From: Krischvirus LF73P4 | Length of the DNA stretch: 64,000 nt | Sequence record: OZ035795.1 | Strand: one strand, 5' to 3' | Shown here: positions 1-64,000 of the stretch, one piece after another | How the letters are laid out: each line of letters opens with the position of its first letter | How positions within the stretch are numbered: the stretch's first letter is position 1 | Program-made: the position numbers and the translations under genes | Notes under the pieces: model-generated | What the model saw: the letters and a program-made list of their open reading frames with translations, nothing else | Databases searched by the model: none | Told to the model about the DNA's origin: nothing

Positions 1-1
1 A

Positions 2-142
2 CAAGCTATCATCGATGATAATCGTGATGCGTATATCTACGCTATCGGAAAGTTACGTGATATCTACAAACAGCCACACACGCCAGAACTGCTTTCTGCT
101 ATGTGGATTAGTACACGGCAAACGGTATTAAGTATGCTGTAA
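2..142 (+). CDS. 3' end of unidentified upstream CDS (5' end outside window)
   Basis: Frame open from window edge to TAA at 140-142 (46 codons); hairpin terminator follows. Confidence 0.3.
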   Translation, partial: QAIIDDNRDAYIYAIGKLRDIYKQPHTPELLSAMWISTRQTVLSML

Positions 143-163
143 TGGCTTTATAAGGGAGACTCT

Positions 164-189
164 GAAAGGGGTTTCCCTTTTTATTTTTC
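164..189 (+). terminator. rho-independent terminator
   Basis: AAAGGG (165-170) / CCCTTT (175-180) hairpin followed by T-run 181-188. Confidence 0.5.
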
Positions 190-232
190 TGTGATATAGT
201 GAGAGCATCGAAAACGAAGAGAGGAAGAGACT

Positions 233-1258
233 ATGAAAATTTTGCTTTTAGGTGATCTGCATACTGGTATCGGTGGCGATGATCCGTGGGTGCATGAGTA
301 TATTCTTGATACCATCAAGAAAGCGGTTGAATACTCCAAAGAGCATAATATTAAGACATGGATTCAAACAGGGGATTGGTTTGATTGCCGAAAAGCAATT
401 ACCCATGAAACCATGAAATTTAACCGTACTAAGGTCATCCCGTTACTGGAAGAGGCTGATATTACTTGTTATATCACGGTCGGGAATCATGATATGTTTA
501 AACGAAACAAGATCCAGCCTAACGCACCGCGCGAAGTGTTAAGCCAGTATGATTGCATTAAGGTTATCGATAAACCGGAAACAGTTACCTTTGATGGTGT
601 ATCATTTGATCTGTTCCCGTGGTTTTGTGATGACAATAAATCAGAGGTTTTAGAGTTTATTCAAAACTCATTCAGCGAATATTGTGTAGGCCATTGGGAA
701 TTGTCCGGTTACTATTTCTATAAAGGGCTAAAATCCGAAGGTTATAGCTCGGACTTCCTCAAGAAATACCGTGAAGTGTTTTCGGGTCACTTTCATACTA
801 TCAGTGATGGCGGTAACGTAACGTATATTGGTACACCATACACACTAACGGCGGGTGACGAAAACGATCCGCGTGGTTTTTGGGTATTCGATACCGATAC
901 ACACAAAAAAGAGTTTATTCAGAATGACAAAACTTATCATGTGCGTATCACTTACCCGTCAGATGATAAAATCGATGTAGAACGCTTTAAAGGGCTTAGT
1001 GTGCGTCTTATCGCAACGGTCGCTGATAATGGATTAACTAAGTTAGAAAGCGCGTTAGAGGCCGTTGTACACAAGCTAAAAGTGGTCCATAAACTGGAGA
1101 GTAGCGCATCACAGGAAACAGGTGTTATTGAAGTTAAAAGCACTATTCAGATGGTCTATGAATATCTGGAAGAACAAAACCTAGAACCGGAAGAACTTGC
1201 GGCGGTCAAGCGTATTTCTGATGAACTTTTAGCCGAAGTAAATAACGCAAAAAGTTAG
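233..1258 (+). CDS. 47: recombination endonuclease subunit gp47 (Mre11/SbcD-like metallophosphoesterase)
   Basis: 341 aa; phosphoesterase motifs GDLH, GNHD, GHFH; lies upstream of gp46 as in T4. Confidence 0.9.
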   Translation: MKILLLGDLHTGIGGDDPWVHEYILDTIKKAVEYSKEHNIKTWIQTGDWFDCRKAITHETMKFNRTKVIPLLEEADITCYITVGNHDMFKRNKIQPNAPREVLSQYDCIKVIDKPETVTFDGVSFDLFPWFCDDNKSEVLEFIQNSFSEYCVGHWELSGYYFYKGLKSEGYSSDFLKKYREVFSGHFHTISDGGNVTYIGTPYTLTAGDENDPRGFWVFDTDTHKKEFIQNDKTYHVRITYPSDDKIDVERFKGLSVRLIATVADNGLTKLESALEAVVHKLKVVHKLESSASQETGVIEVKSTIQMVYEYLEEQNLEPEELAAVKRISDELLAEVNNAKS

Positions 1259-1287
1259 TTGACGCGGGGAGAAATCCCCGTTATACT
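1259..1287 (+). promoter_or_regulatory. sigma70-type early promoter candidate (TTGACG-17-TATACT) with CGGGGA/TCCCCG inverted repeat in spacer
   Basis: -35 at 1259-1264, -10 at 1282-1287; starts right after gp47 stop. Confidence 0.45.
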
Positions 1288-1312
1288 CTCTAAAAATTGA
1301 TTGGAGGTTGTT

Positions 1313-1564
1313 ATGATTACTAATGCACTGAAAGAAATCAACGAAGGTTTATCGAAATTCACTAAGATCCATGTATTTGAGGTTGTGCGAGATGGTCAGT
1401 ATATGCTATCATTTCGGTCTAACTATGGTTTGTGGACTCATGACGAAATCCCATTTGATCGTGAAAATATCACCAAAGAGGGGCTAACAAACATCGTATC
1501 TCGTAAGGTTGCTGATATTACCCAGAATGTTATTGCTCGTGGGTCTATGGGGTCTGTACGATGA
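1313..1564 (+). CDS. hypothetical protein
   Basis: ORF with GGAGG 5 nt upstream of ATG 1313. Confidence 0.5.
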   Translation: MITNALKEINEGLSKFTKIHVFEVVRDGQYMLSFRSNYGLWTHDEIPFDRENITKEGLTNIVSRKVADITQNVIARGSMGSVR

Positions 1565-1878
1565 AAACACTTGCACAAAAAGTAATGGAATTTAATGCCG
1601 CGTTGCCTATGTTTGCTCGACGCAAGGGGATCTCCGTTGATGTATGGTATTCCAAAGAGCATGAAGAAGTTCGGATGATGGTCGAAAAGCGACTCACCGA
1701 TACTACTGTTAAGTGTAAGATTCGCTCTATTCCTCGCGCGGAAATAGAATTTGATGAAAGCTATTACTTTACGCTACGTCATACACTGAAACAAGCAGTG
1801 GATGAACTTTTAGAAGACCTGAAACAATATGAAATTGAACGAGGAACATATTATGAATACGACTATGGTCGCGGCTGA
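1561..1878 (+). CDS. hypothetical protein
   Basis: 105-aa ORF overlapping neighbours by a few nt (coupled). Confidence 0.5.
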   Translation: MKTLAQKVMEFNAALPMFARRKGISVDVWYSKEHEEVRMMVEKRLTDTTVKCKIRSIPRAEIEFDESYYFTLRHTLKQAVDELLEDLKQYEIERGTYYEYDYGRG

Positions 1879-2425
1879 TCCTGATTCGATAGCAATGGAA
1901 TATTTTATTGAATTGGTGCACGCGTACACACTAAAACAATCATATTACAAGAATCCGATCTATGGTTATCTGAAAGCGCGTATTGCTAAAATGTGGGGTC
2001 AGCCAGTGGTTAAGCTGTGGTATGATGACGGCTACCGTCGTTACCTTAAAGTGATTCACCCACAAGAATTGATGGTGACTATGGGCATTGGCGACTTTGT
2101 AAAAGACAAAGTAGAATCCATTATTAAGAGTGTGGTTGGTGAATATAATCCGATTGTATATGGTGCTTTCGTCCAGTGGAAACAATCCAGCAAATATTAT
2201 TTTCCGAATACTCCATTGACGCTAACAGGTTGGATCTCTGTCATGCATAGTGGGGTATTCCTGGAAGCGTCAGAGACGATGTATAAAGGGTATATTCTCC
2301 CACATCGACTGGTGAAGTGTGATTATCGCTTGACTGTAGGTGAATTTCGCGATATTCTGGAACAACAAGCGGAAGACCTGCAAGGTGAAATTGAAGAATT
2401 TTTAGAGGAACATAAACTAAAATGA
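1853..2425 (+). CDS. hypothetical protein
   Basis: ORF; GAGGA 7 nt upstream of ATG 1853. Confidence 0.5.
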   Translation: MNTTMVAADPDSIAMEYFIELVHAYTLKQSYYKNPIYGYLKARIAKMWGQPVVKLWYDDGYRRYLKVIHPQELMVTMGIGDFVKDKVESIIKSVVGEYNPIVYGAFVQWKQSSKYYFPNTPLTLTGWISVMHSGVFLEASETMYKGYILPHRLVKCDYRLTVGEFRDILEQQAEDLQGEIEEFLEEHKLK

Positions 2426-2685
2426 TTCTATCGATGACCTACCTTAGACACAGGGTTATAGAAGGTCTTCGCGAATATCTGGCATTGAATAAAGGGATTT
2501 ATGTTGATCCCTTTATGACATATGATCCGGCGACACTGGATTATGTGATCATGTTGCCAGATCGCAGAGACACACTAGTTAAAGTGAAGGCGGCAAGTGT
2601 TTACAACATTGATGAAGATGTGTTAGCATTTAATATTATGGAATGTGTGATTGCGGAGTGGATTAATGGCAAAGTTAAATTTTAA
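2422..2685 (+). CDS. hypothetical protein
   Basis: 87-aa ORF, ATGA overlap with upstream ORF. Confidence 0.45.
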   Translation: MILSMTYLRHRVIEGLREYLALNKGIYVDPFMTYDPATLDYVIMLPDRRDTLVKVKAASVYNIDEDVLAFNIMECVIAEWINGKVKF

Positions 2686-4348
2686 AACCTTGCGCTATCA
2701 AAATATAATGAGCGTGGGTGCTGAACCTGTTGAGATTCAGCTAGACGGATTCAAAAAGACACTAATCACTGGTGTTAACGGTGCTGGTAAATCAACAATG
2801 ATCGAGGCGCTTTGCTTTGTGTTGTTCGGTAAACCGTTTCGTAGTATCAAGAAAGGCCAATTGATTAACAGCGTCAACAAAAAGAAACTGTTAGTCGAAG
2901 TCTGGTTTGAACTGGACGGGAAAGAGTTTTATATAAAACGTGGTCAAAAACCGGAAGTATTCGAAGTGCATCGCGACGGTCAAAAGATCGACGAGAGCGC
3001 AAGCACCAAAGACTTTCAGGAATATTTTGAAGGTATCATAGGCATGAACCTAGCCAGCTTCAAACAGATCGTTGTTTTAGGCACTGCTGGTTATGTTCCG
3101 TTTATGAGTCTTCCGGCAGCGGGTCGCCGTAAACTGGTCGAGGATTTGCTTGATATTGCTACGCTAGGCGAAATGGATAAACTGAATAAAGCGTATGTGC
3201 GCGAGATTACCCAGAATATCCAAATGCAGGAAATGAAAGCTAATCACGTTCAGCAACAAATCAACACTCATAAAAAGTACATAGAAGACGCTAGCAAGGC
3301 GAGTGCCGAGAATCTCCAGCGTTTACAGAATATGTATGATAAAGAGGTAGAATCGGCTAAAGCATTTAAAGCCGAAGAAACGCGCTTGACCGATGAGCTA
3401 TTGGCTGTTGTTATGCCGGAAGATCCTAGCGCGGTATTGGCTAAAATTAATACTGCTATCGCACAGATTGGTGCGCAGATCCAGAACTTTGACCGTGTTA
3501 TCCATATGCACGAGAAAGGCGGGATCTGTCCTACGTGCACACAACCGATCATTCAGGGTAATGATCAGACTGTACGCGAACAAAAAGCACAAGCGGAACA
3601 TAAACTGTTTCTGATTGACGAGAAACGCGTAGAATACGCCGAGAAAGCAAATTCTTTCCAGGCAGCACAAACTAAGGTCTTGGAAATTAAACGCGCTATA
3701 GAGTCACAGAGAGCGAATTTAACGGCATCTGTAGGTCGTGCTAAACAGATCCAGAAAGCAATGCAGGAATTGCAAAAAGAAAGGGTTGACAATTCCGAAG
3801 AACTTGCTAAACTGGAACACGAACTGGTAGAGATTACTAATGAAAAATCAAAGCTAGTTCTTGAAAAATATCACCGTGGATTTGTAACAGAAATGTTGAA
3901 GGATTCCGGTGTTAAGGCGTCTATCGTCAAGAAATATATTCCATATTTCAATGATCGGATTGCGTATTATCTTGATATTATGGAAGCGGATTATATCTTT
4001 ACGCTAGATGAAGAGTTTAACGAAACAATCAAATCACGGGGGCGTGAATCGTTTTCGTATACATCGTTCAGTCAAGGCGAAAAGGCACGTATTGACCTTG
4101 CGATGCTCTTTACATGGCGTGATGTTGCTGGTAAAGTATCTGGTACTAATATTTCTTTGTTGGTACTCGACGAAATTTATGATGGGGCTACGGACGTTCA
4201 GGGCGTAAAAGCACTTGATTCCATCATTGACAAGTTAGATGATAACGTGTATATTATCAGCCATCGTGACCATAACCCTGATGATTTTAGCCGTCATCTC
4301 AAGATGGTTAAACGTGGGCGATTCACTGAAATGAATGTTAACATTTGA
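2666..4348 (+). CDS. 46: recombination endonuclease subunit gp46 (Rad50/SbcC-like ATPase)
   Basis: 560 aa from ATG 2666 (GGAG upstream); Walker A GVNGAGKST; N-terminus resembles T4 gp46. Confidence 0.9.
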   Translation: MAKLNFKTLRYQNIMSVGAEPVEIQLDGFKKTLITGVNGAGKSTMIEALCFVLFGKPFRSIKKGQLINSVNKKKLLVEVWFELDGKEFYIKRGQKPEVFEVHRDGQKIDESASTKDFQEYFEGIIGMNLASFKQIVVLGTAGYVPFMSLPAAGRRKLVEDLLDIATLGEMDKLNKAYVREITQNIQMQEMKANHVQQQINTHKKYIEDASKASAENLQRLQNMYDKEVESAKAFKAEETRLTDELLAVVMPEDPSAVLAKINTAIAQIGAQIQNFDRVIHMHEKGGICPTCTQPIIQGNDQTVREQKAQAEHKLFLIDEKRVEYAEKANSFQAAQTKVLEIKRAIESQRANLTASVGRAKQIQKAMQELQKERVDNSEELAKLEHELVEITNEKSKLVLEKYHRGFVTEMLKDSGVKASIVKKYIPYFNDRIAYYLDIMEADYIFTLDEEFNETIKSRGRESFSYTSFSQGEKARIDLAMLFTWRDVAGKVSGTNISLLVLDEIYDGATDVQGVKALDSIIDKLDDNVYIISHRDHNPDDFSRHLKMVKRGRFTEMNVNI

Positions 4349-4565
4349 CAGAGTAACGCAGCCGGAGTTAGAATTGTATACCTTAATCAATCTATATTCC
4401 GGTGAAGAATATGTAGTTAGTATGGGGGACATGAAAAACAGCATATACAGCGATGCAGACATAACAAAAATGTTGTCTTGTCGTCATCATGAGTTTATGC
4501 TGGTCCCCAAATTTGATAAACTTGATTACCCTGATGCTGGGGTTGCAACAAACTTTAGAACGTGA
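4335..4565 (+). CDS. hypothetical protein (uncertain)
   Basis: 76-aa ORF overlapping gp46 stop; no strong RBS. Confidence 0.3.
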   Translation: MLTFDRVTQPELELYTLINLYSGEEYVVSMGDMKNSIYSDADITKMLSCRHHEFMLVPKFDKLDYPDAGVATNFRT

Positions 4566-4571
4566 TATACT
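4543..4571 (+). promoter_or_regulatory. promoter candidate TTGCAA-17-TATACT
   Basis: -35 at 4543-4548, -10 at 4566-4571, upstream of ATG 4596. Confidence 0.3.
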
Positions 4572-4595
4572 GATTTTATTTTGGAGATTAATATT

Positions 4596-4973
4596 ATGAC
4601 TACTTCCGCAAACCTGGCTAAAATTACTGTAGCAGACATTCAGAACAAGAAAACCAGCCTCGAATTTGACCGAGCAATGAACAAGATCCGTAAAGCGTGG
4701 GTACTGCAAATGCCGGAAAGCGAGAAAGCTAAAATGAAGGTTATCCCGCAGCAAGCACGCTTTGAACTGTACGCGCATATTGATGATATGGTGCAAAAAG
4801 AATGGATCGCTGCAATGCGCAAGTATTACGATGATTCAATTGCTAAAGGCGCTAAAACTATTCGAGGTAAAGATATTCTCGAAAAGGGTTATCAGATTGA
4901 CACTGATGAACTGCTGATTGAAGCCGCTAGCGTAGTAGTAACTCGTCTGATCGCAATTGCTGATGGGAAGTGA
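4596..4973 (+). CDS. hypothetical protein
   Basis: ORF with GGAG upstream of ATG 4596. Confidence 0.5.
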   Translation: MTTSANLAKITVADIQNKKTSLEFDRAMNKIRKAWVLQMPESEKAKMKVIPQQARFELYAHIDDMVQKEWIAAMRKYYDDSIAKGAKTIRGKDILEKGYQIDTDELLIEAASVVVTRLIAIADGK

Positions 4974-4977
4974 TAGA

Positions 4978-5355
4978 ATGAAACGTATGAGCTTAAAAGA
5001 ACAAATGCTATTCATCCTACAAAATAGTAAATTATGTCATATTCCGTTTGACTATATCAAAGATAATGATGTAATGAACTACCGTCACGGGATAGAGTGT
5101 ATTGAGTGGTATTTTGTCCTAGATAAATTTGTTGATGATGTGATTCGTCGTAAACTTGCGTTTGATGTTCGTGGTGATCTGGTATATCTCGACGGAAAAA
5201 AGACCGCAAAGAATCCTGTTACTGTCTATGCTCTGCAACAATACTTGACAGCTTACATTGGATTGAAGTATACTCACTCATCCGATAAGGAAGCCGAGAA
5301 AAAATTTATCGAAAGAATGCTAAAGATTCAAAATGAGCACGAAGTAAACCCGTAA
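4978..5355 (+). CDS. hypothetical protein (sits where T4 has rpbA, immediately upstream of gene 45)
   Basis: 125-aa ORF; position only, no motif recognised. Confidence 0.4.
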   Translation: MKRMSLKEQMLFILQNSKLCHIPFDYIKDNDVMNYRHGIECIEWYFVLDKFVDDVIRRKLAFDVRGDLVYLDGKKTAKNPVTVYALQQYLTAYIGLKYTHSSDKEAEKKFIERMLKIQNEHEVNP

Positions 5356-5385
5356 TTAATTGATTAACATGATAAAGGTGATTTG

Positions 5386-6072
5386 ATGAAACTGACTAAA
5401 GAAACCATTGCTACCCTGAAAAACTTTTCCGCTATTAACCCAGGTATCATCCTGAAAAAAGGAAACGTCCTAATCACCAAAAACATGACAAACGTTGTAT
5501 ATGGTGAAGCGACTCTGAATCAAGAACTGGAACACGAAATCGGGATCTATGATCTTAACTCTTTCCTGGGCATTCTGAATCTGGTGGGCGATGAAGCAGA
5601 TATTACGGTTGATAACCGCACCGGAAACATTCGTGTGTCTAATGATCGTCTGAAAATTAATTATCCTGGTGCTAGTGCTGCTGCTATCGTATCACCGAAA
5701 GGCCGAGTTACTCCACCTGCAAGCGATGTAGATTACGAACTGAGCAACGACGATCTGAAACAGCTTATGAAAATGAGCAATCAGCTTAAAGTGGATCGCC
5801 TTGAATTTCTACCGATTGATGGTCGTCTGATGATCAAAGGCTGGGAAGAGATTGACAAAAATAATCCTAATGAGATGTTTTGTCTTGATATGGGCGAATA
5901 TACCGGAACCGCAGACTTCCATTTCTTTATTCGTAAAGATAACATGAAACTGGTTGCTACTGACTTCGGCGATTACAAACTGAGCTTCACTCGCCGTAAG
6001 GCTGTATGGCTGGCAAGTGAAACCGTATCTTATATGATCGCGTGTGACCTTGACTCCAGCTACACCGACTAA
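5386..6072 (+). CDS. 45: sliding clamp gp45
   Basis: 228 aa, same length and clear similarity to T4 gp45 as recalled; followed by clamp loader genes. Confidence 0.9.
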   Translation: MKLTKETIATLKNFSAINPGIILKKGNVLITKNMTNVVYGEATLNQELEHEIGIYDLNSFLGILNLVGDEADITVDNRTGNIRVSNDRLKINYPGASAAAIVSPKGRVTPPASDVDYELSNDDLKQLMKMSNQLKVDRLEFLPIDGRLMIKGWEEIDKNNPNEMFCLDMGEYTGTADFHFFIRKDNMKLVATDFGDYKLSFTRRKAVWLASETVSYMIACDLDSSYTD

Positions 6073-6084
6073 TATAATGTTTGT

Positions 6085-6104
6085 GGGGAGTGTAAATACT
6101 CCCC
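6085..6104 (+). terminator. stem-loop GGGGAGT-GTAAAT-ACTCCCC followed by GTTTT (possible terminator or processing site)
   Basis: Perfect 7-bp inverted repeat just after gp45 stop. Confidence 0.35.
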
Positions 6105-6137
6105 GTTTTAATGATGTAATTTGTGAGAGGTGATTAT

Positions 6138-7112
6138 ATGCTGAGTGTTAATGAAAATGAGTTTCAGTGGGAACAGAAATACCGTCCGAAATCAATTTCT
6201 GAATGTATTCTGCCGGAAGCAGATAAAAAGATCTTCGCGCAGATTGTTAAGCAAGGCCGAATCCCTTCTATGATCCTGCATAGCCCATCGCCGGGTACTG
6301 GTAAAACAACCGTTGCTAAGGCGCTTTGCGAAGATGTGGGTGTTGATTATCTGTTTGTTAACGGCGCAGATTGTAAGATTGATTTTATCCGCGATGAGAT
6401 TACACGCTTTGCGCAGAGTGTATCACTCGATGAAGAAAAACGAGAAAAAGGCAAAGTTGTTATTATCGATGAGTATGACCGAGCGGGGTTGGCTGACGCT
6501 CAAAGACACTTGCGTAGTTTCTCTGAGGCATACTCAAACAACGTGACATTCATTATCACAGCAAACGATCTAGAAGGTATTATCCCAGCGTTACGATCTC
6601 GATTTGATCCCATCACGTTTGGATCTCCGACTAAAGATGATCAGCTTCGCATGATGAAAGAAATGATCGTCCGGTGTAAAGCAATTCTTGATAAAGAAGG
6701 TGTGCCAGTAGAAGAAATGCGCGTATTAGCGGAACTGGTTAAACAGAACTTCCCAGACTTCCGACGCGTAATGAAACTTTTGGACCGCTACGCTAAACAT
6801 GGTAAAATTGATGCTGGCGTATTGAGCATGGTTATCGAAAGTAGCAATACCGAAGTAACCGATGTGGTGGAAGCACTTAAAACTAAACAGTTTGCTAATG
6901 TGCGTAAACTTGCACCGCGATATACCAATACATACGCTCAATTTGTCAAGAAACTTTATAATGAGTTGTATACTCAAGTTAAGCCAGCTTCTATTATTCG
7001 TCTGACCGAGATTATCGGTGAAAATAATCAGATGTTTGCGCACGCGGCTGATAAAGAGATTCACATTGTCTTTTTGTTAATGCAATTAATGGTTGAATTG
7101 GAGTTCGTATAA
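6138..7112 (+). CDS. 44: clamp loader large subunit gp44 (AAA+ ATPase)
   Basis: Walker A SPGTGKTT; GAGAGG RBS before ATG 6138; synteny 45-44-62. Confidence 0.9.
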   Translation: MLSVNENEFQWEQKYRPKSISECILPEADKKIFAQIVKQGRIPSMILHSPSPGTGKTTVAKALCEDVGVDYLFVNGADCKIDFIRDEITRFAQSVSLDEEKREKGKVVIIDEYDRAGLADAQRHLRSFSEAYSNNVTFIITANDLEGIIPALRSRFDPITFGSPTKDDQLRMMKEMIVRCKAILDKEGVPVEEMRVLAELVKQNFPDFRRVMKLLDRYAKHGKIDAGVLSMVIESSNTEVTDVVEALKTKQFANVRKLAPRYTNTYAQFVKKLYNELYTQVKPASIIRLTEIIGENNQMFAHAADKEIHIVFLLMQLMVELEFV

Positions 7113-7690
7113 TGTTAGGTCAATTTTTCGGTGAAGATGATACACAATTAAACGAGCATGAAATTGCATGGCGCTCTCGTGATTGGGAAAAGGTGTCTGA
7201 ATTAGCTGACACATTCACCGAGAAAACCGACAATGCATTATTTGCTCTGATGGATCATATCACCTTAGATAAACAGCGCGTTAATGTTGGGAACAATTCT
7301 GCATATAACCAGAGATGGATTAATACCGCTCTTTCCCAGCACGCAGATTGCCTATATAGCGCGTATGTGATGAATTTAATCGGTCATGGCCTCCCAGATC
7401 AAATGCATTTTGATTATCTCTTACAGAGTATTTCTAAGGGGAAACGATACGGTAAATGGGCTAAACTAACAGAAGAATTGGACCAAAAATTGGTTTTAAT
7501 GGCAGTGGCGAAAGCATATTGTGTAAATATGGATGACGCCCGGTTTTATCTCGATTTGGCTAATGAAAAGGGATATATGGACAAGTTATTGAAGCACATT
7601 AAACCGTATGCGACCGATGAACTTTTGGCGGGTGTTACTAAGAATCAGACAGAAAGGAAACGACTTAAAAAGATTATAGAAAGGTGGTAA
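7112..7690 (+). CDS. 62: clamp loader small subunit gp62
   Basis: 192 aa, TAATG overlap with gp44, position between 44 and regA. Confidence 0.7.
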   Translation: MLGQFFGEDDTQLNEHEIAWRSRDWEKVSELADTFTEKTDNALFALMDHITLDKQRVNVGNNSAYNQRWINTALSQHADCLYSAYVMNLIGHGLPDQMHFDYLLQSISKGKRYGKWAKLTEELDQKLVLMAVAKAYCVNMDDARFYLDLANEKGYMDKLLKHIKPYATDELLAGVTKNQTERKRLKKIIERW

Positions 7691-7691
7691 A

Positions 7692-8054
7692 ATGATTGAA
7701 ATTAATTTGATTAGTCCTGAAAACTTCCTTAAAATTAAGGAGACTTTAACCCGCTGCGGCATTGCCAACAATCGAGACAAGACGCTGTATCAGTCTTGTC
7801 ATATTCTCCAGAAGAAAGGGCGCTATTACATCGTTCATTTCAAGGAGTTGTTGAAATTAGATGGTCGTAGTGTTAAAATGACGTGGGAAGATGAATTACG
7901 CCGTAATAACATTGCAAAACTTCTGGCGCAGTGGAATCTGTGTACCCTGATTGATAGTGATTTTGAAACTACCGAAGTTAATAATTTCCGTGTATTGTCT
8001 TTCAAACAGAAAGAAGAGTGGACGCTGATCGAGAAATATCAGATCGGACGATAA
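7692..8054 (+). CDS. regA: translational repressor RegA
   Basis: 120 aa; strong similarity to T4 RegA as recalled (e.g. LYQSCHILQKKG). Confidence 0.9.
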   Translation: MIEINLISPENFLKIKETLTRCGIANNRDKTLYQSCHILQKKGRYYIVHFKELLKLDGRSVKMTWEDELRRNNIAKLLAQWNLCTLIDSDFETTEVNNFRVLSFKQKEEWTLIEKYQIGR

Positions 8055-8075
8055 GATACTGATGGGATAGGGGTA

Positions 8076-8104
8076 TTGACAAACTAAGTCGATTCCCCTA
8101 TAAT
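8076..8104 (+). promoter_or_regulatory. sigma70-type promoter TTGACA-17-TATAAT upstream of gene 43
   Basis: -35 at 8076-8081, -10 at 8099-8104. Confidence 0.5.
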
Positions 8105-8136
8105 GAGTGTCTTTCGTAAGTGAAGGAGTTTATATT

Positions 8137-10815
8137 ATGTATTTTCTGTCATGTGAGCGAGTGGGTGATAAGATCTACGAGCGTTATATTGATGATGCTG
8201 GACAAGAACAAGAGCGTTACGTTGAATATACGCCAACTTTATTTCATCATGCCGCGCCCGGTATGGTTACGAATTATAAAGATATCTATGGCAAGCCTTG
8301 CATTGCTAAAAAATTCCCATCTATGAACGAGGCCAACAAATGGCGTAAAAAGATGGGAGAAATGGGGCAGGAGGCACTAGGGATGGATGATTTTATCATC
8401 TCCTATCTGTCCGATACATATAAAGGCGAGATTCGATATGACCGAAATAAAATCCGTGTAGCCTGGGTTGATATTGAGGTCACTGCACCGGAATTTCCTA
8501 AACCAGAAGAAGCGAAATATCCTATCGATGCTATTACGCATTATGATTCCGTACATGATCGTTTCTTTGTATTTGATTTGAAAGGAAAAAACGGTGAAAT
8601 CTGGGAAGCAAGCAAGTCTATTCTTCGACCTGATATTGTAGAGCGCGTTGTTTATAACGTCTATGACACAGAAGATGAATTGCTGTTAGAATACATCCGA
8701 TTCTTTGAGGAAAACCGACCCGTTGGTTTCACTGGCTGGAACACAGAAACATTCGATATTCCATATATCATTAAACGTATCAGTAATAAGTTCGGAAGTA
8801 GAACCGCTAACCGTCTAAGCCCATGCGGTAAGATTAAATCCCGAATCTCGCAGGATGATTTTGGCAACGAGCGTGAAGCATTTACGATCATGGGGATCGA
8901 AAGCCTTGATTATATTGACCTGTACAAGAAATTTAGCTTTACGACTCAACCAACATATGCATTAGATTATGTTGCTGAATATGAGACCGGAATCGGTAAG
9001 GTTGATTATGATGGTCCGTTAAAGAAATTGCGTGATGACAACCATCAACTTTACATCGATTATAACATCGGCGACGTTGATCGTGTGCTGGCGATTGATA
9101 AAAAGCGTGGATTTATCGATCTTGTGTATAGTCTATGTTTCTATGCAAAGATTAAATTTAACCATGTTTATAACCCGATGAAAGTATGGGATGCTATTAT
9201 CTTCGGATCTCTGAAAGCAGAGGGTAAAGTAGTACCGGAAAATAAGATACAGCCTAAGCAGACTTATCCTGGCGCATTCGTAAAAGAACCTGTACCGAAT
9301 GCTTACCGTTGGATGATGAGCTTTGACTTAACAAGTCTGTACCCATCTATTATTCGACAGGTTAATATTTCTCCTGAAACAATCGCTGGATCTTTTGATG
9401 CTGCACCGATGCACGAGTATATCAATAAAACTGCACCACGTCCGAGTGATGAGTATTCTTGCTCGCCTAACGGATGGATGTATAGAAAAGATATTCACGG
9501 TATCGTACCGATTGAGATTAAAAAGGTATTCGATCAGCGTAAGCAGTACAAAAACATGATGTTGGCATGTGATCGCAATGCTGAACTCTGTAAAGCGATT
9601 CTACACGATGAAAATCATGTTTATGGGGGAACCATTAGCTATAGCGTTGAAGTGCGTCACGACTTCGATGAAGCGTTTAAATCGATGCTTTCTGAATTGA
9701 GCAAAGATGCCTTAGAGAAATTGCTGGAAGAATGTAAAGACGAGTCGATCTTGTGCAATACAAACCAGCTTTCTCGAAAAGTTTTGATCAACTCCCTTTA
9801 TGGTGCGTTGGGGAATCCTAAATTCCGTTTTTATGATCTCCGTAACGCTAGTGCGATCACACTGTTCGGTCAGCTTGCAATTCAGTGGATTGAGCGTAAG
9901 ATTAACGAATACTTAAACGAGCTTTGCGGAACGACTGATTTTGCATATGTTCGTTATTGTGATACTGACTCCGTTTATGTGCTGGTTAACAATGTTATTG
10001 ATAAGGTTGGCGGGGAAGACCGTTTCGACGATACCGAAAAACTTGTTGACTTCCTTGATAATTTCGGTAAACATCGAATGGAACCTATTATCGACAAGGG
10101 ATATCGCGAGTTATGCGAGTACATGAACAACTATGAGCACTTGATGTTTATGGACCGTGAGGCAATTGCTGGTCCTCCGTTGAAATCTGCGGGTATCGGT
10201 GGATTCTGGACTGGTAAAAAGCGTTATGCTCTTAATGTTTGGGATATGGAAGGAACGCGCTTTGCTGAACCTAAGCTAAAAATCATGGGCTTGGAAACGC
10301 AACGTAGCTCCACCCCTAAAGCATGTCAGAAATCACTGAAAGAATGTATTCGCCGTATGTTGCAGGAAGGTGAAGAGTCATTGCAGGAATACTACGGTAT
10401 TTTTGAGCAAGAATTTAGAAAACTTGACTATCTTGATGTTGCTGCGGTATCATCTGCAAACAACCTACAGAAATACAGCGATTCAAACGGGTATCCGATT
10501 AAGGGTTGTCCGTATGCGGTTAAGAGTGTATTGTGTTATAATCGTAATGCTCGAAAATTCGGACTAGACCCGATTCGTGAGGGTGAGAAGGTTATGATTG
10601 TACCGCTTAAAGACCGAAATCCGTTTGGAGAAATCTGTTTTGGTTGGTTGTCTGGTACTCGTATTCCACCAGAAATTGAATCAGAGGTGTTGAAGTGGTT
10701 GGACTGGCCTTTGTTGTTTAATAAGACTTTCGTCAAACCACTGGAGAACATTACCACGGCTGCAAAGCTGCAATATGAAAAAGTTGCTTCACTGACTGAC
10801 CTGTTTGACATTTAA
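8137..10815 (+). CDS. 43: DNA polymerase gp43 (family B, with 3'-5' exonuclease)
   Basis: 892 aa from ATG 8137 (AAGGAG upstream); motifs DIEV, SLYPS, YCDTDS; collinear with T4 gp43. Confidence 0.95.
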   Translation: MYFLSCERVGDKIYERYIDDAGQEQERYVEYTPTLFHHAAPGMVTNYKDIYGKPCIAKKFPSMNEANKWRKKMGEMGQEALGMDDFIISYLSDTYKGEIRYDRNKIRVAWVDIEVTAPEFPKPEEAKYPIDAITHYDSVHDRFFVFDLKGKNGEIWEASKSILRPDIVERVVYNVYDTEDELLLEYIRFFEENRPVGFTGWNTETFDIPYIIKRISNKFGSRTANRLSPCGKIKSRISQDDFGNEREAFTIMGIESLDYIDLYKKFSFTTQPTYALDYVAEYETGIGKVDYDGPLKKLRDDNHQLYIDYNIGDVDRVLAIDKKRGFIDLVYSLCFYAKIKFNHVYNPMKVWDAIIFGSLKAEGKVVPENKIQPKQTYPGAFVKEPVPNAYRWMMSFDLTSLYPSIIRQVNISPETIAGSFDAAPMHEYINKTAPRPSDEYSCSPNGWMYRKDIHGIVPIEIKKVFDQRKQYKNMMLACDRNAELCKAILHDENHVYGGTISYSVEVRHDFDEAFKSMLSELSKDALEKLLEECKDESILCNTNQLSRKVLINSLYGALGNPKFRFYDLRNASAITLFGQLAIQWIERKINEYLNELCGTTDFAYVRYCDTDSVYVLVNNVIDKVGGEDRFDDTEKLVDFLDNFGKHRMEPIIDKGYRELCEYMNNYEHLMFMDREAIAGPPLKSAGIGGFWTGKKRYALNVWDMEGTRFAEPKLKIMGLETQRSSTPKACQKSLKECIRRMLQEGEESLQEYYGIFEQEFRKLDYLDVAAVSSANNLQKYSDSNGYPIKGCPYAVKSVLCYNRNARKFGLDPIREGEKVMIVPLKDRNPFGEICFGWLSGTRIPPEIESEVLKWLDWPLLFNKTFVKPLENITTAAKLQYEKVASLTDLFDI

Positions 10816-10832
10816 GATAAAGTGTGTATAAT
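10805..10832 (+). promoter_or_regulatory. sigma70-type promoter TTGACA-16-TATAAT overlapping end of gene 43
   Basis: -35 at 10805-10810, -10 at 10827-10832; GGCGGGT/ACCCGCC hairpin at 10833-10859 downstream. Confidence 0.45.
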
Positions 10833-10876
10833 GGCGGGTGTTGGGTGACGATACCCGCCAATGTGAGAAATATATT

Positions 10877-11065
10877 ATGAGAGACATTGAAAAGATTAAA
10901 CGTGAACGTGAGGAAGGCATAGAGCATTTCAAGAAAGTTCACGGAAATCACAGCAACGAAGTATTTGTGACGATCAATGTTGATGCGATGAAAAAGTTAA
11001 TTCAAGAGCACTACAAAGATCGAATAACAATGAAGCAATTAAAGTATTACGGATTAACTGAATAG
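10877..11065 (+). CDS. hypothetical protein
   Basis: 62-aa ORF between gene 43 and uvsX. Confidence 0.4.
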   Translation: MRDIEKIKREREEGIEHFKKVHGNHSNEVFVTINVDAMKKLIQEHYKDRITMKQLKYYGLTE

Positions 11066-11076
11066 AGGTATTAATA

Positions 11077-12147
11077 ATGTCTGTACTGGAAAAACTGAAA
11101 AAGAACTCTACCCTGAAAACTACTGCGGTACTGTCTAAATCCAGCTTCTTTAACGAAAAAACAAATACTCGCACTAAGATCCCGATGCTGAATATTGCGT
11201 TTTCAGGTGATCTTAAAAAGGGCTTTCAATCTGGTCTGATTTTCTTTGCTGGTCCGTCTAAGCACTTTAAATCAAACATGGGATTAACTTGTGTTAGTGC
11301 ATACATGAAACAGAATCCTGATGCGGCGTGTTTGTTCTTTGATTCTGAGTTCGGTATTACACCCGCTTATCTTGAATCTATGGGTGTAGATCCTGATCGC
11401 GTGGTGCATGTTCCAATCAAGAACATCGAAGAACTTAAATTTGAAATCATGAACCAGCTTGAGCAAATTACCCGTGAAGATAAAGTGATCATCTTTATTG
11501 ACTCAATCGGTAACTTAGCAAGTAAAAAAGAAGTTGAAGACGCGATTAATGAGAAATCCGCACAGGATATGACGCGAGCTAAAGCACTTAAAGGCTTGTT
11601 CCGTATGGTGACGCCATATCTGACTATGAATGATATCCCGTGCATCGCTATTAACCACACTTACGAAACGCAAGAAATGTTTAGTAAGACCGTTATGTCC
11701 GGCGGTACGGGCGCGATGTATTCAGCCAATGAAGTTTTCATTATTGGTCGTCGTCAGCAGAAAGAAGGAACCGAAATTACTGGTTATGATTTTATCCTGA
11801 ATGCGGAAAAATCACGAACCGTTAAAGAAAAATCTAAGTTCCCGATTAGCGTAACATTTAGCGGTGGTATCGATCCTTATTCCGGCTTGCTGGAATTGGC
11901 TGTAGAGTTAGGCTGGGTAGTGAAACCGTCAAACGGCTGGTATTCTCGTTCAATCCTAAATACCGAGACCGGAGAGATGGAAACCGAAGAACGCAAGTTC
12001 CGTGCTAAAGAAACCAATAGCATTGAGTTCTGGAAACCACTTCTGACAAACGATAAGTTTAACGAAGCAATCAACGATCATTATAAGCTGGGGCAAGTGA
12101 TCAGCGACGAAGCAGTTGACAAAGAAATCGAAGATATGTTAGCATAA
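11077..12147 (+). CDS. uvsX: RecA-like recombinase UvsX
   Basis: 356 aa; collinear similarity to T4 UvsX as recalled (e.g. KIPMLNIAFSG, IAINHTYETQEMFSKTVM). Confidence 0.9.
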   Translation: MSVLEKLKKNSTLKTTAVLSKSSFFNEKTNTRTKIPMLNIAFSGDLKKGFQSGLIFFAGPSKHFKSNMGLTCVSAYMKQNPDAACLFFDSEFGITPAYLESMGVDPDRVVHVPIKNIEELKFEIMNQLEQITREDKVIIFIDSIGNLASKKEVEDAINEKSAQDMTRAKALKGLFRMVTPYLTMNDIPCIAINHTYETQEMFSKTVMSGGTGAMYSANEVFIIGRRQQKEGTEITGYDFILNAEKSRTVKEKSKFPISVTFSGGIDPYSGLLELAVELGWVVKPSNGWYSRSILNTETGEMETEERKFRAKETNSIEFWKPLLTNDKFNEAINDHYKLGQVISDEAVDKEIEDMLA

Positions 12148-12158
12148 CAATGGTAGTA

Positions 12159-12181
12159 AAGGGGCTACGTGCCCCTTTTTC
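12159..12181 (+). terminator. rho-independent terminator
   Basis: AGGGGC-tacgt-GCCCCT hairpin followed by TTTTT. Confidence 0.55.
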
Positions 12182-12202
12182 ATATCTAGAGAGGATTATA
12201 TT

Positions 12203-12520
12203 ATGGATAAGAAACCAACAAGTTTAGAAGAAGCACACAGCTTGATTCAAGAAGCAATGAAGACAGTTATCCAGGAACTGATAATTGTTGATGAAGAGGG
12301 AGAACATCATATTGTCTATATTCATAATGTTGAATACGATCCAGACACTAAAGGTATTATGGTCGACTACTCCACGCCGTCAGATCGTGATGTGGTATAT
12401 CCACACGTCATTAAGGCGTTAACCGCGCAGATCAAAGAAGCAGAAGAAAAGTTGAAAAAAGAAACTTTCTGGTATAAACTCAAGACCTTTGTTATGCGTG
12501 TAGTTGGGGGCTATGTATGA
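12203..12520 (+). CDS. hypothetical protein (at position of T4 gene 40)
   Basis: 105-aa ORF between uvsX and gene 41; assignment by position only. Confidence 0.4.
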   Translation: MDKKPTSLEEAHSLIQEAMKTVIQELIIVDEEGEHHIVYIHNVEYDPDTKGIMVDYSTPSDRDVVYPHVIKALTAQIKEAEEKLKKETFWYKLKTFVMRVVGGYV

Positions 12521-13929
12521 TTAAAACTATCTTTTCACAGTTGATTTACAATGGCGCATTCTTTACGAATGTATGGCCTCACCTTAAAGCGGACTACTTC
12601 ACCGAAGACGAAGAAAAACTGATTTATAAGCTGATTAAAAAGCACGTAGACGAATATTCCAATATTCCTACGCCAACAGCATTACAGATTGCTTTAGACA
12701 AGGAGAGAGGCAATCAGACAACATATGAAGGGGCGAAAACTCTTCTTGATTCGCTTGAGAATACACCGGAAGACCTTGATTGGTTAATGAAGGAAACCGA
12801 AAAATTTATTCGTGACCGCGCTATGTATAATGCAATGTCACGGGCGCTAGAGATTCAGGCGAACGCACAACTACCAAAAGAGAAACAGAATAAGAAATTG
12901 CCTAGTGAGGGCGCTATTCCTGAAATTATGCAGGAAGCACTATCCATTACGTTTGATTCTGATGTAGGTCATGACTGGTTTAATGACTTTGAAAAACGAT
13001 TCTTGCTATATCAGACTAAGGCGAATAAGATCCCATTTAAGCTGCCGATGTTGAATAAAATCACGAAAGGAGGGGCGGAAAGAAAAACGCTAAATGTGTT
13101 GCTTGCTGGTGTAAACGTTGGTAAATCGCTTGGATTGTGTTCTCTTGCTGCGGATTATATGGAATGTGGTTATGATGTATTGTATATCTCAATGGAGATG
13201 GCAGAGCATGTCGTAGCCAAACGTATCGACGCAAACTTGCTTGACATTACATTAGATGAATTGGATAATGGTAATGTTTCTTTTGCGGAATATTCCGCAC
13301 GCATGAAGCGTGTTAAGAATAAGAAGATCGGGGATCGTCCGGTTGGAAAATTGATGATCAAGCAGTATCCGACTGGTGGCGCGAACTCCAATCACTTTGA
13401 GGCGTTAATGAATGAATTGCGACTCAAGAAACAGTTTAAACCTGATGTTGTGATTGTTGACTATCTTGGGATTTGCGCATCGTCTCGCTTGCGTGTATAC
13501 TCTGAAAATAGTTACACACTAGTTAAGGCGATTGCGGAAGAACTGCGAGGATTTTTTGTTAAGTGGGATGTTGTTGGTTGGACTGCGGCACAGACTACCC
13601 GCGCTGGTTGGGATGCTTCCGACCTTAACATGAGTGATACCGCTGAATCAGCAGGTCTTCCGGCTACAGCCGACTTTATGTTGGGTGTTATCGAAACCGA
13701 AGACCTGGCTAAAATGGGCGTCCAACTCATGAAGCAGATCAAGTCTCGTTACGGTGATAAGAACTATTATTCACGGTTTAACGTTGGTGTGAAGAAAGGC
13801 AATCAGCGTTGGTATGAAGTACCAAACCAGATCGCAGATCAGGAGAACGCACAAGTTAAACCACAAAGCGCACAGCAAGCCGAGAAACGCGAAAAACTCG
13901 ACGAGCTAGCAAATACCATGACTTTCTAA
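12517..13929 (+). CDS. 41: replicative DNA helicase gp41 (DnaB-like)
   Basis: 470 aa; Walker A GVNVGKS; collinear with T4 gp41 as recalled. Confidence 0.95.
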   Translation: MIKTIFSQLIYNGAFFTNVWPHLKADYFTEDEEKLIYKLIKKHVDEYSNIPTPTALQIALDKERGNQTTYEGAKTLLDSLENTPEDLDWLMKETEKFIRDRAMYNAMSRALEIQANAQLPKEKQNKKLPSEGAIPEIMQEALSITFDSDVGHDWFNDFEKRFLLYQTKANKIPFKLPMLNKITKGGAERKTLNVLLAGVNVGKSLGLCSLAADYMECGYDVLYISMEMAEHVVAKRIDANLLDITLDELDNGNVSFAEYSARMKRVKNKKIGDRPVGKLMIKQYPTGGANSNHFEALMNELRLKKQFKPDVVIVDYLGICASSRLRVYSENSYTLVKAIAEELRGFFVKWDVVGWTAAQTTRAGWDASDLNMSDTAESAGLPATADFMLGVIETEDLAKMGVQLMKQIKSRYGDKNYYSRFNVGVKKGNQRWYEVPNQIADQENAQVKPQSAQQAEKREKLDELANTMTF

Positions 13930-13935
13930 TAAAAT

Positions 13936-13951
13936 GCGCCCTACGGGGCGC
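13936..13951 (+). other. GC-rich stem-loop (GCGCCC-tac-GGGGCGC) without T-run
   Basis: Inverted repeat directly after gp41 stop. Confidence 0.3.
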
Positions 13952-13979
13952 TGGTGAATGATTTGATAGGAGATATAAC

Positions 13980-14615
13980 ATGATCGCTAATGCTTTACCG
14001 CCAAAATGGATCGTAAGTCGCTTTTATACTCTCAAGGAAGGTAACGCACCTGATGGTCGTCCGATCCGAGATCTGTTTCTGGAGATGACTACAGCCGAAG
14101 CACAGTTTTATAATGATCTGACAGACGATAAGCCATTTCTCGTAAATTCGGTGGACCTCGATGGCAATGTCACATCAATCATCACACATGGTGGGGGAGT
14201 GAAAAATATTACTTCTCTGCGTGATCACGGTTGGGAAATTGCTTGTGTATTTCCTGCGGATGTACGCGGATTCTTTGATGAGGTATCTGATATTAAAGTA
14301 AATGCACTGGAACCATATGACGAGATCCCACCACTGAAAGAAGAAAAAGAGTTGACACCGGAAGATGTAGATAGTACACTACACCCCGACCTATTTAAGA
14401 AGATTAGCGGTTTATGGACTGTTACCCTGTATCCAACCGCATTAGGTCTAGAATTGGGTATGCCAACTTATTCTGATATTGATAATTGGACTAAGCATAT
14501 TGATAAAGATGTTGAAAAACAGCGAAATAATGCTAAAATGCAACTTAAAGAGAAACGCAAAGATCTTGAACGACAACTGAAAGAAACAAAACGTTTGCTT
14601 TCTACATTCGCTTGA
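13980..14615 (+). CDS. hypothetical protein
   Basis: 211-aa ORF, lysine-rich C-terminus. Confidence 0.5.
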   Translation: MIANALPPKWIVSRFYTLKEGNAPDGRPIRDLFLEMTTAEAQFYNDLTDDKPFLVNSVDLDGNVTSIITHGGGVKNITSLRDHGWEIACVFPADVRGFFDEVSDIKVNALEPYDEIPPLKEEKELTPEDVDSTLHPDLFKKISGLWTVTLYPTALGLELGMPTYSDIDNWTKHIDKDVEKQRNNAKMQLKEKRKDLERQLKETKRLLSTFA

Positions 14616-14645
14616 TCTATAATGAAACTCTAAGGAGACTATATT

Positions 14646-15023
14646 ATGAAAAATATGATTACGCCGGAAGATGTAGCATTCAAAACCGCATTCAACGGAG
14701 ATATTCTTATTTTTATCGACGGTAAACACGCCGGAATGATTGAACAGGAAGGTCGCTGGGGTGTTGCTGAACTATATAACGTGGCGGGTGTAGAAGGTCA
14801 TAAAACAGCACTTGTTTTCTTGTCGGATAAAGATCAAATGCGTCGAAAAATTGCTGCGCTCTATAATGAAGCAGTATATTTCTACGAACCGTTTCATCGT
14901 ATTAAAACGATCTCCCGCGTGACTCGAAAAGATGTTAATGCTTGTGTTATCAAGATTGTAGAGAATCAGGATAAACTGACGAAAGACCAGATTGTTGACT
15001 TACTGAAAGAGATTATTCTATGA
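14646..15023 (+). CDS. hypothetical protein
   Basis: 125-aa ORF with AAGGAG upstream. Confidence 0.5.
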   Translation: MKNMITPEDVAFKTAFNGDILIFIDGKHAGMIEQEGRWGVAELYNVAGVEGHKTALVFLSDKDQMRRKIAALYNEAVYFYEPFHRIKTISRVTRKDVNACVIKIVENQDKLTKDQIVDLLKEIIL

Positions 15024-15196
15024 TTGGATTTAAACAGTTTGTTGAAGAAAATAAACTCAAAGAAGATATGACCGCTGGCGATGCTGGCGGCAATCCTGAG
15101 AAGATCGCAGCAGGTGAAACGAGCGGATCTATTACCAATCGTGGACCTAGTGTAGCGGGTAAAGAAAAACGCAAAAAGGAGAAAGACGGTGCTTAG
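15020..15196 (+). CDS. hypothetical small protein (58 aa)
   Basis: ATGA overlap with upstream stop; below ORF-track size cut-off. Confidence 0.3.
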   Translation: MIGFKQFVEENKLKEDMTAGDAGGNPEKIAAGETSGSITNRGPSVAGKEKRKKEKDGA

Positions 15197-15347
15197 TATC
15201 ATCATGTTTATCGTTGGCTTGCTGTCCGCTATTATCGGTGTTGTTATTTTCGGATTATCTGGACACAAAACAAAAACAGAAAAGTTATCCGAGATCACAA
15301 TGTATGTTGGTGTAGTTCTCATTCTGTTGTCGGTGGCGCTTAAATGA
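15189..15347 (+). CDS. small hydrophobic protein, two predicted membrane helices (GTG start)
   Basis: AAGGAG 7 nt upstream of GTG 15189; hydrophobic stretches; stop overlaps next ATG. Confidence 0.35.
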   Translation: MLSIIMFIVGLLSAIIGVVIFGLSGHKTKTEKLSEITMYVGVVLILLSVALK

Positions 15348-15547
15348 TTACGATGAAATGTCTTAAAAGCACATATGCACTTTTTGAAGCCGGAAAAGAA
15401 TATGAATTTACAGAACTTGACCCGGTAGGCCGTTTTCGTGTATTCTCTTACACATCGCCAGATGGTAGTGTCTACAAATTTGGATTAGATGAGAACGGAG
15501 AGAATGAAAATGAAAGTGTAGGAACTTTCATGAAATTTGAGCTATAA
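15344..15547 (+). CDS. hypothetical protein
   Basis: 67-aa ORF. Confidence 0.4.
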   Translation: MITMKCLKSTYALFEAGKEYEFTELDPVGRFRVFSYTSPDGSVYKFGLDENGENENESVGTFMKFEL

Positions 15548-15556
15548 GAGGTTATT

Positions 15557-16585
15557 ATGATTTACTACGCAGATTATGAAATAGCGGAAAAAGCCATATA
15601 CGGCGAACGAAATTTTAAACGGTTGCATACTAGCTCATTTACGCTGGTCTGTAGTTGTCCGATCTGCGGTGACTCAAAGAAAAATCATACTCAAGCGCGA
15701 TTCCGTATCTATACCTATAAGGATAGTTTGCGTTGTGGTTGTTTCAACTGTAACTACAATCAGCCGTTAGGTGAATTTCTCAAACAGTATAAACCGGACC
15801 TATTCAGGGAATGGCTTATGGAGAGACGGAAGGAACAAGGCGACCACAAGAACACCACGTTCAAGCCACTGAAAAAGGTAGAAAAGCCGGAGATTAAGAA
15901 AGTGCAAACATTGCCTTTCTGCGAGAGATTAGATACTCTTCCGGCTAATCATCCTATAATAAAGTATGTCAGTGATCGTTGCATCCCTCACGATAAATGG
16001 GATCTTCTGTATTTCACGAGAGAATGGCAAAAGGTAGCAAATCACATTAAGGCTGATACTTTCAAGAACCCACAACCTGAACCGCGTTTAGTGATTCCTA
16101 TCTTTAACCGCGAGAACAAGATAGAATCCATTCAGGGGCGAGCATTGAGAAAGGATTACGGAAAGACCAAATATATGACGATTAAAACTCATGAGTTAGC
16201 GAGTAAGGTCTATGGTCTTGAACGCGCCGATCCGAGTAAGCCAGTGTATTTCTTAGAAGGTCCGATCGATTCATTGTTTATTGATAACGGGTGTGCAATT
16301 ACTGGCGGTACTTTGGGATTAGATGAAATACCTTTCCCAGACCAGCGAGTGTTTGTACTTGATGCGGAACCACGGTCTGCCGATACAATGCACCGACTGG
16401 AAAAGTTTATCAATGCAGGGGAAAAGATTGTATTGTGGGACCGTTGCCCGTGGCATTCTAAAGACGTTAACGCCATGATTCAGGACGAGGGCGCTACACG
16501 CGACCAGATCATGGAATATATCAAAGAGAACACCGTACAAGGTCTGATGGCTAAAATGCGGTTTATGAAATATTGTAAATTTTAA
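15557..16585 (+). CDS. 61: DNA primase gp61
   Basis: 342 aa; zinc ribbon CPICGDS...CFNC; strong similarity to T4 gp61 as recalled. Confidence 0.9.
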   Translation: MIYYADYEIAEKAIYGERNFKRLHTSSFTLVCSCPICGDSKKNHTQARFRIYTYKDSLRCGCFNCNYNQPLGEFLKQYKPDLFREWLMERRKEQGDHKNTTFKPLKKVEKPEIKKVQTLPFCERLDTLPANHPIIKYVSDRCIPHDKWDLLYFTREWQKVANHIKADTFKNPQPEPRLVIPIFNRENKIESIQGRALRKDYGKTKYMTIKTHELASKVYGLERADPSKPVYFLEGPIDSLFIDNGCAITGGTLGLDEIPFPDQRVFVLDAEPRSADTMHRLEKFINAGEKIVLWDRCPWHSKDVNAMIQDEGATRDQIMEYIKENTVQGLMAKMRFMKYCKF

Positions 16586-16599
16586 TTAATGAGGTGAAT

Positions 16600-17118
16600 A
16601 TGTCAGAATTTAATTCTTGTGCTGGTCTGGTTAACGAAAAAGATATTAACGCGGCTATCGCCGCATATCATCACGCTATTGCAGAAGGTAAAGATCCGTT
16701 TCAGGTGATGCTCGAAATGCAAACTGGTTTGCAGGTTGCATTATCCGAAAAATTTGATTGGGTCCCAAATCCAACTAAGCTAGAGACTTGCGGTGAAATG
16801 CTGGATTGGATGCAACGGATGGATGACGCTATCGCAGACGAAACACGAGAGCTTTACACATCGCTGGGTGGAATGTCCAATGGTAAAGATGCAAGTGCAA
16901 TCTGGAAAATGTGGAAAAAGAACCACGGAGAAGCGCGAGCGCGTAAATTCTCTGAACTGTCACCGGAAGATCAGCTTGAAGTGAAATTTGAATTTGTGGA
17001 CGCGATCCACTTCATTCTGTCAAAGATGATCCCGCTGGGTATTGACGCTCAAGAACTCTTTATTCTGTACTATCTGAAAAATGCTGAAAACTTCGCCCGT
17101 CAAGAACGCGGCTACTAA
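16600..17118 (+). CDS. hypothetical protein; possible all-alpha NTP pyrophosphatase (MazG/gp56-like)
   Basis: 172 aa; acidic ExxE / ExxD helices; product call tentative. Confidence 0.35.
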   Translation: MSEFNSCAGLVNEKDINAAIAAYHHAIAEGKDPFQVMLEMQTGLQVALSEKFDWVPNPTKLETCGEMLDWMQRMDDAIADETRELYTSLGGMSNGKDASAIWKMWKKNHGEARARKFSELSPEDQLEVKFEFVDAIHFILSKMIPLGIDAQELFILYYLKNAENFARQERGY

Positions 17119-17125
17119 AAATTAG

Positions 17126-17154
17126 TTGACACTAATCTATAATGGTTTTATTAT
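17126..17154 (+). promoter_or_regulatory. promoter candidate TTGACA-17-TATTAT
   Basis: -35 at 17126-17131, -10 at 17149-17154; abuts terminator hairpin. Confidence 0.35.
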
Positions 17155-17184
17155 GCCTCCCGTCGAAAGATTGGAGGCTTTTTT
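17155..17184 (+). terminator. rho-independent terminator whose 3' arm contains the SD of the next gene
   Basis: GCCTCC (17155-17160) / GGAGGC (17173-17178) hairpin + TTTTTT; ATG at 17188. Confidence 0.55.
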
Positions 17185-17187
17185 ATT

Positions 17188-17691
17188 ATGCAATTTACAC
17201 CAGAAGAACTTAACATCATTGATGAAGTGATGAACTCTAAAGAAAATATCGATATGTCGATCCTTAATGGATTGATCGAAAAGACTGAGCGGTTAGTGCA
17301 TCATGAAGCCTTGTATCGCGGTGTGAGCAAAAGAGAAGGCCGTAAGCTGGATACCTTAATTGTAGGTGATTCTTTCGTTGTAGAGCGTCCTATGAGCTTT
17401 ACGCCACTGAAATCAACAGCAGAGGACTTTGCAACCGATGTTTATGCAACAGGAAAGATTATTGCAATAAAACCTACCAAGCCTTGCATGAATTATTACG
17501 AACATGCTATTGACCGAGTGGTGTCTAAAGAGTATGACAATCCGACTACTCGACTGTCTTTGTATGCTATGTTGGCAGATGAGCGCGAGTGCATATACAA
17601 GACAGGGACGACCATGATCCTTGATGAGATCGAGGAAGTTTACGCGTGTAATGGCGAGCTGATAGAGATTTACAAATTTTCTTTAATTTAA
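17188..17691 (+). CDS. hypothetical protein (possible Mod-like ADP-ribosyltransferase)
   Basis: 167 aa; YRG, ST and ERE elements in the order of R-S-E ADP-ribosyltransferases; weak. Confidence 0.5.
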   Translation: MQFTPEELNIIDEVMNSKENIDMSILNGLIEKTERLVHHEALYRGVSKREGRKLDTLIVGDSFVVERPMSFTPLKSTAEDFATDVYATGKIIAIKPTKPCMNYYEHAIDRVVSKEYDNPTTRLSLYAMLADERECIYKTGTTMILDEIEEVYACNGELIEIYKFSLI

Positions 17692-17694
17692 GTG

Positions 17695-17723
17695 TTGACA
17701 GCACAAACCAGATAGACAATAAT
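17695..17723 (+). promoter_or_regulatory. promoter candidate TTGACA-17-AATAAT
   Basis: -35 at 17695-17700. Confidence 0.35.
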
Positions 17724-17752
17724 ACACACATACCAACTAAGGAGAATCAATT

Positions 17753-18508
17753 ATGAAACTGTTTGCTTTTAAATCTAACGAAGAATTGGCGCTGGTTGTT
17801 TTCCGGCTGAACTCTATCATGGCTGGTGCTTCACGTCGCAACAAAGACTTCTCTATGAGCTTAGTCACTGTGCGTAACATTTACCGACAGACTCATTGCG
17901 CCTATTCCGGTGAGGCTTTCGGTGAAGGTGATGATGGACTCTCCTTAGAGCGCATTGATTGCAATCTAGGATATGTTGATGGCAATGTAATTCCGGTTAA
18001 ACTGAAATACAATTCTTTCCGTGGCAATCACACTATCGAATCTCTTAAAGAGATCCAGGAACTAGGAACTAACGGTAAACTTTCTGATGATGAAATTGCC
18101 CTACGTGCGAAGTACATCGAGTGGATCGAACTTAACGAGAATCGCATCAAAAATCAGGAACTGGCAATCGAAGAAAAGAAATTAGCAATCGAGCGCCACA
18201 AAAAGCACAACGAACCTGAGAAAGCAGAGGCAGTCGAGCGAGCTATTAAAAATACTCTCTTCCGTATGGAAGAACGTTATCAGAAAATTGCAGATCTCAA
18301 GCAAGCCCTTAGCGAAATCAACAAGAAAGAAGAAAAACTTAAGGCTATTGCAAACAATACCGAAGTCGTGCTAAAATATACCAGCGTTTTGATTGAATCT
18401 CTTTCTAAGTATGAGAACTTAACGCCAGCACAAAAAGAACGCGTGAAATACGGGCTTCCGATTGATGCGTCGTGGATTGAATTGATGAAAGCGAAGGTAG
18501 GTTTATAA
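17753..18508 (+). CDS. hypothetical protein with coiled-coil C-terminal half
   Basis: 251 aa; AAGGAG upstream. Confidence 0.55.
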   Translation: MKLFAFKSNEELALVVFRLNSIMAGASRRNKDFSMSLVTVRNIYRQTHCAYSGEAFGEGDDGLSLERIDCNLGYVDGNVIPVKLKYNSFRGNHTIESLKEIQELGTNGKLSDDEIALRAKYIEWIELNENRIKNQELAIEEKKLAIERHKKHNEPEKAEAVERAIKNTLFRMEERYQKIADLKQALSEINKKEEKLKAIANNTEVVLKYTSVLIESLSKYENLTPAQKERVKYGLPIDASWIELMKAKVGL

Positions 18509-18822
18509 TGCATGTATTTGCTGTATGTTATCGTGATAAAGACGGATTCTTTCAATACTCAGTGGACGCGAAGGGTCGCGTCCTAACTTGCGAAACACAT
18601 GATGCTGCGTTAGCGTCAATGTGTGATCAGATAGATTATTGTGAGAGTCTATTGGCAGGTGAACCGAAATACAAGGTTGTACCTAAACGAAAATTTGGCA
18701 TAATCCGGTCTTCTGAAATTGTTCGGGATGGTATCGAATATAAAATTCCTGAATATGAAAAAGAACGGGTACGGCGAGAACTCAATACTATCTGTGTTCG
18801 CAAGGTGAGGATTTTAGGATAA
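18508..18822 (+). CDS. hypothetical protein
   Basis: 104-aa ORF coupled to neighbours. Confidence 0.5.
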   Translation: MHVFAVCYRDKDGFFQYSVDAKGRVLTCETHDAALASMCDQIDYCESLLAGEPKYKVVPKRKFGIIRSSEIVRDGIEYKIPEYEKERVRRELNTICVRKVRILG

Positions 18823-20213
18823 TGAGCAGAGTATTAACTTTCGATATGTTAACAGACGGGCAAAAACATGCTTTTGATGTTCTAATGAAACGCATTGAAC
18901 AAAAGAAGCATACAACTGTCCGTGGTGCGGCGGGTACTGGTAAAACCGCAATGATGAAATTCATTGTTCAGGAAATGGTCCGCCGTGGTGTAACTGGTGT
19001 GGTTTTGGCAACGCCTACCCACCAGGCTAAAAAAGTTTTGAGTAAAGCGGTAGGTCGTCAAGCATTTACTTTACATGCACTACTGCGACTAAACCCGACC
19101 AACTATGAAGATACTCAAGTATTTGAGCAAAAAGATACTCCTAAGCTAGATGATGTTCAGATCATCATTGTTGATGAAGCGAGTATGGTCGATAAGAAAC
19201 TATTTGATATTCTCATGAAGAGTATCAACGGTCGAATTGTTGTTATTGCAGTTGGCGATCCGCACCAGTTACGACCAGTTGATCCGAGCGGTGCAACGTC
19301 GATCTCTCCTTTCTTCACGGATGAAAATTTTCAAAACGTGGAGTTGACAGAAATTAAACGATCTAATGCACCGATCATTGATGTGGCGACCGCTGTCCGT
19401 AATGGTAAATGGGTATTCGAAAAGCAGTGCGGCAACGAGGGTGTATTCCATAGCTCAACTCTGCCGGAGTTTATGAAGCATTATTTCGAAACCGTTAAAA
19501 CGCCGGAAGACCTGCTAGAAAACCGTATTCTGGCCTACACTAACAAGAGCGTCGAAAAACTCAATGAAATTGTGCGTAAGCGCGTTTATAACACCGATGA
19601 ACCAGTGATTGTAGATGAAATTCTGGTTACTCAGGAACCATTGATCGAATATCTGCGAGATGAACGCGGGAAGAAGATTCCCAATGTTATTTTTAACAAT
19701 GGTGAGATGATCCGAGTTAAAGAGGTCATCCCGCGCGAATTTACATTACGTTGCACGGGGGTAGATCCGCAACCAGTTTTAGGCTATACTCTGAAAGTGG
19801 AAAGCGTCGATGATGACGAAGACAAAGAAATCCTAAATCAGAAAGTCGGTTTAGATGCAGTCGGAATCACTACAGATAAACCAGATTTAGTAGAAATCAA
19901 CATTCTGACAGAACAACGTCAGAAGAACATTTTCTCTATCTATCTGAATACGGTCGCCGGACAATATCGCGAAATGAAGAAAGAGAATCCAAAATTTAAA
20001 CCAGATTGGGATTCCTTCTGGACGATGAAGCGTATGTTCTTGAATGTAAAAGCATTACCAGCTTGCACCATTCATAAGTCACAAGGGATCAGCGTAGACC
20101 GCGTGTTCCTGTATACTCCTTGCATGTGTACAGACAATGTTGACTTTGAATTGGCAATGCAGTTATTATATGTGGGTGTTACCCGTGCGCGGTATCGAGT
20201 AGACTATATTTGA
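18822..20213 (+). CDS. dda: DNA helicase Dda (SF1B)
   Basis: 463 aa; Walker A GAAGTGKT; collinear similarity to T4 Dda as recalled. Confidence 0.9.
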   Translation: MSRVLTFDMLTDGQKHAFDVLMKRIEQKKHTTVRGAAGTGKTAMMKFIVQEMVRRGVTGVVLATPTHQAKKVLSKAVGRQAFTLHALLRLNPTNYEDTQVFEQKDTPKLDDVQIIIVDEASMVDKKLFDILMKSINGRIVVIAVGDPHQLRPVDPSGATSISPFFTDENFQNVELTEIKRSNAPIIDVATAVRNGKWVFEKQCGNEGVFHSSTLPEFMKHYFETVKTPEDLLENRILAYTNKSVEKLNEIVRKRVYNTDEPVIVDEILVTQEPLIEYLRDERGKKIPNVIFNNGEMIRVKEVIPREFTLRCTGVDPQPVLGYTLKVESVDDDEDKEILNQKVGLDAVGITTDKPDLVEINILTEQRQKNIFSIYLNTVAGQYREMKKENPKFKPDWDSFWTMKRMFLNVKALPACTIHKSQGISVDRVFLYTPCMCTDNVDFELAMQLLYVGVTRARYRVDYI

Positions 20214-20223
20214 GGAAATTATT

Positions 20224-20391
20224 ATGATTATGCGAAGTATCCCAGAATTTAATGATGTGACGGTAAGCCGTCACAATGGAACTGTTACCATGTGCTTTAG
20301 ATGGGGTCTATACGGCTGGAACGTGTCCGGCGATAGTGAAGCTGCATGTATCAATAAAATGATCGAGCATTTCACTAAGCGAGGGTTTTGA
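20224..20391 (+). CDS. hypothetical small protein (55 aa)
   Basis: GAGGA upstream of ATG 20224. Confidence 0.35.
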   Translation: MIMRSIPEFNDVTVSRHNGTVTMCFRWGLYGWNVSGDSEAACINKMIEHFTKRGF

Positions 20392-20392
20392 T

Positions 20393-20635
20393 ATGGTTGT
20401 TATTAATAATGTGGCTAATGTAATACATCTACAATCAATTGTCGCGTGGAACCGTCAAAAGATTCATTGTGACTATGCACAACATGTAATGAATTTTAAC
20501 AACAAAGTACGCGCATACATGGCAACGGAACGACTGTTAACCGATAATTACGGTAACGGGATTATTGATTGTAGCGGTTTCATTCTGGATAAAAACGATC
20601 TGGAGTTGTTCCGGCATATCGCGGAGGATATTTAA
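20393..20635 (+). CDS. hypothetical protein
   Basis: 80-aa ORF. Confidence 0.4.
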   Translation: MVVINNVANVIHLQSIVAWNRQKIHCDYAQHVMNFNNKVRAYMATERLLTDNYGNGIIDCSGFILDKNDLELFRHIAEDI

Positions 20636-20636
20636 A

Positions 20637-21305
20637 ATGCTTCCAGTGGATTTAATGATTGACTTTGAAAGTTTAGGTTATCCGCCCGATGGGGCGGTTA
20701 TCAATATGGCGGCAATCGGATTTAAAGAAGATCCGCACAATCCACCTACATTTAAAGAACTGGTCGACAATTCCTTTCTGGTAAAATTTGATATTCCTTC
20801 CCAGAAAGGTGTAAGGGTGTTTGATCATGGTGTGGTTGAATGGTGGAAGAATACCGCCTCAGAAGGTATGAGAAAGCAATTAATCACAAATGGTACGGAA
20901 GTATCAACTAAAGAAGGTTTAGCGCGTTTTAACGCATTCTGTGAAGCCGTAGGGGTAGATCCGGTTAAATCCGTAATGTGGTCACGCGGTAATGCGTTTG
21001 ATATTCCGTTACTAGTTGATATGATCCGCCGTGCACACAATACACGAGAGACGTTCAGCCTTGAACCTGTGCGATTCTGGAATATCCGAGATGTTCGCAC
21101 CGCCATTGAGCGTACATTGATGCATCGCGGGATGTGTGAGTGTCCGTTACCAATGGGTACGCTAGATGGTTTTATCGCACATGATGCAATTCATGATTGC
21201 GCTCGCGATATTCTTATGCTAATCTATGCACAACGTTATGCTATGGGTCTGGAAGACCTACCAGAAAATCCAGATCCAAATTCAGTTAAGAAACAAAGGG
21301 GATAA
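20637..21305 (+). CDS. dexA: exonuclease A DexA (3'-5' exonuclease)
   Basis: 222 aa from ATG 20637 (GGAGGA upstream); collinear similarity to T4 DexA as recalled. Confidence 0.85.
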   Translation: MLPVDLMIDFESLGYPPDGAVINMAAIGFKEDPHNPPTFKELVDNSFLVKFDIPSQKGVRVFDHGVVEWWKNTASEGMRKQLITNGTEVSTKEGLARFNAFCEAVGVDPVKSVMWSRGNAFDIPLLVDMIRRAHNTRETFSLEPVRFWNIRDVRTAIERTLMHRGMCECPLPMGTLDGFIAHDAIHDCARDILMLIYAQRYAMGLEDLPENPDPNSVKKQRG

Positions 21306-21306
21306 T

Positions 21307-21480
21307 ATGCCATTATACGATTATTCTTGTGAAGAACACGGTCAATTTCAGAAAATCCGCAAAATTTCCGAGCGTGAAAAGGCAGAATGCCCTGAATGCG
21401 GTAAAGAATGCAAACAGGGATTGACTGCCCCGCGCGGGATTAATGGCGGGTACTATGATAAAAATGTGCGCGTGTCATGA
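21307..21480 (+). CDS. small zinc-ribbon protein
   Basis: 57 aa with CxxH...CPECG cysteine pairs; AAGGGG upstream. Confidence 0.45.
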   Translation: MPLYDYSCEEHGQFQKIRKISEREKAECPECGKECKQGLTAPRGINGGYYDKNVRVS

Positions 21481-21578
21481 GTCATATACTTGACAATCAC
21501 TCAATTTTAATATGATTGTTGCAGCCGTCTTTGTGGCGGTTGCAGTAAGTTATGGTTATGTTATGAAGAGGTTTAATA

Positions 21579-23402
21579 ATGAGTGAGTTTCGCATTTTAT
21601 CTGATCGTGAGCATGTCCTTAAGCGTGCAGGAATGTATATAGGATCAACAACTTACGAAGAACATCAACGTTTCCTGTTCGGTAAATGGACAAAAATTTC
21701 ATATGTTCCTGGACTGGTGAAAATCATTGATGAGATCATCGACAACTCTGTAGACGAGGCGATTCGCACTAATTTTGAATTTGCCAATGTGATTAGCGTC
21801 GATATCCAAAACAATATTGTTACGGTAACAGACAACGGTCGCGGTATTCCTCAACATATGGTTACTACCCCAGAGGGCACGCAGATTCCGCAACCTGTAG
21901 CCGCATGGACACGAACAAAAGCAGGGTCTAACTTTGATGATACCAATCGATTAACGCAAGGGATGAACGGTGTAGGGTCGTCGTTGTCAAATTTCTTTAG
22001 CGATTGGTTTACTGGTGTGACCTGTGACGGCGAAACAGAAATGACCGTTCAATGTACAAACGGTGCTGAAAATATCACATGGTCATCGAAACCATCAAAA
22101 TTGAAGGGAACAAAGGTTACATTTTGCCCAGACTTCGACCACTTCGAAGGTTATATGATGGACAACTCTGTTTTAGATATTGTTCATGATCGTCTGCAAT
22201 CATTGAGCGTAATATTTCCTAAGATCACGTTTAAGTTTAATGGTAAACGTATTGTTAGTAAGTTCAAGGATTATGCTAAACTATACAATGATGATCCGTT
22301 TGTCATTGAAGATAAAAACTTTTCACTTGCCCTAGTTCCTGCGGTCGAGGGAGAAGGTTTTAAATCAGTATCCTTTGCTAATGGTCTGTTTACCAAAAAC
22401 GGGGGAACACACGTAGACTACGTGACAGATGATCTTTGTGAAGAGATTGTAAAACGAATCAAGAAAGAATATAAGGTTGATGTTACTAAAGCTGCGGTTA
22501 AATCTGGATTGACCTGTATTCTTATTGTTCGTGAATTGCCTAACCTTCGTTTTGATTCACAGACAAAAGAACGATTGACTAATCCAACTGGTGATATCAA
22601 GCGTCATATTGATCTTGATTTTAAAAAGCTGGCTAAAGTCATTGCGAAGAAAGAAAACATTATCATGCCTATTATTGCTGTAGTCCTGGCACGCAAAGAG
22701 GCAGCAGATAAAGCGGCAGCGACTAAGGCAGCAAAGGCAGCGAAACGGGCTAAGGTAGCAAAACACGTTAAAGCTAACCTTATTGGAACTGACGCAGAAA
22801 CTACCCTGTTTTTGACGGAAGGTGATTCCGCGATCAACTATCTGATCTCTGTACGTGATCAAGATTTACATGGCGGTTTCCCGTTGCGAGGCAAAACTCT
22901 TACAACGTGGGAACAACCGGAGGCAAAGATCGTTAAGAACGCCGAAATTTTTAACATCATGGCGATCACTGGCTTGCAATTTGGTGTTGATGCATTGGAA
23001 GTTATGCAATACAAAAATATTGCGATTATGACAGACGCTGATACTGACGGGATCGGGTCTATTAAACCTAGTCTGATCTCTTTCTTTGCTCGTTGGCCTG
23101 AATTGTTCGAAGATGGACGAATCCGGTTTATCAAAACACCTATTATCATTGCGGAACCAAAGAAAGGTGATGATGTTCGATGGTATTATGACCTAGAAGA
23201 TTTTGAGAACGACCGAGATAATATCAAAGGTTACAACATTCGATATATCAAAGGTTTAGCATCGCTCACAGAATCAGACTATCATCGCGTGATCAACGAT
23301 CCTGTCATGGAGATCATCACGTTACCGGAAAACTATAAAGAGCTATTCGATTTGCTCTATAGTGAAGATTCAGACATGAGGAAGGCATGGATGGCGTCAT
23401 AA
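21579..23402 (+). CDS. 39: DNA topoisomerase II large subunit gp39 (unsplit; includes the part T4 encodes as gene 60)
   Basis: 607 aa; GyrB-like ATPase N-terminus; length matches unsplit T2/T6-type gp39. Confidence 0.9.
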   Translation: MSEFRILSDREHVLKRAGMYIGSTTYEEHQRFLFGKWTKISYVPGLVKIIDEIIDNSVDEAIRTNFEFANVISVDIQNNIVTVTDNGRGIPQHMVTTPEGTQIPQPVAAWTRTKAGSNFDDTNRLTQGMNGVGSSLSNFFSDWFTGVTCDGETEMTVQCTNGAENITWSSKPSKLKGTKVTFCPDFDHFEGYMMDNSVLDIVHDRLQSLSVIFPKITFKFNGKRIVSKFKDYAKLYNDDPFVIEDKNFSLALVPAVEGEGFKSVSFANGLFTKNGGTHVDYVTDDLCEEIVKRIKKEYKVDVTKAAVKSGLTCILIVRELPNLRFDSQTKERLTNPTGDIKRHIDLDFKKLAKVIAKKENIIMPIIAVVLARKEAADKAAATKAAKAAKRAKVAKHVKANLIGTDAETTLFLTEGDSAINYLISVRDQDLHGGFPLRGKTLTTWEQPEAKIVKNAEIFNIMAITGLQFGVDALEVMQYKNIAIMTDADTDGIGSIKPSLISFFARWPELFEDGRIRFIKTPIIIAEPKKGDDVRWYYDLEDFENDRDNIKGYNIRYIKGLASLTESDYHRVINDPVMEIITLPENYKELFDLLYSEDSDMRKAWMAS

Positions 23403-23403
23403 T

Positions 23404-23967
23404 ATGAAAAGTGCGAAATTTTGGAATACTGAAATTCAAGAGGAATTAAAACGAAGATTTGGACACACGGAAGGTGTTCTATATCACAAAACAAATAGTC
23501 CGTCTTTTAATGGTCTGCCAGAGGGATATTTCTACCAAGTCGGTGATAAAGTAAAAACAAAAAAGTTAAATTACGGTCATTTGGCAATAGATGTTTACAA
23601 TAAGGTTAAAAAGAGAACATCTACATATCTTGTACATAGAATTGTCTGGTTTCTTGAATATGGAACACAGGTTAAGGTAATAGACCACATAGACGGGAAT
23701 CCAGAAAACAACAATCCACCAAATTTACGGGAGGCAACACAACAACAAAACATGTACAATAAAAAGAAAATGGACGGGTGCACGAGCATATATAATGGTG
23801 TTACTCATCGCAAAGGATCTAGCAAAAGACCGTGGCAAGCACAAATAAGGATAAACGGATACAGAAAATACATAGGATCGTTTGCTACTCAGGAGGAAGC
23901 CGCTAGAGCATATGATGAATATGCAAAAATTCATCATGGGGAGTTTGCATCTTTAAATTTTAGTTGA
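23404..23967 (+). CDS. HNH homing endonuclease with AP2-type DNA-binding domain
   Basis: HRIVW...IDHIDGNPENN...NLR HNH motif and YRKYIGSFATQEEAARAYDEYA AP2-like segment. Confidence 0.8.
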   Translation: MKSAKFWNTEIQEELKRRFGHTEGVLYHKTNSPSFNGLPEGYFYQVGDKVKTKKLNYGHLAIDVYNKVKKRTSTYLVHRIVWFLEYGTQVKVIDHIDGNPENNNPPNLREATQQQNMYNKKKMDGCTSIYNGVTHRKGSSKRPWQAQIRINGYRKYIGSFATQEEAARAYDEYAKIHHGEFASLNFS

Positions 23968-23991
23968 CACACAAGGGAGATTCTCTATAAT
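23964..23991 (+). promoter_or_regulatory. sigma70-type promoter TTGACA-16-TATAAT with GGGAGA/TCTCCC inverted repeat
   Basis: -35 at 23964-23969, -10 at 23986-23991; T-run 24003-24011. Confidence 0.45.
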
Positions 23992-24025
23992 GGGAGTCTC
24001 CCTTTTCTTTTATGAGGATTTAACG

Positions 24026-24325
24026 ATGAGCAAAAAGAATAACATGATGATGAGTATGGCAAAGTTCATGGAAGCAGACCTGATCAAAAATACAGTACAG
24101 CATGAACGCCAGCGAGAAGCCGCAGTGATTGCAGAACAAGGTTTTCAGGTTATCCGCAATCCACCTAAAGATACGATTAAATCGAAATACAGAGACGATC
24201 TGAAAGACCATGAAGTACGGGAACTGGTTAATGATCTGCGTGACATTGCCATCAAATATCATGGTTATCAGTGCTTACGAGAACTGATCGCAGAGCGAGT
24301 AATGGATGCCCTGAAAAAAGATTAA
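24026..24325 (+). CDS. hypothetical protein
   Basis: 99 aa; GAGGA upstream. Confidence 0.45.
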   Translation: MSKKNNMMMSMAKFMEADLIKNTVQHERQREAAVIAEQGFQVIRNPPKDTIKSKYRDDLKDHEVRELVNDLRDIAIKYHGYQCLRELIAERVMDALKKD

Positions 24326-24332
24326 AAATCTG

Positions 24333-24361
24333 TTGACGCTGGATCGGGGATATATCATAAT
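24333..24361 (+). promoter_or_regulatory. promoter candidate TTGACG-17-CATAAT flanked by GGGGA/TCCCC
   Basis: -35 at 24333-24338, -10 at 24356-24361. Confidence 0.4.
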
Positions 24362-24391
24362 GTCCCCATCGAAAACAAAAGGTTGACTTAT

Positions 24392-24586
24392 ATGAAACCG
24401 TTTAAGAATGAAGAAACTCAAAAATTTTGTGAAAAAATTGCAGAAATCTACTTGACAGGGGAAAAGGAAAAAGCTAATATTATGTTCAAAGAGTCGGTTT
24501 CTATGATGAAAGTAGCACGCTGGGAACTGATCGCAATGCAAGACCAAATTCGTTATCTAGTAACAAAGGAGAATCAAAATGCGTAA
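24392..24586 (+). CDS. hypothetical protein
   Basis: 64-aa ORF. Confidence 0.4.
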   Translation: MKPFKNEETQKFCEKIAEIYLTGEKEKANIMFKESVSMMKVARWELIAMQDQIRYLVTKENQNA

Positions 24587-24773
24587 CCATTACATCGAAC
24601 TGGCAAGCCGTAAAGTTTCAGACCTGAAAGGCGTAATTGCTTACTATGAAGAAGTCCTGAAAAACGAAATTGCGGAGTGGGAACGTAAAGAATACAGCAA
24701 GTGCTTAGAGAAAAGCCGCGCTGAACTGGTTGACGCAGAAGCCCATCTGCAATGGGTGATTGAAAATGTATAA
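24579..24773 (+). CDS. hypothetical protein
   Basis: 64-aa ORF coupled to upstream ORF. Confidence 0.4.
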   Translation: MRNHYIELASRKVSDLKGVIAYYEEVLKNEIAEWERKEYSKCLEKSRAELVDAEAHLQWVIENV

Positions 24774-24783
24774 GGAGTAGAAA

Positions 24784-25041
24784 ATGAGTCGAAGTTTTGA
24801 TTTTCTGATCGCCAAGTGTCATCGAGAAAAGAAATCGATGGACCTGTTTATGAAATGTTTGAGGTATGAATATGCACACCTTCGTAAACACAAAATTGAT
24901 CCGCAAGTTTCCTACGAAAACATCAAGAAATATGCGAAAGAAGTGATTGACAACGATTGCACCGTGACATATAATGCGTTTATTGATTTATGGGCGTGGG
25001 ATGTAATCTACGCAGAGATGGACAAAGAAGATTTTAATTAA
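24784..25041 (+). CDS. hypothetical protein
   Basis: 85-aa ORF. Confidence 0.45.
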   Translation: MSRSFDFLIAKCHREKKSMDLFMKCLRYEYAHLRKHKIDPQVSYENIKKYAKEVIDNDCTVTYNAFIDLWAWDVIYAEMDKEDFN

Positions 25042-25055
25042 GTGAGGATTATATT

Positions 25056-27164
25056 ATGAAAATGCATATCGATAATGAAGAAGTATTTGGCAGTGACCTG
25101 AGCGGTGCGGTTGATTTTTCACTGAAAGCAAGTAGCAAGGCTTTTATGGTGCTTTCTAAGAACACTTATCAATATTGTGAGCGTGCTTGCGTCCGTGAGT
25201 ATTCGTGCAATGCTACCGACACTCACAAAGAAGCCGGAACCTTAGATCGTCCGTTTGATATTCATTTACCGACTGCAATCGAACCGTATTTTTCTGTGCG
25301 TGATTATGGTACGGGTATTCCGTCTAAGAAAGAATTAGAACAACTGTTTACGGTTTACTTTGAATCAACAAAAGACCAGACTAATGATTATATCGGATCT
25401 TTTGGTTTAGGTGCGAAGTCTGCTTATAGCTATACTGACACCTTTACAATCGTAAACTACTACAATGGTCGCGCTTATGGCTTTACTGCATTTGTGCAAA
25501 ACTCTATGCCGAAAATGGTGCAGATTTTCGACGAACCGACCTATGAAGACAACGGTCTGAAAATCACTATTCCGGTGAAAGAAAAAGACATTCAGACATG
25601 GCATCGAGAAGCACAATTTGTACTTCGTCATTTTGGGGAACACAAACCTAATATCAATGCAATCGAAATTAATTATTTCCCTAGCTTTGATAATTATTAT
25701 GTTTGCAATGGGCGTGATAACGATTCCTATGTAGTATATGCAATCATGGGTAAGATCCAGTATCCGATCCCGTATGAATATGTTCGCGGAACATGGTTAG
25801 AAGCTGTAAACCGCCAGCACCAGACCATTTACATTAATTTTGATTTGGGTGATCTGGACCTGATGCCATCGCGCGAAGAAGTTCACTTGTCAATCGAGAC
25901 TAAAGCGAACATCGAAAAACGTATTGCAGAAATCAATGAAATGATGTTGGAAAAGGTTAAAGAAAAGATCGCCAACATTAAAACAGAGCGTAAACTTGCG
26001 CAATTTATGAGCGAGTATTCATCGACTCAACGCAATATTATTAGCAAGATGGGTAAGATCGGGCAGTGGGATGATCCGGTAGCAATCTATAATAAGTTTG
26101 TGAATGCGGGTAAAGATTCGCCTAGTGACGTAGAAGGTCAGGTGTATACTCTGTATCGTACTCGTCACACAATCAGTAAATTGCGCCCTGCTTTCGTTAG
26201 CAGTCAATACAACATTACGCATTTTGTATGGATGCATAAAGAAGATATTCTGTGTGTAATTGATGATACCGATAAACCGAAACTGCGTGCACTGACTCTT
26301 AACGGCATGGTCCAGGAATACGGAATCAATAAAAAGGTACTGGTGTTCCGTCAGCGCAACGAAAAACATATGGAGACTTTCGAGTACATCAAACAGTATT
26401 ATGATGAATCTGAAATGACCGTGATTAAGGTATCAGAGGCCGATGATCTGCGTGCTAAAGCAGTTAAACCGGAAAAGACCGAGCGTACACAACGTGAAGC
26501 GACTCCCAAGCTGCCTAACGTGTATATCATGGAAAAGATTGGTGACAGTTGGCATAAAACCAGCCATCACATGAAAGCGGCAGAGATTCGCGAGTTATCA
26601 GGCTTGCACATGTTCCGCGTAGGTGATGCATTCGAAAGCCGTAGTCGTAAATCGATCTATAGTGAAAATACATTACACACGGCGCTTGACTACTTCGGGG
26701 TAACAAAGTATATTATTACTCGAAACGAGACACAAAAATATCTCGTTGACGAACAATTGGAATGTGCGCTAGAATTTGTTCGCGGTAAGCTGGCTGGTCT
26801 GGCTAAGAAGGTTAAGACCAATCATCTGGGGTATGGCGAATATCTGGGTGTGATCACTATGTTGTTTCATGACGATGAACTAGAACGCTGTGTTCCAGAA
26901 TTTATTGACAGACTGTACGGTCGTCATTATAATAAAGAGGTTTCCAAGTTACTCCTTCGTACTCGTTGGATTATGGACGAAGAAACTAAAAAGATCTGTG
27001 ATGAAAAATTCACGGCAGCAAACGAACGAATTAAAGCAGTTTGTGCGAAGTTTAAAGAGAATAGCCCGTTACTGTATGATATTGTAGATAACTGGTATCG
27101 TATTCTGCATAACGACAAACGCGCACAAGACTTTATGAAACTGGTTAAGAATGTTAAATTTTAA
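25056..27164 (+). CDS. rIIA: rIIA lysis-inhibition/membrane integrity protein
   Basis: 702 aa; GHKL-like boxes (REYSCNATD, RDYGTGI, GSFGLGAKSA); adjacent to rIIB. Confidence 0.8.
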   Translation: MKMHIDNEEVFGSDLSGAVDFSLKASSKAFMVLSKNTYQYCERACVREYSCNATDTHKEAGTLDRPFDIHLPTAIEPYFSVRDYGTGIPSKKELEQLFTVYFESTKDQTNDYIGSFGLGAKSAYSYTDTFTIVNYYNGRAYGFTAFVQNSMPKMVQIFDEPTYEDNGLKITIPVKEKDIQTWHREAQFVLRHFGEHKPNINAIEINYFPSFDNYYVCNGRDNDSYVVYAIMGKIQYPIPYEYVRGTWLEAVNRQHQTIYINFDLGDLDLMPSREEVHLSIETKANIEKRIAEINEMMLEKVKEKIANIKTERKLAQFMSEYSSTQRNIISKMGKIGQWDDPVAIYNKFVNAGKDSPSDVEGQVYTLYRTRHTISKLRPAFVSSQYNITHFVWMHKEDILCVIDDTDKPKLRALTLNGMVQEYGINKKVLVFRQRNEKHMETFEYIKQYYDESEMTVIKVSEADDLRAKAVKPEKTERTQREATPKLPNVYIMEKIGDSWHKTSHHMKAAEIRELSGLHMFRVGDAFESRSRKSIYSENTLHTALDYFGVTKYIITRNETQKYLVDEQLECALEFVRGKLAGLAKKVKTNHLGYGEYLGVITMLFHDDELERCVPEFIDRLYGRHYNKEVSKLLLRTRWIMDEETKKICDEKFTAANERIKAVCAKFKENSPLLYDIVDNWYRILHNDKRAQDFMKLVKNVKF

Positions 27165-27175
27165 GAGGTGATATT

Positions 27176-27307
27176 ATGACTAAACTGACCGCTATCCAGA
27201 AAGAAACCATCCGTAAACAATACGCTCGCGGCTTGACTAAAGGCGAACTGGCACGAATCTATAATGTATCAGACCGCACAATCCGCAAGGTTGTAGAAGC
27301 AAAATAA
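27176..27307 (+). CDS. small helix-turn-helix protein (43 aa), resembles an rIIB N-terminal module
   Basis: AAGAGGTGA RBS; GLTKGELARIYNVSDRTIRKVV HTH-like segment. Confidence 0.45.
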   Translation: MTKLTAIQKETIRKQYARGLTKGELARIYNVSDRTIRKVVEAK

Positions 27308-27319
27308 TTCTGGTATAAT
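27291..27319 (+). promoter_or_regulatory. promoter candidate with extended -10 (TGgTATAAT) and weak -35 TTGTAG
   Basis: -10 at 27314-27319; GGGCG/CGCCC hairpin 27330-27347 in the leader. Confidence 0.4.
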
Positions 27320-27369
27320 GATGTGAATCGGGCGGCGATAGTCGCCCAACTAATAGAGGAATGAATACT

Positions 27370-28362
27370 ATGACTAAAGCAAAAATCACCGTCTCTGACC
27401 GTAACGTTCAATGCCTGGATTCTGCGAAACAAATCAAACTGGCTAAACAGTGGGGCGAAGGTAAGTTTACTACCCGCGAAGCACTTGCGGCAGCATTTGG
27501 TGTATCTCGTCGCACTGCCTCCCGTGTATTACTGATTCAGAAAGACGCAGTAGCGGAAGGTCGCAAGGCACTAGAAAAACGTAAAGCACGCCGTAAAACC
27601 AGTAAAGGAAAAGGCGGTGAACGCGCAAAAAAGCCCGTGACTACTTCCTCAAAAATCGTAGCCATAGCCTCAACTAAGTTTATTACTATTACATGTGGTG
27701 ACATTGTTTATACTGCTGATCCATCACATGTTAACTTTAATGAAGCACTGGAAGCGATTAAACATAATGATTTCATCAAAGCTATTACGCTGATTGACAT
27801 TAAGAAAGCGGTTGAAGTATATTATCACGGCGCTTTCCGTATCGAAAATGGTATTGTGTATTATCATAATATTGTTCTTGATAATAATCTGACTCGTCGA
27901 GTTGTGGAGTCGATTAAAGAGAATAAGCCATATACGCACTATCTGAACTTCTTTGAGAAGTGCAAGAAAAACCCTAGCCGTAAGGCCGTAGATCGTCTAT
28001 TTGACTTCTTAGAGCACAACGACATTGAGATCGTGGAAGATGGTTGTTTCTATGCATGGAAACGTGTTGATGTTGATTATAAAGATTTCTTTACGCATAC
28101 GTTTGATAATAGCCCAGGTCGCACGGTTAAAATGAAGCGTAAAGACGTGGACCCAGATGATGATCGCACTTGCTCTAATGGCCTCCACGTTGCAGCGAAA
28201 CACTATATTCCGCACTATGGCGGTGGACGAGGCCGAATCATTAAATGTAAAGTTGATCCGCGTCACGTTGTAAGTATCCCGAAAGATTATGCGAATGCCA
28301 AAATGCGCTGTCATCGTTACTATGTGGTTGAAGATGTAACCGAAGGTTTTAGCCATTACTAA
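27370..28362 (+). CDS. rIIB: rIIB protein
   Basis: 330 aa from ATG 27370; conserved C-terminal core matching T4 rIIB as recalled (KAVDRLFDFL...YVVEDVTEGF). Confidence 0.85.
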   Translation: MTKAKITVSDRNVQCLDSAKQIKLAKQWGEGKFTTREALAAAFGVSRRTASRVLLIQKDAVAEGRKALEKRKARRKTSKGKGGERAKKPVTTSSKIVAIASTKFITITCGDIVYTADPSHVNFNEALEAIKHNDFIKAITLIDIKKAVEVYYHGAFRIENGIVYYHNIVLDNNLTRRVVESIKENKPYTHYLNFFEKCKKNPSRKAVDRLFDFLEHNDIEIVEDGCFYAWKRVDVDYKDFFTHTFDNSPGRTVKMKRKDVDPDDDRTCSNGLHVAAKHYIPHYGGGRGRIIKCKVDPRHVVSIPKDYANAKMRCHRYYVVEDVTEGFSHY

Positions 28363-28376
28363 CAGAGGAATTAATT

Positions 28377-28703
28377 ATGGTTGATATGAAAGTTACTTGC
28401 GAAAGTGCACATGTTGAAGTTGAAAGTAGCCAATATTCATTGCGTCCGTCCGGTCGTGTTACTGTGACTATGGATGATGTTGATTTGGTTAATAATGTTA
28501 GTGTTGAAGATATCGTTAATGAGTATGATCATAGCGAACTGCTAGACGCAATTCCTGAACATGTTGTTATCCAGCACGTAGTAAGCAATAATGATCCATC
28601 GACTTTCATTAAAGAATATGGCGCTGATGAAATGCTCGATGAAATTGGCGAAAAGATTGTTATTGCATGGCTTGAAAACAACGGTTATACTGTAGAACAA
28701 TAA
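28377..28703 (+). CDS. highly acidic small protein (candidate DNA mimic)
   Basis: 108 aa with 23 D/E versus 5 K/R by my count. Confidence 0.5.
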   Translation: MVDMKVTCESAHVEVESSQYSLRPSGRVTVTMDDVDLVNNVSVEDIVNEYDHSELLDAIPEHVVIQHVVSNNDPSTFIKEYGADEMLDEIGEKIVIAWLENNGYTVEQ

Positions 28704-28710
28704 TCAACAT

Positions 28711-28734
28711 AGGCCGCTTTGCGCGGCCTTTCTT
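28711..28734 (+). terminator. rho-independent terminator
   Basis: AGGCCGC-tttgc-GCGGCCT hairpin followed by TTCTT. Confidence 0.5.
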
Positions 28735-28748
28735 AGAGGGAATACATT

Positions 28749-29042
28749 ATGACAGTCACGGTTATTACCAAATACGACGACGAAAATGTGATTTACGGTG
28801 ATGTGGTTGTTGTTCACGGTCGTAGCATGAAAGTTACTGGCAATTGTAAAGATGGTGCTATTATTTGCGGTGAATTGGTGAGAACAGTCAATCCTATCAC
28901 CGACGAACAAAAGCGAGTCATTATCAGAAAACTTAAAGACAGTGGATATTGTAACGTCGTGGTGATTCAAGAAAAAATTGAAGTAGGCCAATTATACACA
29001 AATCAGAAAACAATTCCGGTATCAATGGTTAAAGGCGGTTAA
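28749..29042 (+). CDS. hypothetical protein
   Basis: 97-aa ORF. Confidence 0.45.
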   Translation: MTVTVITKYDDENVIYGDVVVVHGRSMKVTGNCKDGAIICGELVRTVNPITDEQKRVIIRKLKDSGYCNVVVIQEKIEVGQLYTNQKTIPVSMVKGG

Positions 29043-29044
29043 TA

Positions 29045-29407
29045 ATGCTAGGTCATTCTAAAATAGAAGATTGCTCATTCAGAGCAATGAAAGATGATTT
29101 TTCGGTCCTGTACGCGTCTATCCGAGAGTTGTTTGTAGATTTTAAGCAATTCAGAGAATACAAAGGAGTTAAGATGCGGGAGTGGGTATTCTGGCCTTTC
29201 TATATCATTACTCTGTTTTCTATGGTATTTTGTTTTGTCGGGATCACTATCGCTAGTTTTGTCACTTGCGTTTTCCTGATTATCAGGTGTATCATGTTTG
29301 CTTTGATTGCTGCCCCGTTTATTGTGTCAATCCTTCCGTTAAAATGGCTATTGGATTGGGCTGATAAATCTGATAAAGTAAAGAATGTGATTTGTAAGCG
29401 TGTATGA
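29045..29407 (+). CDS. hypothetical membrane protein
   Basis: 120 aa with long hydrophobic segments. Confidence 0.5.
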   Translation: MLGHSKIEDCSFRAMKDDFSVLYASIRELFVDFKQFREYKGVKMREWVFWPFYIITLFSMVFCFVGITIASFVTCVFLIIRCIMFALIAAPFIVSILPLKWLLDWADKSDKVKNVICKRV

Positions 29408-29414
29408 GGTGAAG

Positions 29415-30761
29415 ATGAATAAATCAGTTACTTACCGCAGCCTTGAAAGCATTGTACATAATGAAGCTAAGGAATATGCGATCTATTCTGCCGAGGAACG
29501 CGGGATTCCTCAATTAGTAGATGGGCTTAAACCAGTGCAACGCTTTGTTATGGAATGTGCTTTGCAAAAGAGTAAAGGCGACCGTAAGAAATTCCGTAAG
29601 ATGGCAGATATTGGATCTGGTGTTGCTGAGTTGGGTTATCACCACGGGGAAACTAATGCCGTAGAAGCCGGATCACTCATGGCGAATACATGGAGCAATA
29701 ATACTCCACTGCTTGACGGTCAAGGTAACTTCGGATCTCGTTTAGTCCAGAAAGCAGGTGCAGCACGTTATATCTTTGCTCGTGTGCATGAAAACTTCTT
29801 TAAAATCTATAAAGATATGAATTGCGCACCTAAGCACGAAGATCTGGAACACATCCCGCCAGCGTTCTACTTGCCAGTTGTGCCAATGGTATTGGCTAAT
29901 GGTATTAGTGGTATTGCTACAGGGTATAAAACTGACATTTTACCGCATTCACTGGAAAGCCTCATTGAATGCACAGAGCTAGCACTTGCCGGAAAACTGG
30001 ATAAAGAACCTAGTGTTCAATTCCCGAAATTCACGGGTAAAGTTATCCCGCGAGATGATCGCGATGGTGTGATTCTTGAGGGTACATATGAACTAAACGG
30101 CAAGACTAAACTGACAATATCAGAAGTTCCTTATAAGTTCGACCGTGAAGAATATGTAGCGGTACTGGATGCACTGGAAGAAAAAGATCTGATTGTATCG
30201 TATAATGACCGTTGCTCTAAGGACGGATTCAGATTTGAAGTAACACTGAAACGCGATTATTTCAAAAGCGAAGATGAATCCGCTCGACATGAGCAAATCA
30301 TGAAGGATTTTAAACTAACGCAGTTAGTAGCCCAGAATATCGTAGTGGTTAATGAACGTGGTTTAGTAGAAGTATTCGAGAAAGCGAGCGATCTGATCCG
30401 TCGATTCGTCGAAATCCGATTAGGGTATGTTGATAAACGCATTGAATTGATGCAAGCGGAAACGCTGGAAGCATACAATTATGCAATGGCTAAAGCCGAA
30501 TTTATCGATCGCGTAATTAAGGGCGAAATCGAGCTACAGGGCAAGAAAAAGGCCGAGGTAATGCAATCCATCAATGGACATGAAAAACTGCGTCCATACG
30601 CCGATAAGCTAGTTTCTATGCCATTGTATAGCGTTACTCAAGAAGAGTATGATCGACTGGTCAAAGATGCCAATAAACATCATAGTGAATATGAGTATTG
30701 GACAAAGACGACAGCAATGAAGGAATATAAGAAAGATCTTAAAGAACTTAAGAAGGGTTGA
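29415..30761 (+). CDS. 52: DNA topoisomerase II medium subunit gp52 (GyrA-like)
   Basis: 448 aa from ATG 29415; conserved blocks (GLKPVQRF, GYHHGE, LLDGQGNFGSR) as in T4 gp52. Confidence 0.9.
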   Translation: MNKSVTYRSLESIVHNEAKEYAIYSAEERGIPQLVDGLKPVQRFVMECALQKSKGDRKKFRKMADIGSGVAELGYHHGETNAVEAGSLMANTWSNNTPLLDGQGNFGSRLVQKAGAARYIFARVHENFFKIYKDMNCAPKHEDLEHIPPAFYLPVVPMVLANGISGIATGYKTDILPHSLESLIECTELALAGKLDKEPSVQFPKFTGKVIPRDDRDGVILEGTYELNGKTKLTISEVPYKFDREEYVAVLDALEEKDLIVSYNDRCSKDGFRFEVTLKRDYFKSEDESARHEQIMKDFKLTQLVAQNIVVVNERGLVEVFEKASDLIRRFVEIRLGYVDKRIELMQAETLEAYNYAMAKAEFIDRVIKGEIELQGKKKAEVMQSINGHEKLRPYADKLVSMPLYSVTQEEYDRLVKDANKHHSEYEYWTKTTAMKEYKKDLKELKKG

Positions 30762-30967
30762 TTATGAAAGAATATCCAGAAGGCGGTTATATTGCATTTG
30801 TGTACAACAATAAAAAGATTGTGCCAATGGTCGTTGAGACTATGGAAGAAGCCAACCGGATCACTATTGAATCTCTGAATAAGTTAGCAGAGATAACAAA
30901 CACACCAGAACACAGAGCAACGATAGACTATTTGATGAAAGAATTTTTGGAGGGAAAGTATGACTGA
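30758..30967 (+). CDS. hypothetical protein
   Basis: 69-aa ORF. Confidence 0.45.
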   Translation: MIMKEYPEGGYIAFVYNNKKIVPMVVETMEEANRITIESLNKLAEITNTPEHRATIDYLMKEFLEGKYD

Positions 30968-31352
30968 ACGACGCATCACTTCAAATGGTTTGGGTACTCA
31001 TCATGCCTGGATGGTTAATCCAGACAAAAATCCTTATAAACTTTACGATACAACGATTAAACCGTGGAATAATGACGTATGGAAATCATCACCATCAATT
31101 AATCCGATGACTGATCCGAGACCGATTAGCCCAATGGCGGACCCAGTACAGATCAAGCCGTTGCCTTACCAGATAACGACGAATAGCATAGCCAACAAAC
31201 AAGAAAATGATATTGATATGATCTACGAGATGATTAAACTTTGGCGTGATGTTTATCTGGGTGTTCTATGCAACACAGATAAAAGTGCACATGCGGCAGC
31301 GGTGCTGGCATCTCATGCAGTAGACGAAGCCAAAAAGAAATTTAGTAAGTAA
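30960..31352 (+). CDS. hypothetical protein
   Basis: 130-aa ORF. Confidence 0.5.
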   Translation: MTERRITSNGLGTHHAWMVNPDKNPYKLYDTTIKPWNNDVWKSSPSINPMTDPRPISPMADPVQIKPLPYQITTNSIANKQENDIDMIYEMIKLWRDVYLGVLCNTDKSAHAAAVLASHAVDEAKKKFSK

Positions 31353-31361
31353 CTGACTATT

Positions 31362-31388
31362 AAGCCGATCCTTGTGGTCGGCTTTTTT
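31362..31388 (+). terminator. rho-independent terminator
   Basis: AAGCCGATC / GGTCGGCTT hairpin followed by TTTTTT. Confidence 0.55.
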
Positions 31389-31402
31389 ATTTGAAAAGTT
31401 GT

Positions 31403-31431
31403 TTGACTTCCATAATCCAGCATTGCATAAT
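31403..31431 (+). promoter_or_regulatory. sigma70-type promoter TTGACT-17-CATAAT
   Basis: -35 at 31403-31408, -10 at 31426-31431. Confidence 0.45.
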
Positions 31432-31462
31432 ACACACAGTGAAACAAAAAGGAGATTCAAAA

Positions 31463-31669
31463 ATGAAAGTACGTTGCATTGAAACAGATCACATCAATTA
31501 TAGCTTTAGTGTTGGGTGTGATTATGATGTTGATGTATTCACGGACAATAGCGGAAACACATTTGATGTAGTTCATGGTGACTATATTTGGTTTTACTTT
31601 GACAAACAACAACTTACTGCAACCAAACGAAACGGTGATCCGGTAGCAAAATTTGAAATAATCGAATAA
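31463..31669 (+). CDS. hypothetical protein
   Basis: 68 aa; GGAG 8 nt upstream of ATG 31463. Confidence 0.45.
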   Translation: MKVRCIETDHINYSFSVGCDYDVDVFTDNSGNTFDVVHGDYIWFYFDKQQLTATKRNGDPVAKFEIIE

Positions 31670-31675
31670 AGTCTA

Positions 31676-31710
31676 TTGACACCAGAACAAGGGAGTAGTA
31701 ACATACTCCC
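31676..31710 (+). promoter_or_regulatory. repeated promoter + stem-loop cassette, copy 1 (TTGACA-17-TAACAT; GGGAGTA/TACTCCC)
   Basis: -35 at 31676-31681, -10 at 31699-31704, inverted repeat 31691-31710. Confidence 0.5.
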
Positions 31711-31735
31711 ATACCAAACAAAAGGAGAATCAAAG

Positions 31736-32008
31736 ATGAACAACGAAAACAGCAAGGTGTTAGCAATTGCCGATAAAGTAGGTTACTGGAAATGCTGGGA
31801 TGATATGGAGAAATTAGGCGGTCGCTATCTCGATAACTTAGAGTTGCATTATTGCCAAGCGCGTAATGCAGAAGTTGCGGGAGTAGCAATCGAAGATATT
31901 CCGTCTAAAGTCTTCGGATTCTCTAAAGATGATACTCTAGAATATGTTTTCAAGGCTGTTATGGATCAAGCATGGGAAGACGCAGAGACACGCGCTCTTG
32001 ATTGGTGA
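31736..32008 (+). CDS. hypothetical protein
   Basis: 90 aa; AGGAG upstream. Confidence 0.45.
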   Translation: MNNENSKVLAIADKVGYWKCWDDMEKLGGRYLDNLELHYCQARNAEVAGVAIEDIPSKVFGFSKDDTLEYVFKAVMDQAWEDAETRALDW

Positions 32009-32012
32009 TAAT

Positions 32013-32183
32013 ATGAACTGGTATAAAATTTGGAAAAATCAGGTGGAGGCTTATCTAGGGTATAAGCCCACCGACGAAGAATTACTTGAAGCAATGTACG
32101 AAGACGGAATAAATCCGAAAGTAGCCGCGCAAGAATACGCGGAATGGATGAAGGTCGAAGATAACATAAAGGGGAAACTATGA
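32013..32183 (+). CDS. hypothetical protein
   Basis: 56-aa ORF. Confidence 0.35.
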   Translation: MNWYKIWKNQVEAYLGYKPTDEELLEAMYEDGINPKVAAQEYAEWMKVEDNIKGKL

Positions 32184-32380
32184 AGAAAATGATTGCAATT
32201 GCTTTGCTGGCTAGTGCATGTACTGTAAATGCTAATACCGCAGCGATGGTCGCGGCTGTAACTGCCGCAAATGCTTCCGTTATGGCATCGCAAGAGGCAG
32301 CACGCCAGCAAGCACAACAAGAAGCCCAGCGAAAAGCGCATGAGGCGACGAAAAAATTTCACGAAAATAACAAAAATTAG
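32180..32380 (+). CDS. small exported protein (signal peptide; possible lipoprotein)
   Basis: MKKMIAIALLASAC N-terminus; Ala/Gln-rich helical remainder. Confidence 0.45.
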   Translation: MKKMIAIALLASACTVNANTAAMVAAVTAANASVMASQEAARQQAQQEAQRKAHEATKKFHENNKN

Positions 32381-32415
32381 TTGACTCCAAAGGTCATCGG
32401 TAGTATTATACTCCC
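32381..32415 (+). promoter_or_regulatory. repeated promoter + stem-loop cassette, degenerate copy 2 (TTGACT-17-TATTAT)
   Basis: -35 at 32381-32386, -10 at 32404-32409, imperfect repeat ending TACTCCC 32409-32415. Confidence 0.45.
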
Positions 32416-32442
32416 ATACCGAAACGAACTGGAGGAATTAAA

Positions 32443-32685
32443 ATGGTTAAAGTTAATGTTATCGAAGTTGCACTGTATGACGCTGGTATCTTCCTGAATG
32501 AAAAAGAAGCTGCCGTTCTCGATGAACTGAAAACTGTTTTTGTTCCTGTAGTAGAAGACGTAGAAGCAATCAAAATCGCTTCTCGTAAACTGTCCCGCGA
32601 AGCATTCGATATGATTGATCCGGTTTTCAAAGTTATGCACGAATGCGCGGTTATGATGACCGAAGAAGAAGCGAAAAATTTCTAA
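32443..32685 (+). CDS. hypothetical protein
   Basis: 80-aa ORF; GGAGGA upstream. Confidence 0.45.
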   Translation: MVKVNVIEVALYDAGIFLNEKEAAVLDELKTVFVPVVEDVEAIKIASRKLSREAFDMIDPVFKVMHECAVMMTEEEAKNF

Positions 32686-32692
32686 AAACTAG

Positions 32693-32727
32693 TTGACGTA
32701 AAGATAAGGGAGTAGTAACATACTCCC
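32693..32727 (+). promoter_or_regulatory. repeated promoter + stem-loop cassette, copy 3 (TTGACG-17-TAACAT)
   Basis: -35 at 32693-32698, -10 at 32716-32721, inverted repeat 32708-32727. Confidence 0.5.
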
Positions 32728-32750
32728 ATACCAAACGAAAGGAGAATCAC

Positions 32751-32963
32751 ATGAAATCTATCGAGCAAGTAGTAACAGAGTTTATGAGCTACGAAGGAAA
32801 CCGCATCTTTGGACGTTCTCAAGTTCGCGAGATCGTAGAAGAAGTTGCGGGAGAGTTTGCGGAATCTGGTCACGTTATCACGCAAGAACGTAAAGAAGAA
32901 GCAGTAAGCCAGATCATGGCTATGCAGAAAATGCGTATTAATGCACGAGCGGGTAAAAATTAA
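32751..32963 (+). CDS. hypothetical protein
   Basis: 70-aa ORF; GGAG upstream. Confidence 0.45.
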   Translation: MKSIEQVVTEFMSYEGNRIFGRSQVREIVEEVAGEFAESGHVITQERKEEAVSQIMAMQKMRINARAGKN

Positions 32964-32973
32964 AAAATAGTTG

Positions 32974-33008
32974 TTGACACAGGATTAAGGGAGTAGTAAG
33001 ATACTCCC
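32974..33008 (+). promoter_or_regulatory. repeated promoter + stem-loop cassette, copy 4 (TTGACA-17-TAAGAT)
   Basis: -35 at 32974-32979, -10 at 32997-33002, inverted repeat 32989-33008. Confidence 0.5.
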
Positions 33009-33036
33009 ATCAAGACAAAACATTGAGGAATATATT

Positions 33037-33795
33037 ATGAAAAACATTATCGCTGCTATCGTTCTTTCCGCTACTGCTTTCGGTGCTAATGCTGCGTCCT
33101 TTGATTGCGCTAAAGCTACTACCAAATCAGAGAAGTTTATTTGTGCTAATGAGTCTATCTCCGCACTGGACTCTAAACTTCATGAAGTGTATGTTAAGGC
33201 TGTTAAGATTGATCCGTCTCTGAAACAAGAGCAACGAAACTGGAATAAAACTGTTCGTGATACAATGATCAATATCGGGCAGATTCAGCCACTGGAGGCT
33301 GTATACAACGCTCAAATCCAAAACTTGATGAATGTATTACCTAAAGAAGAAACCGCGTCAGAAAGCGATTCAGAGACTTCTGCGAAGGTTGAAGAAGAAC
33401 AACCGAAACAGGAAGCAAAAGTGGTAGAAGAACCGAAGGTCGAAACTTTTACCTATCAATGCACCGTTCGTTATGAGTGGAGTATGAAAGATGGAATTTC
33501 CACAAAAATTAAAGAAGCGCCACTGTATGCCAAATATGGAAATCAACCAGGAGATCTTAAAGTAACCATTAAAAATGGGAAGATGGTTGATTTTGTATAC
33601 ATTGATGAATACAACGTACACAAAGCAAACGTACAAGAAACCGTTATGACTAAAGGCGGGTTTTATAAGAATGTTGGCAAGAAAGATCTATATGAATACT
33701 CCGTTTTCGAACCAAACGACGGAACTATTCGATTCGAAAAACGTCATCCTACATTCGGTGGCGCAATTGATGTAGATCAATACGTTTGCAAGTAA
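33037..33795 (+). CDS. exported protein with DUF1311/LprI-like N-terminal domain
   Basis: Signal peptide ending ANA; FDCAKATT..EKFIC..ESISALDSKL..Y motif; acidic/lysine linker. Confidence 0.55.
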   Translation: MKNIIAAIVLSATAFGANAASFDCAKATTKSEKFICANESISALDSKLHEVYVKAVKIDPSLKQEQRNWNKTVRDTMINIGQIQPLEAVYNAQIQNLMNVLPKEETASESDSETSAKVEEEQPKQEAKVVEEPKVETFTYQCTVRYEWSMKDGISTKIKEAPLYAKYGNQPGDLKVTIKNGKMVDFVYIDEYNVHKANVQETVMTKGGFYKNVGKKDLYEYSVFEPNDGTIRFEKRHPTFGGAIDVDQYVCK

Positions 33796-33806
33796 GAGGT
33801 TAAATT

Positions 33807-34094
33807 ATGAAATTCAATAACATGAAGATCACAAAAGATTGGTGGGATGCGATGCGAGATACTCCAGAAACCAAATTGAATGAGACCACAACAACAATAC
33901 AAGTTGATTACGAAGATCCGAAAGACATATACAGAGAGATTTTAATCAGAGATCTTATAAAAGCTGGAAACTATCAAACACCAGATGGCCTTATTGACAT
34001 GATGGTTAAAGGTCTGTATAGTGGTAAAAATACAGATATTTTACCGTGGTACGAGGGATATTTTAAAACATATCGTGACCACAACCGAAAATAA
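33807..34094 (+). CDS. hypothetical protein
   Basis: 95-aa ORF. Confidence 0.45.
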   Translation: MKFNNMKITKDWWDAMRDTPETKLNETTTTIQVDYEDPKDIYREILIRDLIKAGNYQTPDGLIDMMVKGLYSGKNTDILPWYEGYFKTYRDHNRK

Positions 34095-34117
34095 TTTGTT
34101 GACGTGAGGATTATATT

Positions 34118-34309
34118 ATGGTAATTTTTAATCGTGATGGTATTATAGTTCGACAGCATCCATTCCTTGAATACTATCAGGTTGAACAATGGGGATATGG
34201 AGATTGCAACCGCTCATACGGTCAAAGCTGGGGATACCGTACAGTTTTTGAATCAACTAATATTGACAAAGTACGACAGAAAGTTTTAGAACTTCTTAAC
34301 GATAAGTGA
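34118..34309 (+). CDS. hypothetical protein
   Basis: 63-aa ORF; GAGGA upstream. Confidence 0.4.
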   Translation: MVIFNRDGIIVRQHPFLEYYQVEQWGYGDCNRSYGQSWGYRTVFESTNIDKVRQKVLELLNDK

Positions 34310-34319
34310 GGATTACATC

Positions 34320-34688
34320 ATGGAAATTCAAAACAATTACGAAAAATGTGTTATTATCAATGATTTGCAACGTCAATTGCATCATTACGAAACCGATTAT
34401 AAAACAGCAACCAAAACCGGAAAGTTGAAAGTGTGGGAAGTATGGTATAACCGAAACTATCTGGGAAGTATCCACAAACTTGATCGCAGTGATGTTTATA
34501 CAATGCATGTAGGCGCTTGTGGTGAATCGGATGTAGCATCTAATTTCATGGAAGCACTTGCATTCTATGTAGAATATCTGGTAGACTATATCGAGTTGGA
34601 AGAGGAAGTGGTAGAATTGCTTCCTCCACCGGAAGAAGCGCCGGAAGCAACGATCCTGAAAGCATTAAAGAAAATCTTTGTTAAGTGA
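34320..34688 (+). CDS. hypothetical protein
   Basis: 122-aa ORF. Confidence 0.45.
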   Translation: MEIQNNYEKCVIINDLQRQLHHYETDYKTATKTGKLKVWEVWYNRNYLGSIHKLDRSDVYTMHVGACGESDVASNFMEALAFYVEYLVDYIELEEEVVELLPPPEEAPEATILKALKKIFVK

Positions 34689-34696
34689 GGTGAACT

Positions 34697-35029
34697 ATGA
34701 AAAATGTACTGATTGTGTGGGAACTGATTCCAGAAACTACTGAATTATACATGGTACAGGTTGATAATAAAGAATTTGAAATTCTGAAACGCGTCAACTG
34801 CAAATATATTAACATTGATGACATGACCCCAGAAATGGACTATGTAAACTATGCTCTCATGCAGCCTAGTTGGATTATGGATGAAACCAAAGCAGACGCC
34901 GAATCGCTGGGTGTACCGGAAGAAGTATTAGCGAAATGGCATCAATTCAAAGTTGAAATAAAAGAGGGCGAACCGTTTATTCCTAGCGGTATGATCGATG
35001 CGGTGATCGTAACAGGTTTTCATCTGTAA
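34697..35029 (+). CDS. hypothetical protein
   Basis: 110-aa ORF. Confidence 0.45.
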   Translation: MKNVLIVWELIPETTELYMVQVDNKEFEILKRVNCKYINIDDMTPEMDYVNYALMQPSWIMDETKADAESLGVPEEVLAKWHQFKVEIKEGEPFIPSGMIDAVIVTGFHL

Positions 35030-35041
35030 GGAGATTATACA

Positions 35042-35374
35042 ATGTTTAACTATGACAAATATGAATCATGGAAAGCGACCGAATTGAAAGAGGCAGCGCG
35101 GTTAATCACACCGCGTCTTTATCCGGTGTTGTTTAGCGCCGATAAAGTAACAAGGGAAGTAAACGAGGCGCTATCGGTTTTAGGCTATCTGATCGATAAA
35201 GTAGAGAAAACATCGGTATTCACAAATAGCGTAGAATATACCCGGTATCGAGTGTTTTTAGATTCCTTGCTCGTTGTCATTAAAGCACTAAATGATCATA
35301 ACTACACCATGAACATGACGAAAATAATCGACGAAGCAAGAATTATGACAGAGAATATTTTCGGTAAATTTTGA
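35042..35374 (+). CDS. hypothetical protein (paralog of 35489-35812)
   Basis: 110 aa; C-terminus ...DEARIMTENIFGKF matches neighbour's ...NDARKLAENVYGKF. Confidence 0.5.
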   Translation: MFNYDKYESWKATELKEAARLITPRLYPVLFSADKVTREVNEALSVLGYLIDKVEKTSVFTNSVEYTRYRVFLDSLLVVIKALNDHNYTMNMTKIIDEARIMTENIFGKF

Positions 35375-35488
35375 TTATGAAAGATGATGAATCATTGAAA
35401 ATTGCACTGGTTATGCTATTACAAGGTATAGAATTAGCAAACCACGAAAAAATGTTGACACAACAGCGTGAAATTATGAGAGGTGATT

Positions 35489-35812
35489 ATGATCGAGTTT
35501 GAAATTGACAACTTTCACGAAAAAGCAGAAGACTTAACCAAAATTTTGATTAGTCGAGGTGCATATAATACGAAAGATATTATAAAAGAAGTTAATGTAG
35601 CGATGGACGCGATCCAAAAGGAATTTAAACATATTTCAGCGATTGGAGAAAATGGTCATCTTGAAGATGTTGAGCTGGTAGCACTGCGACGCTATTACTT
35701 CTTTGTTGATTGCATCATTGATCTAGCTAAAAATTATAGTCATTACATGAAAGATATTGTAAACGATGCACGTAAGTTGGCAGAGAATGTTTACGGGAAG
35801 TTTCCAGAATGA
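35489..35812 (+). CDS. hypothetical protein (paralog of 35042-35374)
   Basis: 107 aa; GAGG upstream of ATG 35489. Confidence 0.5.
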   Translation: MIEFEIDNFHEKAEDLTKILISRGAYNTKDIIKEVNVAMDAIQKEFKHISAIGENGHLEDVELVALRRYYFFVDCIIDLAKNYSHYMKDIVNDARKLAENVYGKFPE

Positions 35813-36057
35813 AATTAGAACAAGCGATTGTATACTTTGAGATGGGCTATGATATTGCTCGTGTAGAGTGGGAAGATGGTGATTTTGTCCGATTGATTGA
35901 TCTTCCAGAAACAGCTATTGCACTGGTCAAAGTAGAAAACGGCATACAACGAAATTACGCGTTTTCTGACGAAGACAAACAAGCCGATGACTGGTACGCT
36001 ACATGTTTTCATCATACAGCGTCAAAATGCGATTCAGGCGCGTCTATGCGTCAATAA
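35809..36057 (+). CDS. hypothetical protein
   Basis: 82-aa ORF. Confidence 0.45.
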   Translation: MKLEQAIVYFEMGYDIARVEWEDGDFVRLIDLPETAIALVKVENGIQRNYAFSDEDKQADDWYATCFHHTASKCDSGASMRQ

Positions 36058-36069
36058 ATGCGTCAATAA
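36046..36069 (+). repeat. perfect 12-bp tandem duplication ATGCGTCAATAA x2
   Basis: Read directly; duplicates last three codons plus stop of ORF 35809-36057. Confidence 0.8.
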
Positions 36070-36103
36070 AAAAGAAGGGGAGGCCGAAAGGCTTCCCCTT
36101 TAA
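36068..36103. terminator. bidirectional terminator between convergent early block and holin t
   Basis: AAGGGGAGGCC-gaaa-GGCTTCCCCTT hairpin flanked by A-run (5') and T-rich (3'). Confidence 0.6.
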
Positions 36104-36104
36104 G

Positions 36105-36761
36105 TTATCTAATCCTTCCGAGGATTCTGGCAGATTGATTGCAAAGAGTATCTAAATTCTCAATGTCAATATCCGGTTTATTCTTCCATGCAATGGAGAT
36201 ACTACCAGAATAGACATTATCGAGATTGAATATAGGGCAAGAATACATAAACCCTATATCGATACTCTCTAATTTCTTTTCTCTTGATGGAATATACTGG
36301 AAATCTTTATCGGTAAAATATGATTTACCTAAAAGATGCCTACGATATTCTTCACTCGTTTTATTGATAGGGAATCCGCCTAAATTTTTTTCATCGATTG
36401 TATGCGGTAACTTTCCTTCATATGCCACCAAATCAACAAAATAGTTTAGGTTTTTCGGACGAAAACTAAAAACAGCAGAAAAATCGGCATCAGCCGACAC
36501 ATGAACTATCTGTAACTGCTCCTGTGCTGCATTATCAAAATTGCGGTCTTTCTCTACCTGGAGAACGTGAGCATAAGTCTCATAACGAGTCTCTTTATAA
36601 AGCGCAAATAACTCGTTTTTACTATAAACGACAAATGCTAATATAGACAACACGACGGCAGCAAAAACACGAAGTACGAGCAACTCCGTGCTTTTAGTTG
36701 TGAAAATAGCGCGCAGGACATTTGAGATAGCAAAGTCTTTCCCTTTTTCAGAAACTTGCAT
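36105..36761 (-). CDS. t: holin T (lysis protein t)
   Basis: 218 aa, same length and strong similarity to T4 holin as recalled (LQIVHVSADADFSAVFSFRPKNLNYFVD...). Confidence 0.9.
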   Translation of the reverse strand: MQVSEKGKDFAISNVLRAIFTTKSTELLVLRVFAAVVLSILAFVVYSKNELFALYKETRYETYAHVLQVEKDRNFDNAAQEQLQIVHVSADADFSAVFSFRPKNLNYFVDLVAYEGKLPHTIDEKNLGGFPINKTSEEYRRHLLGKSYFTDKDFQYIPSREKKLESIDIGFMYSCPIFNLDNVYSGSISIAWKNKPDIDIENLDTLCNQSARILGRIR

Positions 36762-36794
36762 ATAATGCCCTAAGATAACTATGACAGTGTACTC

Positions 36795-37034
36795 TTATTT
36801 AGGTAGTTGACTATCACTATTTTTATTTTGCTCGTTGCTATCTTCTGACTGATCTTTATTAAACTCCTTATAAAGTTCTTCCACAAAACGATCATCAATT
36901 GGCGTATTGGTATAAGCCGCAAGACGACGAGCGCAATAGAAGAAAATTTTAGTGAGCATCTTTTCACTAATTAACTTTGACAATAGTTTCATTCCGAAAT
37001 TAGACAAAGCACCAATGACGATATTATAGACCAT
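36795..37034 (-). CDS. hypothetical protein between adhesin and holin
   Basis: 79 aa; AAGGAG 8 nt upstream of ATG; hydrophobic N-terminus, acidic tail. Confidence 0.5.
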   Translation of the reverse strand: MVYNIVIGALSNFGMKLLSKLISEKMLTKIFFYCARRLAAYTNTPIDDRFVEELYKEFNKDQSEDSNEQNKNSDSQLPK

Positions 37035-37097
37035 AGCCGTTTCTCCTTAGTAGTTCCCTTCCGTGGGAGTTTTCCTTAATTCTTTTTATAATTGCGT

Positions 37098-37880
37098 CTA
37101 AACAGCCGGTCCGTAAATAGCTCCGCGATTTTGCCACGTTGGAGAAGACCCTATAACAGCATATCCAGAATCGCCGCCATTATATTCAGATCCTTGACCA
37201 CGAATATTACATCTACCTCCTGCGGCGCCTACCTCACCACCGCTTCCACCATTATAGATACCGTTCACGGACCCCGAACCGGGCGCATAAAGAGTACCAG
37301 CAGTTGCGCCTGATTGCATATCAATAGATCCGCCCGGCGCACCAAACGGACGCCCACCGCCACCGCCAAAGGTTAATCTCATTTGTGAAAAAGGAGAATA
37401 ATACCCGCCACCGCCACCGCCACCGCCACCTGCAATAGCTCCACCATTATTAATTCTTAGTCTCCCACCAATATCATTTTGAATACAATGCCCCCCGGCT
37501 GATCCAGGACCATTGCTACCGCCATTCCCGCCACGACCATACATCGTTACGCCATGTATATTCAACTGAACATATTCATTCGGTGTATCTCCGTACATAA
37601 AGAATAAAGGAACATCTTTAGAATATGATACTAAATCTCCAGTGATATTAAACACTATAGGTGTACTACCTGCTTCAAAGCATCTATCACGGAACCACTG
37701 ACCGTTGAAGTTATGGTCTGCACCAAGTGTATGAATAATTTCTCGCGAGCGACCTGCAAATTGACTCATCCAGCAAGGAACACCCAATCTTAATTGACCA
37801 GCCGCTTGACTCATCCATCGTTGTCCTGTTTCATTTGCGGCTGAACTTCCAATCCAACCAGGAACACCAACTACTGCCAT
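37098..37880 (-). CDS. 38: long tail fibre tip adhesin gp38 (T2-type, glycine-rich motifs)
   Basis: 260 aa; conserved N-terminal domain then poly-Gly runs separated by variable segments. Confidence 0.9.
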
Positions 37881-37893
37881 AATTTATACTCCA

Positions 37894-37912
37894 AAGGGGG
37901 CAACGCCCCCTT
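37894..37912 (-). other. tight stem-loop AAGGGGGC-aac-GCCCCCTT between gene 37 and gene 38
   Basis: Perfect 8-bp inverted repeat with 3-nt loop. Confidence 0.4.
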
Positions 37913-37916
37913 GTTG

Positions 37917-40697
37917 TTAGAATTTAAAATATTTACTAATTTTGCGAGCAATTTTAGTAAAGAAAGGAGTTTTCAATTCTTTAATTTCTTCACTCATTTC
38001 CTGAATAGCCTTAATTAAAAGAGCATTCACTGCCGAGTTAGAAATTGTCAGAACATCAGATCCATCAACTTCAACTTTAGATACAGCTTCCGGCAATTCT
38101 TTTTCAAGATCCTGAGCAATAATACCAGCTTCACGTTTAATCACACTACGATCTTTAATAGACTTAACTTTATCGTAAGTATAAACTTTCAGACGGCATA
38201 CTTTTTCAAGTGCTCCGTTTTCTAACTCTTCTTTATTAATCTTAAGACGGGAGTCAGAACGAATATACACATCGCTAAAGCTACCATTTCCTGGTGTATA
38301 AAAGAACCCATCATGATGGAATTCAAACACAGCTTGTGGGTGTCCAGCATCAGGAGAAGCCTCCGTGGATCCGACACGAATGATTGCTTGCCCCCACTGT
38401 GATGGAATACGACGCATACCAAAGTCAACAGCGGTGCTATATCCTTGATTGGTTATAACGCTTCTTGCTTTAAGAATAGGATAATAACTATCTTGACCAA
38501 CATAACCATGATCAACGAATAATGGAGCTTCTACTCGCCATTGGTTGCCCCAATCACCTGGTTGTCTGGCAACCCAACTTGCACCATTGATATACATACG
38601 ATCGCGGTTAACGTTAACCATTAAGGTATTTTGCGGGTTTAAAGATATCTCGCCAGAATTTGTAATATAAATTGCAGAATTACTAGCATAACTAAAAAAC
38701 CCTAATCCGTTATCAGCGCCTCCTTTCCCTATATACCAATTATTATTACCATCACAACTACCCAACAAATAAACCGAATCTCCAGATGACGGAGCATTCA
38801 AAACTATTGCGTCCGAACCACGATTAACAGTTATTTTATCGGAAGATTCTATTTGACCAAAGAATTTAGTTTTAATTGCACCAGTCGCTAAAGTACGTTC
38901 AGTGGAAAAATGAGCGCCTTTGCTATCTTCTAACTGAATAATGTTATCACGAGCGTTATTGCTATCACCCCAATGGTTAAATTTAAAATAATCTCGTGAT
39001 CCTAAACGTCCGGCGTCAAAAGTCATCAAGCCTTTCATGTTAATATCACCACCAAAAAATGCGGTGAGAGAATCACGTTTTAATTTTAAAACGTTAGCAC
39101 CACTAGTACCACCCAAAGTAACATCACCAGTTCTTAATTCATAACGGAAAGGTCTATTTGTATTAAAGTTTCCATCTTGATCATTTTCGTCGGTGGAAAG
39201 AATATAAAGACTCTCTCCATCATTACGTAAAAATGCACCAAATTTTCCGCCATACATACGGAATGCATTCAACGAGCGGAATTTAACTTCTGTTTTAAAT
39301 GTGGTAGTGTTATTAAGGTTAACAGTAGAGTTAAAGTTAACTGCGCCATTAAAATCTTGTTTAGCAGTCCAAGTATGTGATCCGTCTTCAAGAACAACAC
39401 GGCGAACTGTACAAGTTCTATTTCCCGGATTACCAGCAACACGAACGACAAAATAACGGTAGTTTGTCTGGGATACAGTACCACGCCAAACCTGAACAGT
39501 ACGCCCTGTGCCAGTGTGTTCGCTAGGACCGACAGAAAACATAACCAAGTTTCCGTCAATCGCACCCCAATCCATATTTGCTGGCATGTTCTTTATTTTG
39601 TTCAAAGGAACACTAAACATACTACCAGGGACAAAATCAAAGGTTTGCCAGTCTAGCTCCGCTAATTGAGATTTAACACCACCCATACCCAGAGTGATCG
39701 GCATAGAATAGGACGTATATACTTCGTACCAATTTCCCCAGATGTTATTTGTCATCGCACGTTCAAACACGCGAGATCGCGTAGTTGCACCCGTTCCTGC
39801 GGTAGTGAAACGTTGGAAAATAGCGGCACCGGAAGCACGCTGTTTAACCTCAAGCAATCCGGTCATCTCAACCGGAACACCTTCTGCAACTGGACGGTTA
39901 ATAACGGCATCAGTCCCTAAAATGTTATACAAGCCAGGAGAACGAAAATTATTAAGATCCCCGTCATAGAATGTGTTTGGAGTAACCATACCTACTTGTT
40001 GCCACGGTCCCCAATTCGGAGCTTCTGGATCCCATGCACCAGCAAGACAACGAACATATACAACACCCATTCGGGTAGTATAACGTTGCGTGCGAGAATA
40101 GTTACCACCTTCATAAATTTCTAAAAGACCTTGCGCGAGACCACCTTCTTCTGGGTAATTTCGAGAAAATGATGCAATGGAACTTAAACTATTTCGCCAT
40201 AACCCAAAATGAGAAGCATCACCTAAAGTATTCAAGTCTAGTGTAGTTGATAGTGGACGTGTGCCAGTTTGAATATTGCGCCACGGACCCCATGGACCAT
40301 CTACGCCATTCCATTTAGCAGACAAAGAACGGATATAAACGTTACCAGACCGAACAGTATAACGCTGAGTGCCAGCAAATTGACCAGCCACAAATACTTC
40401 TAATACACCTACAGCATTCTCTTCTGGGAATTTATTTGCTGGCTGCGCATTTGTTGAAGTTGATTTAGACCAAACGCCAGTAAATTTACCAGTAGGTCCA
40501 TAATTATCTAAATTTGCATCAGATGGCAACTCACCGCGAAAGTGTCCCAAAGTAATTACATTATTGCTGTCATCTTTTGTATATAGTTCTCGATCCGCTA
40601 GGTTAATAGCAAGTTCACCCGGAGTTAGAATATTCGCATCCGGCTTGCGACCTGCCGTACTTGTTCTTTTAAATTGGATTCTCTGTAAATCTGCCAT
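37917..40697 (-). CDS. 37: long tail fibre distal subunit gp37, with C-terminal intramolecular-chaperone-like segment
   Basis: 926 aa; N-terminus QRIQFKRTSTAG...GELAINL like T4 gp37; SDSRLK motif about 113 aa from C-terminus. Confidence 0.9.
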   Translation of the reverse strand: MADLQRIQFKRTSTAGRKPDANILTPGELAINLADRELYTKDDSNNVITLGHFRGELPSDANLDNYGPTGKFTGVWSKSTSTNAQPANKFPEENAVGVLEVFVAGQFAGTQRYTVRSGNVYIRSLSAKWNGVDGPWGPWRNIQTGTRPLSTTLDLNTLGDASHFGLWRNSLSSIASFSRNYPEEGGLAQGLLEIYEGGNYSRTQRYTTRMGVVYVRCLAGAWDPEAPNWGPWQQVGMVTPNTFYDGDLNNFRSPGLYNILGTDAVINRPVAEGVPVEMTGLLEVKQRASGAAIFQRFTTAGTGATTRSRVFERAMTNNIWGNWYEVYTSYSMPITLGMGGVKSQLAELDWQTFDFVPGSMFSVPLNKIKNMPANMDWGAIDGNLVMFSVGPSEHTGTGRTVQVWRGTVSQTNYRYFVVRVAGNPGNRTCTVRRVVLEDGSHTWTAKQDFNGAVNFNSTVNLNNTTTFKTEVKFRSLNAFRMYGGKFGAFLRNDGESLYILSTDENDQDGNFNTNRPFRYELRTGDVTLGGTSGANVLKLKRDSLTAFFGGDINMKGLMTFDAGRLGSRDYFKFNHWGDSNNARDNIIQLEDSKGAHFSTERTLATGAIKTKFFGQIESSDKITVNRGSDAIVLNAPSSGDSVYLLGSCDGNNNWYIGKGGADNGLGFFSYASNSAIYITNSGEISLNPQNTLMVNVNRDRMYINGASWVARQPGDWGNQWRVEAPLFVDHGYVGQDSYYPILKARSVITNQGYSTAVDFGMRRIPSQWGQAIIRVGSTEASPDAGHPQAVFEFHHDGFFYTPGNGSFSDVYIRSDSRLKINKEELENGALEKVCRLKVYTYDKVKSIKDRSVIKREAGIIAQDLEKELPEAVSKVEVDGSDVLTISNSAVNALLIKAIQEMSEEIKELKTPFFTKIARKISKYFKF

Positions 40698-40741
40698 TTT
40701 ATAAAATCCTTAACGGTTGTTAGAATAATATTATTTAGAAA

Positions 40742-40760
40742 AGCGGGGATTATCCCCGCT
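40742..40760 (-). terminator. stem-loop AGCGGGGA-tta-TCCCCGCT, partial terminator/attenuator between gp36-like gene and gene 37
   Basis: 8-bp perfect inverted repeat; short U-run follows on - strand. Confidence 0.4.
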
Positions 40761-40764
40761 AGAA

Positions 40765-42255
40765 TTAGAAAGTACCAAAATCAATTACCGCATTAAGCGG
40801 AACAGCGCCAACATCATCAGGAGTTGGTTTGTGTCCTTCGTGGTATAATTCAAATGTATCGGTGTCCTGAGTATTGTTGCGTGATTTAACGAAAATAATT
40901 TTAGAATCATGTGTGATGCCTAGTTTCTCGTGCGCTTTAATATCACTAACACGATGAATCATTGCTGTGCCATCTAAGCTATTAAGTCCAGCGTAGCAAT
41001 TATCACCATTATAGTTAGCTTTTGCGGTACGAACGCCGTTTGCAGCGGGAACTGTCAAAGCACCTCTCATGGTATCGCCAGTCACATTAACATAGCGAGC
41101 ATCAGCCAATTTACGGTGATCTACATAGTTCCATGCGGTCCATGATTCATTAGAACAAGAACGCCAGCACATCGGATGATCAATAGATTCAGGATAGTAT
41201 ACCTGAACAATTCGACGAGTACCGACCGCATCTTCTGGGCGATATACCATCAAAACGCCGTTATAATAGCTATCAGACGGTTTATTAGTACCTGATCCAG
41301 CATTTTCCACACGATAGATACCGCGATTAATAAGAGTGTTCCAATCAACGTTTCCAATGATTGTTGGATTTGCTACCATTGATTTTTTCTCAAAGTAGCT
41401 CAAACGAACCAATTCATTAGGACCAGCAGGATCGTTTGTCGCCAACATTCTAGGCGCTTGCAAGTTACCTTCCATAATATCACCAGCACGTTTAACCTGT
41501 GCATCATTGGTGACATTACCTAGTCCAACATCGGCTTTAGTCGGTTTATTGTTGGTGTGGTAGAATCTACCTGCCTTGCCATTAACAGAAATTGTCGGCT
41601 CGTTTTTGCTACTGAATGCCAAAGTATCAAGACTATTTCCAAAATAAATGGCATTAGAATCGAAAGCAATGAAACCACGATCCCGCGCAAGTATTTTCGA
41701 ATTAACATCAAGTTTAAATGTAGCCGTGTTTAAATTATACGTTCCCGTGAGAGTATCACCGCGACGAGACACCAAATCCAAATCATTGTTTGTCGGCTTA
41801 TTAACAGGACTATAGACGCGTTGACCAGTGTCTTTAATGGTTGTCCCTTCGATGGTCCCTTTAGTTTTAAAATCACCTGTGGTAGTGTCAATATAAGCCA
41901 TGATAACATCATCACGAGCATTAACAAAACCAATAGATTTCCACGAATGCAAACCCCAACTTACACCATCAAAGTTAGCCGCATCGCTCTTTCCTTTAAA
42001 GATCCCGTTCTTTTTGGTTTCTCCACCGGATGCGCTACCTACGCTTAAACCTTCCTCAAAATGGACCAGTTTCTGAAATGTACCACCCTCAGATGCACTA
42101 ACAGCATCAAAATCGGCAGCCGAAGGTTTATCAAAAGCGGTATAGATTTTATGACCTTTATAGAAAAGCTGATCACCCGCTGGCTGGATCGTCAAGTTTC
42201 CTTGCGTCCAAATGGGAGATCCGCCTACAGTAGATCCATGTTTCAAATCTGCCAT
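40765..42255 (-). CDS. 36: long tail fibre hinge/connector protein, gp36-like (enlarged)
   Basis: 496 aa; N-terminus MADLKHGSTVGGSPIWTQGN...PAGD resembles T4 gp36; directly upstream of gene 37. Confidence 0.6.
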   Translation of the reverse strand: MADLKHGSTVGGSPIWTQGNLTIQPAGDQLFYKGHKIYTAFDKPSAADFDAVSASEGGTFQKLVHFEEGLSVGSASGGETKKNGIFKGKSDAANFDGVSWGLHSWKSIGFVNARDDVIMAYIDTTTGDFKTKGTIEGTTIKDTGQRVYSPVNKPTNNDLDLVSRRGDTLTGTYNLNTATFKLDVNSKILARDRGFIAFDSNAIYFGNSLDTLAFSSKNEPTISVNGKAGRFYHTNNKPTKADVGLGNVTNDAQVKRAGDIMEGNLQAPRMLATNDPAGPNELVRLSYFEKKSMVANPTIIGNVDWNTLINRGIYRVENAGSGTNKPSDSYYNGVLMVYRPEDAVGTRRIVQVYYPESIDHPMCWRSCSNESWTAWNYVDHRKLADARYVNVTGDTMRGALTVPAANGVRTAKANYNGDNCYAGLNSLDGTAMIHRVSDIKAHEKLGITHDSKIIFVKSRNNTQDTDTFELYHEGHKPTPDDVGAVPLNAVIDFGTF

Positions 42256-42288
42256 AAAGTAACCTCAAAAATTAGTTATAGTTCCGAG

Positions 42289-42296
42289 TATTTATA
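42289..42296 (-). promoter_or_regulatory. T4-type late promoter box TATAAATA
   Basis: Exact TATAAATA on - strand, 33 nt upstream of gp36-like ATG. Confidence 0.55.
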
Positions 42297-42465
42297 GAAT
42301 GTTAACAAAATATCGCTTCGCGACGTGCCGTAGGCACTGACTACTTTTTAACCGAAACAAATTTTCTATTATTCTAAAGATCTTTCTTCGTTTTGGTTAT
42401 GTTTTAACCAATAACTATATTTTTATACAGTAATAAATAAAACGGGTACTATACGAGGACTTCTT

Positions 42466-42720
42466 ATGACAGAAGACATTTTGTTAAAACTCTATGATCG
42501 TCTGGATAACGAATTAGCAACATTGCGGGGTGAAGTTCTCTATTTGTCTAAATGCAATACAGATCTGCTTAAGCAGATTGCAGAAAGGGATGATCAAATA
42601 AAATCCCTTTCAGGTGCATTACGTGATCGCGACAAGGCATTAGAGATTTTACAGCGTGTTACCAATAAGGAAGAATTAAAAGACTTCTTACATGGTTATG
42701 CTCATGCCATCGATCTATAA
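42466..42720 (+). CDS. hypothetical coiled-coil protein
   Basis: 84 aa; GAGGA 6 nt upstream of ATG. Confidence 0.45.
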   Translation: MTEDILLKLYDRLDNELATLRGEVLYLSKCNTDLLKQIAERDDQIKSLSGALRDRDKALEILQRVTNKEELKDFLHGYAHAIDL

Positions 42721-42746
42721 TAAAAAAGCCCGTCAATGACGGGCTT
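42721..42746 (-). terminator. rho-independent terminator ending the gene 4 - gene 2 transcript
   Basis: AAGCCCGTC-aat-GACGGGCTT hairpin; on - strand followed by TTTTTTA. Confidence 0.6.
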
Positions 42747-42750
42747 AATG

Positions 42751-43572
42751 TTATGCATCCTTCCAAACTTTCCTTGCGTCGTATTTCTTGCCTTTTGACA
42801 TAAACTGATATGTAGGCATATAGATAATATTGCTCCAGTCTTTCGGGCTAATCTCAACAAGTTTTGTTTTAATGTGTCCCGGTAGATATGCTTTGATCAT
42901 GTGATCACTTCCACGCATACCTTTTACATCGCTCCATTTGATTTTTAAGCGTGTTTTATTGCTCAAGGTAGGAGTAGATGCATATTGCTTTAAAAGTGCC
43001 TCTAAAAACTGCTGACGGGCTTTAGGCGTTACATAGTGTAAGTTAAGACCCAGCATTACAGTATTACCCGCCTTTGTCTTAGAATCACCCAGACAAATGA
43101 TCAGCGGGAAAACATCCCAATATGGTAAAGTGTCTTTATACTTCGCATCATACATAAAGGTATAGATTCGCCCTACTTGCGGTTTTACAATCTGGTGTCC
43201 CTTTATTCCCGCTTTTATTGTTTTAGTAAACCACTCCTGTGATTTTTCTTTAGGACGACTCTTTGATACAGCACGCATAGACGCACGAAAATCATTAATC
43301 ATCATCATTGCGCGTTGCTGCTTATTGAGACCCTTTGCACCTTTCCCTTTTAGTTTTTCAACTTCTATTGCTGTTTTAATTTCGCTGGCATAACGAGACA
43401 TACTTTTAGTGAAAGTCGCATAGGCTATTCCCTTAGAATCTGCAAATGCTTTAGCTGTCATGCCTTTGGCTTTTGCTTTCGCAAATTCTACACCCAATTC
43501 GACCCACTGTTTAGACTTTCTTTTTTGGGGAGACGGCTTTTCGTCTTCTGTGATTATTTCAAATACGCTCAT
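42751..43572 (-). CDS. 2: DNA end protector protein gp2
   Basis: 273 aa, basic; size and position next to gene 4 as in T4. Confidence 0.65.
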   Translation of the reverse strand: MSVFEIITEDEKPSPQKRKSKQWVELGVEFAKAKAKGMTAKAFADSKGIAYATFTKSMSRYASEIKTAIEVEKLKGKGAKGLNKQQRAMMMINDFRASMRAVSKSRPKEKSQEWFTKTIKAGIKGHQIVKPQVGRIYTFMYDAKYKDTLPYWDVFPLIICLGDSKTKAGNTVMLGLNLHYVTPKARQQFLEALLKQYASTPTLSNKTRLKIKWSDVKGMRGSDHMIKAYLPGHIKTKLVEISPKDWSNIIYMPTYQFMSKGKKYDARKVWKDA

Positions 43573-43583
43573 AATATTATCCT

Positions 43584-44057
43584 CTATTTGTTAAGCCCTT
43601 TAAAGCCAAACACTTTCTTTAATGCATGTTCGGTGATGATCTTAAACTCCATGTTATGCTTTTGGCATAATTTCACGGCAGCTAACCATTTTTCAGTATT
43701 TTTTGTGTATGTCCATACTTCATGCATATATCGTTGCTTTGTCTTCGCGGTCATTCTTTTTGGCTTTTCCGGTGGCCTTGTCTCTTTAGCTGGTTTAACT
43801 TCCCATAAATGCTCCTTGCCATCATCAAACTTAACGTAAAAATCCATAAAGTATCTGTGTCTTTTTCCGTCTGTTGATGACTCATAAGGAATTACTACGG
43901 TCTCAGATCCCCATTTTGCAACTCTAGGATTGCGGTCTAGCCACTGCATGATCCATCTTTCCCAGCTTGAACGGTATGTGATCTTACGTATATCCCCTTT
44001 ATACTTTTCCTTATTCTCAGGAACATACTTGCCCTTATAAGTGTTAGATCCTCCCAT
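43584..44057 (-). CDS. 4: head completion protein gp4
   Basis: 157 aa; divergent from gene 53 as in T4. Confidence 0.65.
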   Translation of the reverse strand: MGGSNTYKGKYVPENKEKYKGDIRKITYRSSWERWIMQWLDRNPRVAKWGSETVVIPYESSTDGKRHRYFMDFYVKFDDGKEHLWEVKPAKETRPPEKPKRMTAKTKQRYMHEVWTYTKNTEKWLAAVKLCQKHNMEFKIITEHALKKVFGFKGLNK

Positions 44058-44072
44058 TTTAGCACCCTTTAT

Positions 44073-44080
44073 TATAAATA
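44073..44080 (+). promoter_or_regulatory. T4-type late promoter box TATAAATA for gene 53 operon
   Basis: Exact TATAAATA, 32 nt upstream of ATG 44113. Confidence 0.6.
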
Positions 44081-44088
44081 CATAATAC

Positions 44089-44096
44089 TATTTATC
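44089..44096 (-). promoter_or_regulatory. possible late promoter variant GATAAATA for gene 4
   Basis: 7/8 match on - strand, 31 nt upstream of gp4 ATG. Confidence 0.3.
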
Positions 44097-44112
44097 AATT
44101 GAGGGTGCTAAA

Positions 44113-44667
44113 ATGCTCTTTTCTTTCTTCCCTGCCATTGAATACAATGGCAAGATGATTACTGACATTGTGCGCAATTACCGCGCATATTTCAACGCAA
44201 TAATTTCTGATTATAACATACAAACATATTACATTCAAGGTAGTCCACGACCGGAACAAGTTGCATATGAAGTATACGGAAACCAGCAACTTTATTGGAT
44301 CTTGCTGATGCTTAATGACGTATACGATCCGTTTCATGACTGGATCACTGATCAAGAGACAGCATATGAATCAGCCGAACAGCGATATGCAAATGTAGGA
44401 GGAAATCAAGTATTATACCACGTTGATATTGACGGAAACAAGTATTGGAATCTTACCGAATATCCGAAAGGATCAAGCAATTGGTATGATAAAGGGGATA
44501 TTCATCACCGTTATTTGCAGTTTCAGGGTGCATTATCGGCAGTAGACACACTGGAAGATGCGATCCTCCGTAATGAGGAACGACGCAAGATCAAGATCAT
44601 AGATCCTACACAAATTAAACAATTTATTAACGCATTCATTCGAGAAATGGAAAAGGCTGATGTGTAA
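44113..44667 (+). CDS. 53: baseplate wedge protein gp53
   Basis: 184 aa; first gene of late operon, upstream of gp5. Confidence 0.7.
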   Translation: MLFSFFPAIEYNGKMITDIVRNYRAYFNAIISDYNIQTYYIQGSPRPEQVAYEVYGNQQLYWILLMLNDVYDPFHDWITDQETAYESAEQRYANVGGNQVLYHVDIDGNKYWNLTEYPKGSSNWYDKGDIHHRYLQFQGALSAVDTLEDAILRNEERRKIKIIDPTQIKQFINAFIREMEKADV

Positions 44668-44678
44668 GGTGATTAATT

Positions 44679-46478
44679 ATGCTAATGTTTAATAACTCCG
44701 TTAAATGGTTTACCGGAATTGTAGAAAACAGGGAAGATCCATTAATGTTAGGCCGAGTTCAGGTTAGGATTCATGGTATACATCCCTCGCTATCCGCACA
44801 CGGTGACATTCAAGGTCTTCCAACCGAAGATCTACTATGGATTACGCCAGTACAAGATATTACAAGCGCGGCGATCTCCGGTATAGGTCAAAGCCCTACT
44901 GGTATTGTTGAAGGTTCAATGGTATTTGGTTTGGCTTTAGATGAACGTTATTTAAACTGCGTTATTCTTGGTACTATTGCCGGACAATATACAGAGAAAC
45001 CACTCACTACAGAAGGTTTTTGCGACCCTTCTGGTGCATATCCTCGTTATATTGGTAATGATGTTAATATTCTTGCTCGTGGCGGTATTAACCCAGAAAC
45101 CGGGCAAACAACAAAACCTGATAGTGTCTATATTCGAGATGAAAACACTGGAGTTGCAGTAAATCCAGACGACGAGCCATTAGATCAAATTCCGGTTGAT
45201 GATAATCCTGATTTTACAATAGAAAAAATGCTGCGTGGCGATGAGGGGTATCGCGAGAAATGGTATCTTGATTCAGAAGGATATCCGACAATAGGCATCG
45301 GGCATCTGATCATTTATAAGAAAACCAGTGATCTTGGTATTATCAATAATGAACTTTCTAAGCTGGTAGGGCGTGAAGTTACAAACGGAAGACTTACTGC
45401 CGAAGAAGTTAGTAAAGTATTTGCTGACGATATAGAAAAGACTCGTCGTGATATGCGCAAACATCCACGAATTGCACCTGTCTATAATAAATGTAATGCC
45501 TCACGTCGTATGGCATTAGAAAATATGGCGTTTCAAATGGGTGTTGGTGGATTGGGTAAATTTAAGAATAGTCTTGCTGCGATGTTAGCGGAAGAATGGA
45601 AACAAGCCTATGATGGATTACGTCAATCTGTATGGGCTAACCAAACTCCAGGACGATCCAGCCGTGTTTCTAAAATTATTTTAACTGGTAACTTAGAATC
45701 ATATGGCGTAATTGCTCCAAAGAAAGAGGAATCAATTTCGGATGATCCGCGAGCACGTTTAAGAAATGCCCGTATTGCTGCCTATAAGACGCAGAGAGCA
45801 GAAGAAGACCCAGAAGCACCGTTTACCCCACAAGACACACGAATCATGTTTAAAGAGCCTAAGAGTTCGTATTCTGCAAGGTATCCTTATAACCATGTGT
45901 ACGAGTCAGAGAGCGGTCATATTATCGAGATTGATGATACTCCTTCTCATGAGCGATATCATCGTAAACATCCTTCTGGTACATTTGAAGAAACCAGACC
46001 GGACGGAACGAGGGTAGAAAAGATTGAAGGTGATGACTATTTGATCGTTAAGCAAGGCCGCAAAGTCAACGTTAAAGGCAATCTGCAAGTTGTTGTTGAA
46101 GGTGACGCGCAAGTTTATTATATGGGTAATGTAATGCAAACCGTTGATGGTAACGTCACGGAATTTATTCGTGGCAATGTTAATCAGACCGTTGAGGGTA
46201 CAGCTAATATGCATGTTGTAGGTGATGTTACCGCACAGCTTGACGCTAATTTGACGGCTAACGTCAAGGGTAATGCTGAATTAATGATCGAGGGTAACAC
46301 TACCGAAACAATTAAAGGTAACTATGATTTAACCGTTGAGGGTAATTTTAATATGACCGTCAATGGCACTAAATCAGATCAGGTTAATGGTGACTGGTCC
46401 CGTAATTGTGGTGCAAGCGTTAAAGATATTGCATCTGGTACAGTTAAAATTGATGGTAGCCGTATTGATCTTGGGTGA
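44679..46478 (+). CDS. 5: baseplate hub / tail lysozyme gp5
   Basis: 599 aa; lysozyme motif EGYPTIGIGHL; C-terminal VxGxxxxT beta-helix repeats. Confidence 0.9.
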   Translation: MLMFNNSVKWFTGIVENREDPLMLGRVQVRIHGIHPSLSAHGDIQGLPTEDLLWITPVQDITSAAISGIGQSPTGIVEGSMVFGLALDERYLNCVILGTIAGQYTEKPLTTEGFCDPSGAYPRYIGNDVNILARGGINPETGQTTKPDSVYIRDENTGVAVNPDDEPLDQIPVDDNPDFTIEKMLRGDEGYREKWYLDSEGYPTIGIGHLIIYKKTSDLGIINNELSKLVGREVTNGRLTAEEVSKVFADDIEKTRRDMRKHPRIAPVYNKCNASRRMALENMAFQMGVGGLGKFKNSLAAMLAEEWKQAYDGLRQSVWANQTPGRSSRVSKIILTGNLESYGVIAPKKEESISDDPRARLRNARIAAYKTQRAEEDPEAPFTPQDTRIMFKEPKSSYSARYPYNHVYESESGHIIEIDDTPSHERYHRKHPSGTFEETRPDGTRVEKIEGDDYLIVKQGRKVNVKGNLQVVVEGDAQVYYMGNVMQTVDGNVTEFIRGNVNQTVEGTANMHVVGDVTAQLDANLTANVKGNAELMIEGNTTETIKGNYDLTVEGNFNMTVNGTKSDQVNGDWSRNCGASVKDIASGTVKIDGSRIDLG

Positions 46479-46486
46479 GGTAACTA

Positions 46487-47053
46487 ATGGTTGAAATTCT
46501 TCCGATGAGTTCAAAATTGGAGGATATCAGCGAGCGAGAAATCTTTGAGGTGGTGTTCTCTTATAAAGCAACGCCACCGGATGCAAATACCACATACACG
46601 ATTAAAGAGTTTAAGATCAGCGAGTATCGCCCTAATAAGGGCGTTACCGTTGAAGAAACTAAAATATCTGGTGAGTATCGGGATAGTTTTTCGCTTGGCG
46701 CGGATTCTCTTAAATATATAACGAAAGATAGAATTAAAAAATCTGCCGGAAGTTTTGATGATTTACCAGATCCAACTACCGCAGATCTATATTATTTTAA
46801 CGCTCCTACACGTCTACAGGAGGTTTATACTTATAAAGTAACCCTAACCTATATCCAATCTGTTTCAGAGTCTTCTGGTGGTTCTGATGAAGGAAATAGT
46901 GGTGGTTCCAATAGCCGAGAGGGTGCTGGTGAAACTAATCCGCCTCCGGTAGTAACCGAGCACACAATAGAGAAAGTTTATACTCAAACCGTTTTTGGAA
47001 ATTGGGATGTGTGGGCGCAGCAACTAAGAGATTATGTACATAGGGGTGTTTAA
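46487..47053 (+). CDS. hypothetical protein (position of T4 5.1)
   Basis: 188-aa ORF between gp5 and PAAR protein. Confidence 0.5.
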
Positions 47054-47346
47054 TGGCTGGATTATCCTACGATAAAGCTAAAACTACAGGGCACGGAAAC
47101 TACCCACCTACGGTAATTAATGCAACTCAATCTAAGGTATTTGTTGAGGGTATCCCTGTATTAGTCGAAGGAGACCCAATTACACCACATACAAAAACAA
47201 CAAAGCCTTATGATACACACGGGGGAACTACGGTCGCCAGTACCCCGAAAGTATTTGTTACCGGAAAGAAAGCAATTCAAATGGCAGATCGTATTAGCTG
47301 TGGCGATACCGTCGCTATGGCATCACCGAAGGTATTCATAAAATGA
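47053..47346 (+). CDS. 5.4: PAAR-type spike tip protein gp5.4
   Basis: 97 aa, same size and position as T4 gp5.4. Confidence 0.7.
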
Positions 47347-49247
47347 CAAAGCAAAAGATTACACAAATTCCTGATATTTTTAATGCTGCTACGTTTGATG
47401 AAATTAAAAGCGCATTAACAGACTGGATGAGAAACCAGGAAGAATTTAAAGATTTTGATTTTAATGGTGCTGGCATTAACGTATTGATGGACTTGCTCGC
47501 ATATAACACTCTGTATATTCAGCAATTCGCTAACGCCGCGCTATATGAATCTTTTATCAGAACGGCAATTAAGCGTAGTTCAGTTGTTCAAGCCGCGCAA
47601 GATTTAGGATATTTGCCAGCAAGTAAAACTAGTGCATCGACCACAATTATGTTGCACGTATCACATCCGCGAAATCCGGCAAGTATTCGAATCCCACGAG
47701 GAACTAAATTTATTGCAAGTGTGGATCGCCAGACTTCTTACCCATTTGTTACTACAGAGGACGTCGTAAGCGTTTTAGGTTCAAATGGTTTATATACGCC
47801 TATGCTTAAAGTCGCACAAGGTCGTATTGTTCGTACAGAAATGTTATTTGATCCGAAGAAACAAATTCTGATCCGTGATCCTGATATTGACCGCGCTCAG
47901 GTTAAGTTGTGGGTAGATGGTGCTGAATGGAAAGACTGGACGCGAGAAAGTATTGTTAATGCAACTGGCGCTAGTAATATTTTCTATATGCGTGAAACCG
48001 TAGACGGACATACTGAAATTTTCTTTGGTGAGGGTGAATCAACTTTATCTGCCGCTGGCGGTGCACTGGAAGCAAATTATATTGGTGGACTTAAGCCGTC
48101 AACTGGTGCTAATATTGTTATCGAATATATCAGCACTAAAGGCGCGGAAGCAAACGGTTCAGTTAATTTCACATACGCGGATACATTGGCATCAATTTCT
48201 ATTGTTAAAATTATTGAGAATCCGACAAATGATCGTGATTATGTCGGTGCAGATGGTGGTGGTGATCCTGAATCAATCGAACGTATCCGTGAACTTGCTC
48301 CGGTAATGCGTGAATCTCAGCGTCGTTGTGTGACTGCTTCCGACTATGAGGCTTTTGTGTCTAGCCGTTTTGGTAGTATTGTTCAGGCGGTACAATGTTT
48401 CACCGACCGAGAAAAACCGGGTTATGCTTTTGTTGCTGTTAAGCCTAAATCTGGCTTGCGCTTGACAACCGTTCAAAAAGAAGATATGCGGGATTATCTG
48501 GCAAAATATAACCTTGCCCCTATCACGCCGAGCATCATTGACCCTAACTATCTGTATATTAAACAGAATATTAAAGTTTCCTATTCAATCAACGACTTGT
48601 CAGAATCAGAGCAGTGGTTGCGCGGTGCGGTTATTGATCAGATTGATGCATATTATACCGACGAAGTGGAAATTTTTAACCAGACATTTAGTAAGTCTAA
48701 AATGCTTGCTCGTATTGACAAAGCTGATGTATCTGTGATAGGTTCTAGTGCAGAAATCGAGATGGTGCGAGAGATCGACAACTTCTATAAAGCACCGATG
48801 GCGGGAATCAAGTTTTTAAACCAGTATAAGAGCGGAATCAAGTCTAGTTCATTCAACTTCGAAAAGGACGACAAGCAATATCCGATCCATTATGTAAGTA
48901 CAGAAATGAACAAAGAATCCGGTTTAGCTAAATTGCTGGTTGGACCTTTCCCTGTTGATTCTACAATCGCTTTACCGCACTATTCCGGCACTGATTTTGA
49001 TAAAGAGATTATCGACGGTGCGGACCTATACTTTGAGGTTGGAGAGGTTCAGCATTATGAAGACCTTATTTCATGGGATCTGGGTAAACTGAATATCAAT
49101 AGCGATCGCTTTACTGGTTCATATATTGAGTTGACAGCTAAACCGATTGCTGATAACATTTTTACTAAAGACGGTTCTTTGATCGTGTTTGAAAACGATC
49201 TCCGTCCTCAGTACACAACTATTAGTCTGGAGGCAATTGCTCAATGA
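47343..49247 (+). CDS. 6: baseplate wedge protein gp6
   Basis: 634 aa; size and order match T4. Confidence 0.8.
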
Positions 49248-52200
49248 TTAAAGCGCCTAGTGTAACTAGCTTGACAATAGAAAAATTGTCTGCTAATCAG
49301 GCGTATATCACATGGGATGACGTAGGCGAAAACTTCTTTTATTTTGTGGAGTTAGCCGAAACCAGAACACGAGACGGGGAGATCATCCCCGTCGATGAGT
49401 TAAGCTGGGTAAACCTGGGATATACTGCCGACCAAAACTGGTTTGAGGATAAAAACCTTTTTCCAGAATATTATTACAAGTTTCGTGTAGCAGTAGCCGC
49501 AGAAGGATTTGAACAAAGTAAATGGGTTGAAACAGAAGAGTTTCAGACATTTAAAACAAACGCATATAATTTTTCTATGATGCGAGAGTTCAACCTTGCA
49601 AACGAGTTTATAAAGGAAAAATTTACATACGATAATCGAGAGTATGTCAAGTTTAATACTGACCTGATTCAAGCATCATTAATGAAGGAAGATTTTGTCT
49701 TTAGTCCTGAATATGCAAACATGACAAATATCTCAAACTACATTGTAGTGGATGAGAACTTTCATGAAATACAGGATCACATAGAAAAAGTTTGTACTGA
49801 TATAAACCGCACTATGTTAGCGGAAATGAACGGTGTTTTGTACCTTTTCGAACGGTTCCAGCCGATCGTGAAAGTGTCAAATGATAAAGGCCAATCATGG
49901 AAAGCATACAAGGCTTTTAATGACCGTGTAGGGAATCCGGTTTCCCGTACATGCGTTTATCAGTCTAAAACCACTACTTACGTTTTAGGATATGACCGAA
50001 TCTTTTACGGACGACAAGCGAGCGATACTCGATGGAGCGCGGACGATGTTCGATTTAGTGATGATACGATCACTTTTGCAAAGGTCGGTGACGAAAACGA
50101 TTTAGGCTTTGACGTTGAGGTCTTTGGTGTATTTTCCAGATTAACAGGTGATACCACAAAATACGCCGAAGCTATGGCGTGTAGTGATGACTATTTGTGG
50201 GTTGGTGCTAAAGATGTTATTCGCAGGATTCGTCTTAAGAATACTCCTGTTGATACCGTACAGGGTTCGCCTACGTTTGGAGAAAAAATATTCGATCCTG
50301 ATGTTATCCGAGTAACAGGAAATGATAAAGCTGTCATTCAGAAAATGGATGTGATCGACGGTAAATTGCTTGTATTTGTTACGGGTGAAGTTAAACAGCG
50401 TTATCAAGATCCAACTAAACCAGAAAACGTTGTTCCGTCAGATGATGCGGGTGTATACTTAATAGGGAGTGATGGTCTGTCTTTTCAGAGAGTATTTGGC
50501 AACACTCCGCAGGAAAGGGAATATATTCAGCATGGGTTCAGTAATATGTCAACCAATGGTGATGAGGTGTTCATAAGCCATTATAATCATCACTTCGAAA
50601 GCATTTTACCTGATCCAGAAACTGCCGAGAAATATGAATTGGGCGAAGCTGTAAAATATTCTCAGGAGCCAACTTATCTAACTGATAAGAAAATACATCA
50701 AACTACTTTCAGAGCAAGTTATGATGATTTGCGTATTTGGGAGTTAGGACCGCAAGCGTATTATAACGAGGCTGATTATACATGGATGCGTCGAAACGGT
50801 GTCCGTGTGTGGATCACAAATGATAATCGCCCGTTGGTTGTTTATCCAGAAGTTGTCTATACGCAGGAAGTTGATACTTCCGGCATTCTTGATAAAAACA
50901 GAATTAACCGTGAAGTTTATGATAAAGGGACCGTGACCTGTTATCTTAACAATGTTAAATTTGAAGGATTCAAACAATATGCATCCGGTGTAATGTTCCA
51001 TAAAAACACGGGAGAGATCATAGGATTCTATCAATTTAACTATCGCGTTCGTGATCAGGTTGGTGTATATTGGAAACCTACAAATGTAGCATTTGTTGCT
51101 GAATTGCAAAATCAGGTTCGAGAGGTTCCCTGGGTTCCGGTTCACTACGATCGAGAACAAGACCCAGATTTGCGACCTTTACTGAATAAGATGACACCGG
51201 ATAGCTTTTTACTTGAGAACGAAAATTTCAGAAAATTCTCTGAATATTATCTGCAATTCTTAAGTGATGGTTCTGGAACATATTATAATAAACTAAAAAA
51301 TCTGATTAAAAACAAATATCCACGCGAGCAAGATGCATATGAGTATCTTTGGTCAGAGATGAACAAACGAAACATCTATGCAGATAAAAACAAGCGAGAT
51401 GCGGTCGTAAGATTCTTTGAATCCCGCAAATCAGATTTTTATTCCACTAAGGGCGTGGAGGCTTCTTATAAGTTCTTGTTTAAGTTACTTTATAATGAAG
51501 ATGTGGAAATTGAGGTTGAATCACAAGCCGGACTAGAGTATGATATTGTTGTTAGTTCAACGAACATTGACGAGGATATCGTAGGTCGCACGATTTATAC
51601 CCCGACCGGACGGGCTAACGTGACTTATCTTGAAAGGGAATATGAAGGTGGACGTCTACGCTGGCGAGTAACCATTCATAACCTGATCGGGCGGTTCGAA
51701 GAAGGTCAAGTGATCAAATCAGAGAAAACAGCGTTTGAAGGGATGATCCTTGTTGGTGTACGTGGTAAAGAGTTGCTGAGTAGTTCAATCGACTATATCA
51801 ACCGATCACGAAGCCAATACACCATGAAGATTAAAAGTGCATTGCCAGTTTCGCGCTATGCAAATGATGTAATGCGATTCGTTCATCCTGTCGGCTTTGG
51901 GTTTATCGGTGTTACCCTGCTTACGATGTTCATTAACAGCGGGTTGAGCATGAAGCACACCGAGACTATAATTCAATCTCTGAAAAATTATAAGTTTGAC
52001 AGCGGATTGCCTAGCGTGTATCCTGATCGGGTGGCAGACCTTGATGTTGATGGAAATATTAAGATTGACCCACTAACAGGGAAACCATTATACTTAACGT
52101 CACCGACAATTGGCGAAGAGTTCCCTGTTCCTCCTGAATATGATCAGGAGAACAGCGAATTGTTCCACGGACTTAAAGCAAGCGAACGAAGATTTGCAAT

Positions 52201-52330
52201 GAGTCCACTGTTTGACCAGTCGGCGGTAACATTCTCTATGTTCCGTGAACTTGTAGATAAAAGGTTGAAGGATAATATAGGGAATCCACGCGATCCGAAG
52301 AATCCGACACAGAGGAAAATTAATGGCTAA
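49244..52330 (+). CDS. 7: baseplate wedge initiator gp7
   Basis: 1028 aa; size and order match T4. Confidence 0.8.
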   Translation: MIKAPSVTSLTIEKLSANQAYITWDDVGENFFYFVELAETRTRDGEIIPVDELSWVNLGYTADQNWFEDKNLFPEYYYKFRVAVAAEGFEQSKWVETEEFQTFKTNAYNFSMMREFNLANEFIKEKFTYDNREYVKFNTDLIQASLMKEDFVFSPEYANMTNISNYIVVDENFHEIQDHIEKVCTDINRTMLAEMNGVLYLFERFQPIVKVSNDKGQSWKAYKAFNDRVGNPVSRTCVYQSKTTTYVLGYDRIFYGRQASDTRWSADDVRFSDDTITFAKVGDENDLGFDVEVFGVFSRLTGDTTKYAEAMACSDDYLWVGAKDVIRRIRLKNTPVDTVQGSPTFGEKIFDPDVIRVTGNDKAVIQKMDVIDGKLLVFVTGEVKQRYQDPTKPENVVPSDDAGVYLIGSDGLSFQRVFGNTPQEREYIQHGFSNMSTNGDEVFISHYNHHFESILPDPETAEKYELGEAVKYSQEPTYLTDKKIHQTTFRASYDDLRIWELGPQAYYNEADYTWMRRNGVRVWITNDNRPLVVYPEVVYTQEVDTSGILDKNRINREVYDKGTVTCYLNNVKFEGFKQYASGVMFHKNTGEIIGFYQFNYRVRDQVGVYWKPTNVAFVAELQNQVREVPWVPVHYDREQDPDLRPLLNKMTPDSFLLENENFRKFSEYYLQFLSDGSGTYYNKLKNLIKNKYPREQDAYEYLWSEMNKRNIYADKNKRDAVVRFFESRKSDFYSTKGVEASYKFLFKLLYNEDVEIEVESQAGLEYDIVVSSTNIDEDIVGRTIYTPTGRANVTYLEREYEGGRLRWRVTIHNLIGRFEEGQVIKSEKTAFEGMILVGVRGKELLSSSIDYINRSRSQYTMKIKSALPVSRYANDVMRFVHPVGFGFIGVTLLTMFINSGLSMKHTETIIQSLKNYKFDSGLPSVYPDRVADLDVDGNIKIDPLTGKPLYLTSPTIGEEFPVPPEYDQENSELFHGLKASERRFAMSPLFDQSAVTFSMFRELVDKRLKDNIGNPRDPKNPTQRKING

Positions 52331-53318
52331 TGAAAATAGTGTGATCTATCGCTCAATCATTACTAGCAAATTCAGAACAGAAAAACTTCTGAACTTCTAT
52401 AATTCTGTAGGCGATGGAGCAAATCAAATTACAATTTATGGAACGTTTGGACGTTCGGAGCCGTGGTCAGAAAACGAAAAAGAGGTGGGCTTTGCCCCAC
52501 CTTATCCGACCGATTCAACGGCTGGTGTTGTTGACATGTGGACCCATATGATGGGGGCGGTTAAGATTAACAAATCACTTCTTGATGCGGTTATCCCTCG
52601 TAAAGATTGGGGTGATACCGGACAGGATAACCCGCGCACGTTCTTTATCAATGACATTGTTGTCGTAAACTCAGCACCATATAACCGTACAGATGTTGGT
52701 AGCGGCTGGATGGTTTACCGTGTAACTGATGTTCCTGATCGCGGTTACTGCTCGATTTCAAGCATTGACGCTAAAGTAGAGTGTTTGAAGTTGGGCGGAA
52801 AGTGGACACCTACCCATGAATCAATTGCGCCACCTGTAGGAAAGGGCGATTCTATTGATATGGGTGATGGGTATCGTTGGGAATATCTGTACACAATTCC
52901 GCCTGATGCGGCGATCAACCGTTGCACCAATGAACATATTGTTGTACCGTTCCCCGATGAACTGCGACAAGATCCGGCGCGTTGGGGCTATGACAATGTG
53001 ATCACCTGGTATAATGACTATAATCTGCTTTATCGGCTGAAAGTAGTAACTTTGCGTTTTCAGGCTTATATGGACTCTGCGCAATTCCCAACTACCGCGT
53101 TAGTGGGTAATACTGGTTTCCGTCAGTTAAGCATTATCCTTAACCCATTGGAAAAGAAAGCACGCCCTAGCGATCCAGACGTTAAAGCGGTTAAATATAA
53201 GTACCGACCGCAAGACTTAGAGCCACACTCAGGAGAAATGATCTACATGGAAAACCGACAACCTATCGTTCGGTCATTAGATCAAACAGAACTTGTTTCT
53301 GTATTGTTTGAGTTCTAA
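52323..53318 (+). CDS. 8: baseplate wedge protein gp8
   Basis: 331 aa; size and order match T4. Confidence 0.8.
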   Translation: MANENSVIYRSIITSKFRTEKLLNFYNSVGDGANQITIYGTFGRSEPWSENEKEVGFAPPYPTDSTAGVVDMWTHMMGAVKINKSLLDAVIPRKDWGDTGQDNPRTFFINDIVVVNSAPYNRTDVGSGWMVYRVTDVPDRGYCSISSIDAKVECLKLGGKWTPTHESIAPPVGKGDSIDMGDGYRWEYLYTIPPDAAINRCTNEHIVVPFPDELRQDPARWGYDNVITWYNDYNLLYRLKVVTLRFQAYMDSAQFPTTALVGNTGFRQLSIILNPLEKKARPSDPDVKAVKYKYRPQDLEPHSGEMIYMENRQPIVRSLDQTELVSVLFEF

Positions 53319-53331
53319 GTGTATGATTTTA

Positions 53332-53366
53332 AAAGCCAATTCGAGAGAGTTGGCTTTTTCCATTTT
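53332..53366 (+). terminator. rho-independent terminator after gene 8
   Basis: AAAGCCAA / TTGGCTTT hairpin followed by TTTTT. Confidence 0.55.
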
Positions 53367-53371
53367 TGGTG

Positions 53372-53399
53372 TTGACAATATTATTTGGTAAGGTATAAT
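53372..53399 (+). promoter_or_regulatory. near-consensus sigma70-type promoter TTGACA-16-TATAAT
   Basis: -35 at 53372-53377, -10 at 53394-53399, 30 nt upstream of ATG 53429. Confidence 0.55.
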
Positions 53400-53428
53400 G
53401 CTCACATCTAAACAACGGAGGATAAATT

Positions 53429-53686
53429 ATGGCACGTCGTAAATTTACAGATAATTGTGAAGCAATTCAGGTATCCCCTTGCGGTTGGTATGTGATCGCG
53501 AACGGTGAAAAGATCGGAGAGATCATCGATCATACTCATTCATCACTAGCCGATTACACCGATGAACTATGGGAGGGTATCAACTTCATGAATGACACTA
53601 AACGATTCAAGACTATCGACGAAGCTATCTATTTTGTGTATAATCCAACTTTCGGTATGTGGGGAACTAGAAAATGGCACGCGTAA
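53429..53686 (+). CDS. hypothetical protein (cassette gene 1)
   Basis: 85 aa; GGAGGA 6 nt upstream. Confidence 0.5.
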   Translation: MARRKFTDNCEAIQVSPCGWYVIANGEKIGEIIDHTHSSLADYTDELWEGINFMNDTKRFKTIDEAIYFVYNPTFGMWGTRKWHA

Positions 53687-54003
53687 ATATTAAACTGCAT
53701 TATACAATGGGTAAACCAAAACATCCAATGCATAAAGTGTTTTGGGGCTTGCATCTTCAAGAAAAATGGCATGATAACTATTGGTTTTGTGACCATGATA
53801 AGAAGTGGCATTCTCAAGATGAAGTTAATGCGATGATGGAACATGGTATAAAATTTAATTACTCTAATTATGACCATAGCATTACTTGTATTCGAAAATT
53901 GAAACGGTTTATTCGAAAGAATCCGCAATTTAAAAACTTTGTGTTCTTTATGTCTCATGTTTATTTGGGGCATAGCGTTACCGTAACAGCAAAGGTTAAA
54001 TAA
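53674..54003 (+). CDS. hypothetical His/Trp-rich protein (cassette gene 2)
   Basis: 109 aa; start overlaps upstream ORF. Confidence 0.5.
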   Translation: MARVNIKLHYTMGKPKHPMHKVFWGLHLQEKWHDNYWFCDHDKKWHSQDEVNAMMEHGIKFNYSNYDHSITCIRKLKRFIRKNPQFKNFVFFMSHVYLGHSVTVTAKVK

Positions 54004-54842
54004 TGGCACGACTTTCTAAACAAGAGCAAAAATTACACGATCGGGCGATGGAGCTAATCAATTCAGATCGCCCATTGACCTATGAAGAAAAAGAATTTTG
54101 CTATAACAACTATCATGGCGATGGGCTAGGTGGTTCCGGTGCATTCTTTACCCCAGAAGGGCTTGCCTGGGATTTTACCATTGATGCACACTGCACCGGA
54201 AAAGTATTGGACCTTTGTGCTGGGATCGGTCGTTTATCTTTTTGTATGTTGCATCGCTGTAAGCCAGAAAAGATCGTATGCGTCGAACTCAATCCAGAAT
54301 TTGCGAGGATTGGCAAGCGACTATTACCGGAGGCAGAATGGATCACCAGCGATGTATTCGAATTTGAGTCAAACGAGAAATTCGATGTTGTAATTAGCAA
54401 TCCACCTTTCGGGAAAATCAATACAACCGACACAAAGGATGTATTTGAGTACACTGGCGGCGAATTTGAATTTAAGGTTATGACATTAGGCCAGAAGTTT
54501 GCCGATGTAGGTTATTTTATTGTTCCTACTGGTTCCGCTGGTTTTGCCTATTCCGGTAGACCTTATTATGATGGATCAGTGAAGTCTAATAAATATCTAA
54601 AATGGAGCAAACAAACTGGTTTGGTGACTTATGCCGGATGTGGGATCGATACATCAATCTATCGCGATGAATGGCACAGTACCAACGTTTTAACAGAAGT
54701 GGTTGAGGTTCGGTATTACGAGAAAGAAGCCGTAGAAGCGCCTAAATCGCGTCCTAACGAACAAATAGAAGAAAGTAAGGAGATTACCTTACCGGAACAA
54801 GAAACAGCGTCTGGGACGCTCTCAGACTTGTTTGACATTTAA
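54003..54842 (+). CDS. gamma-class N6-adenine-type DNA methyltransferase (cassette gene 3)
   Basis: 279 aa; motif X GAFFTPEGLA, motif I VLDLCAGIGRL, motif IV VISNPPFG. Confidence 0.75.
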   Translation: MARLSKQEQKLHDRAMELINSDRPLTYEEKEFCYNNYHGDGLGGSGAFFTPEGLAWDFTIDAHCTGKVLDLCAGIGRLSFCMLHRCKPEKIVCVELNPEFARIGKRLLPEAEWITSDVFEFESNEKFDVVISNPPFGKINTTDTKDVFEYTGGEFEFKVMTLGQKFADVGYFIVPTGSAGFAYSGRPYYDGSVKSNKYLKWSKQTGLVTYAGCGIDTSIYRDEWHSTNVLTEVVEVRYYEKEAVEAPKSRPNEQIEESKEITLPEQETASGTLSDLFDI

Positions 54843-54846
54843 TTAT

Positions 54847-54872
54847 AAGCCGTCCTCCTGGGCGGCTTTTTT
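54847..54872 (+). terminator. rho-independent terminator after methyltransferase
   Basis: AAGCCG...CGGCTT hairpin followed by TTTTTT. Confidence 0.6.
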
Positions 54873-54882
54873 GTATGTATTT

Positions 54883-54890
54883 TATAAATA
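54883..54890 (+). promoter_or_regulatory. T4-type late promoter box TATAAATA for gene 9
   Basis: Exact TATAAATA, 27 nt upstream of ATG 54918. Confidence 0.6.
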
Positions 54891-54917
54891 ATACATCATA
54901 ACATGAGGAATTAAACA

Positions 54918-55772
54918 ATGGCACAAGTTCCAAAGAAAAGAATAGACACAGGTACGGTCGGCAATCCATCGACTGGCGATATCTTATATGATGGCGGTAA
55001 TAAAATTAACGATAACTTTGATTCAATATATGACGCATTTGCTGATCAACGTCTAAAAGAGATTGATCATGGTGCTGGTCGAATGGTTATTCATGCCACG
55101 GGATACTATCAGAAACACCCACGACAAAGCTATGCAGGATCGGCGGTAGAGATTGGTAGCTTACATGATATTGACACAACTCAAGGCGCATTAATAGCAA
55201 TTCTTCCTAAAGCTAAAGTTGGTGAGGGTGTTGTGTTCATAAATAGTAACGGTAGCTTTTCGGCAACAACACCACTAAACATTAGAACTCAAGCAGGAGA
55301 TTCTATTAGCGGGTATTCCGGTGACGCGGTAATAACTCAACCTTTCTCAAAAGTCACCGTCTGGTGTACTGCCGTCGAAGGTAGTAGAGTTACCTGGCGG
55401 CTGGGCATCGAAAGTATGTTTACCGACACAACCACACCACTAGATAGGACAGTTAATGTAACTGGAGTTGCAACCAACGTTGCTATTGCAGCAAAAACAG
55501 AATATGTATCAATTAAACTATTAACAACCGCTAGCAATACGACGGGTTCAAAAATGCGCTCAAGCGAAACTCTATTGATGATTGATGCCAGAGCCGGAAA
55601 AGTTTACGCGACAGAATATGCGGTTTTACAGAAAACAGAAGACGAATTATACACGGTTCGTTATTTCATTGGTTCCGGCGATAAAGTATATGCAGAGTAT
55701 AAGGCTACTGGCGAAAATATTCGTTTAGCAGTTAAAGCCACAGACACTATTAAAATCGGGGTTGCTACATGA
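54918..55772 (+). CDS. 9: baseplate wedge / long tail fibre socket protein gp9
   Basis: 284 aa; size and order match T4. Confidence 0.8.
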   Translation: MAQVPKKRIDTGTVGNPSTGDILYDGGNKINDNFDSIYDAFADQRLKEIDHGAGRMVIHATGYYQKHPRQSYAGSAVEIGSLHDIDTTQGALIAILPKAKVGEGVVFINSNGSFSATTPLNIRTQAGDSISGYSGDAVITQPFSKVTVWCTAVEGSRVTWRLGIESMFTDTTTPLDRTVNVTGVATNVAIAAKTEYVSIKLLTTASNTTGSKMRSSETLLMIDARAGKVYATEYAVLQKTEDELYTVRYFIGSGDKVYAEYKATGENIRLAVKATDTIKIGVAT

Positions 55773-57571
55773 AACAATTAATTAATATCGGTAACGTTGT
55801 AGATGACGGTACTGGTGATTATCTAAGAAAAGGCGGTCAAAAGATCAACGACAACTTTTCTGAACTTTATACTAAGCTGGGGGACGGCGATACCCCCCAC
55901 GCATCCGGTGCATGGAAAACGCATACAGCGCCATTATTAAAGCCTAATTTTGGTGATGCGTGGGCTATCAATACAACAAACAACGCGGTGTCGGTAGAGC
56001 TTCCTAAAGGTGGAGTTGGTGATTATAACAAGACAATTAAACTTCGTGATGTTTGGCGCTCGTGGGCGTCTCATAACGTAACACTTAAGCCAGCACAAGG
56101 CGATACAATTAAAGGATCACCAATTGACCGAGAATTGTATAAAGATTTTATGGATGTTGAACTGGTTTATTGTGCGCCTGGGCGCTGGGAATATATCGAA
56201 AACAAGCGAGTTGACACGATCACCACGTCTGACCTAAGCACAGTAGCTAAGGAAGTTTATATTGCCACAGAAGGGCAAACAGATTTCCCTAATGTATTTG
56301 GTTCTAACACATATAACACTCGAAATGTTGAAGTATATTATCGAGGAAACCTTTTATATTATGGTAAGTCTTTTAGTAATGACTCTAACTACGGTTCAAT
56401 TGGTGAGGATGGATCACTTGTTGAACTTGATGGCAAAAGCATAAAACTTCGTTTTCCTTGTTCGGCTGGGGACACCGTTCAAATTATTACATACATGGAC
56501 GGAATTGCATCATTCCGATCTAGTTATATCACACACACAATTAGAGTGTATGATACCGGAATGACAGCACTAGAAACTATTCCGGGTGAAGTGTGGGTAG
56601 GTGATTTATCGACGAAAAAAGAATTTACCAATGCTGATTTGGGAGTTAGTAAACGTGATATAATTAACCCAAATTCATTTGAGTTATTAATAAATGGTAC
56701 TCAAATGATTAAAGCTGGTGATGCTGATCTTCCTTCGTTTGTCTGTGAAGGTGCTGACGGAGAAACCGAAGAGAGTTGCGCACTTGCTGGCGGTCAGTGG
56801 GTACAGTCTGGAGAAGATTATTCACTGGTATTTGATGAGAATAGCATTGTAACAGGGATTAAATTAGCTAAAGCGTTGGACAATAGAGATACTATAACAA
56901 TTCGTTGGTTTAATAACGATATCGGAACTCTATTAGAATGGGATGGTGTCGGCGGAATTAAAGAAAAAGCAGACAAGATTTATCTCAATAACGAAGACGA
57001 AGTTAATTTAACAAAACAAATTGAATATACAGACTTCCAGAATCCTAGTCAGAAAAACACTCGTCCGGCAGAAGAGTATTCAGGTCGAATTATGGATATA
57101 TATTCACTGTTTGATATTTTTCATCCGGTCGGCACGATATACGAAAACGCACATAACCCAGCTAACCCAGCGACCTATATGGGGTTTGGTATCTGGGTTC
57201 GGTATGCGGAAGGAGAATTTCTTGCTGGTTGGTCTTCCGATGCCAGCGACCAGAATTTTGCATTAAACAATAACGATCTTGATATTCATGGACAACCTAC
57301 ACACACCGCTGGTGGTACTGGTGGTGAAGTTGCCTATCAAATCAAGAAAGATATGATTCCTGAATTACAATCCAGCGATCGTGTTTTGGTGAAAGACGAT
57401 ACAGGGTCAATTATCATTGGTGGCTGTCAAGTTGATCCTGATGCGGCAGGTCCAGCGTTTACGAAATATAGAGAGGATATCGTAAAAGTTAATTCTGGAA
57501 ATGCTGATCCATCAATGATGGGTATTCTTCCTCCATATCGCACCGTTCATCGCTGGTTAAGGGTAGGTTAA
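55769..57571 (+). CDS. 10: baseplate wedge / tail pin protein gp10
   Basis: 600 aa; size and order match T4. Confidence 0.8.
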   Translation: MKQLINIGNVVDDGTGDYLRKGGQKINDNFSELYTKLGDGDTPHASGAWKTHTAPLLKPNFGDAWAINTTNNAVSVELPKGGVGDYNKTIKLRDVWRSWASHNVTLKPAQGDTIKGSPIDRELYKDFMDVELVYCAPGRWEYIENKRVDTITTSDLSTVAKEVYIATEGQTDFPNVFGSNTYNTRNVEVYYRGNLLYYGKSFSNDSNYGSIGEDGSLVELDGKSIKLRFPCSAGDTVQIITYMDGIASFRSSYITHTIRVYDTGMTALETIPGEVWVGDLSTKKEFTNADLGVSKRDIINPNSFELLINGTQMIKAGDADLPSFVCEGADGETEESCALAGGQWVQSGEDYSLVFDENSIVTGIKLAKALDNRDTITIRWFNNDIGTLLEWDGVGGIKEKADKIYLNNEDEVNLTKQIEYTDFQNPSQKNTRPAEEYSGRIMDIYSLFDIFHPVGTIYENAHNPANPATYMGFGIWVRYAEGEFLAGWSSDASDQNFALNNNDLDIHGQPTHTAGGTGGEVAYQIKKDMIPELQSSDRVLVKDDTGSIIIGGCQVDPDAAGPAFTKYREDIVKVNSGNADPSMMGILPPYRTVHRWLRVG

Positions 57572-57572
57572 T

Positions 57573-58217
57573 ATGATTTCTAAAACACGTTCTAAAGCAA
57601 GCGTATTTTCTAGCGACGCAGCATTCATTTCATACGATCCGGGGTCGAAAGACCCCATTATTGGTGACATTCGCCCAATTGGTGGATTAAACGTAGACCA
57701 ATCTCGCAAAGGTTCTTTTATTAACAACGTACAATCAGCCATTGATGATTTGTATAGCATTTCTATGCTTAATGTCGGTGATGTATTGGTAACTACAAAT
57801 TCAACTCCACCGGAAGCGGCGGGACAAATAGAAACTCTTTCTTTCACTGGAACGGTAACAAATAAACACGATCCAGCCGCGACAAAAGTTGTAATTGAAG
57901 TTTTGGGTTATCCATTTGTTGTTAATGTTGGAACATCGAATGTTGCATTATGCGAAATGGTCACAACAAAATTTACTGAATTGAAAGACAAAAGTATCTT
58001 ATTCTCTAGAGTTGAGAGGAAAGGTACTGGCAACGATAAAATAGAGATTCAGTATATTGATTCAAATGCACACGAAGCAACGGTCGTAGAAAAATATGGT
58101 ATTAGCGTTCGTGGGGAAATAAATTCCCCTGCTCGTTATGGTTATGGTGCATGGTCCAGAATGGGAACGGAAGAAAAATTTGGTTCAACACTATTTTATT
58201 TTAAGCGTATTGCGTAA
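57573..58217 (+). CDS. 11: baseplate wedge / tail pin protein gp11
   Basis: 214 aa; size and order match T4. Confidence 0.8.
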   Translation: MISKTRSKASVFSSDAAFISYDPGSKDPIIGDIRPIGGLNVDQSRKGSFINNVQSAIDDLYSISMLNVGDVLVTTNSTPPEAAGQIETLSFTGTVTNKHDPAATKVVIEVLGYPFVVNVGTSNVALCEMVTTKFTELKDKSILFSRVERKGTGNDKIEIQYIDSNAHEATVVEKYGISVRGEINSPARYGYGAWSRMGTEEKFGSTLFYFKRIA

Positions 58218-58227
58218 GGTGTAAATT

Positions 58228-59631
58228 ATGAATAACACTATTAATCACGTAAAAGACGATGCACAGTATGTTAAGTTTGACCCTACCGGAAATTGGCCTA
58301 GCAATATAAAAAACGTACAAGCGGCATTAGCCGCTATTCAGGGGTTTGCTATTGCAGGTCTTCCAACGGCAACCGAAGAAACAGCGGGTATTGCTGAAAT
58401 TGCTACTCAAAAAGAAGTAGATGATGGGTTGGATGGAACTAAAATTGTTACCCCAAAAACATTGGCTGTTAAGCTGTCAAGACCGGACGCAACAAAACTT
58501 GTCAAAGGGATCACTCGCTATGCTAATAACGATGAAGCTATGGGCGATACTCCAAATATTGCAATTGGTCCTGATACATTAACCCATGTATTCGAGAAGA
58601 AGAAGGCAACGGAAACCGTACAGGGTACAATTAAAATCTGTTCTATGGATGCGGCAAAAATCGGTAGTGATGACACTATGGCGGTTACGCCTAAAAAGAT
58701 GCACGCTGCTATTGCTCAGATTGTTCCTGGATTGATCCCAGAGCAAAATACCGCTTCCGAATCCCGTGAGGGTCTAGTTAGGCTGGCAACAAGCCAACAA
58801 ACGCTTGCTGGTACTATCAGAGAAGGATTTGCCGTTAGCCCATATGCATTTTCCAACGCAAGAGCCAATGAAAATCAGGCGGGTACTGTTAAAATTGCGT
58901 CATCCCAACAAATGATTGACGGTAATGACAACACAGTAGTAGTATCAGCACAAAAATTTGCGAACACTAAAGCAACCACTGGACAATTCGGTGTTGTTAA
59001 GCTAACAGATAATCCCGGTTCCGGTGAAGCAAATGCTGCGTTATCTGCAAATGCTCGTGTATTGCCTCTAAGCGGTGGTGTCGTTACTGGTGATGTGTAT
59101 CGTCATAGTGGAGGTGACGGAAACCAGTTTACCACTAAAAACGAAATGGATGCATGGTGTATGCCAATTGGTGCAATTATTCTAACTGCATTCAACAGCA
59201 ATGATCATGGCGCATTTAAAATTTGTAACGGGCAATGGTTGAATAAACACCAATATCCTACGCTATTTGCTCGCATCGGATTTACATATGGTGGTGACGG
59301 TGGAGATCATTTCGCTGTTCCAGATATGCGCGGTCTTGTTGCTCGTGGGTGCGATTGGGGAAGAGGTTTAGACCCAGGTCGTGGATTTGGTACTTATCAA
59401 GACGACACCATGCAACATATGACAGGTAACTTCCCTGTAGCTAACCGTTGGCGCGGTTGGACTGGTGGTGCATTTGCCATCACAGGTGGTCAATGGAGCA
59501 CGAACTATAAAAACGGTGGTGGTGATGATTGGGGTAGTATTGTTAACTTTGACAGCGCAAGACAGGTTAGAACGTCTGGCGAAACTCGCGTTAAAAGCCT
59601 TGCATTAAACTACGTTATAAGGGTACAATAA
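58228..59631 (+). CDS. 12: short tail fibre gp12
   Basis: 467 aa; N-terminus YVKFDPTG and C-terminal AVPDMRGLVARG resemble T4 gp12. Confidence 0.85.
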   Translation: MNNTINHVKDDAQYVKFDPTGNWPSNIKNVQAALAAIQGFAIAGLPTATEETAGIAEIATQKEVDDGLDGTKIVTPKTLAVKLSRPDATKLVKGITRYANNDEAMGDTPNIAIGPDTLTHVFEKKKATETVQGTIKICSMDAAKIGSDDTMAVTPKKMHAAIAQIVPGLIPEQNTASESREGLVRLATSQQTLAGTIREGFAVSPYAFSNARANENQAGTVKIASSQQMIDGNDNTVVVSAQKFANTKATTGQFGVVKLTDNPGSGEANAALSANARVLPLSGGVVTGDVYRHSGGDGNQFTTKNEMDAWCMPIGAIILTAFNSNDHGAFKICNGQWLNKHQYPTLFARIGFTYGGDGGDHFAVPDMRGLVARGCDWGRGLDPGRGFGTYQDDTMQHMTGNFPVANRWRGWTGGAFAITGGQWSTNYKNGGGDDWGSIVNFDSARQVRTSGETRVKSLALNYVIRVQ

Positions 59632-61400
59632 TGATCGAACAATTAAACATTCGAAAGATCCCTAACGTCGATGGTGTCCCTGGAGAGGGACAACATTCTA
59701 TTAGCTGGATTAAAAATGGTGAATGTCTAAGCGCAGCAACCACAGAAACAGGACACGAGGGGACGCTTAACCGCGCCCCTTATGCGATTCAAGAAAATAT
59801 TGTTCGTTTGGATGAAAATTCTAAGACAACGGTAACAAAAGTTAACGAAGTTGTTACAGCAGTTAATGATATTAAAACTACTTTAGGCGCGGTTGCTGAT
59901 GGTAGTATTATTGATATTGTCAATCAAACTATTGCAAAGGTTGAGTCTGTAGAAGAAAATTTAGGAGAAACTTCAAGGACATTACAAACCACAGTAGATG
60001 AACTGGCGGAGACAGGAAAGAAAATTGGTGTTCGTCCGGCAGCAGATCCGAGTACACGAACAATATATGATGATATTTCTTTCATCAAACAAGAATTGGG
60101 CGCTTTCCCTAACTTCAATATCAACGGTTATCCAGATCCAGGTAGTTCCGGTTCCGGTATCAAATATAGAGTTATCCAGAATACGGAAGCATTAAACAAC
60201 CACGGTCAGCGAATCCGCCAACTAGAAAACGACTGGCAAGATTCTGACGTTGGAGAGCTAACAGAACAAGTTAACAAAATGCGAAGCGAGCTAGGAGACA
60301 CATCACTAGCAACACAGGACAATGTTTATCTTCGTCTTCGCACAAACACTCGCAATATCGCTAGTATATCAAACGAAGTTCAGGAAGTAAAGAAAGCGAT
60401 TCTATTTGAATCAATTCCCGATATCGGGACTAAAGTAACTAAGCTACAATCTGATTATACACAGCTTAATGATGAAGTCAACGGCTTTGACGCTGGTATC
60501 CGTCCTCGTTTAACTCTTCTGGAAAATAAGATCGGCAATCCTCAAGCCGCTGGAAGTATTGATTATCGATTGACCAATCAAGAACTGGAATTTGTAGATC
60601 TTAAATCTATTGTCGGTGTCAGTGGTGCTGATGGCCTACGTGGTGAGGTTGCACGAATCTCTAACACAGTTGGTACTGACAGTGAGCGTCATACTATCGC
60701 AGGTCGTCTAAAAATTGTAGAAAACACACAGGGACGACTAGAAGCTAGCGTACAGGATATCGAGCAAATGATCGGCGATCGAGATTCCGGTCTAACCGCC
60801 GGGGTTATTAAGCTGTCAAGCGACATGTACGGCAATCCAGAAGGAAGCACGCAGCTTGAACAAGATGGGATCGTGAAAACTGTTAAGGCATTGAGCACAT
60901 CAAATGCAAGCAAGGTAACAGACGTTCCTGATGATGGTTTCCATTATCTACGTAAGCACGGGGAATGGGTTCAGGTCGCATGGGCGGCTGGTGCATTTAA
61001 AAACACCGCTCAGATTGATATTACTCTCGACGGACAAGATCAATACAAAGGAATCCCGCTAAACGATATGACCGAAGAAGTTCCTGCGCGTGGAATGGTT
61101 AAGAGCGAATCTCTTGTTACGGTTAACGACAAAGGCTTATTCCGTTGTGTTTTCCGTTGTTCTGTAAATGCGGCACATAACGCTACTTTCGTAGTCGGTA
61201 TTGCTAAAAATGGTCAGATTGTACATGAGGTACGAAATGGTCATTATGGAACTGATGATTTAATTAGCTATTCTACCAGTGCTTTCCTAAATATTGAAAA
61301 GGGCGACCGGATCGATATTCGCATTAAGGGCGTATCCGAAGAAGCATTAGCGCAACAGCTACAAATTAAAGAGTTCCTCTTTGGAATTTCTCCGGTATAA
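59631..61400 (+). CDS. wac: fibritin (whisker) Wac with extra C-terminal domain
   Basis: 589 aa; N-terminus like T4 fibritin (EGQHSISWIKNGE); internal foldon-like PDDGFHYLRKHGEWV. Confidence 0.8.
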   Translation: MIEQLNIRKIPNVDGVPGEGQHSISWIKNGECLSAATTETGHEGTLNRAPYAIQENIVRLDENSKTTVTKVNEVVTAVNDIKTTLGAVADGSIIDIVNQTIAKVESVEENLGETSRTLQTTVDELAETGKKIGVRPAADPSTRTIYDDISFIKQELGAFPNFNINGYPDPGSSGSGIKYRVIQNTEALNNHGQRIRQLENDWQDSDVGELTEQVNKMRSELGDTSLATQDNVYLRLRTNTRNIASISNEVQEVKKAILFESIPDIGTKVTKLQSDYTQLNDEVNGFDAGIRPRLTLLENKIGNPQAAGSIDYRLTNQELEFVDLKSIVGVSGADGLRGEVARISNTVGTDSERHTIAGRLKIVENTQGRLEASVQDIEQMIGDRDSGLTAGVIKLSSDMYGNPEGSTQLEQDGIVKTVKALSTSNASKVTDVPDDGFHYLRKHGEWVQVAWAAGAFKNTAQIDITLDGQDQYKGIPLNDMTEEVPARGMVKSESLVTVNDKGLFRCVFRCSVNAAHNATFVVGIAKNGQIVHEVRNGHYGTDDLISYSTSAFLNIEKGDRIDIRIKGVSEEALAQQLQIKEFLFGISPV

Positions 61401-61407
61401 GAAATTA

Positions 61408-61428
61408 AAGGGGCGTTAAGCCCCTTTT
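61408..61428 (+). terminator. rho-independent terminator after wac
   Basis: AAGGGGC-gttaa-GCCCCTT hairpin followed by TTTT. Confidence 0.5.
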
Positions 61429-61446
61429 CCGTTTATAGGTGATATT

Positions 61447-62379
61447 ATGTCAGGATATGTAACCAATAACCCAAGAGAATTAAAAGACGCTATTCTGCGT
61501 CGTTTAGGCGCACCAGTAATTAACGTAGAAGTCACAGAAGACCAGATTTACGATTGTATTCAGAGAGCACTAGAACTCTATGGGGAATATCATTTCGATG
61601 GTGTGAATAAAGGATATAAAGTATTTCGTGTTAGTGCAGAGCAAGCGCAACACGGGGTATTTGATTTAAGCGATTCTGGAGTATTCGCAGTAACTAAAAT
61701 AATTCGAACAAACGTAGGTAGCGCGGCTACGATGGATGGCACTGCCGTTTATCCGTGGTTTACTGACTTTCTGTTGGGTTTAGCGGGTGTAAATGGCGGT
61801 TTAGGATCTGGCTGTAGTAAATTTTATGGTCCAAATGCAATGGGTGGTGATCTAGGATATTTCGAACAGCTTATGAGCTATCGAGCCACTATGCAAAATA
61901 TGCTTAATCCACTGCCAGACTATTGGTATAATAGCGCAAACGGACAACTTAAGATTACAGGAAACTTCCGAGAAGGTGATCTCATTGTTGTTGAATTATA
62001 TGTTAAAAGCTATGTAGACGTTCCTGATATGATCGGCGCGGTTGCTGGTTATGCTCATGCAGGAGGATGTTCTACCGCTGGTGGGATTAGTGCCGTTTAT
62101 GATAACCCAACCGCAGGATTGAGCGGTATTGTTGCTGGTATGGGACCGATCCGTGATAACAAGCAGGGCGCATATAATAACCGTTGGGTTAAAGACATGG
62201 CAACCGCTTTCACTAAGGAGGTGTGGGGGTCCATCATGGCTAAACATCAAGGTCTGCAATTACCCGGCGGTGTCACTGTTGATGGTATACGAATCATTGA
62301 AGAAGCACGCGCCGACATTGAGAAATTGCGACAAGAACTAGAATTATTAGATCCTCCGTTCGGCATCCTCATGATTTGA
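61447..62379 (+). CDS. 13: neck protein gp13
   Basis: 310 aa; size and order match T4. Confidence 0.8.
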
Positions 62380-62384
62380 TTTAT

Positions 62385-62402
62385 TGGGGGAGTATTCCCC
62401 CA
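62385..62402 (+). other. stem-loop TGGGGGA-gtat-TCCCCCA between genes 13 and 14
   Basis: 7-bp perfect inverted repeat followed by TTT and the gene 14 SD. Confidence 0.4.
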
Positions 62403-62415
62403 TTTGGAGTAACAT

Positions 62416-63156
62416 ATGTTTAACAACACTCTTTTTGCTCGCCTTGAATCGCAAAAGGATTATGAGAATACACGACAAACAGAGATTCTTAATCCTTATG
62501 TGAACTTTCACAAATATACAAATACTCAGACGTTAGCCGACGTTATGGTCGCCGAAGCTATTCAGATGCGAGGTGTAGAATTATATTACATCCCTCGTGA
62601 ATTTGTCAAACCAGATATGATCTTTGGTGAGGATGTTCAAAGCAAATTTACTAAAGCATGGAAATTTGCGGCTTATGTTAACTCATTTGATGGGTATGAA
62701 GGAGCGGGTAATTTCTTCTCTAGTTTCGGGTATCAAGCTAATGATGAACTAACTTTTACGGTTAACCCCAACCTATTCAAGCATCAAGTAGATGATCAAG
62801 AGCCAAAATCAGGTGACTTAATTTATATTCCAATGAGTAATGATCTCTTTGAAATTAATTACGTCGAGCCATATCAGCCGTTTTTTCAGGCTGGCAAAAA
62901 TGCCATGCGTAAAATTATTGCAGAGAAATTCGTGTATAGCGGTGAGGAATTGCGACCAGAATTACAACGCAATGAGGGAATTAATGTTGATGAGTTTGCG
63001 GATCTGGATCTTGCACCGATCACTAATCTGGACGGGTTAACAGATATCAACTTAGATCAGTACAAAGAAGATAAGCAATTCAGAAGCGAAGGACAAGATT
63101 TTATTGATCCGTTTGATCCTATTAATGGCAAGGGTTCACCTTTCGCCGATTTTTGA
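62416..63156 (+). CDS. 14: neck protein gp14
   Basis: 246 aa; size and order match T4. Confidence 0.8.
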
Positions 63157-63182
63157 TAAATACTCATAAACAAGGGGGTCAA

Positions 63183-64000
63183 ATGTTCGGTTGGCACTAT
63201 AATTCGTCAATTAGAAGGTATATTGTATTGCTGGGTAATTTATTCTCCGGCGTACAAATTAAAAGGGTGCGTAGTGACGGTGAGCGTTTTATTAAAGTTC
63301 CTATCACCTACGCAAAGAAAGAAAAATTCATGATGAGTCTGGACAAATATAACAATATCTTAAGCGAGGAAGACGTAGCAAAGGTAGAAACTATTTTACC
63401 TCGTATGTGTCTTTCTTTGATTGATATGACATACGCCCAGAACTTTAAAACCAATATTGCAAATAAGACAGTACCAAAATATACAGCGGATGGAATCAGG
63501 AGCGTAACACAATATAATCCTGTACCATATAAGTTTACTTTCGAGTTAGGGATTTATACGCGTAACGAAGATGATATGTTTCAGATAATTGAACAGATTC
63601 TTCCTTACTTCCAGCCTCATTTTAACTGTAAGATTAAAGAACTACACGGTAATGATGTATGGATTGATCGAGATATTCAGGTCACAATTAGTTCTATTAC
63701 TCCAGATGAACAGGTAGGCGAAGATAAGTTTTCTCGTCGTCGTCTTGAGTGGACCATTATGTTTGAGTTCATCGGGTTTATCTATCCTCCAGCTACCGAC
63801 GTTAAGGGGGAAATCAGAACGATTTATCTTGATTTTCATGCTAATTCTCGTGAATTAAATCCTAGCGGTAATTTTGAATCAGTGGACCATGAAGTTGTTA
63901 AACGTGACGTCGAGCAAGAAGAATGGGATGGAACTGTCAAAGAATCATATTCTAGTGATATTCCAATACCAGTTGCACCGACTCCACCGGGTCCACGTAT
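63183..64000 (+). CDS. 15: tail sheath stabiliser/completion protein gp15 (3' end outside window)
   Basis: Collinear similarity to T4 gp15 as recalled (ETILPR, ILPYFQPHFN, PPGPR); runs to window edge. Confidence 0.85.
   Translation, partial: MFGWHYNSSIRRYIVLLGNLFSGVQIKRVRSDGERFIKVPITYAKKEKFMMSLDKYNNILSEEDVAKVETILPRMCLSLIDMTYAQNFKTNIANKTVPKYTADGIRSVTQYNPVPYKFTFELGIYTRNEDDMFQIIEQILPYFQPHFNCKIKELHGNDVWIDRDIQVTISSITPDEQVGEDKFSRRRLEWTIMFEFIGFIYPPATDVKGEIRTIYLDFHANSRELNPSGNFESVDHEVVKRDVEQEEWDGTVKESYSSDIPIPVAPTPPGPR

Follow-up and report, generated by a model that had tools for sequence, protein, structure and literature searches.

The gene 43-uvsX interval of Krischvirus LF73P4 holds a promoter-early stem-loop and a small conserved ORF, and no T4 hydroxymethylcytosine genes

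Introduction

In phage T4 (NC_000866), gene 43 and uvsX are separated by 3,635 bp that carry imm.1, imm, 42, beta-gt and segA, and in phages with hydroxymethylcytosine (hmC) gene 42 is accompanied by alc and denB. The phages of the RB49 group differ from the T-even phages in this respect. RB49 has neither the hydroxymethylase nor the beta-glucosyltransferase, and HpaII and NheI cut its DNA but not that of T4 (Yaung et al. 2014, PMC4041780). Consistent with this, "RB49 (no 5hmC)" plates on cells expressing GmrSD, to which it is insensitive (PMC4437046). Homologues of DenA and of the dCTPase/dUTPase are retained in RB49 (Nikulin et al.). A paper from 2025, on T4-related phages and their generalized transduction, described Krischvirus as devoid of the hmC transferase and endonuclease IV (PMC12115623). 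In 2026, a paper on the Durham phage collection aligned the nrdD-rIIA region of RB49, TB34 and SAP with those of T4, T6 and RB69, noted the absence of the hmC genes at the syntenic sites across the genus, and reported TB34 DNA to be unmodified by HPLC/MS (PMC13390438). Both the absence of these genes and the main conclusion drawn from it were established in the RB49 group more than two decades ago, and an explicit restatement of the synteny followed in 2026.

The same phages possess a characteristic intergenic element, the promoter-early stem-loop (PeSL), which was defined in RB49 and phi1 by Arbiol et al. 2010 (PMC2839356). A PeSL consists of a near-perfect TTGACA...TATAAT promoter and a G-run/C-run stem-loop, and usually precedes an ORF without known function. 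There are about 50 PeSLs per genome, and Arbiol et al. suggested that they take part in modular shuffling. Promoter and terminator activities were demonstrated for some of the RB49 and phi1 copies, and copies in these phages have also been linked to recombination or mini-circle formation. [quoted passage not shown] Here we describe the corresponding junction of Krischvirus LF73P4 (OZ035795.1), of which a stretch of 64,000 nucleotides, hereafter the window, was analysed.

Results

Placement of the window in the genus Krischvirus

The G+C content of the window lies between 0.375 and 0.425 (about 40%), and neither the Rfam nor the tRNA scan of the 64 kb returned a match, so that no tRNA gene was found in it. 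About 40% G+C and no tRNA genes are both traits of the genus Krischvirus. A 5-kb query across the gene 43-uvsX junction matched 65 phage records, 58 of them with at least 95% identity, and at least 80% of the query was covered at one place in 58 records. Among the matches listed, FL04 (99.7%), KMB43 (99.0%) and RB49 (98.3%) are highly similar over the 5 kb, and the records examined all belong to Krischvirus. Most of these listed matches align as one piece across the junction; the few that align in two pieces (e.g. JSE and MIZ4/MIZ5) have gene 43 as two DNA polymerase features, with an HNH endonuclease additionally listed in the MIZ4/MIZ5 records. On sequence grounds, the window is assigned to Krischvirus, i.e. 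to the RB49-like "pseudo-T-even" coliphages.

Over 25 kb, the best match of any record to the window reached 98.2-98.5% identity, and the phage collection contained no identical record. The window is closest to FL04 at 43-uvsX and closest to KMB43 at genes 8-9. As no record is identical to it, LF73P4 represents a new mosaic member of the genus.

Architecture of the gene 43-uvsX interval

The gap between gene 43 and uvsX spans 261 bp (10816-11076) and contains a sigma-70 promoter that matches the consensus perfectly, a stem-loop of 12 bp and a 62-aa ORF (Table 1). The first-pass annotation had described an interval of about 260 bp with a single 62-aa ORF and a promoter, and had placed imm, gene 42 and the beta-glucosyltransferase gene here in T4; the former is borne out by the coordinates and the latter by the T4 record. 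The order of the flanking genes, 46, 45, 44, 62, regA, 43 ... uvsX, 40, 41, 61 and 56, is common to T4 and the window, whereas the 62-aa ORF is unrelated to the five T4 genes. A tblastn search with the five T4 proteins of the interval (imm.1, imm, 42, beta-gt and segA) found nothing in the 261 bp, which therefore holds no pseudogene remnants of them.

Table 1. Features of the junction and further loci of the window (positions are those of the window).
Feature	Position	Strand	Characteristics
Gene 43, DNA polymerase, left border	8137..10815	+	Pfam DNA_pol_B and DNA_pol_B_exo1; called 43 in RB49 and FL04
Early sigma-70 promoter, TTGACA-N16-TATAAT	10805..10832	+	12/12 consensus; same site is a "hypothetical early promoter" in the RB49 record
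G-run/C-run stem-loop	10832..10860	+	GGCGGGUGUUG / loop GGUGA / CGAUACCCGCC; stem-loop half of the PeSL
62-aa ORF, RB49p025 homologue	10877..11065	+	phrog_12120, E = 1e-41; ATG to TAG
uvsX recombinase, right border	11077..12147	+	Pfam T4_UVSX_C and RecA; 64% identical to T4 UvsX
Gene 56 homologue, dCTPase/dUTPase family	16600..17118	+	49% identical to T4 gp56 over 173 aa, E = 7e-51
Putative SAM-dependent methyltransferase with NPPF motif, lying between genes 8 and 9	54003..54842	+	motif I VLDLCAGIGRLS, motif IV NPPFG

For gene 43, the start was taken from the RB49 and FL04 annotation, as the mechanically called ORF (902 codons) opens at a GTG at 8107; its stop is the TAA at 10813-10815, both in the sequence and in the ORF list. 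The start of the 62-aa ORF likewise follows the ATG annotated in RB49 and FL04 (10877), the mechanical list giving a 75-aa version from a GTG at 10838. This ORF is preceded by a weak Shine-Dalgarno sequence, GAGA (10865-10868). The uvsX ORF comprises 356 codons from the ATG at 11077, and its Shine-Dalgarno sequence GAGG (11065-11068) overlaps the stop codon of the 62-aa ORF.

The promoter and stem-loop match a PeSL

The -35 hexamer TTGACA (10805-10810) overlaps the last codons of gene 43 and is separated by a 16-nt spacer from the -10 hexamer TATAAT (10827-10832); an extended -10 (TGn) is absent from this promoter. It is the sole perfect 12/12 match to the sigma-70 consensus in the 43-uvsX stretch. 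Weak sigma-70-like sites (at least 9/12) are not commoner there than chance, with four observed compared to 5.1 expected from shuffles. The adjacent stem-loop pairs GGCGGG...CCCGCC within a stem of 12 bp and is not followed by a U-tract. Its minimum free energy of -23.7 kcal/mol (z = -5.8) was equalled by none of 200 shuffles. When the whole window was scanned for composites of a promoter and a hairpin, this copy (10805-10860) ranked as the strongest. In the gap, only the perfect promoter match, taken with its hairpin and conservation, exceeds chance.

The element has a near-consensus promoter upstream of a small ORF with its own Shine-Dalgarno sequence and ATG, and next to the promoter a stable G-tract/C-tract stem-loop. 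The order of promoter, stem-loop, Shine-Dalgarno sequence and ATG of a small ORF is the same as in the PeSLs of RB49 and phi1 (Arbiol et al. 2010; Comeau et al. 2014). There are two minor differences: the spacer is 16 nt in the window copy versus the N17 quoted for PeSLs, and the -35 hexamer is preceded by the end of gene 43, compared to AT-rich intergenic DNA in the published PeSLs. Judged by these features, the promoter and hairpin 3' of gene 43 correspond to the known PeSL element, and we infer the activity of this copy from its RB49 and phi1 counterparts.

Transcription from this promoter would start at about 10839-10840, some 7 nt past the -10 hexamer, and would run through the 62-aa ORF into uvsX, 40 and 41. 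As the 5' arm of the stem contains the predicted start point, the full hairpin would form only on transcripts that read through from gene 43. By analogy with the PeSLs that have terminator activity, the stem-loop probably attenuates or terminates this read-through.

No homologue of MotA or AsiA was found by tblastn in the window or in FL04. In a phage without the MotA/AsiA middle mode, early-type promoters would have to serve the recombination and replication genes, and the absence of both proteins fits early-type promoters driving uvsX-40-41. Consensus sigma-70 promoters with downstream hairpins precede replication genes at further sites besides 10805-10832, e.g. 6050-6078 and 17126-17154. 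Such sites, in addition to the missing MotA and AsiA, fit a T4-like phage in which middle-mode transcription is lacking.

The 62-aa ORF belongs to a small conserved family

Copies of the 62-aa ORF with at least 95% identity occur in 58 records, and those of RB49, phi1, JSE and FL04 are 97-100% identical to it. The ORF bears the motif HFKKxHGNHSxEV, of which the family form is R-E-x-A-I-E-H-F-K-K-x-H-G-N-H-S-H-E-V. A word-indexed search found Krischvirus copies only. An exhaustive search of 1.84 billion cluster representatives yielded eight for this family, including seven distant relatives; all are 56-77 aa long, and R11, I15, F18, H22, G23, V29 and R49 are invariant. The seven distant homologues carry no annotation, and the ORF itself has no match in Pfam or NCBIfam. 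Given this conservation, it looks like a genuine small protein.

The ORF also shares 46% identity over 50 aa with the N-terminus of an ORF of Klebsiella phage KpTDp1 that is annotated as a DUF2800/PD-(D/E)XK exonuclease, and in Salmonella phage Akira the homologous stretch is a free-standing 60-aa ORF. Because DUF2800 begins at residue 63, the N-terminal similarity in this Jedunavirus "exonuclease" ORF may reflect an over-extended start annotation. The position of the 62-aa ORF beside uvsX, together with the recombination-type nuclease of KpTDp1, gives a faint hint of an accessory role in recombination.

The junction in related phages

The RB49 record shows the order 46, 45, 44, 62, regA, 43, "hypothetical early promoter", RB49p025, uvsX, 40, 41, ..., 61, 56. 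Compared to the junctions of RB49, phi1, JSE and FL04, that of the window has the same gene order, early promoter and 62-aa ORF, and nothing of substance differs. These four phages are likewise without 42, alpha-gt, beta-gt, alc and denB, and keep 56. By the coverage of the 5-kb query, the compact junction is shared across the genus, with 58 Krischvirus records.

Outside the genus, the junction varies. In Slopekvirus (Klebsiella phages KP27 and KP15), a different genus whose UvsX is 58% identical, uvsX directly follows gene 43 after a 74-bp gap that has a predicted terminator, no hmC genes and, in contrast to the window, no promoter/ORF cassette. In the one Mosigvirus examined, more than 4.5 kb upstream of uvsX is occupied by genes. 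Shewanella phage Thanatos-2 encodes a dCMP hydroxymethylase at a distance of about 3 kb upstream of uvsX, and gene 43 and uvsX are not adjacent in the KVP40-like ValKK3. Across the genomes compared, the gene order points to the site upstream of uvsX as the usual home of a cytosine-modification module where one exists, and as a compact site in lineages without one.

Search for the hmC pathway in the window and FL04

The search covered the 64-kb window and the closest complete genome, FL04 (162,587 bp), so that the possibility of hmC genes elsewhere in the genome was tested in relatives. With tblastn, T4 gp42 aligned only to the td gene of FL04 (23% identity, E = 0.006). The best E values of beta-gt, alpha-gt, alc, denB, arn, ndd, imm, imm.1, segA, motA and asiA in the window and FL04 were about 0.01-0.6. 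The two T4 glucosyltransferases, alpha-gt and beta-gt, gave no match better than E of about 0.6; T6-type TAGT and the RB69 arabinosyltransferases were not among the queries. By the same approach, homologues of T4 Dam and DenA were found in FL04, and a dCMP deaminase was found as well. No glycosyltransferase domain was detected by Pfam or PHROGs in the large unassigned ORFs of FL04, which received goF-like, helicase, CapR, Ig-like/Hoc-like and protease-inhibitor assignments.

For a more sensitive search, a profile HMM of the gp42 family was built from T4 gp42 and its 120 best database homologues (121 sequences; the homologues 58-96% identical) and run with filters off on the complete six-frame set of 3,586 segments from the window and FL04. 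It gave a single match, at FL04 72855-74090 (E = 9e-6), and nothing in the window. The protein at this place, Td, passes the NCBIfam model thym_sym with 283 bits (cut-off 108), compared to 30.6 bits for T4 gp42 on the same model. It carries LGLPFN, with an Asn where T4 gp42 has Asp179, and this position sets the specificity for uracil versus cytosine in the thymidylate-synthase family. FL04 td was thus rejected as a hydroxymethylase on the thym_sym equivalog score and on Asn versus Asp; by these marks, the one thymidylate-synthase-superfamily gene of FL04 is assigned as a true dTMP synthase with the dUMP-specifying Asn.

The Krischvirus Td (FL04 72861-74093) has a length of 410 aa and contains an insertion of about 135 aa (residues 118-253), on either side of which one of two matched stretches of the conserved fold lies. 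Both the catalytic CH and the LGLPFN motif are intact.

One enzyme of the T4 hmC pathway is kept in the window, namely the gene 56 homologue (Table 1), which matches Pfam dUTPase_2 and phrog_173 (NTP pyrophosphohydrolase) and is called 56 in RB49. A phage expected to need dCTP thus keeps a gp56 homologue, for which a dUTPase-only role is possible. Of the T-even glucosyl-hmC set, the window and FL04 accordingly hold gp56, but no gp42, alpha- or beta-glucosyltransferase, alc, denB or arn.

Methyltransferases of the window and the genus

The ORF at 54003-54842 carries the SAM motif I and a (D/N/S)PP(Y/F) motif IV, as DNA amino-methyltransferases do. In Pfam it passes the thresholds of MTS (38.6 bits) and Eco57I (28.2 bits, cut-off 25.3), and stays under that of N6_Mtase (16.7 bits, cut-off 20.4). 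It falls in phrog_3820, labelled "DNA methyltransferase". Enzymes with an NPPF motif include protein-glutamine and rRNA methyltransferases (HemK/PrmC and RsmC), and its best NCBIfam and PDB matches are of this kind (HemK/PrmC, RsmC), all far under their cut-offs. Together with two small ORFs, it lies between genes 8 and 9 in 57 of the 58 Krischvirus genomes; given this conservation, it is an insertion relative to T4 that has become a fixed feature of the genus. The first-pass annotation had listed it as a cassette methylase, which holds as regards a SAM-dependent NPPF methyltransferase, which may act on DNA, protein or rRNA, but not as regards a variable cassette.

Two further enzymes are encoded in FL04 outside the part corresponding to the window. 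The first is a D12-class Dam (4462-5274), 47% identical to T4 Dam. The second is a 238-aa Dcm-like protein of the C5-cytosine methyltransferase fold (89684-90400; phrog_757) with FPPC and ENP motifs, which scores below the PF00145 threshold; about 1,500 phage records contain it overall, about 56 of them from Krischvirus, and it is widespread in other coliphages. With Dam, the Dcm-like protein and the NPPF enzyme, the genus therefore has three putative methyltransferases. The reliance on another modification suggested in the first-pass annotation is only partly supported: the relatives carry orphan Dam and Dcm-like methyltransferases, and methylation is a plausible alternative means of DNA protection.

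Discussion

The cytosine of LF73P4

The missing hmC genes at 43-uvsX are an already published hallmark of the RB49 group, which had gone unrecognised in the earlier reading of this DNA. That reading had proposed that the phage may not make glucosyl-hmC DNA, and had called for a search of the genome for gene 42, alpha-gt and beta-gt. Carried out on the window and FL04, the search found none of the three, only td; and the proposal is well supported by the absence of a gp42-type enzyme, glucosyltransferases, alc, denB and arn, in addition to the experiments on RB49. Judging from its gene content, LF73P4 probably does not make glucosyl-hmC DNA. We hold with high confidence that it is a Krischvirus that has no T4 hmC module and has DNA with unmodified cytosine, and that its gap between 43 and uvsX consists of a PeSL and a small gene. 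Such a phage would replicate with ordinary dCTP and package unmodified-cytosine DNA, for which reason the genus would never carry imm.1-imm-42-beta-gt-segA between 43 and uvsX. For this particular isolate, we infer chemically unmodified DNA from its relatives.

Several points count against this reading of unmodified cytosine. The gp56 homologue and, in FL04, DenA are kept, and both serve the exclusion of cytosine DNA in T4. In addition, 5-hmdC has been reported in the Krischvirus SAP, and the genome, at about 164 kb, is represented here by a window of 64 kb.

The report on SAP bears on the alternative that survives best, namely that Krischviruses, possibly including this one, make an hmC-derived hypermodified cytosine by a pathway non-homologous to gp42 and the T-even glucosyltransferases. 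In HPLC/MS, SAP DNA contained about one-third 5-hmdC and two-thirds alpha-gentiobiosyl-mdC, and it was cleaved by BrxU; the authors did not find the pathway genes and left the modification unexplained (PMC13390438). If LF73P4 were like SAP, its pathway would be encoded among the unassigned ORFs, in which the genome is rich, or by the divergent Dcm-like C5-methyltransferase-fold protein of its relatives. However, TB34, which is 99.96% identical to SAP, is unmodified, and the modification profile of SAP grouped with those of seven Tequatrovirus phages of the same collection (PMC13390438). RB49 DNA is cut by HpaII and NheI (PMC4041780) and RB49 is insensitive to GmrSD (PMC4437046). Moreover, replacing dC completely would call for dCTP exclusion and glycosyltransferases as well, none of which were detected. 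We therefore regard such a pathway in the genus as very unlikely, and its presence in LF73P4, in either of the two forms above, as equally improbable. Because of the grouping with the seven Tequatrovirus phages, a mixed or mislabelled SAP lysate is suspected, which is the more likely explanation compared to a new pathway. The SAP report is nevertheless the only live question, and the residual novelty, near the present finding: if the hmC of SAP is real, the known pathway genes being absent from the window and FL04, it would require a new biosynthetic route.

Marginally less probable still is that gene 42 and the glucosyltransferase genes are present in LF73P4 and have moved outside the window. 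Only about 40% of a Krischvirus genome lies in the window, and accessory genes do shuffle in T4-like genomes. Against this stands the complete genome of FL04, which contains none of them and whose sole thymidylate-synthase-superfamily gene is a bona fide dTMP synthase. Furthermore, hmC genes are likewise absent according to the surveys published for RB49 and the genus, and the companions of gene 42 in hmC phages, alc and denB, are also missing from the window and FL04. A recent deletion private to this isolate or its assembly, for which one might cite a junction at 42302-42411 that is found in no other Krischvirus genome and marks the isolate or assembly as not wholly standard, has a negligible probability and is already refuted as the origin of the compact interval by the 58 records in which the 5-kb query is at least 80% covered at one place and the 58 with a copy of the 62-aa ORF of at least 95% identity; in Slopekvirus KP27, too, gene 43 lies directly beside uvsX.

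The unmodified cytosine of the RB49 group, compared to the T-even phages, explains why ordinary restriction enzymes cut the DNA, why type IV modification-dependent enzymes are escaped, and why cloning and editing are easy. It also makes generalized transduction possible for RB49-like phages with cytosine DNA, which is a safety point for phage therapy.

Other loci in the window

The window is collinear with FL04 18027-60818 and then with the reverse of FL04 144694-122993, with the switch at 42302-42411; the genes on its two sides, both on the minus strand, are gene 36 (40765-42255) and gene 2 (42751-43572). Gene 36, encoding a tail fibre protein, is thus joined directly to 2, 4, 53, 5 and the genes that follow, with a stretch of about 84 kb (35, 34, rnh ... 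1, 3) either skipped or inverted. A 110-bp inverted repeat with 93% identity, the FL04 copies of which lie at 60710-60818 and 144586-144694, coincides exactly with the switch. None of the 58 Krischvirus records spans this junction, six long contigs with an identical gp2 have the normal order, and an independent Logan contig of 9.6 kb that encodes the identical gp36 stops at the repeat, about 106 bp upstream of gene 36. An artefact of assembly at the repeat probably accounts for the gp36|gp2 junction, with a real large inversion as the less favoured explanation.

Four further genes deserve mention. A free-standing HNH-AP2 homing endonuclease gene (23404-23967, plus strand; Pfam HNH_3 and AP2) directly follows gene 39. 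This segment is absent from FL04, and gene 39 beside it is 90.6% identical to that of FL04, compared to about 98% elsewhere, a divergence that would be expected in the surroundings of a mobile endonuclease insertion. In the hyperplastic region, an 82-aa ORF (35809-36057, plus strand) adjoins the holin gene t and scores above threshold for the Tad2-like domain of Thoeris anti-defence (27.9 bits, Pfam cut-off 25), which makes it a candidate anti-defence gene. Two accessory genes on the plus strand encode a 246-aa protein with an Rv2179c-like 3'-5' exoribonuclease domain (20565-21305) and a 252-aa protein with a weak match to the LprI (lysozyme inhibitor) domain (33037-33795).

Follow-up and report, generated by a model that had tools for sequence, protein, structure and literature searches.

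In the coliphage Krischvirus LF73P4, the gene for a ModB-like ADP-ribosyltransferase is preceded by a compact cassette of promoter and stem-loop, in which, as we consider probable, a single hairpin does three jobs. It would terminate transcription of the upstream operon, free the Shine-Dalgarno (SD) sequence on RNA made from the gene's own promoter, and lock that same SD on RNA that reads through from upstream. The cassette is of the type known as PeSL, i.e., the promoter-early stem-loop cassettes of the phages RB49 and phi1 (Arbiol et al. 2010, PMC2839356; Comeau et al. 2014, PMC4122927). The stretch of DNA analyzed, hereafter the window, comprises 64,000 nucleotides (sequence record OZ035795.1). 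It belongs to an RB49-type (Krischvirus) coliphage, with 99.2-99.5% identity to RB49-type phages. Positions are those of the window, and all features of the locus given below lie on the plus strand.

The genes at this locus are arranged in the order primase gp61, dCTPase gp56, cassette, ModB-like ADP-ribosyltransferase, a second early promoter, srd, dda.1 and dda. The gene for gp56 (16594-17118), a dCTPase/dUTPase, is the last of the upstream operon and ends in the stop codon TAA at 17116-17118; its product matches Pfam dUTPase_2, and it is annotated as dCTPase or gp56 in RB49, GEC-3S and others. The gene downstream of the cassette (17188-17691) encodes 167 amino acids and is annotated as modB or as an ADP-ribosylase in relatives. 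Its product is about 30% identical to T4-type ModA/ModB (tblastn), and the R, S and ExE columns are invariant when it is aligned with T4-type Mod proteins. No longer modB reading frame is possible, because 17188 is the first start codon past an in-frame stop. The intergenic gap between gp56 and modB is 69 nt, and the cassette measures 64 nt. The next early promoter, that of srd (TTGACA-17-AATAAT, 17695-17723), is without a hairpin and forms the downstream edge of the modB module.

From 17119 to 17190, the sequence reads AAATTAG-TTGACA-(17 nt)-TATTAT-GCCTCC-C-GTC-GAAA-GAT-T-GGAGGC-TTTTTT-ATT-ATG. An A/T-rich, UP-like stretch, TAAAAATTAG (17116-17125), which includes the gp56 stop codon and is a defining feature of PeSLs, leads into the -35 hexamer TTGACA (17126-17131) and, after a 17-nt spacer, the -10 hexamer TATTAT (17149-17154). 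The stem-loop begins directly after the -10 box, 37 nt past the gp56 stop. Its 5' arm, GCCTCC (17155-17160), serves both as promoter discriminator and as anti-SD arm, and is invariant in all relatives examined. Its 3' arm, GGAGGC (17173-17178), is followed by the T6 tract of the intrinsic terminator (17179-17184), of which T5 and T7 variants occur in the contigs L003 and L006.

An earlier note on this DNA had described a hairpin with these two arms, a 12-nt loop and a run of six T, and the folding calculations bear this out and add detail to it. The 12-nt 'loop' is itself structured: G17162-U17163-C17164 is paired with G17169-A17170-U17171, so that an inner 3-bp stem (GUC/GAU) with a GAAA tetraloop forms the top of the hairpin (17162-17171). 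The complete hairpin (17155-17178) consists of 9 bp with one C/U mismatch, namely six outer pairs (five G-C and one U-A) and the three inner ones. It has an energy of -15.0 kcal/mol, makes up 95% of the ensemble, and has a z of -4.7; none of 200 shuffled sequences folded equally well. A generic terminator scan had missed the hairpin because it accepts only perfect stems whose loops measure 3-8 nt. Searches of 16900-17500 with the Rfam 15 covariance models gave no family match, and two sub-threshold chance matches fell elsewhere in that region.

Both the promoter and the terminator are corroborated by prior annotation. The promoter, placed at the same two hexamers by the earlier note, matches the consensus at 11 of 12 positions, which is the joint-best promoter match between 14 and 21 kb, and the GEC-3S record annotates it with the same boxes (minus_35_signal and minus_10_signal). 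That the hairpin should terminate the upstream gene, another claim of that note, agrees with the TransTerm prediction for RB49 by Nolan et al. 2006, who listed a terminator at 9430-9453(-), designated 'modB<--56', with a 10-bp stem and a confidence of 100. This predicted terminator maps exactly onto 17155-17178 of the window. A terminator is also annotated here in four further records, those of three Makalu phages and of TB34, and in Ec_Makalu_002 the ribosome-binding site (RBS) is placed inside the terminator. In IMG/VR, GCCUCC/GGAGGC terminators directly before an ORF occur in unrelated phages as well.

In all 58 Krischvirus GenBank records (each at least 95.8% identical), the cassette is intact, the stem invariant and the promoter kept. 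Because the stem is invariant, covariation within Krischvirus cannot be used to assess the hairpin. A scan of IMG/VR with the promoter core returned 97 matches; apart from the same three contigs of Krischvirus, none of these was of use, and no covariation was gained.

Within the 3' arm, GGAGG at 17173-17177 is the sole SD of the ORF at 17188, from whose ATG it is separated by a 10-nt spacer; no purine-rich, SD-like motif lies closer to this ATG. The earlier note was therefore right about the SD, and its central proposal, that promoter choice sets whether this SD is exposed, holds up in silico. The cost of opening the SD was computed over the ensemble of structures for RNAs with different 5' ends. 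In read-through RNA, which carries both arms, the SD is fully paired, and opening it is predicted to cost 10.7-11.7 kcal/mol. With a start at 17160-17163, the predicted cost falls to 3.4-3.5 kcal/mol. It is 8.9 kcal/mol for a start at 17156, and 12.3 kcal/mol for a start at 17150. Against the proposal, the SD-AUG spacing of 10 nt is long, and RNA from the gene's own promoter keeps a computed cost of 3.5 kcal/mol.

The sigma-70 holoenzyme usually starts 7-8 nt past the -10 box, i.e., at 17161-17162 in this case. Early promoters of RB49 favor C at positions -3 to -1, a predicted consensus reported to agree with the mapping of 5' ends, and the CCC at 17159-17161, before G17162, fits this preference. 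The discriminator corresponds to exactly the six bases of the 5' arm, GCCUCC, and RNA from the gene's own promoter should therefore lack that arm. From sigma-70 spacing and the RB49 consensus, we infer that this RNA starts at about 17161-17162.

If transcription instead began upstream of 17155, for example via the perfect TATAAT at 17138-17143, which is conserved in most relatives, the gene's own RNA would form the terminator and antitermination would be needed; that is, the leader would be self-attenuating. A start at 17150 would indeed retain both the full occlusion and the terminator, and a cassette elsewhere in the window, at 6050, has a hairpin and a run of T beginning at its predicted +1. 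However, TATAAT 17138-17143 was rejected as a -10 box: it is only 6 nt from TTGACA, it has neither a usable -35 box of its own nor a TG extension, and it has been lost in the phage JSE, which kept TTGACA-17-TATTAT. Moreover, in all the T4-type mod leaders described below, the predicted start is where the 5' arm stops. We consider a self-attenuating leader highly improbable.

The mechanism that we favor would then be as follows. The hairpin and its U6 tract would act as intrinsic terminator for the upstream early operon, whose last genes are those of primase gp61 and dCTPase gp56. The strong sigma-70 early promoter that abuts the hairpin would yield RNA from about 17161-17162 without the GCCUCC arm; no terminator could form in this RNA, and its GGAGG SD would be free for the ModB-like gene. 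RNA that escapes termination would have both arms, with its sole SD locked in a helix of -15 kcal/mol. Synthesis of ModB would in this way depend on the firing of the gene's own immediate-early promoter, and read-through transcription would not contribute to it. A point against this reading is that, if termination is efficient, read-through RNA should be rare, and occlusion of the SD would add little.

According to the principal rival reading, the cassette is an ordinary PeSL promoter-terminator, termination alone insulates the gene, the occlusion of the SD is incidental, and control at the level of translation is negligible. A GC-rich stem would have been needed in the 69-nt gap, and CCUCC/GGAGG would supply one by reusing the SD. 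Comparable arrangements exist: among 71 terminators of the form GCCTCC...GGAGGC-T5 in IMG/VR, 18 have an ORF start 3-14 nt past GGAGG.

How unusual the modB SD is depends in part on the metric. The cost of unpairing the SD alone was computed for genes whose SD, identified by motif, measures at least 4 nt, and with a pair span of at most 45 nt. By this measure the modB SD (at -15 to -11) is the costliest real SD among 61 genes in the window, at 12.1 kcal/mol versus a median of 1.4. Nor does any of 77 genes from another 50 kb of RB49 reach this value; the highest cost there is 7.1 kcal/mol, and gene 49, a known T4 case that serves as positive control, reaches 6.5 kcal/mol. Together these censuses cover 138 genes, with an overlap of about 13.7 kb between L205 and the window. 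On a wider metric, which takes in the whole translation initiation region (TIR), i.e., SD and start codon, with a span of at most 75 nt, modB ranks only about 11th of 160 genes (11.8 versus a median of 4.3 kcal/mol), which favors incidental occlusion. Above it on this metric are, among others, rI and the divergent pair gene 4/gene 53, whose hairpins contain late TATAAATA promoters, as in the classic T4 design; among the top-ranked genes, only modB has a hairpin that contains an early sigma-70 promoter. A scan of the window for TATAAATA found only three late promoters, at 42289, 44073 and 54883, none of them near the locus, and late promoters were on this basis rejected as a source of read-through RNA.

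The cassette has every sequence-level feature of the PeSL class, and falls in the subclass whose stem-loop lies downstream of the -10 box. In the published layout, an upstream stop codon in an A/T-rich stretch is followed by a consensus sigma-70 promoter, a stable stem-loop and then SD and ATG, with five possible positions for the stem-loop, one of which is downstream of the -10 box (PMC2839356). The modB cassette is alike in phage group and layout, and has recombination joints nearby. Its A/T-rich element, CTAC-TAA-AAATTAG, stands 5' of TTGACA, and it further has the sigma-70 consensus promoter, the stable stem-loop, the SD and start codon at its 3' end, and a shuffling joint. PeSL promoters are very strong and toxic on cloning, and one PeSL stem-loop, from a cassette other than that of modB, matched rrnB T1 as a terminator in a reporter (PMC2839356). 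That the cassette belongs to a known class was a point absent from the earlier note.

The window holds about 15 PeSL-like cassettes with varied stem-loop positions, several of which carry AAAAATTAGTTGAC (this upstream motif is found, for example, at 1259, 23964 and 32381). The modB cassette differs from the other 14 or so in that its 3' arm is the SD. With the SD in the stem of just 1 of the 15 or so cassettes, the arrangement could have arisen by chance at this locus through compaction, and this too speaks for incidental occlusion, as does the freedom of PeSL stem-loops to occupy five positions. The role proposed by the authors of the PeSL papers is limited to termination or attenuation and modular shuffling (PMC2839356, PMC4122927), and the PeSL paper, supplement apart, makes no mention of translation, sequestration or read-through.

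PeSLs have also been reported as recombination sites that mediate modular shuffling (PMC2839356, PMC4122927), which raises the question of whether the inverted repeat acts as DNA, i.e., as a palindromic operator over the promoter or as a PeSL recombination hotspot, with the RNA hairpin being secondary. Several observations point in this direction. Both JSE and G37-3 have an upstream insertion of a homing-endonuclease gene, which lies on the other strand, with the joint at or inside the promoter. In the metagenomic contig L006, whose ModB is 74% identical, the cassette is an island of 92-96% identity that bounds the divergent modB module; identity is 44-78% on the gp56 side and 56-76% in modB, and high identity resumes at the next promoter, that of srd. 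Judged from these alignments, the cassette behaves as a modular-shuffling joint. However, the joints in JSE and G37-3 sit upstream of the hairpin, in the region of the -35 box and spacer, and both phages keep the core TTGACA-17-TATTAT-hairpin-SD-ATG intact, including the -35 hexamer, despite the replaced upstream DNA. The T6 tract, moreover, is meaningful for RNA only.

The evidence that bears most directly on these alternatives comes from other T4-like phages. Besides Krischvirus, nine genera were compared, represented by T4, RB69, Melville, dhabil, the phiE142 modB remnant, KP185, F48, Kosakonia 305 and Serratia X20; each leader was folded individually, and the folds were placed in a common coordinate frame. 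In all nine, the first mod gene has an early promoter of the GTTTAC/TATGAT type together with a hairpin of -15 to -23 kcal/mol (z of -3 to -7). The 5' arm of these T4-type leaders consists of the -10 hexamer plus the discriminator and ends +5 to +10 past the -10 box, at the predicted start, while the SD and AUG fall within the 3' arm; with respect to the SD, KP185 is the weakest case. IMG/VR yielded 11 further distinct mod leaders, all 11 with the same design and with TIR costs of 13.8-19.6 kcal/mol, which brings the T4-type mod leaders to about 20 distinct ones. No occlusion is seen at a second mod gene that has a promoter of its own (the modA-like gene of dhabil, and phiE142).

The two arms of the T4-type leaders covary: at discriminator positions +1 and +2, three Watson-Crick pair types each are found, and the pairing register varies between genera. 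An alignment-based consensus for the nine leaders (MAFFT and RNAalifold) is weak, at -1.95 kcal/mol with double changes in 4 of 13 pairs, because indels shift the register. In nine of ten mod leaders, the sense RNA folds more stably than the antisense, by 1.6-13.9 kcal/mol, owing to G.U pairs. Because these pairs stabilize the sense strand, the bias argues for selection at the level of RNA; it would not be expected of a DNA palindrome. Nor would an operator be expected to vary in sequence as these arms do between genera. We therefore consider it highly improbable that the inverted repeat acts primarily as DNA.

In T4 itself, opening the TIR is costlier for modB than for any other of 74 genes (first 45 kb, annotated starts), at 18.1 kcal/mol, with the textbook case soc at 8.5 and a median of 3.5. 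The early promoter in this leader is presumably Pe12.8, as judged from T4 map coordinates. The Krischvirus cassette resembles the T4-type leaders in that the gene is orthologous or paralogous, the early promoter is part of the 5' arm, this arm reaches as far as the predicted start, and the SD is paired with the discriminator. It differs from them in several respects: with 14-21 bp, the T4-type hairpins are the longer ones, they take in both the -10 hexamer and the AUG, and for want of a U-tract they do not qualify as terminators; nor is there any sequence relationship between them and the Krischvirus stem.

This comparison weighs against incidental occlusion. In nine other genera, the SD and AUG of the orthologous gene are buried in a hairpin that is not a terminator, with the promoter in the 5' arm and with arms that covary. 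The same gene is extreme in two genomes with unrelated leaders, ranking first of 74 in T4, and compaction is hard to credit for this. The cross-genus comparison is the strongest evidence for selection over chance. We regard the reading in which termination alone matters as unlikely, and favor the one in which the hairpin also locks the SD.

A broader interpretation, which we put forward tentatively and at somewhat less than an even chance, is that the mod genes of Straboviridae share a conserved 'promoter-coupled translational insulator' that has been rebuilt repeatedly, and of which the Krischvirus cassette is a derivative. The early sigma-70 promoter would form part of the 5' arm of a hairpin in which the SD, and in most cases the AUG as well, is hidden. 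Only the gene's own immediate-early transcripts would then yield enzyme, and delayed-early read-through RNA would yield none. This structure would have been rebuilt with different sequences and different pairing registers; the Krischvirus version would have lost the lower stem and gained a U-tract, becoming both terminator and occluder. The nuclease RegB, which RB49 encodes, cuts GGAG in early SDs. It may remove the only translatable species of modB mRNA, and a RegB-shortened, very short pulse of enzyme would be the outcome.

The purpose of such a block is likely, by analogy with T4, a brief early pulse of an enzyme that can be harmful: ModA and ModB are classed as early proteins, and T4 ModB is lethal when over-expressed (PMC3014915). 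If our reading is correct, the promoter-in-hairpin design of T4 would serve early promoters too, beyond delaying late genes, and would restrict an enzyme of host takeover that is potentially lethal to the first few minutes after infection. A PeSL cassette would acquire a third function, translational insulation, beside termination and re-initiation. For synthetic biology, the 64 nt would represent a compact natural part that combines terminator, promoter and RBS lock. Lastly, the easy genetics of T4 make it possible to address why translation of ModB should be barred from read-through transcripts.

Neither the type of cassette nor the mechanism by which the RBS is hidden is new, and the promoter and terminator of this cassette had already been predicted or annotated. 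In the T4 genes e, soc, 49 and I-TevI, the RBS is sequestered on long transcripts and freed on RNA from a promoter inside the hairpin, and for gene e the reported effect of sequestration is about 100-fold (PMC3014915). The earlier note had not made the connection to this known T4 design. The logic at modB would be the same: RNA that begins upstream sequesters the SD and/or AUG by folding, and RNA from the promoter of the gene itself begins within the structure and lacks the 5' arm. In e, soc, 49 and I-TevI, however, that promoter is a late (gp55) one, and translation is delayed; at modB no TATAAATA is found near the locus, and the promoter in the cassette is an early sigma-70 one. With an early instead of a late internal promoter, the gate would therefore confine translation to the earliest transcripts. 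A further difference is that the Krischvirus hairpin would double as an intrinsic terminator, and that only the SD is paired while the AUG is not.

Another parallel, as far as it is described in a review, is mobE of the Aeromonas phage Aeh1, where an RNA hairpin sequesters the RBS (Gibb & Edgell; PMC3014915). There, too, the gene whose RBS is held by the hairpin lies within an operon and is potentially harmful; by that account, mobE differs in having a late promoter, in being a homing-endonuclease gene, and in its context. The list of inhibitory TIR structures in the 2010 review (PMC3014915) does not include modB, and it is possible that the T4 modB leader has been described earlier. The use of the promoter-in-hairpin design at mod genes across T4-like phages appears to be undescribed. 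What we find at modB is thus a twist on a known mechanism, supported in silico: relative to the T4 precedents, the promoter is early and the hairpin has a probable dual role as terminator and occluder, with an unlisted counterpart that is broadly conserved at mod genes.

The modB cassette of Krischvirus LF73P4 varies in nature without loss of its hairpin. In an IMG/VR contig (L005/L058; 3300045988_033703), the -10 hexamer is TATTGT in place of TATTAT; a further contig (L003) carries T5 instead of T6, and a metagenomic contig (L006) combines T7 with a change of U17172 to C at the mismatch position. The stem pairs are untouched by these variants of L005, L003 and L006. Upstream, in phages JSE (L217, 1-829) and G37-3 (L218, 1-844), gp56 and modB are separated by an HNH homing-endonuclease gene inserted on the opposite strand. 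The insertion joint lies at or within the modB promoter in both, and the -35/-10 spacer of this promoter differs in JSE.

The complete three-part logic is repeated in two unrelated IMG/VR contigs, L110 (minus strand, ~9559) and L197 (minus strand, ~3172). In each, a -10 hexamer directly adjoins GCCTCC and is followed by GGAGGC, a T-run and the ATG of a long ORF, of 535 and 348 aa, respectively. Judged from sequence, the design of the modB cassette, in which terminator, promoter and Shine-Dalgarno (SD) sequence are combined, seems to arise independently.

The modB SD, GGAGG, would be exposed on RNA from the gene's own promoter and shielded by the hairpin on read-through RNA. RegB, an endoribonuclease that cleaves GGAG in early SDs, is encoded by RB49 (25057-25479, RB49p094). 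Its action on the modB GGAGG may add a further level of regulation.

Translation initiation regions (TIRs) are also sequestered at other genes. In RB49, the TIR of rI (22191) lies in a strong hairpin with an opening cost of 22.8 kcal/mol, whose 5' arm contains TATAAATA; those of gene 49 (13108) and of the endolysin gene (28609) are likewise sequestered. Krischvirus therefore appears to have kept the T4 design for these three genes. In T4 itself (MT984581.1), motB.2 (start ~8147) has a TIR-opening cost of 14.0 kcal/mol, which ranks second within the first 45 kb. Because its hairpin includes the -10-like hexamer TACTAT, motB.2 may be another case of sequestration with an embedded early promoter.

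In the cassette at 6050-6140 of the window, GTTTT follows a GGGGAGTG...CTCCCC hairpin, which begins exactly at the predicted +1. Transcripts of its own promoter would therefore bear the entire terminator-like hairpin at their 5' end, where it could serve in self-attenuation or as a stabilizing structure.

Collinearity between the window and the RB49 record is broken: 42302-56037 corresponds to 62.8-76.5 kb of RB49 in forward orientation, and 16500-17800 to 8808-10108 in reverse. At ~42300-42411, a tail-fibre region is joined to the gene 3/2/4 side; no phage record is contiguous through this point, at which the two matching segments share ~110 nt. The junction may stem from a rearrangement or a repeat-mediated inversion, or it may be an assembly joint.

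The intergenic region of the divergent genes 4 (minus strand) and 53 (plus strand), at 44055-44115, is a near-perfect palindrome of ~60 nt. Folding of either strand gives -26.6 kcal/mol (z -8.8), and the SDs and start codons of both genes are buried in the structure. A late promoter, TATAAATA, lies within it at 44073-44080. The palindrome has the same promoter-in-hairpin design as the modB cassette, but it is two-way and holds a late promoter.

Follow-up and report, generated by a model that had tools for sequence, protein, structure and literature searches.

The stretch of DNA analysed here (the window, 64,000 nucleotides of Krischvirus LF73P4, OZ035795.1) comes from an RB49/JSE-like coliphage of the genus Krischvirus, and holds an open reading frame (ORF) that begins almost directly behind gene 39. 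The locus raises the question of whether this ORF is a mobile endonuclease gene and, if so, what it would target and how it can sit against an essential gene. The two genes concerned are:

21579..23402, + strand, gene 39, unsplit topoisomerase II large subunit, 607 aa (ORF list, Pfam, PHROG 543)
23404..23967, + strand, free-standing HNH(HNN)-AP2 endonuclease gene, 187 aa (Pfam, PHROG, PDB profile, AF2 model)

The initial annotation had read gene 39 as a single 607-aa protein lacking the 'T4-specific' gene 39/gene 60 split, followed 1 nt later by a 187-aa ORF with HNH and AP2 segments. The sequence and the ORF list place the gene 39 stop codon, TAA, at 23400-23402, with the ATG of the endonuclease ORF a single nucleotide (T23403) further on (TAAtATG). 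The gene 39 product carries the Pfam domains DNA_gyraseB, HATPase_c, Toprim and TOPRIM_C and aligns through residues 2-606 with PHROG 543 (topoisomerase II large subunit; 1e-252); these end-to-end matches indicate a single uninterrupted gene without a bypass, as had been claimed, and the 607-aa protein is the equivalent of T4 gp39 plus gp60. The split is indeed absent here, but it is not specific to T4, since the MobA/bypass element is known from 14 close T4 relatives and 5 other clades (bioRxiv 10.1101/2022.08.31.505936). Gene 39 is annotated in the same way in RB49, JSE, W115 and Phi1, an unsplit gene being the normal state in RB49-type phages (RB49 and Phi1 annotations), and the missing split and bypass are ordinary for Krischvirus. 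No intron or other RNA family was matched in Rfam within 21300-24500, which, together with the continuity of gene 39, rules out a group I intron at the locus.

The quoted HNH motif was found in the 187-aa ORF (VIDHIDGNPENNNPPNLRE), which matched Pfam HNH_3 (6e-14, aa 75-118) and PHROG 99 (2e-48). The Pfam AP2 match (2e-5), at 25.2 bits, fell short of the gathering score (33.3), so that Pfam alone does not confirm an AP2 domain. When a profile of the 44-sequence family was searched against the PDB, it found both I-HmuI (1u3e, 2.7e-15) and plant AP2/ERF proteins (WRI1, ERF96, TEM1 and ERF1, 1e-22 to 4e-9). The AlphaFold (AF2) model of the protein (pLDDT 92.6) was aligned by Foldseek with I-HmuI (1u3e; probability 1.0, 103 columns, rmsd 3.5 Å) and with the AP2 domain of ERF1 (1gcc; TM 0.78, rmsd 1.6 Å, 41% identity). 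The AP2 segment reads AARAYDEYAKIHHGEFASLNF, the traits of that class being a three-stranded sheet plus a helix and YxGV ... RAYD motifs. The predicted layout consists of an I-HmuI-like N-terminal sheet and nuclease at approximately aa 19-120 and an AP2 domain at approximately aa 130-186, and residues D94, H95, N103, N107, R109 and N119 are invariant in the 44 homologues. By profile and predicted fold, then, the protein is an intact I-HmuI-type nuclease joined to an AP2 DNA-binding domain. Sequence, profiles and fold thus agree with the ORF as first described, and the HNH fold, for which profile searches had been proposed as a check, is supported by the HNH_3 and I-HmuI matches.

I-HmuI (1U3E), an intron-encoded nicking endonuclease of Bacillus phage SPO1, shares the N-terminal antiparallel sheet and the HNN nuclease with the protein described here, a likeness from which an extended monomer nicking one strand would be predicted. 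The two differ at the C-terminus, where I-HmuI has a helix-turn-helix and the present protein an AP2 domain, and in genomic setting, the continuity of gene 39 showing that the ORF here does not lie in an intron. Closer counterparts are found in the HNH-AP2 class, catalogued in JSE, RB49 and RB16 (PMC2993671), with 2 such genes in JSE in Table 5 of Petrov et al. 2010 (PMC2993671), and with members including RB49 ORF040 and proteins of JSE, RB16/RB43, Klebsiella T4-type phages and the Xanthomonas phages Xp10/OP1/Xop411 (PMC2993671; PMC2248197; Magnani et al. 2004). The ORF shares with this class its HNN-type HNH_3 plus AP2 architecture, its size and its patchiness; it shows the HNH_3/I-HmuI-type beta-beta-alpha-metal nuclease with D-H...N...N, the C-terminal AP2 domain, the free-standing intergenic position and the sporadic presence at a fixed site, and on these traits we assign it to the class as an uncharacterised member of these free-standing phage homing endonucleases. 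No other HNH-AP2 paralogue was found in the window.

Comparison of relatives for presence or absence of the ORF, as the initial annotation had suggested, gave a patchy distribution. Eight of 58 Krischvirus records (7 phages of at least 2 species) carry it, in every case at the gene 39 3' site, which is at odds with an ORF present in all relatives; the remaining 50 records, RB49, Phi1 and GEC-3S among them, have an empty site. Presence and absence occur within one species, kvi having the ORF and kaaroe and RB49 lacking it. The window protein is 100% identical to JSE EpJSE_00005, every copy is intact with protein identity of at least 98.4%, and no degraded copy was seen among the Krischvirus records. 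An assembly index lists the exact protein in 129 blocks, and in the 4 contexts listed it lies behind gene 39. The ORF shares 42–49% identity with paralogues located elsewhere in the genomes of Krischvirus and Klebsiella phages, and has a GC content of 36% (GC3 29%) compared with 41% in neighbouring genes.

The segment that distinguishes the endonuclease-bearing phages is larger than the ORF, and takes in the end of gene 39 on one side while meeting a PeSL, a promoter-stem-loop element of a kind repeated in RB49-type genomes, on the other:

23375..23963, + strand, endonuclease-phage-specific segment of 589 nt, recoded tail plus ORF, the putative mobile unit (blastn, alignments)
23370..23402, + strand, recoded, hypervariable gene 39 3' tail, last 11 codons DSDMRKAWMAS* (alignments, linkage, pi)
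23964..23991, + strand, perfect sigma-70 early promoter of the PeSL, TTGACA-16-TATAAT (12/12 promoter match)
23973..24013, + strand, PeSL intrinsic terminator hairpin and T-run (terminator scan: 13-pair stem, then TTCTTTTATG)
24026..24325, + strand, first downstream gene, RB49 ORF005 homologue, 99 aa, conserved right flank outside the element (PHROG 15065)

Blastn homology to 5 endonuclease-less genomes ends at 23374 and restarts at 23964, and the 589-nt segment stands in place of 31 nt in the endonuclease-less phages. On the right, the boundary coincides with the -35 hexamer of the PeSL, which contains the TGA (23965-23967) that ends the endonuclease ORF. On the left, the first ~27–28 nt of the segment are a recoded copy of the last 9–10 codons of gene 39, with 13 substitutions relative to the RB49 type in the last 27 nt and none fixed elsewhere in 2.9 kb. 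No extended co-conversion tract was found, there being no fixed difference outside 23370-23403 over the 2.9 kb compared, and the linked differences are limited to the 27-nt tail. Only at 23376-23403 do the alleles follow ORF presence completely (r2=1), and all four gametes are seen both 13 nt to the left of the linked tract (23363) and 57–58 nt past the end of the ORF (24024/24025), from which it follows that the unit moved among backgrounds, or was lost and regained.

The PeSL (concept from Arbiol et al. 2010, PMC2839356) is annotated with its promoter, -35 and -10 in GEC-3S, and its terminator is annotated as such in G5211, GEC-3S and Makalu_002; this terminator ends the gene 39/endonuclease transcript. 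PHROG 15065 aligns to residues 13-111 of a longer call of the downstream ORF, the gene being annotated as 300 nt in RB49, JSE and Phi1, and the ATG at 23990 falls within the promoter. No T4 late (TATAAATA) or MotA-box motif was found in 21000-24400 and no sigma-70 site upstream of the endonuclease ORF in the promoter scan, nor was a convincing Shine-Dalgarno sequence seen at a suitable spacing (18 nt separate the end of GAGGAAGG from the ATG) or a regulatory RNA structure predicted at the gene 39/ORF junction (z=0.48). By sequence, the endonuclease ORF is without a promoter of its own, and such a promoter-less, abutting arrangement is typical of T4 seg/mob genes (PMC2988022). The ORF would share the gene 39 transcript, and its low-level translation would depend on termination-reinitiation coupling.

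Much of what the locus can say about a target lies in the gene 39 tail. In the endonuclease-less relatives the same ~30 nt are hypervariable, with at least 6 haplotypes; tails other than that of RB49 occur in 13 of the 50 endonuclease-less records (at least 5 haplotypes). An Arg codon of the tail appears as CGC, CGA, AGA, CGT or AGG, W and M being invariant, and synonymous positions are near saturation with the RK-WM motif retained. As this motif is also present in T4 gp60, conservation as far as T4 argues that the tail is functionally constrained. Diversity (pi) is 0.19 in the tail and 0.03 in the flanks (Fisher p=2e-7), the tail value being inflated because the endonuclease-less genome sample is enriched for variant tails, although the contrast between tail and flanks in the same genomes still stands. 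One tail allele is perfectly linked with the ORF (8/8 records and 4 metagenome contigs). A search of JGI metagenomes with a degenerate tail plus PeSL pattern found no recoded tail without the ORF, the 2 matching contigs both having SSG23/Makalu-type tails. In IMG/VR the recoded tail had 0 matches and the RB49-type tail 1, Krischvirus being nearly absent there, so that no tail census can be drawn from it. A tblastn search for the donor lineage of the recoded tail with the last 34 aa gave no non-Krischvirus phage above 60% identity.

Taken as a whole, the locus quite probably holds a free-standing homing cassette whose enzyme belongs to the HNH(HNN)-AP2 class, with gene 39 on its left and the next PeSL on its right. 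In a mixed infection the enzyme would bind the gene 39 tail/PeSL junction of an endonuclease-less phage, with specificity supplied by the AP2 domain and the N-terminal sheet, and would nick or cut there, after which recombination-dependent repair off the endonuclease-bearing genome would copy the cassette in. The gene 39 tail is probably the recognition or cleavage region of endonuclease-less alleles, judging from the linkage and diversity data. The initial annotation had suggested that the ORF targets gene 39 alleles of related phages, and this would fit the data, because the sole differences that track the ORF are the 13 in the final 27 nt of gene 39. We propose the recoded tail as the immunity determinant of the window genome, which may be immune because the tail is recoded and because the insertion pulls the halves of the site apart. 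The simplest reading of the hypervariable ~30 nt at empty sites would then be escape alleles and repair footprints at the target. Against the homing reading weigh the lack of a longer co-conversion tract, of a well-placed Shine-Dalgarno sequence and of a predicted RNA structure, as well as the variation of the tail in phages that lack the ORF. A more tentative reading, which we put at somewhat less than an even chance, is that the last 11 codons are an ongoing endonuclease-target battleground, in which the element brings an immune rewrite, and the repeated DNA-level rewrites at empty sites, with their five synonymous Arg codons and variable 'x' positions around the retained RK-WM residues, may be natural resistance alleles.

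Among the alternatives, the one that retains most weight, though we think it unlikely, is that the hypervariability of the tail has nothing to do with the endonuclease and reflects UP-element tuning of the adjacent PeSL promoter or selection for diversity at the C-terminus of gp39, one tail allele having carried the ORF along. In endonuclease-less phages the tail lies 4–35 nt upstream of the -35 box, a position expected for a UP element of the PeSL promoter, and some of the variability could thus be independent of the endonuclease; the tail also varies among phages never showing the ORF, and two metagenome contigs with the SSG23-type tail differ in the length of the A-run before the promoter. 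Against this stand the perfect linkage of one tail allele with the ORF, the near saturation of synonymous positions while RK-WM is kept, and a divergence of adjacent genes that recurs at three further endonuclease sites, none of them promoter-adjacent in the same way.

These other sites include a second one at gene 39 itself:

21549..21578, + strand, empty second landing site at the gene 39 5' flank, unoccupied in the window (comparison with relatives)

In G5211 and 12 more records, and in L024 and L025, this site holds a 242-aa ORF with an Endonuclease_7 domain (EndoVII-type), and in one contig (L023) a distinct 179-aa HNH-AP2 ORF; each of these ORFs precedes a diverged 5' segment of gene 39, of 100–730 nt. 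Elsewhere, a paralogue in AV108 between genes 61 and 56 abuts ~450 nt of gene 56 that are ~30% diverged.

Passive, PeSL-mediated modular shuffling, in which homologous recombination between PeSLs moved the ORF and the nuclease played no part in its spread, is improbable in our view. It would account for a right boundary lying exactly at the PeSL -35 TTGACA and for recombination breakpoints no more than 13 and 60 nt from the unit, and PeSLs do mediate ORF insertion and deletion between RB49 and phi1 (PMC2839356). Those cassettes are from the same genus, and the present unit abuts a PeSL and uses its terminator, the PeSL promoter still serving the downstream gene despite the insertion. However, the known cassettes carry ORFan cargo with PeSLs on both sides, whereas here a PeSL stands on one side only and the cargo encodes a nuclease of site-specific type, intact and from a class of homing endonucleases; the left junction lies in gene 39 coding sequence, with a recoded tail for which PeSL exchange gives no explanation. 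Bracketing of the ORF by two PeSLs was ruled out, since only the right end (23964-24013) showed a perfect promoter with a hairpin. Adjacent divergence, moreover, is seen all the same beside the paralogues at the 61/56 and a-gt.4/47 sites, which do not lie at PeSL boundaries.

Very improbable is an ancestral ORF lost repeatedly across Krischvirus, with the tail differences a matter of simple lineage divergence. All copies do lie at one site and none was seen moving between genera, but each loss would need to restore a different in-frame tail, and the presence and absence within one species, the four gametes at SNPs 13 and 57–58 nt away, the lack of degraded copies, the high identity among copies and a GC content below that of host genes all speak against it. 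That the protein is a domesticated DNA-binding regulator or exclusion nuclease and not a mobile element can be set aside as hardly credible, for although AP2 domains belong to transcription factors elsewhere (the profile matches) and the protein is intact and strongly conserved, the ORF is dispensable in ~86% of sequenced relatives, its catalytic residues are intact, and cutting a competitor's allele is homing or marker exclusion by another name (PMC2988022).

If the unit is a homing cassette, its nearest parallels are in T4. The T4 Seg/Mob systems (SegF/gene 56, SegG/gene 32, MobE/nrdB; Belle et al. 2002; PMC2988022) show intronless homing, with a free-standing gene beside the essential gene that it presumably cuts, and have in common with the ORF a localised divergence of the neighbouring gene, a polycistronic, promoter-less setting and poor translation signals. 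They differ in having mapped cleavage sites and measured marker exclusion, whereas the present ORF is known from sequence, and the diverged tract here is, by comparison, unusually short (27 nt) and right at the insertion point.

The initial annotation had also placed a T4 mobile endonuclease at the same locus, and had taken the junction for a recurrent landing site. The insertion point of MobA is at aa 466-491 of the topoisomerase ORF, some 115 codons short of its end, and, since MobA is also unrelated in sequence, the idea of one shared junction is loosely right at most. Kinship between the ORF and MobA was ruled out by BLASTP against the intact MobA of phage HY01 (E=1) and by Pfam, MobA belonging to PF01844 without HNH_3 or AP2; with 272 aa (the type having ~270–280 aa) it represents a different lineage from the 187-aa endonuclease. 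The MobA element, described as mobA plus a 50-nt bypass cassette by Bonocora et al. 2011 as cited in bioRxiv 10.1101/2022.08.31.505936, splits genes 39 and 60 with a 50-nt bypass, whereas the unit here follows the stop codon and causes neither. The host gene is nevertheless the same, both endonuclease genes are promoter-less and abut an upstream reading frame, and the 'homR' of MobA resembles the recoded tail in that each element replaces the displaced host stretch with a diverged version, a likeness of design and not of descent. What stands of the landing-site proposal is gene 39, on account of the 5'-flank EndoVII-type and HNH-AP2 ORFs of relatives; a junction shared with T4 does not.

The ORF in itself matters little, being already in GenBank (the W115, FL15 and G5211 entries call it an HNH or homing endonuclease) and its class having been catalogued in 2010. 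The value of the locus lies in its insertion anatomy (the recoded tail, the stop codon in the -35 box and the hypervariability of empty sites), of which no description was found in the literature. For T4-type HNH-AP2 enzymes we found no mapped cleavage site and no cleavage or homing test in the literature, and here the comparative data shrink the candidate target to ~45 bp. The unit also illustrates how an element may sit harmlessly against an essential gene, by supplying a recoded copy of the few codons it displaces. Should the battleground reading be true, the tail, together with the two endonuclease families at the gene 39 5' end, would offer a compact natural system of invasion, escape and co-conversion. 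RB49, ECD7, JEP8, SSG23 and the recoded types form a natural allele panel in easily grown coliphages. Krischvirus is a phage genus that is readily isolated.

Megablast placed the window among the RB49/JSE/phi1-like coliphages of the genus Krischvirus, and over 21000-25000 the best matches were kvi (98.6%), pEJ01 (98.2%) and W115 (98.1%), none of them identical. The region around gene 39 is a T4-type early region; gene 39 and the ORF directly after it were located from the ORF listing and by direct reading.

18822-20213, dda, neighbour of gene 39
20637-21305, dexA, neighbour of gene 39
21579-23402, plus strand, gene 39, topoisomerase II large subunit, 607 aa, stop TAA
23404-23967, 187-aa endonuclease ORF, its ATG one base past the gene 39 stop
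25056-27164, rIIA, neighbour of gene 39
a zinc-ribbon gp39.2 homologue, also a neighbour of gene 39

Gene 39 is unsplit, as the initial annotation had stated: PHROG 543 (topoisomerase II large subunit) covers the single 607-aa ORF end to end (residues 2-606, 1e-252), with GyrB, HATPase_c, Toprim and TOPRIM_C domains. This is the ordinary state, found in every RB49-type phage, and the RB49 record annotates its own gene 39 as equivalent to T4 gp60 plus gp39. A terminator-like hairpin of 14 pairs (21516-21548) lies ~30 nt upstream of the gene 39 start, is overlapped by RB49p006.1 (36 aa, a small ORF annotated in relatives), and marks the point just downstream of which the 5'-flank endonuclease insertions of relatives start.

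Pfam matched the 187-aa ORF to HNH_3 (6e-14) and, under the gathering score, to AP2 (2e-5), and alignment with 44 database homologues showed D94, H95, N103, N107, R109 and N119 to be invariant. The family profile matched the I-HmuI structure 1U3E (E=2.7e-15, covering the N-terminal sheet plus nuclease) and the plant AP2/ERF domains of WRI1 (1e-22), ERF96, TEM1 and ERF1, while Foldseek with the AlphaFold model (pLDDT 92.6, pTM 0.82) returned 1u3e (probability 1.0) and 1gcc (TM 0.78, rmsd 1.6 A). These profile and fold matches therefore indicate a protein that combines an intact HNN-type HNH nuclease with a DNA-binding domain of the AP2 type, which places it, by sequence and model, among the free-standing phage endonucleases of the HNH-AP2 class; the HNH and AP2 segments that the initial annotation read from the sequence, and the 1-nt spacing from gene 39, were thus verified. 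The class has been tabulated for T4-related genomes (JSE 2, RB49 1, RB16 6; Petrov et al. 2010, PMC2993671) and described in Xanthomonas phages (Lee et al. 2007, PMC2248197). JSE EpJSE_00005 is 100% identical to the 187-aa protein, and W115, G5211 and FL15 label the ORF "HNH endonuclease" or "homing endonuclease"; it is itself uncharacterised but belongs to a well-known class, and several deposited genomes already carry it with an annotation. In a large protein database, the nearest homologue that is not identical (P0002, 51% identity, L027:323-895) comes from a short metagenome contig, where it adjoins Phage_DsbA and Trans_coact genes, a further insertion context for the family.

Comparison of gene 39 3' regions, suggested by the initial annotation, found the ORF in a minority of relatives. 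Gene 39 occurs in 58/58 Krischvirus records, of which 50 have an empty site, and tblastn recovered copies with at least 98.4% protein identity in the remaining 8 (two JSE records, G5211, G37-3, W115, FL15, pEJ01 and kvi), every one directly after gene 39; the next-best matches were paralogues of at most 49% identity at other loci. Within a single species as filed, kvi has the ORF whereas kaaroe and RB49 lack it. An index of public assemblies lists the exact protein in 129 blocks, and gene 39 precedes the ORF in each of the four different contexts that it gave. None of the copies found by tblastn or in the assembly index was truncated or frameshifted. The element is an intact I-HmuI-like/AP2 endonuclease gene with a fixed site and a minority distribution.

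Homology to endonuclease-less genomes ends at 23374 and restarts at 23964, so that 589 nt stand in place of 31 nt. The right end falls exactly at TTGACA, the -35 hexamer of a perfect sigma-70 promoter, and the endonuclease stop TGA (23965-23967) lies within this hexamer.

23964-23991, sigma-70 promoter TTGACA-16-TATAAT, right edge of the insertion
23973-24013, terminator hairpin and T-run, overlapping the promoter

The GEC-3S record marks both a promoter and a terminator here, and the combined element corresponds to the promoter-stem-loop ("PeSL") elements of RB49/phi1 (PMC2839356). The left boundary lies within gene 39, where 13 positions differ from the RB49 type over the last 27 nt before the stop, giving a recoded tail (DSDMRKAWMAS vs RB49-type DADQRKIWMQS) with synonymous changes that include GAT>GAC, CGC>AGG and AAA>AAG. 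In an alignment of 8 ORF-bearing and 5 empty-site genomes, these were the only fixed differences over 2.9 kb. GC content of the ORF is 36% (GC3 29%) vs ~41% in its neighbours; no promoter of its own, T4 late motif or MotA motif was found for it, nor was RNA structure predicted at its start. The promoter-less, abutting organisation is likewise that of T4 seg and mob genes (PMC2988022).

Across 19 sequences, complete linkage with ORF presence (r2=1) was confined to 23376-23403. ORF state and SNP allele were found in all four pairings both at 23363 (13 nt to the left) and at 24024/24025 (57-58 nt beyond the right end of the ORF). The ORF and its perfectly linked recoded tail therefore act as one tight unit, compact, promoter-less and ending at the terminator, which has been inserted into, or deleted from, several local backgrounds.

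The tail also varies among empty-site phages. The C-terminal 34 aa of gp39 matched the 8 ORF-bearing records at 100%, 38 records at 88% (RB49 type) and 12 at 91%, and a 114-nt RB49 query divided the 50 empty-site records into 37 of RB49 type (>=98%) and 13 in at least four other identity classes. Endonuclease-less tails include DSDRRKIWMQS (ECD7/Whisky), DSDRRKAWMQS (JEP8) and DSDRRKEWMCS (SSG23/Makalu, where the promoter is preceded by one or two additional A). Over six tail haplotypes the single Arg codon appears as CGC, CGA, AGA, CGT and AGG, with synonymous variation also at Asp, Lys and Ser, while Trp and Met (one codon each) are constant. RK-WM recurs at the end of T4 gp60 (...DLRKEWMSQ), so its conservation spans genera and the tail is not drifting freely. 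Among 11 empty-site genomes, pi was 0.19 over 23370-23402 vs 0.03 over the other 1.1 kb (this sample is enriched for variant tails, which inflates absolute pi but not the within-genome contrast with the flanks), and segregating sites numbered 15/33 vs 107/1107 elsewhere (Fisher p=2e-7), making this the highest 30-nt window. At SSG23/Makalu-type empty sites (L016, L017, L028, L029) the homopolymer A run between the gene 39 stop and CACTTGACA, a short way ahead of the -35 box, is polymorphic in length (TAAAACAC, TAAAAACAC, TAAAAAAACAC), at the junction equivalent to window 23400-23403 / 23964.

The initial annotation had placed the T4 mobile endonuclease at the same locus, which holds for the host gene but not for the junction. 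T4 has mobA between genes 39 and 60; inserted at aa 466-491 of the topoisomerase ORF, the MobA element divides the gene in two and carries a 50-nt bypass, and in place of the 55-75 nt that it deletes from the host ORF it provides "homR", a homologous but diverged stretch with the nick site (bioRxiv 10.1101/2022.08.31.505936). The 187-aa protein had no detectable similarity to intact MobA of phage HY01 (BLASTP E=1), which is assigned to another Pfam HNH family. Host gene and design principle (a diverged replacement supplied for a displaced host stretch) are common to both elements, but their junction and descent differ.

The recurrent landing site proposed for this junction was borne out within the genus for gene 39, both ends of which are used, by three different endonuclease genes. 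Three sites occupied in relatives are empty in the window.

21549-21578, 5' flank of gene 39; ORFs in relatives at L004:1085-1813, L024:441-1169 and L023:619-1158
16595-16605, between genes 61 and 56; HNH-AP2 paralogue at L021:1495-2058 (AV108)
about 232-236, between a-gt.4 and gene 47; RB49 ORF040 at L022:1495-2049

A 242-aa Endonuclease_7-domain (EndoVII) ORF, found in 13 Krischvirus records, lies immediately upstream of gene 39 in G5211, in addition to the 3' ORF, and next to it the 5' part of gene 39 shares only ~80% identity with the RB49 type for as much as 730 nt; in G37-3 the diverged segment is present but the EndoVII ORF is not. Among metagenome contigs with the exact 3' ORF, the 5' flank is empty in L026, the EndoVII ORF precedes a long diverged gene 39 head in L024 and a short one in L025, and L023 carries a different, 179-aa HNH-AP2 ORF (47% identity in the C-terminal half) and shows 55 mismatches within the first 200 nt of gene 39. 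Each 5'-flank ORF, EndoVII or HNH-AP2, is followed by a strongly diverged gene 39 stretch of 100-730 nt. The 61/56 paralogue (48.7% identity; AV108, KFS-EC, ELT3 and others) adjoins ~450 nt of AV108 gene 56 roughly 30% diverged from the window, with 9-26 mismatches per 50 nt beside the ORF, then ~1 per 50 nt. Divergence of the abutting gene therefore recurs in the genus. RB49 ORF040, an HNH-AP2 paralogue of 42.5% identity, lies directly before the gene 47 start codon.

The initial observation is real and its interpretation largely right: read as a whole, the 187-aa ORF unit is probably a homing-endonuclease cassette. The ORF would be co-transcribed with gene 39 and translated at a low level by termination-reinitiation at TAAtATG; the enzyme would bind, then nick or cut, the empty-site junction (gene 39 tail plus PeSL start) of a co-infecting phage, and T4-type recombination-dependent replication would repair the break, copying the unit. 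The carrier would be immune because its tail is recoded and physically separated from the PeSL, and the variant tails of empty-site phages may be alleles that escape the enzyme or traces left by repair. More tentative, with a chance near even or slightly below, is the specific idea that the enzyme targets the tail and drives its hypervariability. Tuning of the promoter UP-element, or selection on gp39, is a real alternative for the empty-site variation, yet leaves the perfect linkage of one tail allele with the ORF unexplained. PeSL-mediated shuffling of the ORF without nuclease involvement agrees with the right boundary, but the left boundary and the nuclease cargo do not fit it. Domestication of the protein is unlikely for a gene missing from 86% of relatives, and an ancestral ORF repeatedly lost is contradicted by the four-gamete pattern, polymorphism within a species and the lack of decayed copies. 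Three results add to what was already on record: exactly how the element is built, the hypervariable tract that resembles a target, and the use of both gene 39 ends by three different endonuclease genes in this genus.

Downstream, the mechanically called ORF 23990-24325 has its ATG (23990) in the -10 region of the PeSL promoter, a start used in several GenBank records. The true start of this gene is probably ATG 24026, preceded by GAGGA; residue 13 is where the PHROG match starts, and the gene is annotated as 300 nt long in RB49, JSE and Phi1. The ORFan cluster between gene 39 and rIIA has a deletion/insertion polymorphism of ~180 nt: a pair of small ORFs that overlap (24383-24586 and 24579-24773 in the window) is found in the window, RB49 and kvi, where JSE and FL15 have one 195-nt ORF.

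Follow-up and report, generated by a model that had tools for sequence, protein, structure and literature searches.

Two composite elements lie on the plus strand in the region between gp39 and rIIA of Krischvirus LF73P4 (OZ035795.1). The window analysed here is the whole 64,000-nucleotide stretch that contains them. Early transcription runs along its plus strand, which corresponds to the minus strand in the RB49 record. Gene names are carried over from the annotation of kvi and RB49. The window begins with gp47, gp46, rpbA, gp45, gp44, gp62, regA, gp43, uvsX, gp41 and gp61, continues with gp56, modB, srd, dda, dexA, gp39, the focal region, rIIA, rIIB and gp52, and then enters a hyperplastic region of ORFans (31.4-36 kb) that is followed by the late genes. 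Intergenic spacers are very short at 20-70 nt. A 3-kb stretch around the focal site matches 58 genomes of RB49-type coliphages (Krischvirus) at approximately 98% identity, among them kvi, G37-3, JSE, RB49, phi1 and GEC-3S.

The focal element (23964-24013) is preceded by a homing-endonuclease gene (23404-23967, plus strand) that is located between gp39 and the focal cassette and carries HNH_3 (Pfam, 6e-14) and AP2 domains. The TGA stop codon of this gene falls within the -35 hexamer of the focal promoter (23964-23991, plus strand), which consists of TTGACA at 23964-23969, a 16-nt spacer and TATAAT at 23986-23991. This promoter matches the consensus at 12 of 12 positions, has a predicted start at about 23998, and is invariant in nine aligned relatives. 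Overlapping it on the same strand is a hairpin whose arms, AAGGGAGAUUCUC and GGGAGUCUCCCUU, form a 13-bp stem (23973-24004) that includes two G.U pairs. The 6-nt loop, UAUAAU, is the -10 hexamer itself. A U-rich tail, TTCTTTTAT, follows the stem at 24005-24013 and has seven U residues in nine nucleotides. The predicted folding energy is -21.3 kcal/mol (z -4.7), and none of 200 shuffled sequences folds equally well. Thus, the stretch 23973-24013 has the GC-rich stem, the short loop and the 3' U-rich tract that characterize intrinsic terminators. By its sequence, 23964-24013 is predicted to be a consensus promoter that shares its letters with an intrinsic terminator of textbook form. The homologue of 23973-24004 is annotated as a terminator in the G5211 record, and the GEC-3S record has an overlapping promoter (-35 and -10 signals) and terminator at the homologue of 23964-24004. 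The stem is identical across the nine aligned relatives that were inspected for covariation.

The gene downstream of the focal element (24014-24325, plus strand) has a GAGGA Shine-Dalgarno (SD) sequence at 24014-24018 and an ATG at 24026, and encodes a 99-amino-acid ORFan homologous to RB49p005 for which no Pfam family is found. This start codon, rather than the ATG at 23990 inside the focal hairpin, marks the beginning of the gene. The upstream stop codon is thus inside the -35 hexamer, with the SD at 24014 and the start codon at 24026. A BLAST search with a 71-nt query against 50,697 phage records finds the focal cassette only at the orthologous locus of the 58 Krischvirus genomes, where it is kept in every record as a single copy. 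This indicates that the 23964 cassette itself has not been dispersed.

The second composite is found at 24333-24370 on the plus strand. Its promoter, TTGACG-17-CATAAT (24333-24361), is annotated at the homologous position in GEC-3S. A hairpin with the arms GGGGATAT and ATGTCCCC (24346-24367, extendable to 24342-24370) surrounds the -10 hexamer, which is bracketed by GGGGAUAU and AUGUCCCC. This hairpin has a predicted energy of -14.6 kcal/mol (z -2.6) and is not followed by a U-tract. The change G24362A in GEC-3S and KMB43 converts a U.G pair to U-A, and is the sole wobble-to-Watson-Crick change seen among the relatives.

Composite elements across the window

There are 13 clear promoter/stem-loop composites in the window, plus one degenerate copy. 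The first is at the boundary between gp47 and a small ORF (1259-1287, plus strand), where the promoter TTGACG-17-TATACT carries a CGGGGA/TCCCCG hairpin in its spacer (1264-1281; -13.6 kcal/mol, z -3.1). At the gp45/gp44 boundary (6050-6104, plus strand), TTGACT-17-TATAAT (6050-6078), annotated as an early promoter in the RB49 record, is followed 7 nt past its -10 hexamer by the hairpin GGGGAGT/ACTCCCC (6085-6104, z -4.2) and then by TTTT. The DNA polymerase gene gp43 has a composite on each side. Upstream (8067-8104, plus strand) is the perfect promoter TTGACA-17-TATAAT (8076-8104), whose -35 hexamer and spacer are enclosed by an ATAGGGG/CCCCTAT stem (8067-8101; -17.7 kcal/mol, z -3.6), and an early promoter is recorded at the homologous position in RB49. 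Downstream (10805-10860, plus strand) is TTGACA-16-TATAAT (10805-10832), directly followed by a 12-bp hairpin (10832-10860; about -22 kcal/mol, z -5.9).

Another hairpin, at 12158-12187, is located further downstream of a -10 hexamer, past the predicted start, and resembles a terminator with a U-rich tail. Upstream of modB (17126-17187, plus strand), the promoter TTGACA-17-TATTAT (17126-17154) is followed by a hairpin (17155-17178, z -4.7) and then by TTTTTTATT. At 31362-31431 (plus strand) the order is reversed, such that a terminator hairpin with a T-run (31362-31392) lies upstream of the -35 hexamer of TTGACT-17-CATAAT (31403-31431). The same arrangement is found upstream of ORFans in the baseplate module (53331-53399, plus strand), where a terminator hairpin (53331-53358) precedes TTGACA-16-TATAAT (53372-53399).

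The hyperplastic region contains a family of repeats on the plus strand in which a GGGAGTA/TACTCCC hairpin surrounds the -10 hexamer. Copy 1 is at 31676-31710 (TTGACA-17-TAACAT), copy 2 at 32693-32727 (TTGACG-17-TAACAT) and copy 3 at 32974-33008 (TTGACA-17-TAAGAT), and the degenerate copy is at 32381-32416.

The promoters match the consensus at 12 of 12 positions at 23964, 8076, 10805 and 53372, and at 10 or 11 of 12 positions at 1259, 6050, 17126, 24333, 31403, 31676 and 32974. The stems are located upstream of the -35 hexamer (31362, 53331), over it (8067), in the spacer (1265), over the -10 hexamer (23973, 24346, 31691, 32708, 32989) or after it (6085, 10832, 17155). The 20 nt upstream of the -35 hexamer have a mean AT content of 70%, compared with 59% for the whole window (p = 2e-4). 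This value is at least 75% in nine of 14 sites, including 80% for both elements of the focal region, and is lower at 6050, 8076, 10805 and 12116. A frequent flank is AAAAAnTTAG|TTGAC, which means that the stop codon of the upstream gene abuts the -35 hexamer. An Rfam scan of the whole window gives no matches at the gathering score.

The initial annotation had reported promoters with G-rich inverted repeats at 1259-1287, 8076-8104, 23964-24002 and 24333-24367, and all four are present at these positions. Its description of GGGAGA...TCTCCC around the -10 hexamer at 23964, followed by a T-run, corresponds to the 13-bp stem and U-rich tail described above. It had also named two related hairpins as free-standing, and both are real. 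The one at 62385-62402 (TGGGGGA/TCCCCCA, plus strand, between the late genes gp13 and gp14) folds only marginally better than shuffled sequences (z -1.8) and is not counted as a composite because there is no sigma-70 promoter nearby. The other, at 6085-6104, is not free-standing, as it follows the promoter at 6050-6078.

The stringent pattern TTGAC-N18-TAnnnT occurs 20 times in the window, compared with 3.4 +/- 1.9 occurrences expected from shuffled sequences, and the plus strand carries 19 of them. When spacers of 16-18 nt are allowed, there are 35 sites on the plus strand versus four on the minus strand. Loose promoter-like matches (9 of 12 positions) are no more common than in shuffles (51 versus 46.9). 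GC-rich perfect stems, defined as at least 5 bp with at least four G-C pairs and a loop of 3-24 nt, are concentrated in gene-boundary zones. These zones make up 12.8% of the window and hold 33 of the 108 stems, where 13.8 are expected (p = 1e-6). Boundary zones also hold 23 of the 37 stems with G-run/C-run arms, and such stems are G-first in 26 cases and C-first in 11. Explicit stem counting was used for these comparisons; a sliding 44-nt minimum-free-energy scan of both strands, which returned 269 + 241 clusters at or below -11 kcal/mol, proved too unspecific.

The check proposed with the initial annotation, namely whether inverted repeats are enriched at promoter-like sites, has a clear outcome. 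Among sites matching at least 10 of 12 positions, a stem lies within 45 nt of 11 of the 18 at gene boundaries versus two of the 25 that are intragenic (Fisher p = 3e-4), and a random window of equal size has a 14% chance of containing such a stem. This confirms that the association between hairpins and promoters is not a chance effect.

Probable identity as promoter-early stem-loops

These elements very probably are PeSLs (promoter-early stem-loops), the composite regulatory cassettes of RB49 and phi1, and we place the probability of this assignment at roughly 90%. PeSLs were described for RB49 and phi1 by Arbiol, Comeau, Kutateladze, Adamia and Krisch (2010, Genome Biol Evol 2:140; PMC2839356), and the concept was later widened to T4/PST and KVP40/nt-1 (Comeau et al. 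2014; PMC4122927). The 2010 paper defines a PeSL as a sigma-70 consensus promoter with an AT-rich upstream region and polyG...polyC stems that include G-T pairs, and distinguishes five subclasses by the position of the stem. RB49 is reported there to hold about 51 PeSLs, mainly in hyperplastic regions, and g43 is bordered by them on both sides.

The composites in the window share these features. They belong to the same lineage (98% identical to RB49), have the sigma-70 consensus and polyG...polyC stems with G-T pairs, and include all five of the published positional subclasses. They occupy the gap that separates the stop codon of one gene from the SD and ATG of the next, are dense in the hyperplastic region (the 31.4-33.0 kb cluster), are located on either side of g43 (8076 and 10805), and lie near indels between close relatives. 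There is no essential difference. One feature specific to this window is the HNH/AP2 gene abutting the -35 hexamer at 23964, which supplies the gene with its stop codon. The window also adds figures for U-tracts, sense-strand bias and start-site geometry, which are implied rather than quantified in the available text of PMC2839356. The finding is therefore correct but already known, because the family was described in 2010 in the very same phage lineage, and the published picture is unchanged. The initial annotation was right that the elements as a group are real, but it did not recognize the described family and missed the link to indel boundaries.

In the same paper, lacZ reporters revealed a strong sigma-70 early promoter and a stem-loop that acts as a terminator or attenuator of upstream transcription. 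Termination was about equal to that by rrnB T1 in an assay of a single stem-loop, that of PeSL211/210, and whole PeSLs were such strong promoters that most clones had mutated. Copies reported there with activity or circles are PeSL193/192, 206/205 and 211/210, and the ORF192 and ORF210 circles. The mini-circles were sequenced as products of recombination between PeSLs, which is proposed to shuffle ORFs. The present analysis covers sequence anatomy, enrichment, sense-strand bias, start-site geometry and indel boundaries, and draws promoter and terminator activity and mini-circle formation from this literature on other copies. By analogy with the published copies, we infer that those in the window have PeSL function. 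MotA-dependent middle promoters are absent from RB49-type phages (PMC1524935), which fits the presence of early promoters ahead of the replication genes in the window.

In the proposed mechanism, each 20-70 nt spacer would be packed with an often AT-rich stretch, a GTTGAC-N16-18-TAnnnT promoter, a G-run/C-run stem-loop, and the SD and start codon from which the following gene is translated. The stem-loop would sit ahead of the hexamers, on them, in the gap that separates them or immediately behind them. A polymerase arriving from upstream would transcribe both arms, and the resulting hairpin in the nascent RNA would cause termination or attenuation. Where a U-run follows, as at 23973-24013, the hairpin would be a true intrinsic terminator. 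A polymerase that initiates at the cassette’s own promoter would start inside or beyond the hairpin, and would thus make a transcript without the full stem and escape termination. Each small early gene would thereby be insulated and re-driven. In addition, the mutual likeness of the cassettes may make them preferred crossover points for the gain, loss or swapping of ORFs.

The geometry of the composites is consistent with this scheme. When the start is taken to be about 7 nt after the -10 hexamer, the hairpin of 11 of the 13 composites lies upstream of the predicted start, either wholly or by its 5' arm. Therefore, a complete stem could form only in RNA arriving from upstream and not in the cassette’s own transcript, which suggests that the hairpins would act on read-through transcripts rather than on RNA made from the cassette promoter. 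Moreover, 17 of 20 hairpins are more stable as sense-strand RNA (Wilcoxon p = 4e-4), and G.U pairs number 15 in the sense orientation versus one in the antisense. The proposal in the initial annotation that hairpins at gene boundaries couple termination or processing of read-through RNA with re-initiation is essentially the PeSL function given in PMC2839356, and the sense-strand stability, the position upstream of the start and the terminators annotated in G5211 and GEC-3S agree with it.

Only about six of the 13 hairpins are followed by a U-rich tail, namely those at 23973, 17155, 31362, 53331 and 12158, and weakly that at 6085. There is no U-rich tract after the stems at 1264-1281, 8067-8101, 10832-10860, 24346-24367, 31691-31710, 32708-32727 and 32989-33008, where one to four T residues are found in the 9 nt past the stem. 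These seven are for this reason better named attenuators or stem-loops than canonical terminators, and hairpins of this kind would be weak intrinsic terminators at best.

Several known arrangements are similar in part. The elements at 23973-24013, 17155-17187, 31362-31392, 53331-53367 and 12158-12187 resemble the Rho-independent terminators of E. coli and T4-like phages in having a GC-rich stem, a short loop and a U-rich tail. They differ in being interleaved with a promoter, to the point that the loop is the -10 hexamer at 23973, and in that seven of the 13 stems in the window have no U-tract. In phage morons (Juhala/Hendrix), too, a single small gene has its own promoter and terminator and is transcribed autonomously, whereas PeSLs are conserved linkers proposed in PMC2839356 to mediate recombination themselves. 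The coupled or overlapping promoters and terminators of bacteria share with the PeSLs the general idea of a physical link between the sites where neighbouring units start and end transcription, as presented in the available text of bioRxiv 10.64898/2026.08.19.745784.

PeSLs explain how dozens of tiny early genes in T4-type phages can be insulated and individually driven, and how genes can be shuffled between genomes while their neighbours are left undisturbed. Recognizing them also gives correct start sites, operon boundaries and likely recombination joints. The additions made here are modest, and consist of the quantified sense-strand bias, the start-site geometry and the observation that only about half of the stems resemble true intrinsic terminators.

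Indel boundaries and competing explanations

The HNH_3 and AP2 gene upstream of the focal element is present in the window phage, kvi, JSE, FL15 and G5211, and is absent from RB49, GEC-3S, 011D4 and KMB43. Homology with the genomes that do not have it restarts precisely where the -35 hexamer begins, at its first T (23964). The gene product is 42% identical to RB49p040, a paralogue that lies upstream of gp47 in RB49 and is absent from the window. Next to the second composite, JSE and FL15 do not have the ORF at 24392-24586, and their divergence begins immediately 3' of the 24346-24367 hairpin. At 31.4-33.0 kb there are three indels relative to RB49 and kvi, each of which is bounded by the repeated GGGAGTAGTAACATACTCCC cassette. 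Overall, a cassette coincides with a breakpoint in four of the five early-region indels relative to RB49, and the remaining one (RB49p040 HNH, window 232-236) is away from any promoter cassette. The indels that touch cassettes appear, from these alignments, as predicted by the PeSL model. For the HNH insertion beside 23964, the mobility of homing endonucleases would be an equally good explanation, with the cassette playing no role.

One competing explanation, which we consider unlikely, is that independent terminators and promoters overlap merely because they share spacers of 20-70 nt, in which case they would not be cassettes as such and would play no part in recombination. Such short spacers would partly force co-occurrence. 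Also, the stems vary in sequence, in loop length (4-21 nt) and in position relative to the hexamers, while strong T-run hairpins without a promoter are found at 152-179, 54847-54868 and 61407-61427, and perfect promoters without a hairpin at 24947 and 26905. However, crowding does not account well for a near-identical cassette of about 50 nt that occurs in three to four copies at 31.7-33.0 kb and borders indels, or for the recurrence of shared flanks such as AAAAAnTTAG|TTGAC. Nor does it sit well with the mini-circles formed by crossover between such cassettes, whose sequencing is reported in PMC2839356. In any event, this explanation is a weaker version of the functional PeSL reading.

It is also conceivable, but rather doubtful, that the hairpins without a U-tract (1265, 8067, 10832, 24346, 31691, 32708, 32989) serve mainly in RNA stability or processing and are not terminators. 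Perhaps they protect 3' ends after processing, or are targets for an RNase that segments the polycistronic early RNA. RNA processing had also been suggested in the initial annotation. The seven stems without a U-rich tail are located exactly at cistron boundaries, and the bias toward sense-strand stability would suit any role at the RNA level. On the other hand, the authors of the PeSL work assign terminator or attenuator activity to the stem-loops (PMC2839356), and no stem in the window matches an Rfam family.

A related and more speculative idea, to which we give little credence, is that the U-tract-less stems (1265, 8067, 10832, 24346 and the GGGAGTA family) form a non-terminator class that would define or protect the ends of cistrons in read-through early RNA, or provide landing pads for mobile ORFs, including HNH genes. 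If they were landing pads, inserted ORFs would arrive already wired to a promoter and an insulator, and the HNH gene abutting the -35 hexamer at 23964 would represent a targeted insertion and not a coincidence.

The palindromes might instead function as DNA, either as operators where early promoters are turned off by a dimeric repressor from phage or host, or as cruciforms that influence how readily the promoter opens. They overlap the -35 hexamer, the spacer or the -10 hexamer, which are the usual positions of operators, and other means of controlling early promoters are conceivable in phages of the RB49 type, where MotA-dependent middle promoters are absent (PMC1524935). This role is very improbable, and we reject it, because the arms differ in sequence, in spacing (the loops are 4-21 nt long) and in where they lie on the promoter, a misfit with a single binding protein, and because nearly all G.U pairs are on the sense strand (15 versus one) and would become A.C mismatches on the opposite strand or in a cruciform. 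The greater stability of 17 of the 20 hairpins as sense RNA points to selection on the transcript, and U-runs follow several of them.

Lastly, the idea that G-runs and C-runs fall close to promoter-like strings by coincidence, for which only the marginal hairpin at 62385 and the unremarkable count of loose promoter matches could be cited, is refuted by the enrichment statistics (20 stringent sites versus 3.4, with 19 on one strand; p = 1e-6 for boundary stems and p = 3e-4 for their association with promoters), by individual hairpin z-scores of -2.6 to -5.9, and by conservation of the focal element in 58 records.

A recombinant junction at 42.3 kb

A separate observation concerns window positions 42302-42411, which fall within a repeat of about 100-110 bp that occurs twice in RB49, in inverted orientation and with 93.6% identity between the copies. 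This repeat does not contain a sigma-70 consensus and is not a PeSL. One RB49 copy is in the gp3/ORF130 spacer (62.8 kb) and the other is between gp35 and gp36 (150.0 kb). The junction in the window is absent from 59 phage records and from eight contigs that encode an identical ORF130 protein, and an exact-anchor pattern scan of IMG/VR gave no matches to it. The window sequence is a clean recombinant of the two copies, in which gp36 is joined directly to ORF130-gp2-gp4-gp53-gp5, and this implies either an inversion of about 87 kb or an assembly chimera.

Gene junction at 42.3 kb

The gene gp36 is joined directly to ORF130/gp2/gp4/gp53/gp5 in the region spanning 42256-42465, and the join itself lies within 42302-42411. 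Here, gp36 corresponds to RB49 at about 150.0 kb in reverse orientation, and ORF130/gp2/gp4/gp53/gp5 correspond to RB49 from 62.8 kb onward in forward orientation. The join falls within a sequence of approximately 110 bp, and RB49 carries an inverted repeat of this sequence, with copies at 62.8 and ~150.0 kb that share 93.6% identity. A three-way alignment places a clean crossover between both RB49 repeat copies at this location. There is no match to the gp36-ORF130 junction among 59 related phage records, it is absent from eight public contigs that encode an identical ORF130 protein, and an exact-anchor scan of IMG/VR recovered none. The junction represents either an inversion of ~87 kb or an assembly chimera.

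Genes flanking the focal promoter

There is a free-standing homing-endonuclease gene with HNH_3 and AP2 domains at 23404-23967, which forms an insertion 3' of gp39. Relative to RB49, the final ~10 codons of gp39 are replaced at this insertion, and the gp39 stop codon overlaps the start of the inserted gene (TAATATG). At the other end, the TGA stop codon of the endonuclease gene is included in the -35 element (TTGACA) of the next promoter. The encoded protein is 42% identical to RB49p040, which in RB49 is found upstream of gp47, unlike the gene adjoining gp39 described here. A counterpart of RB49p040 is absent from the window at 232-236.

The gene downstream of this promoter is annotated in the kvi and 011D4 records in a long form (23990-24325, 111 amino acids), wherein the ATG at 23990 sits within the -10 element and its associated hairpin. 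The RB49, JSE and G5211 records annotate a short form of 99 amino acids (24026-24325). We favour the ATG at 24026 as the start codon, because a Shine-Dalgarno sequence is located at 24014-24018 and the transcription start site is predicted to be at about 23998.

Other promoters and hairpins

Two perfect (12/12) sigma-70 promoters are located within coding sequence and lack a hairpin. One resides in a small ORF directly upstream of rIIA (24947-24975) and the other is close to the rIIA 3' end (26905-26933). Both probably serve as internal promoters that drive rIIA and the genes following it.

A strong terminator-like hairpin (AAGGGAGACUC/GGGGUUUCCCUU, then TTTTATTTTT) is located upstream of gp47 at 152-190, a site that lacks a sigma-70 promoter. 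Its 5' arm is similar to the corresponding arm of the hairpin at 23973 (AAGGGAGA). Three G.U pairs occur in this hairpin, which folds 9 kcal/mol more weakly on the antisense strand.

The RB49 record annotates the -10 element of a 'hypothetical late promoter' at RB49 20510-20516, which is 14 nucleotides downstream of the early -10 element matching window 6073-6078. When placed by this offset from RB49, the late -10 position coincides with the loop (GTAAATA, 6092-6098) of the hairpin at 6085-6104. Thus, the gp45/gp44 spacer may carry three superimposed elements, namely an early promoter, a stem-loop and a potential late promoter.

Differences from kvi

The DNA polymerase gene of kvi is split by a 1.1-kb insertion, equivalent to about 9330-9339 in the window, and is annotated as two DNA polymerase CDSs with a hypothetical protein in between. 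Unlike in kvi, gp43 (8107-10815) is unbroken in the window. In addition, a 58-nucleotide stretch (20339-20396) gives two alignments with kvi, which is longer by about 178 nucleotides at this site and carries an extra small ORF, kvi_151. There is no promoter cassette at 20339-20396, and the difference looks like the gain or loss of an ORF in tandem, with short direct repeats on either side.
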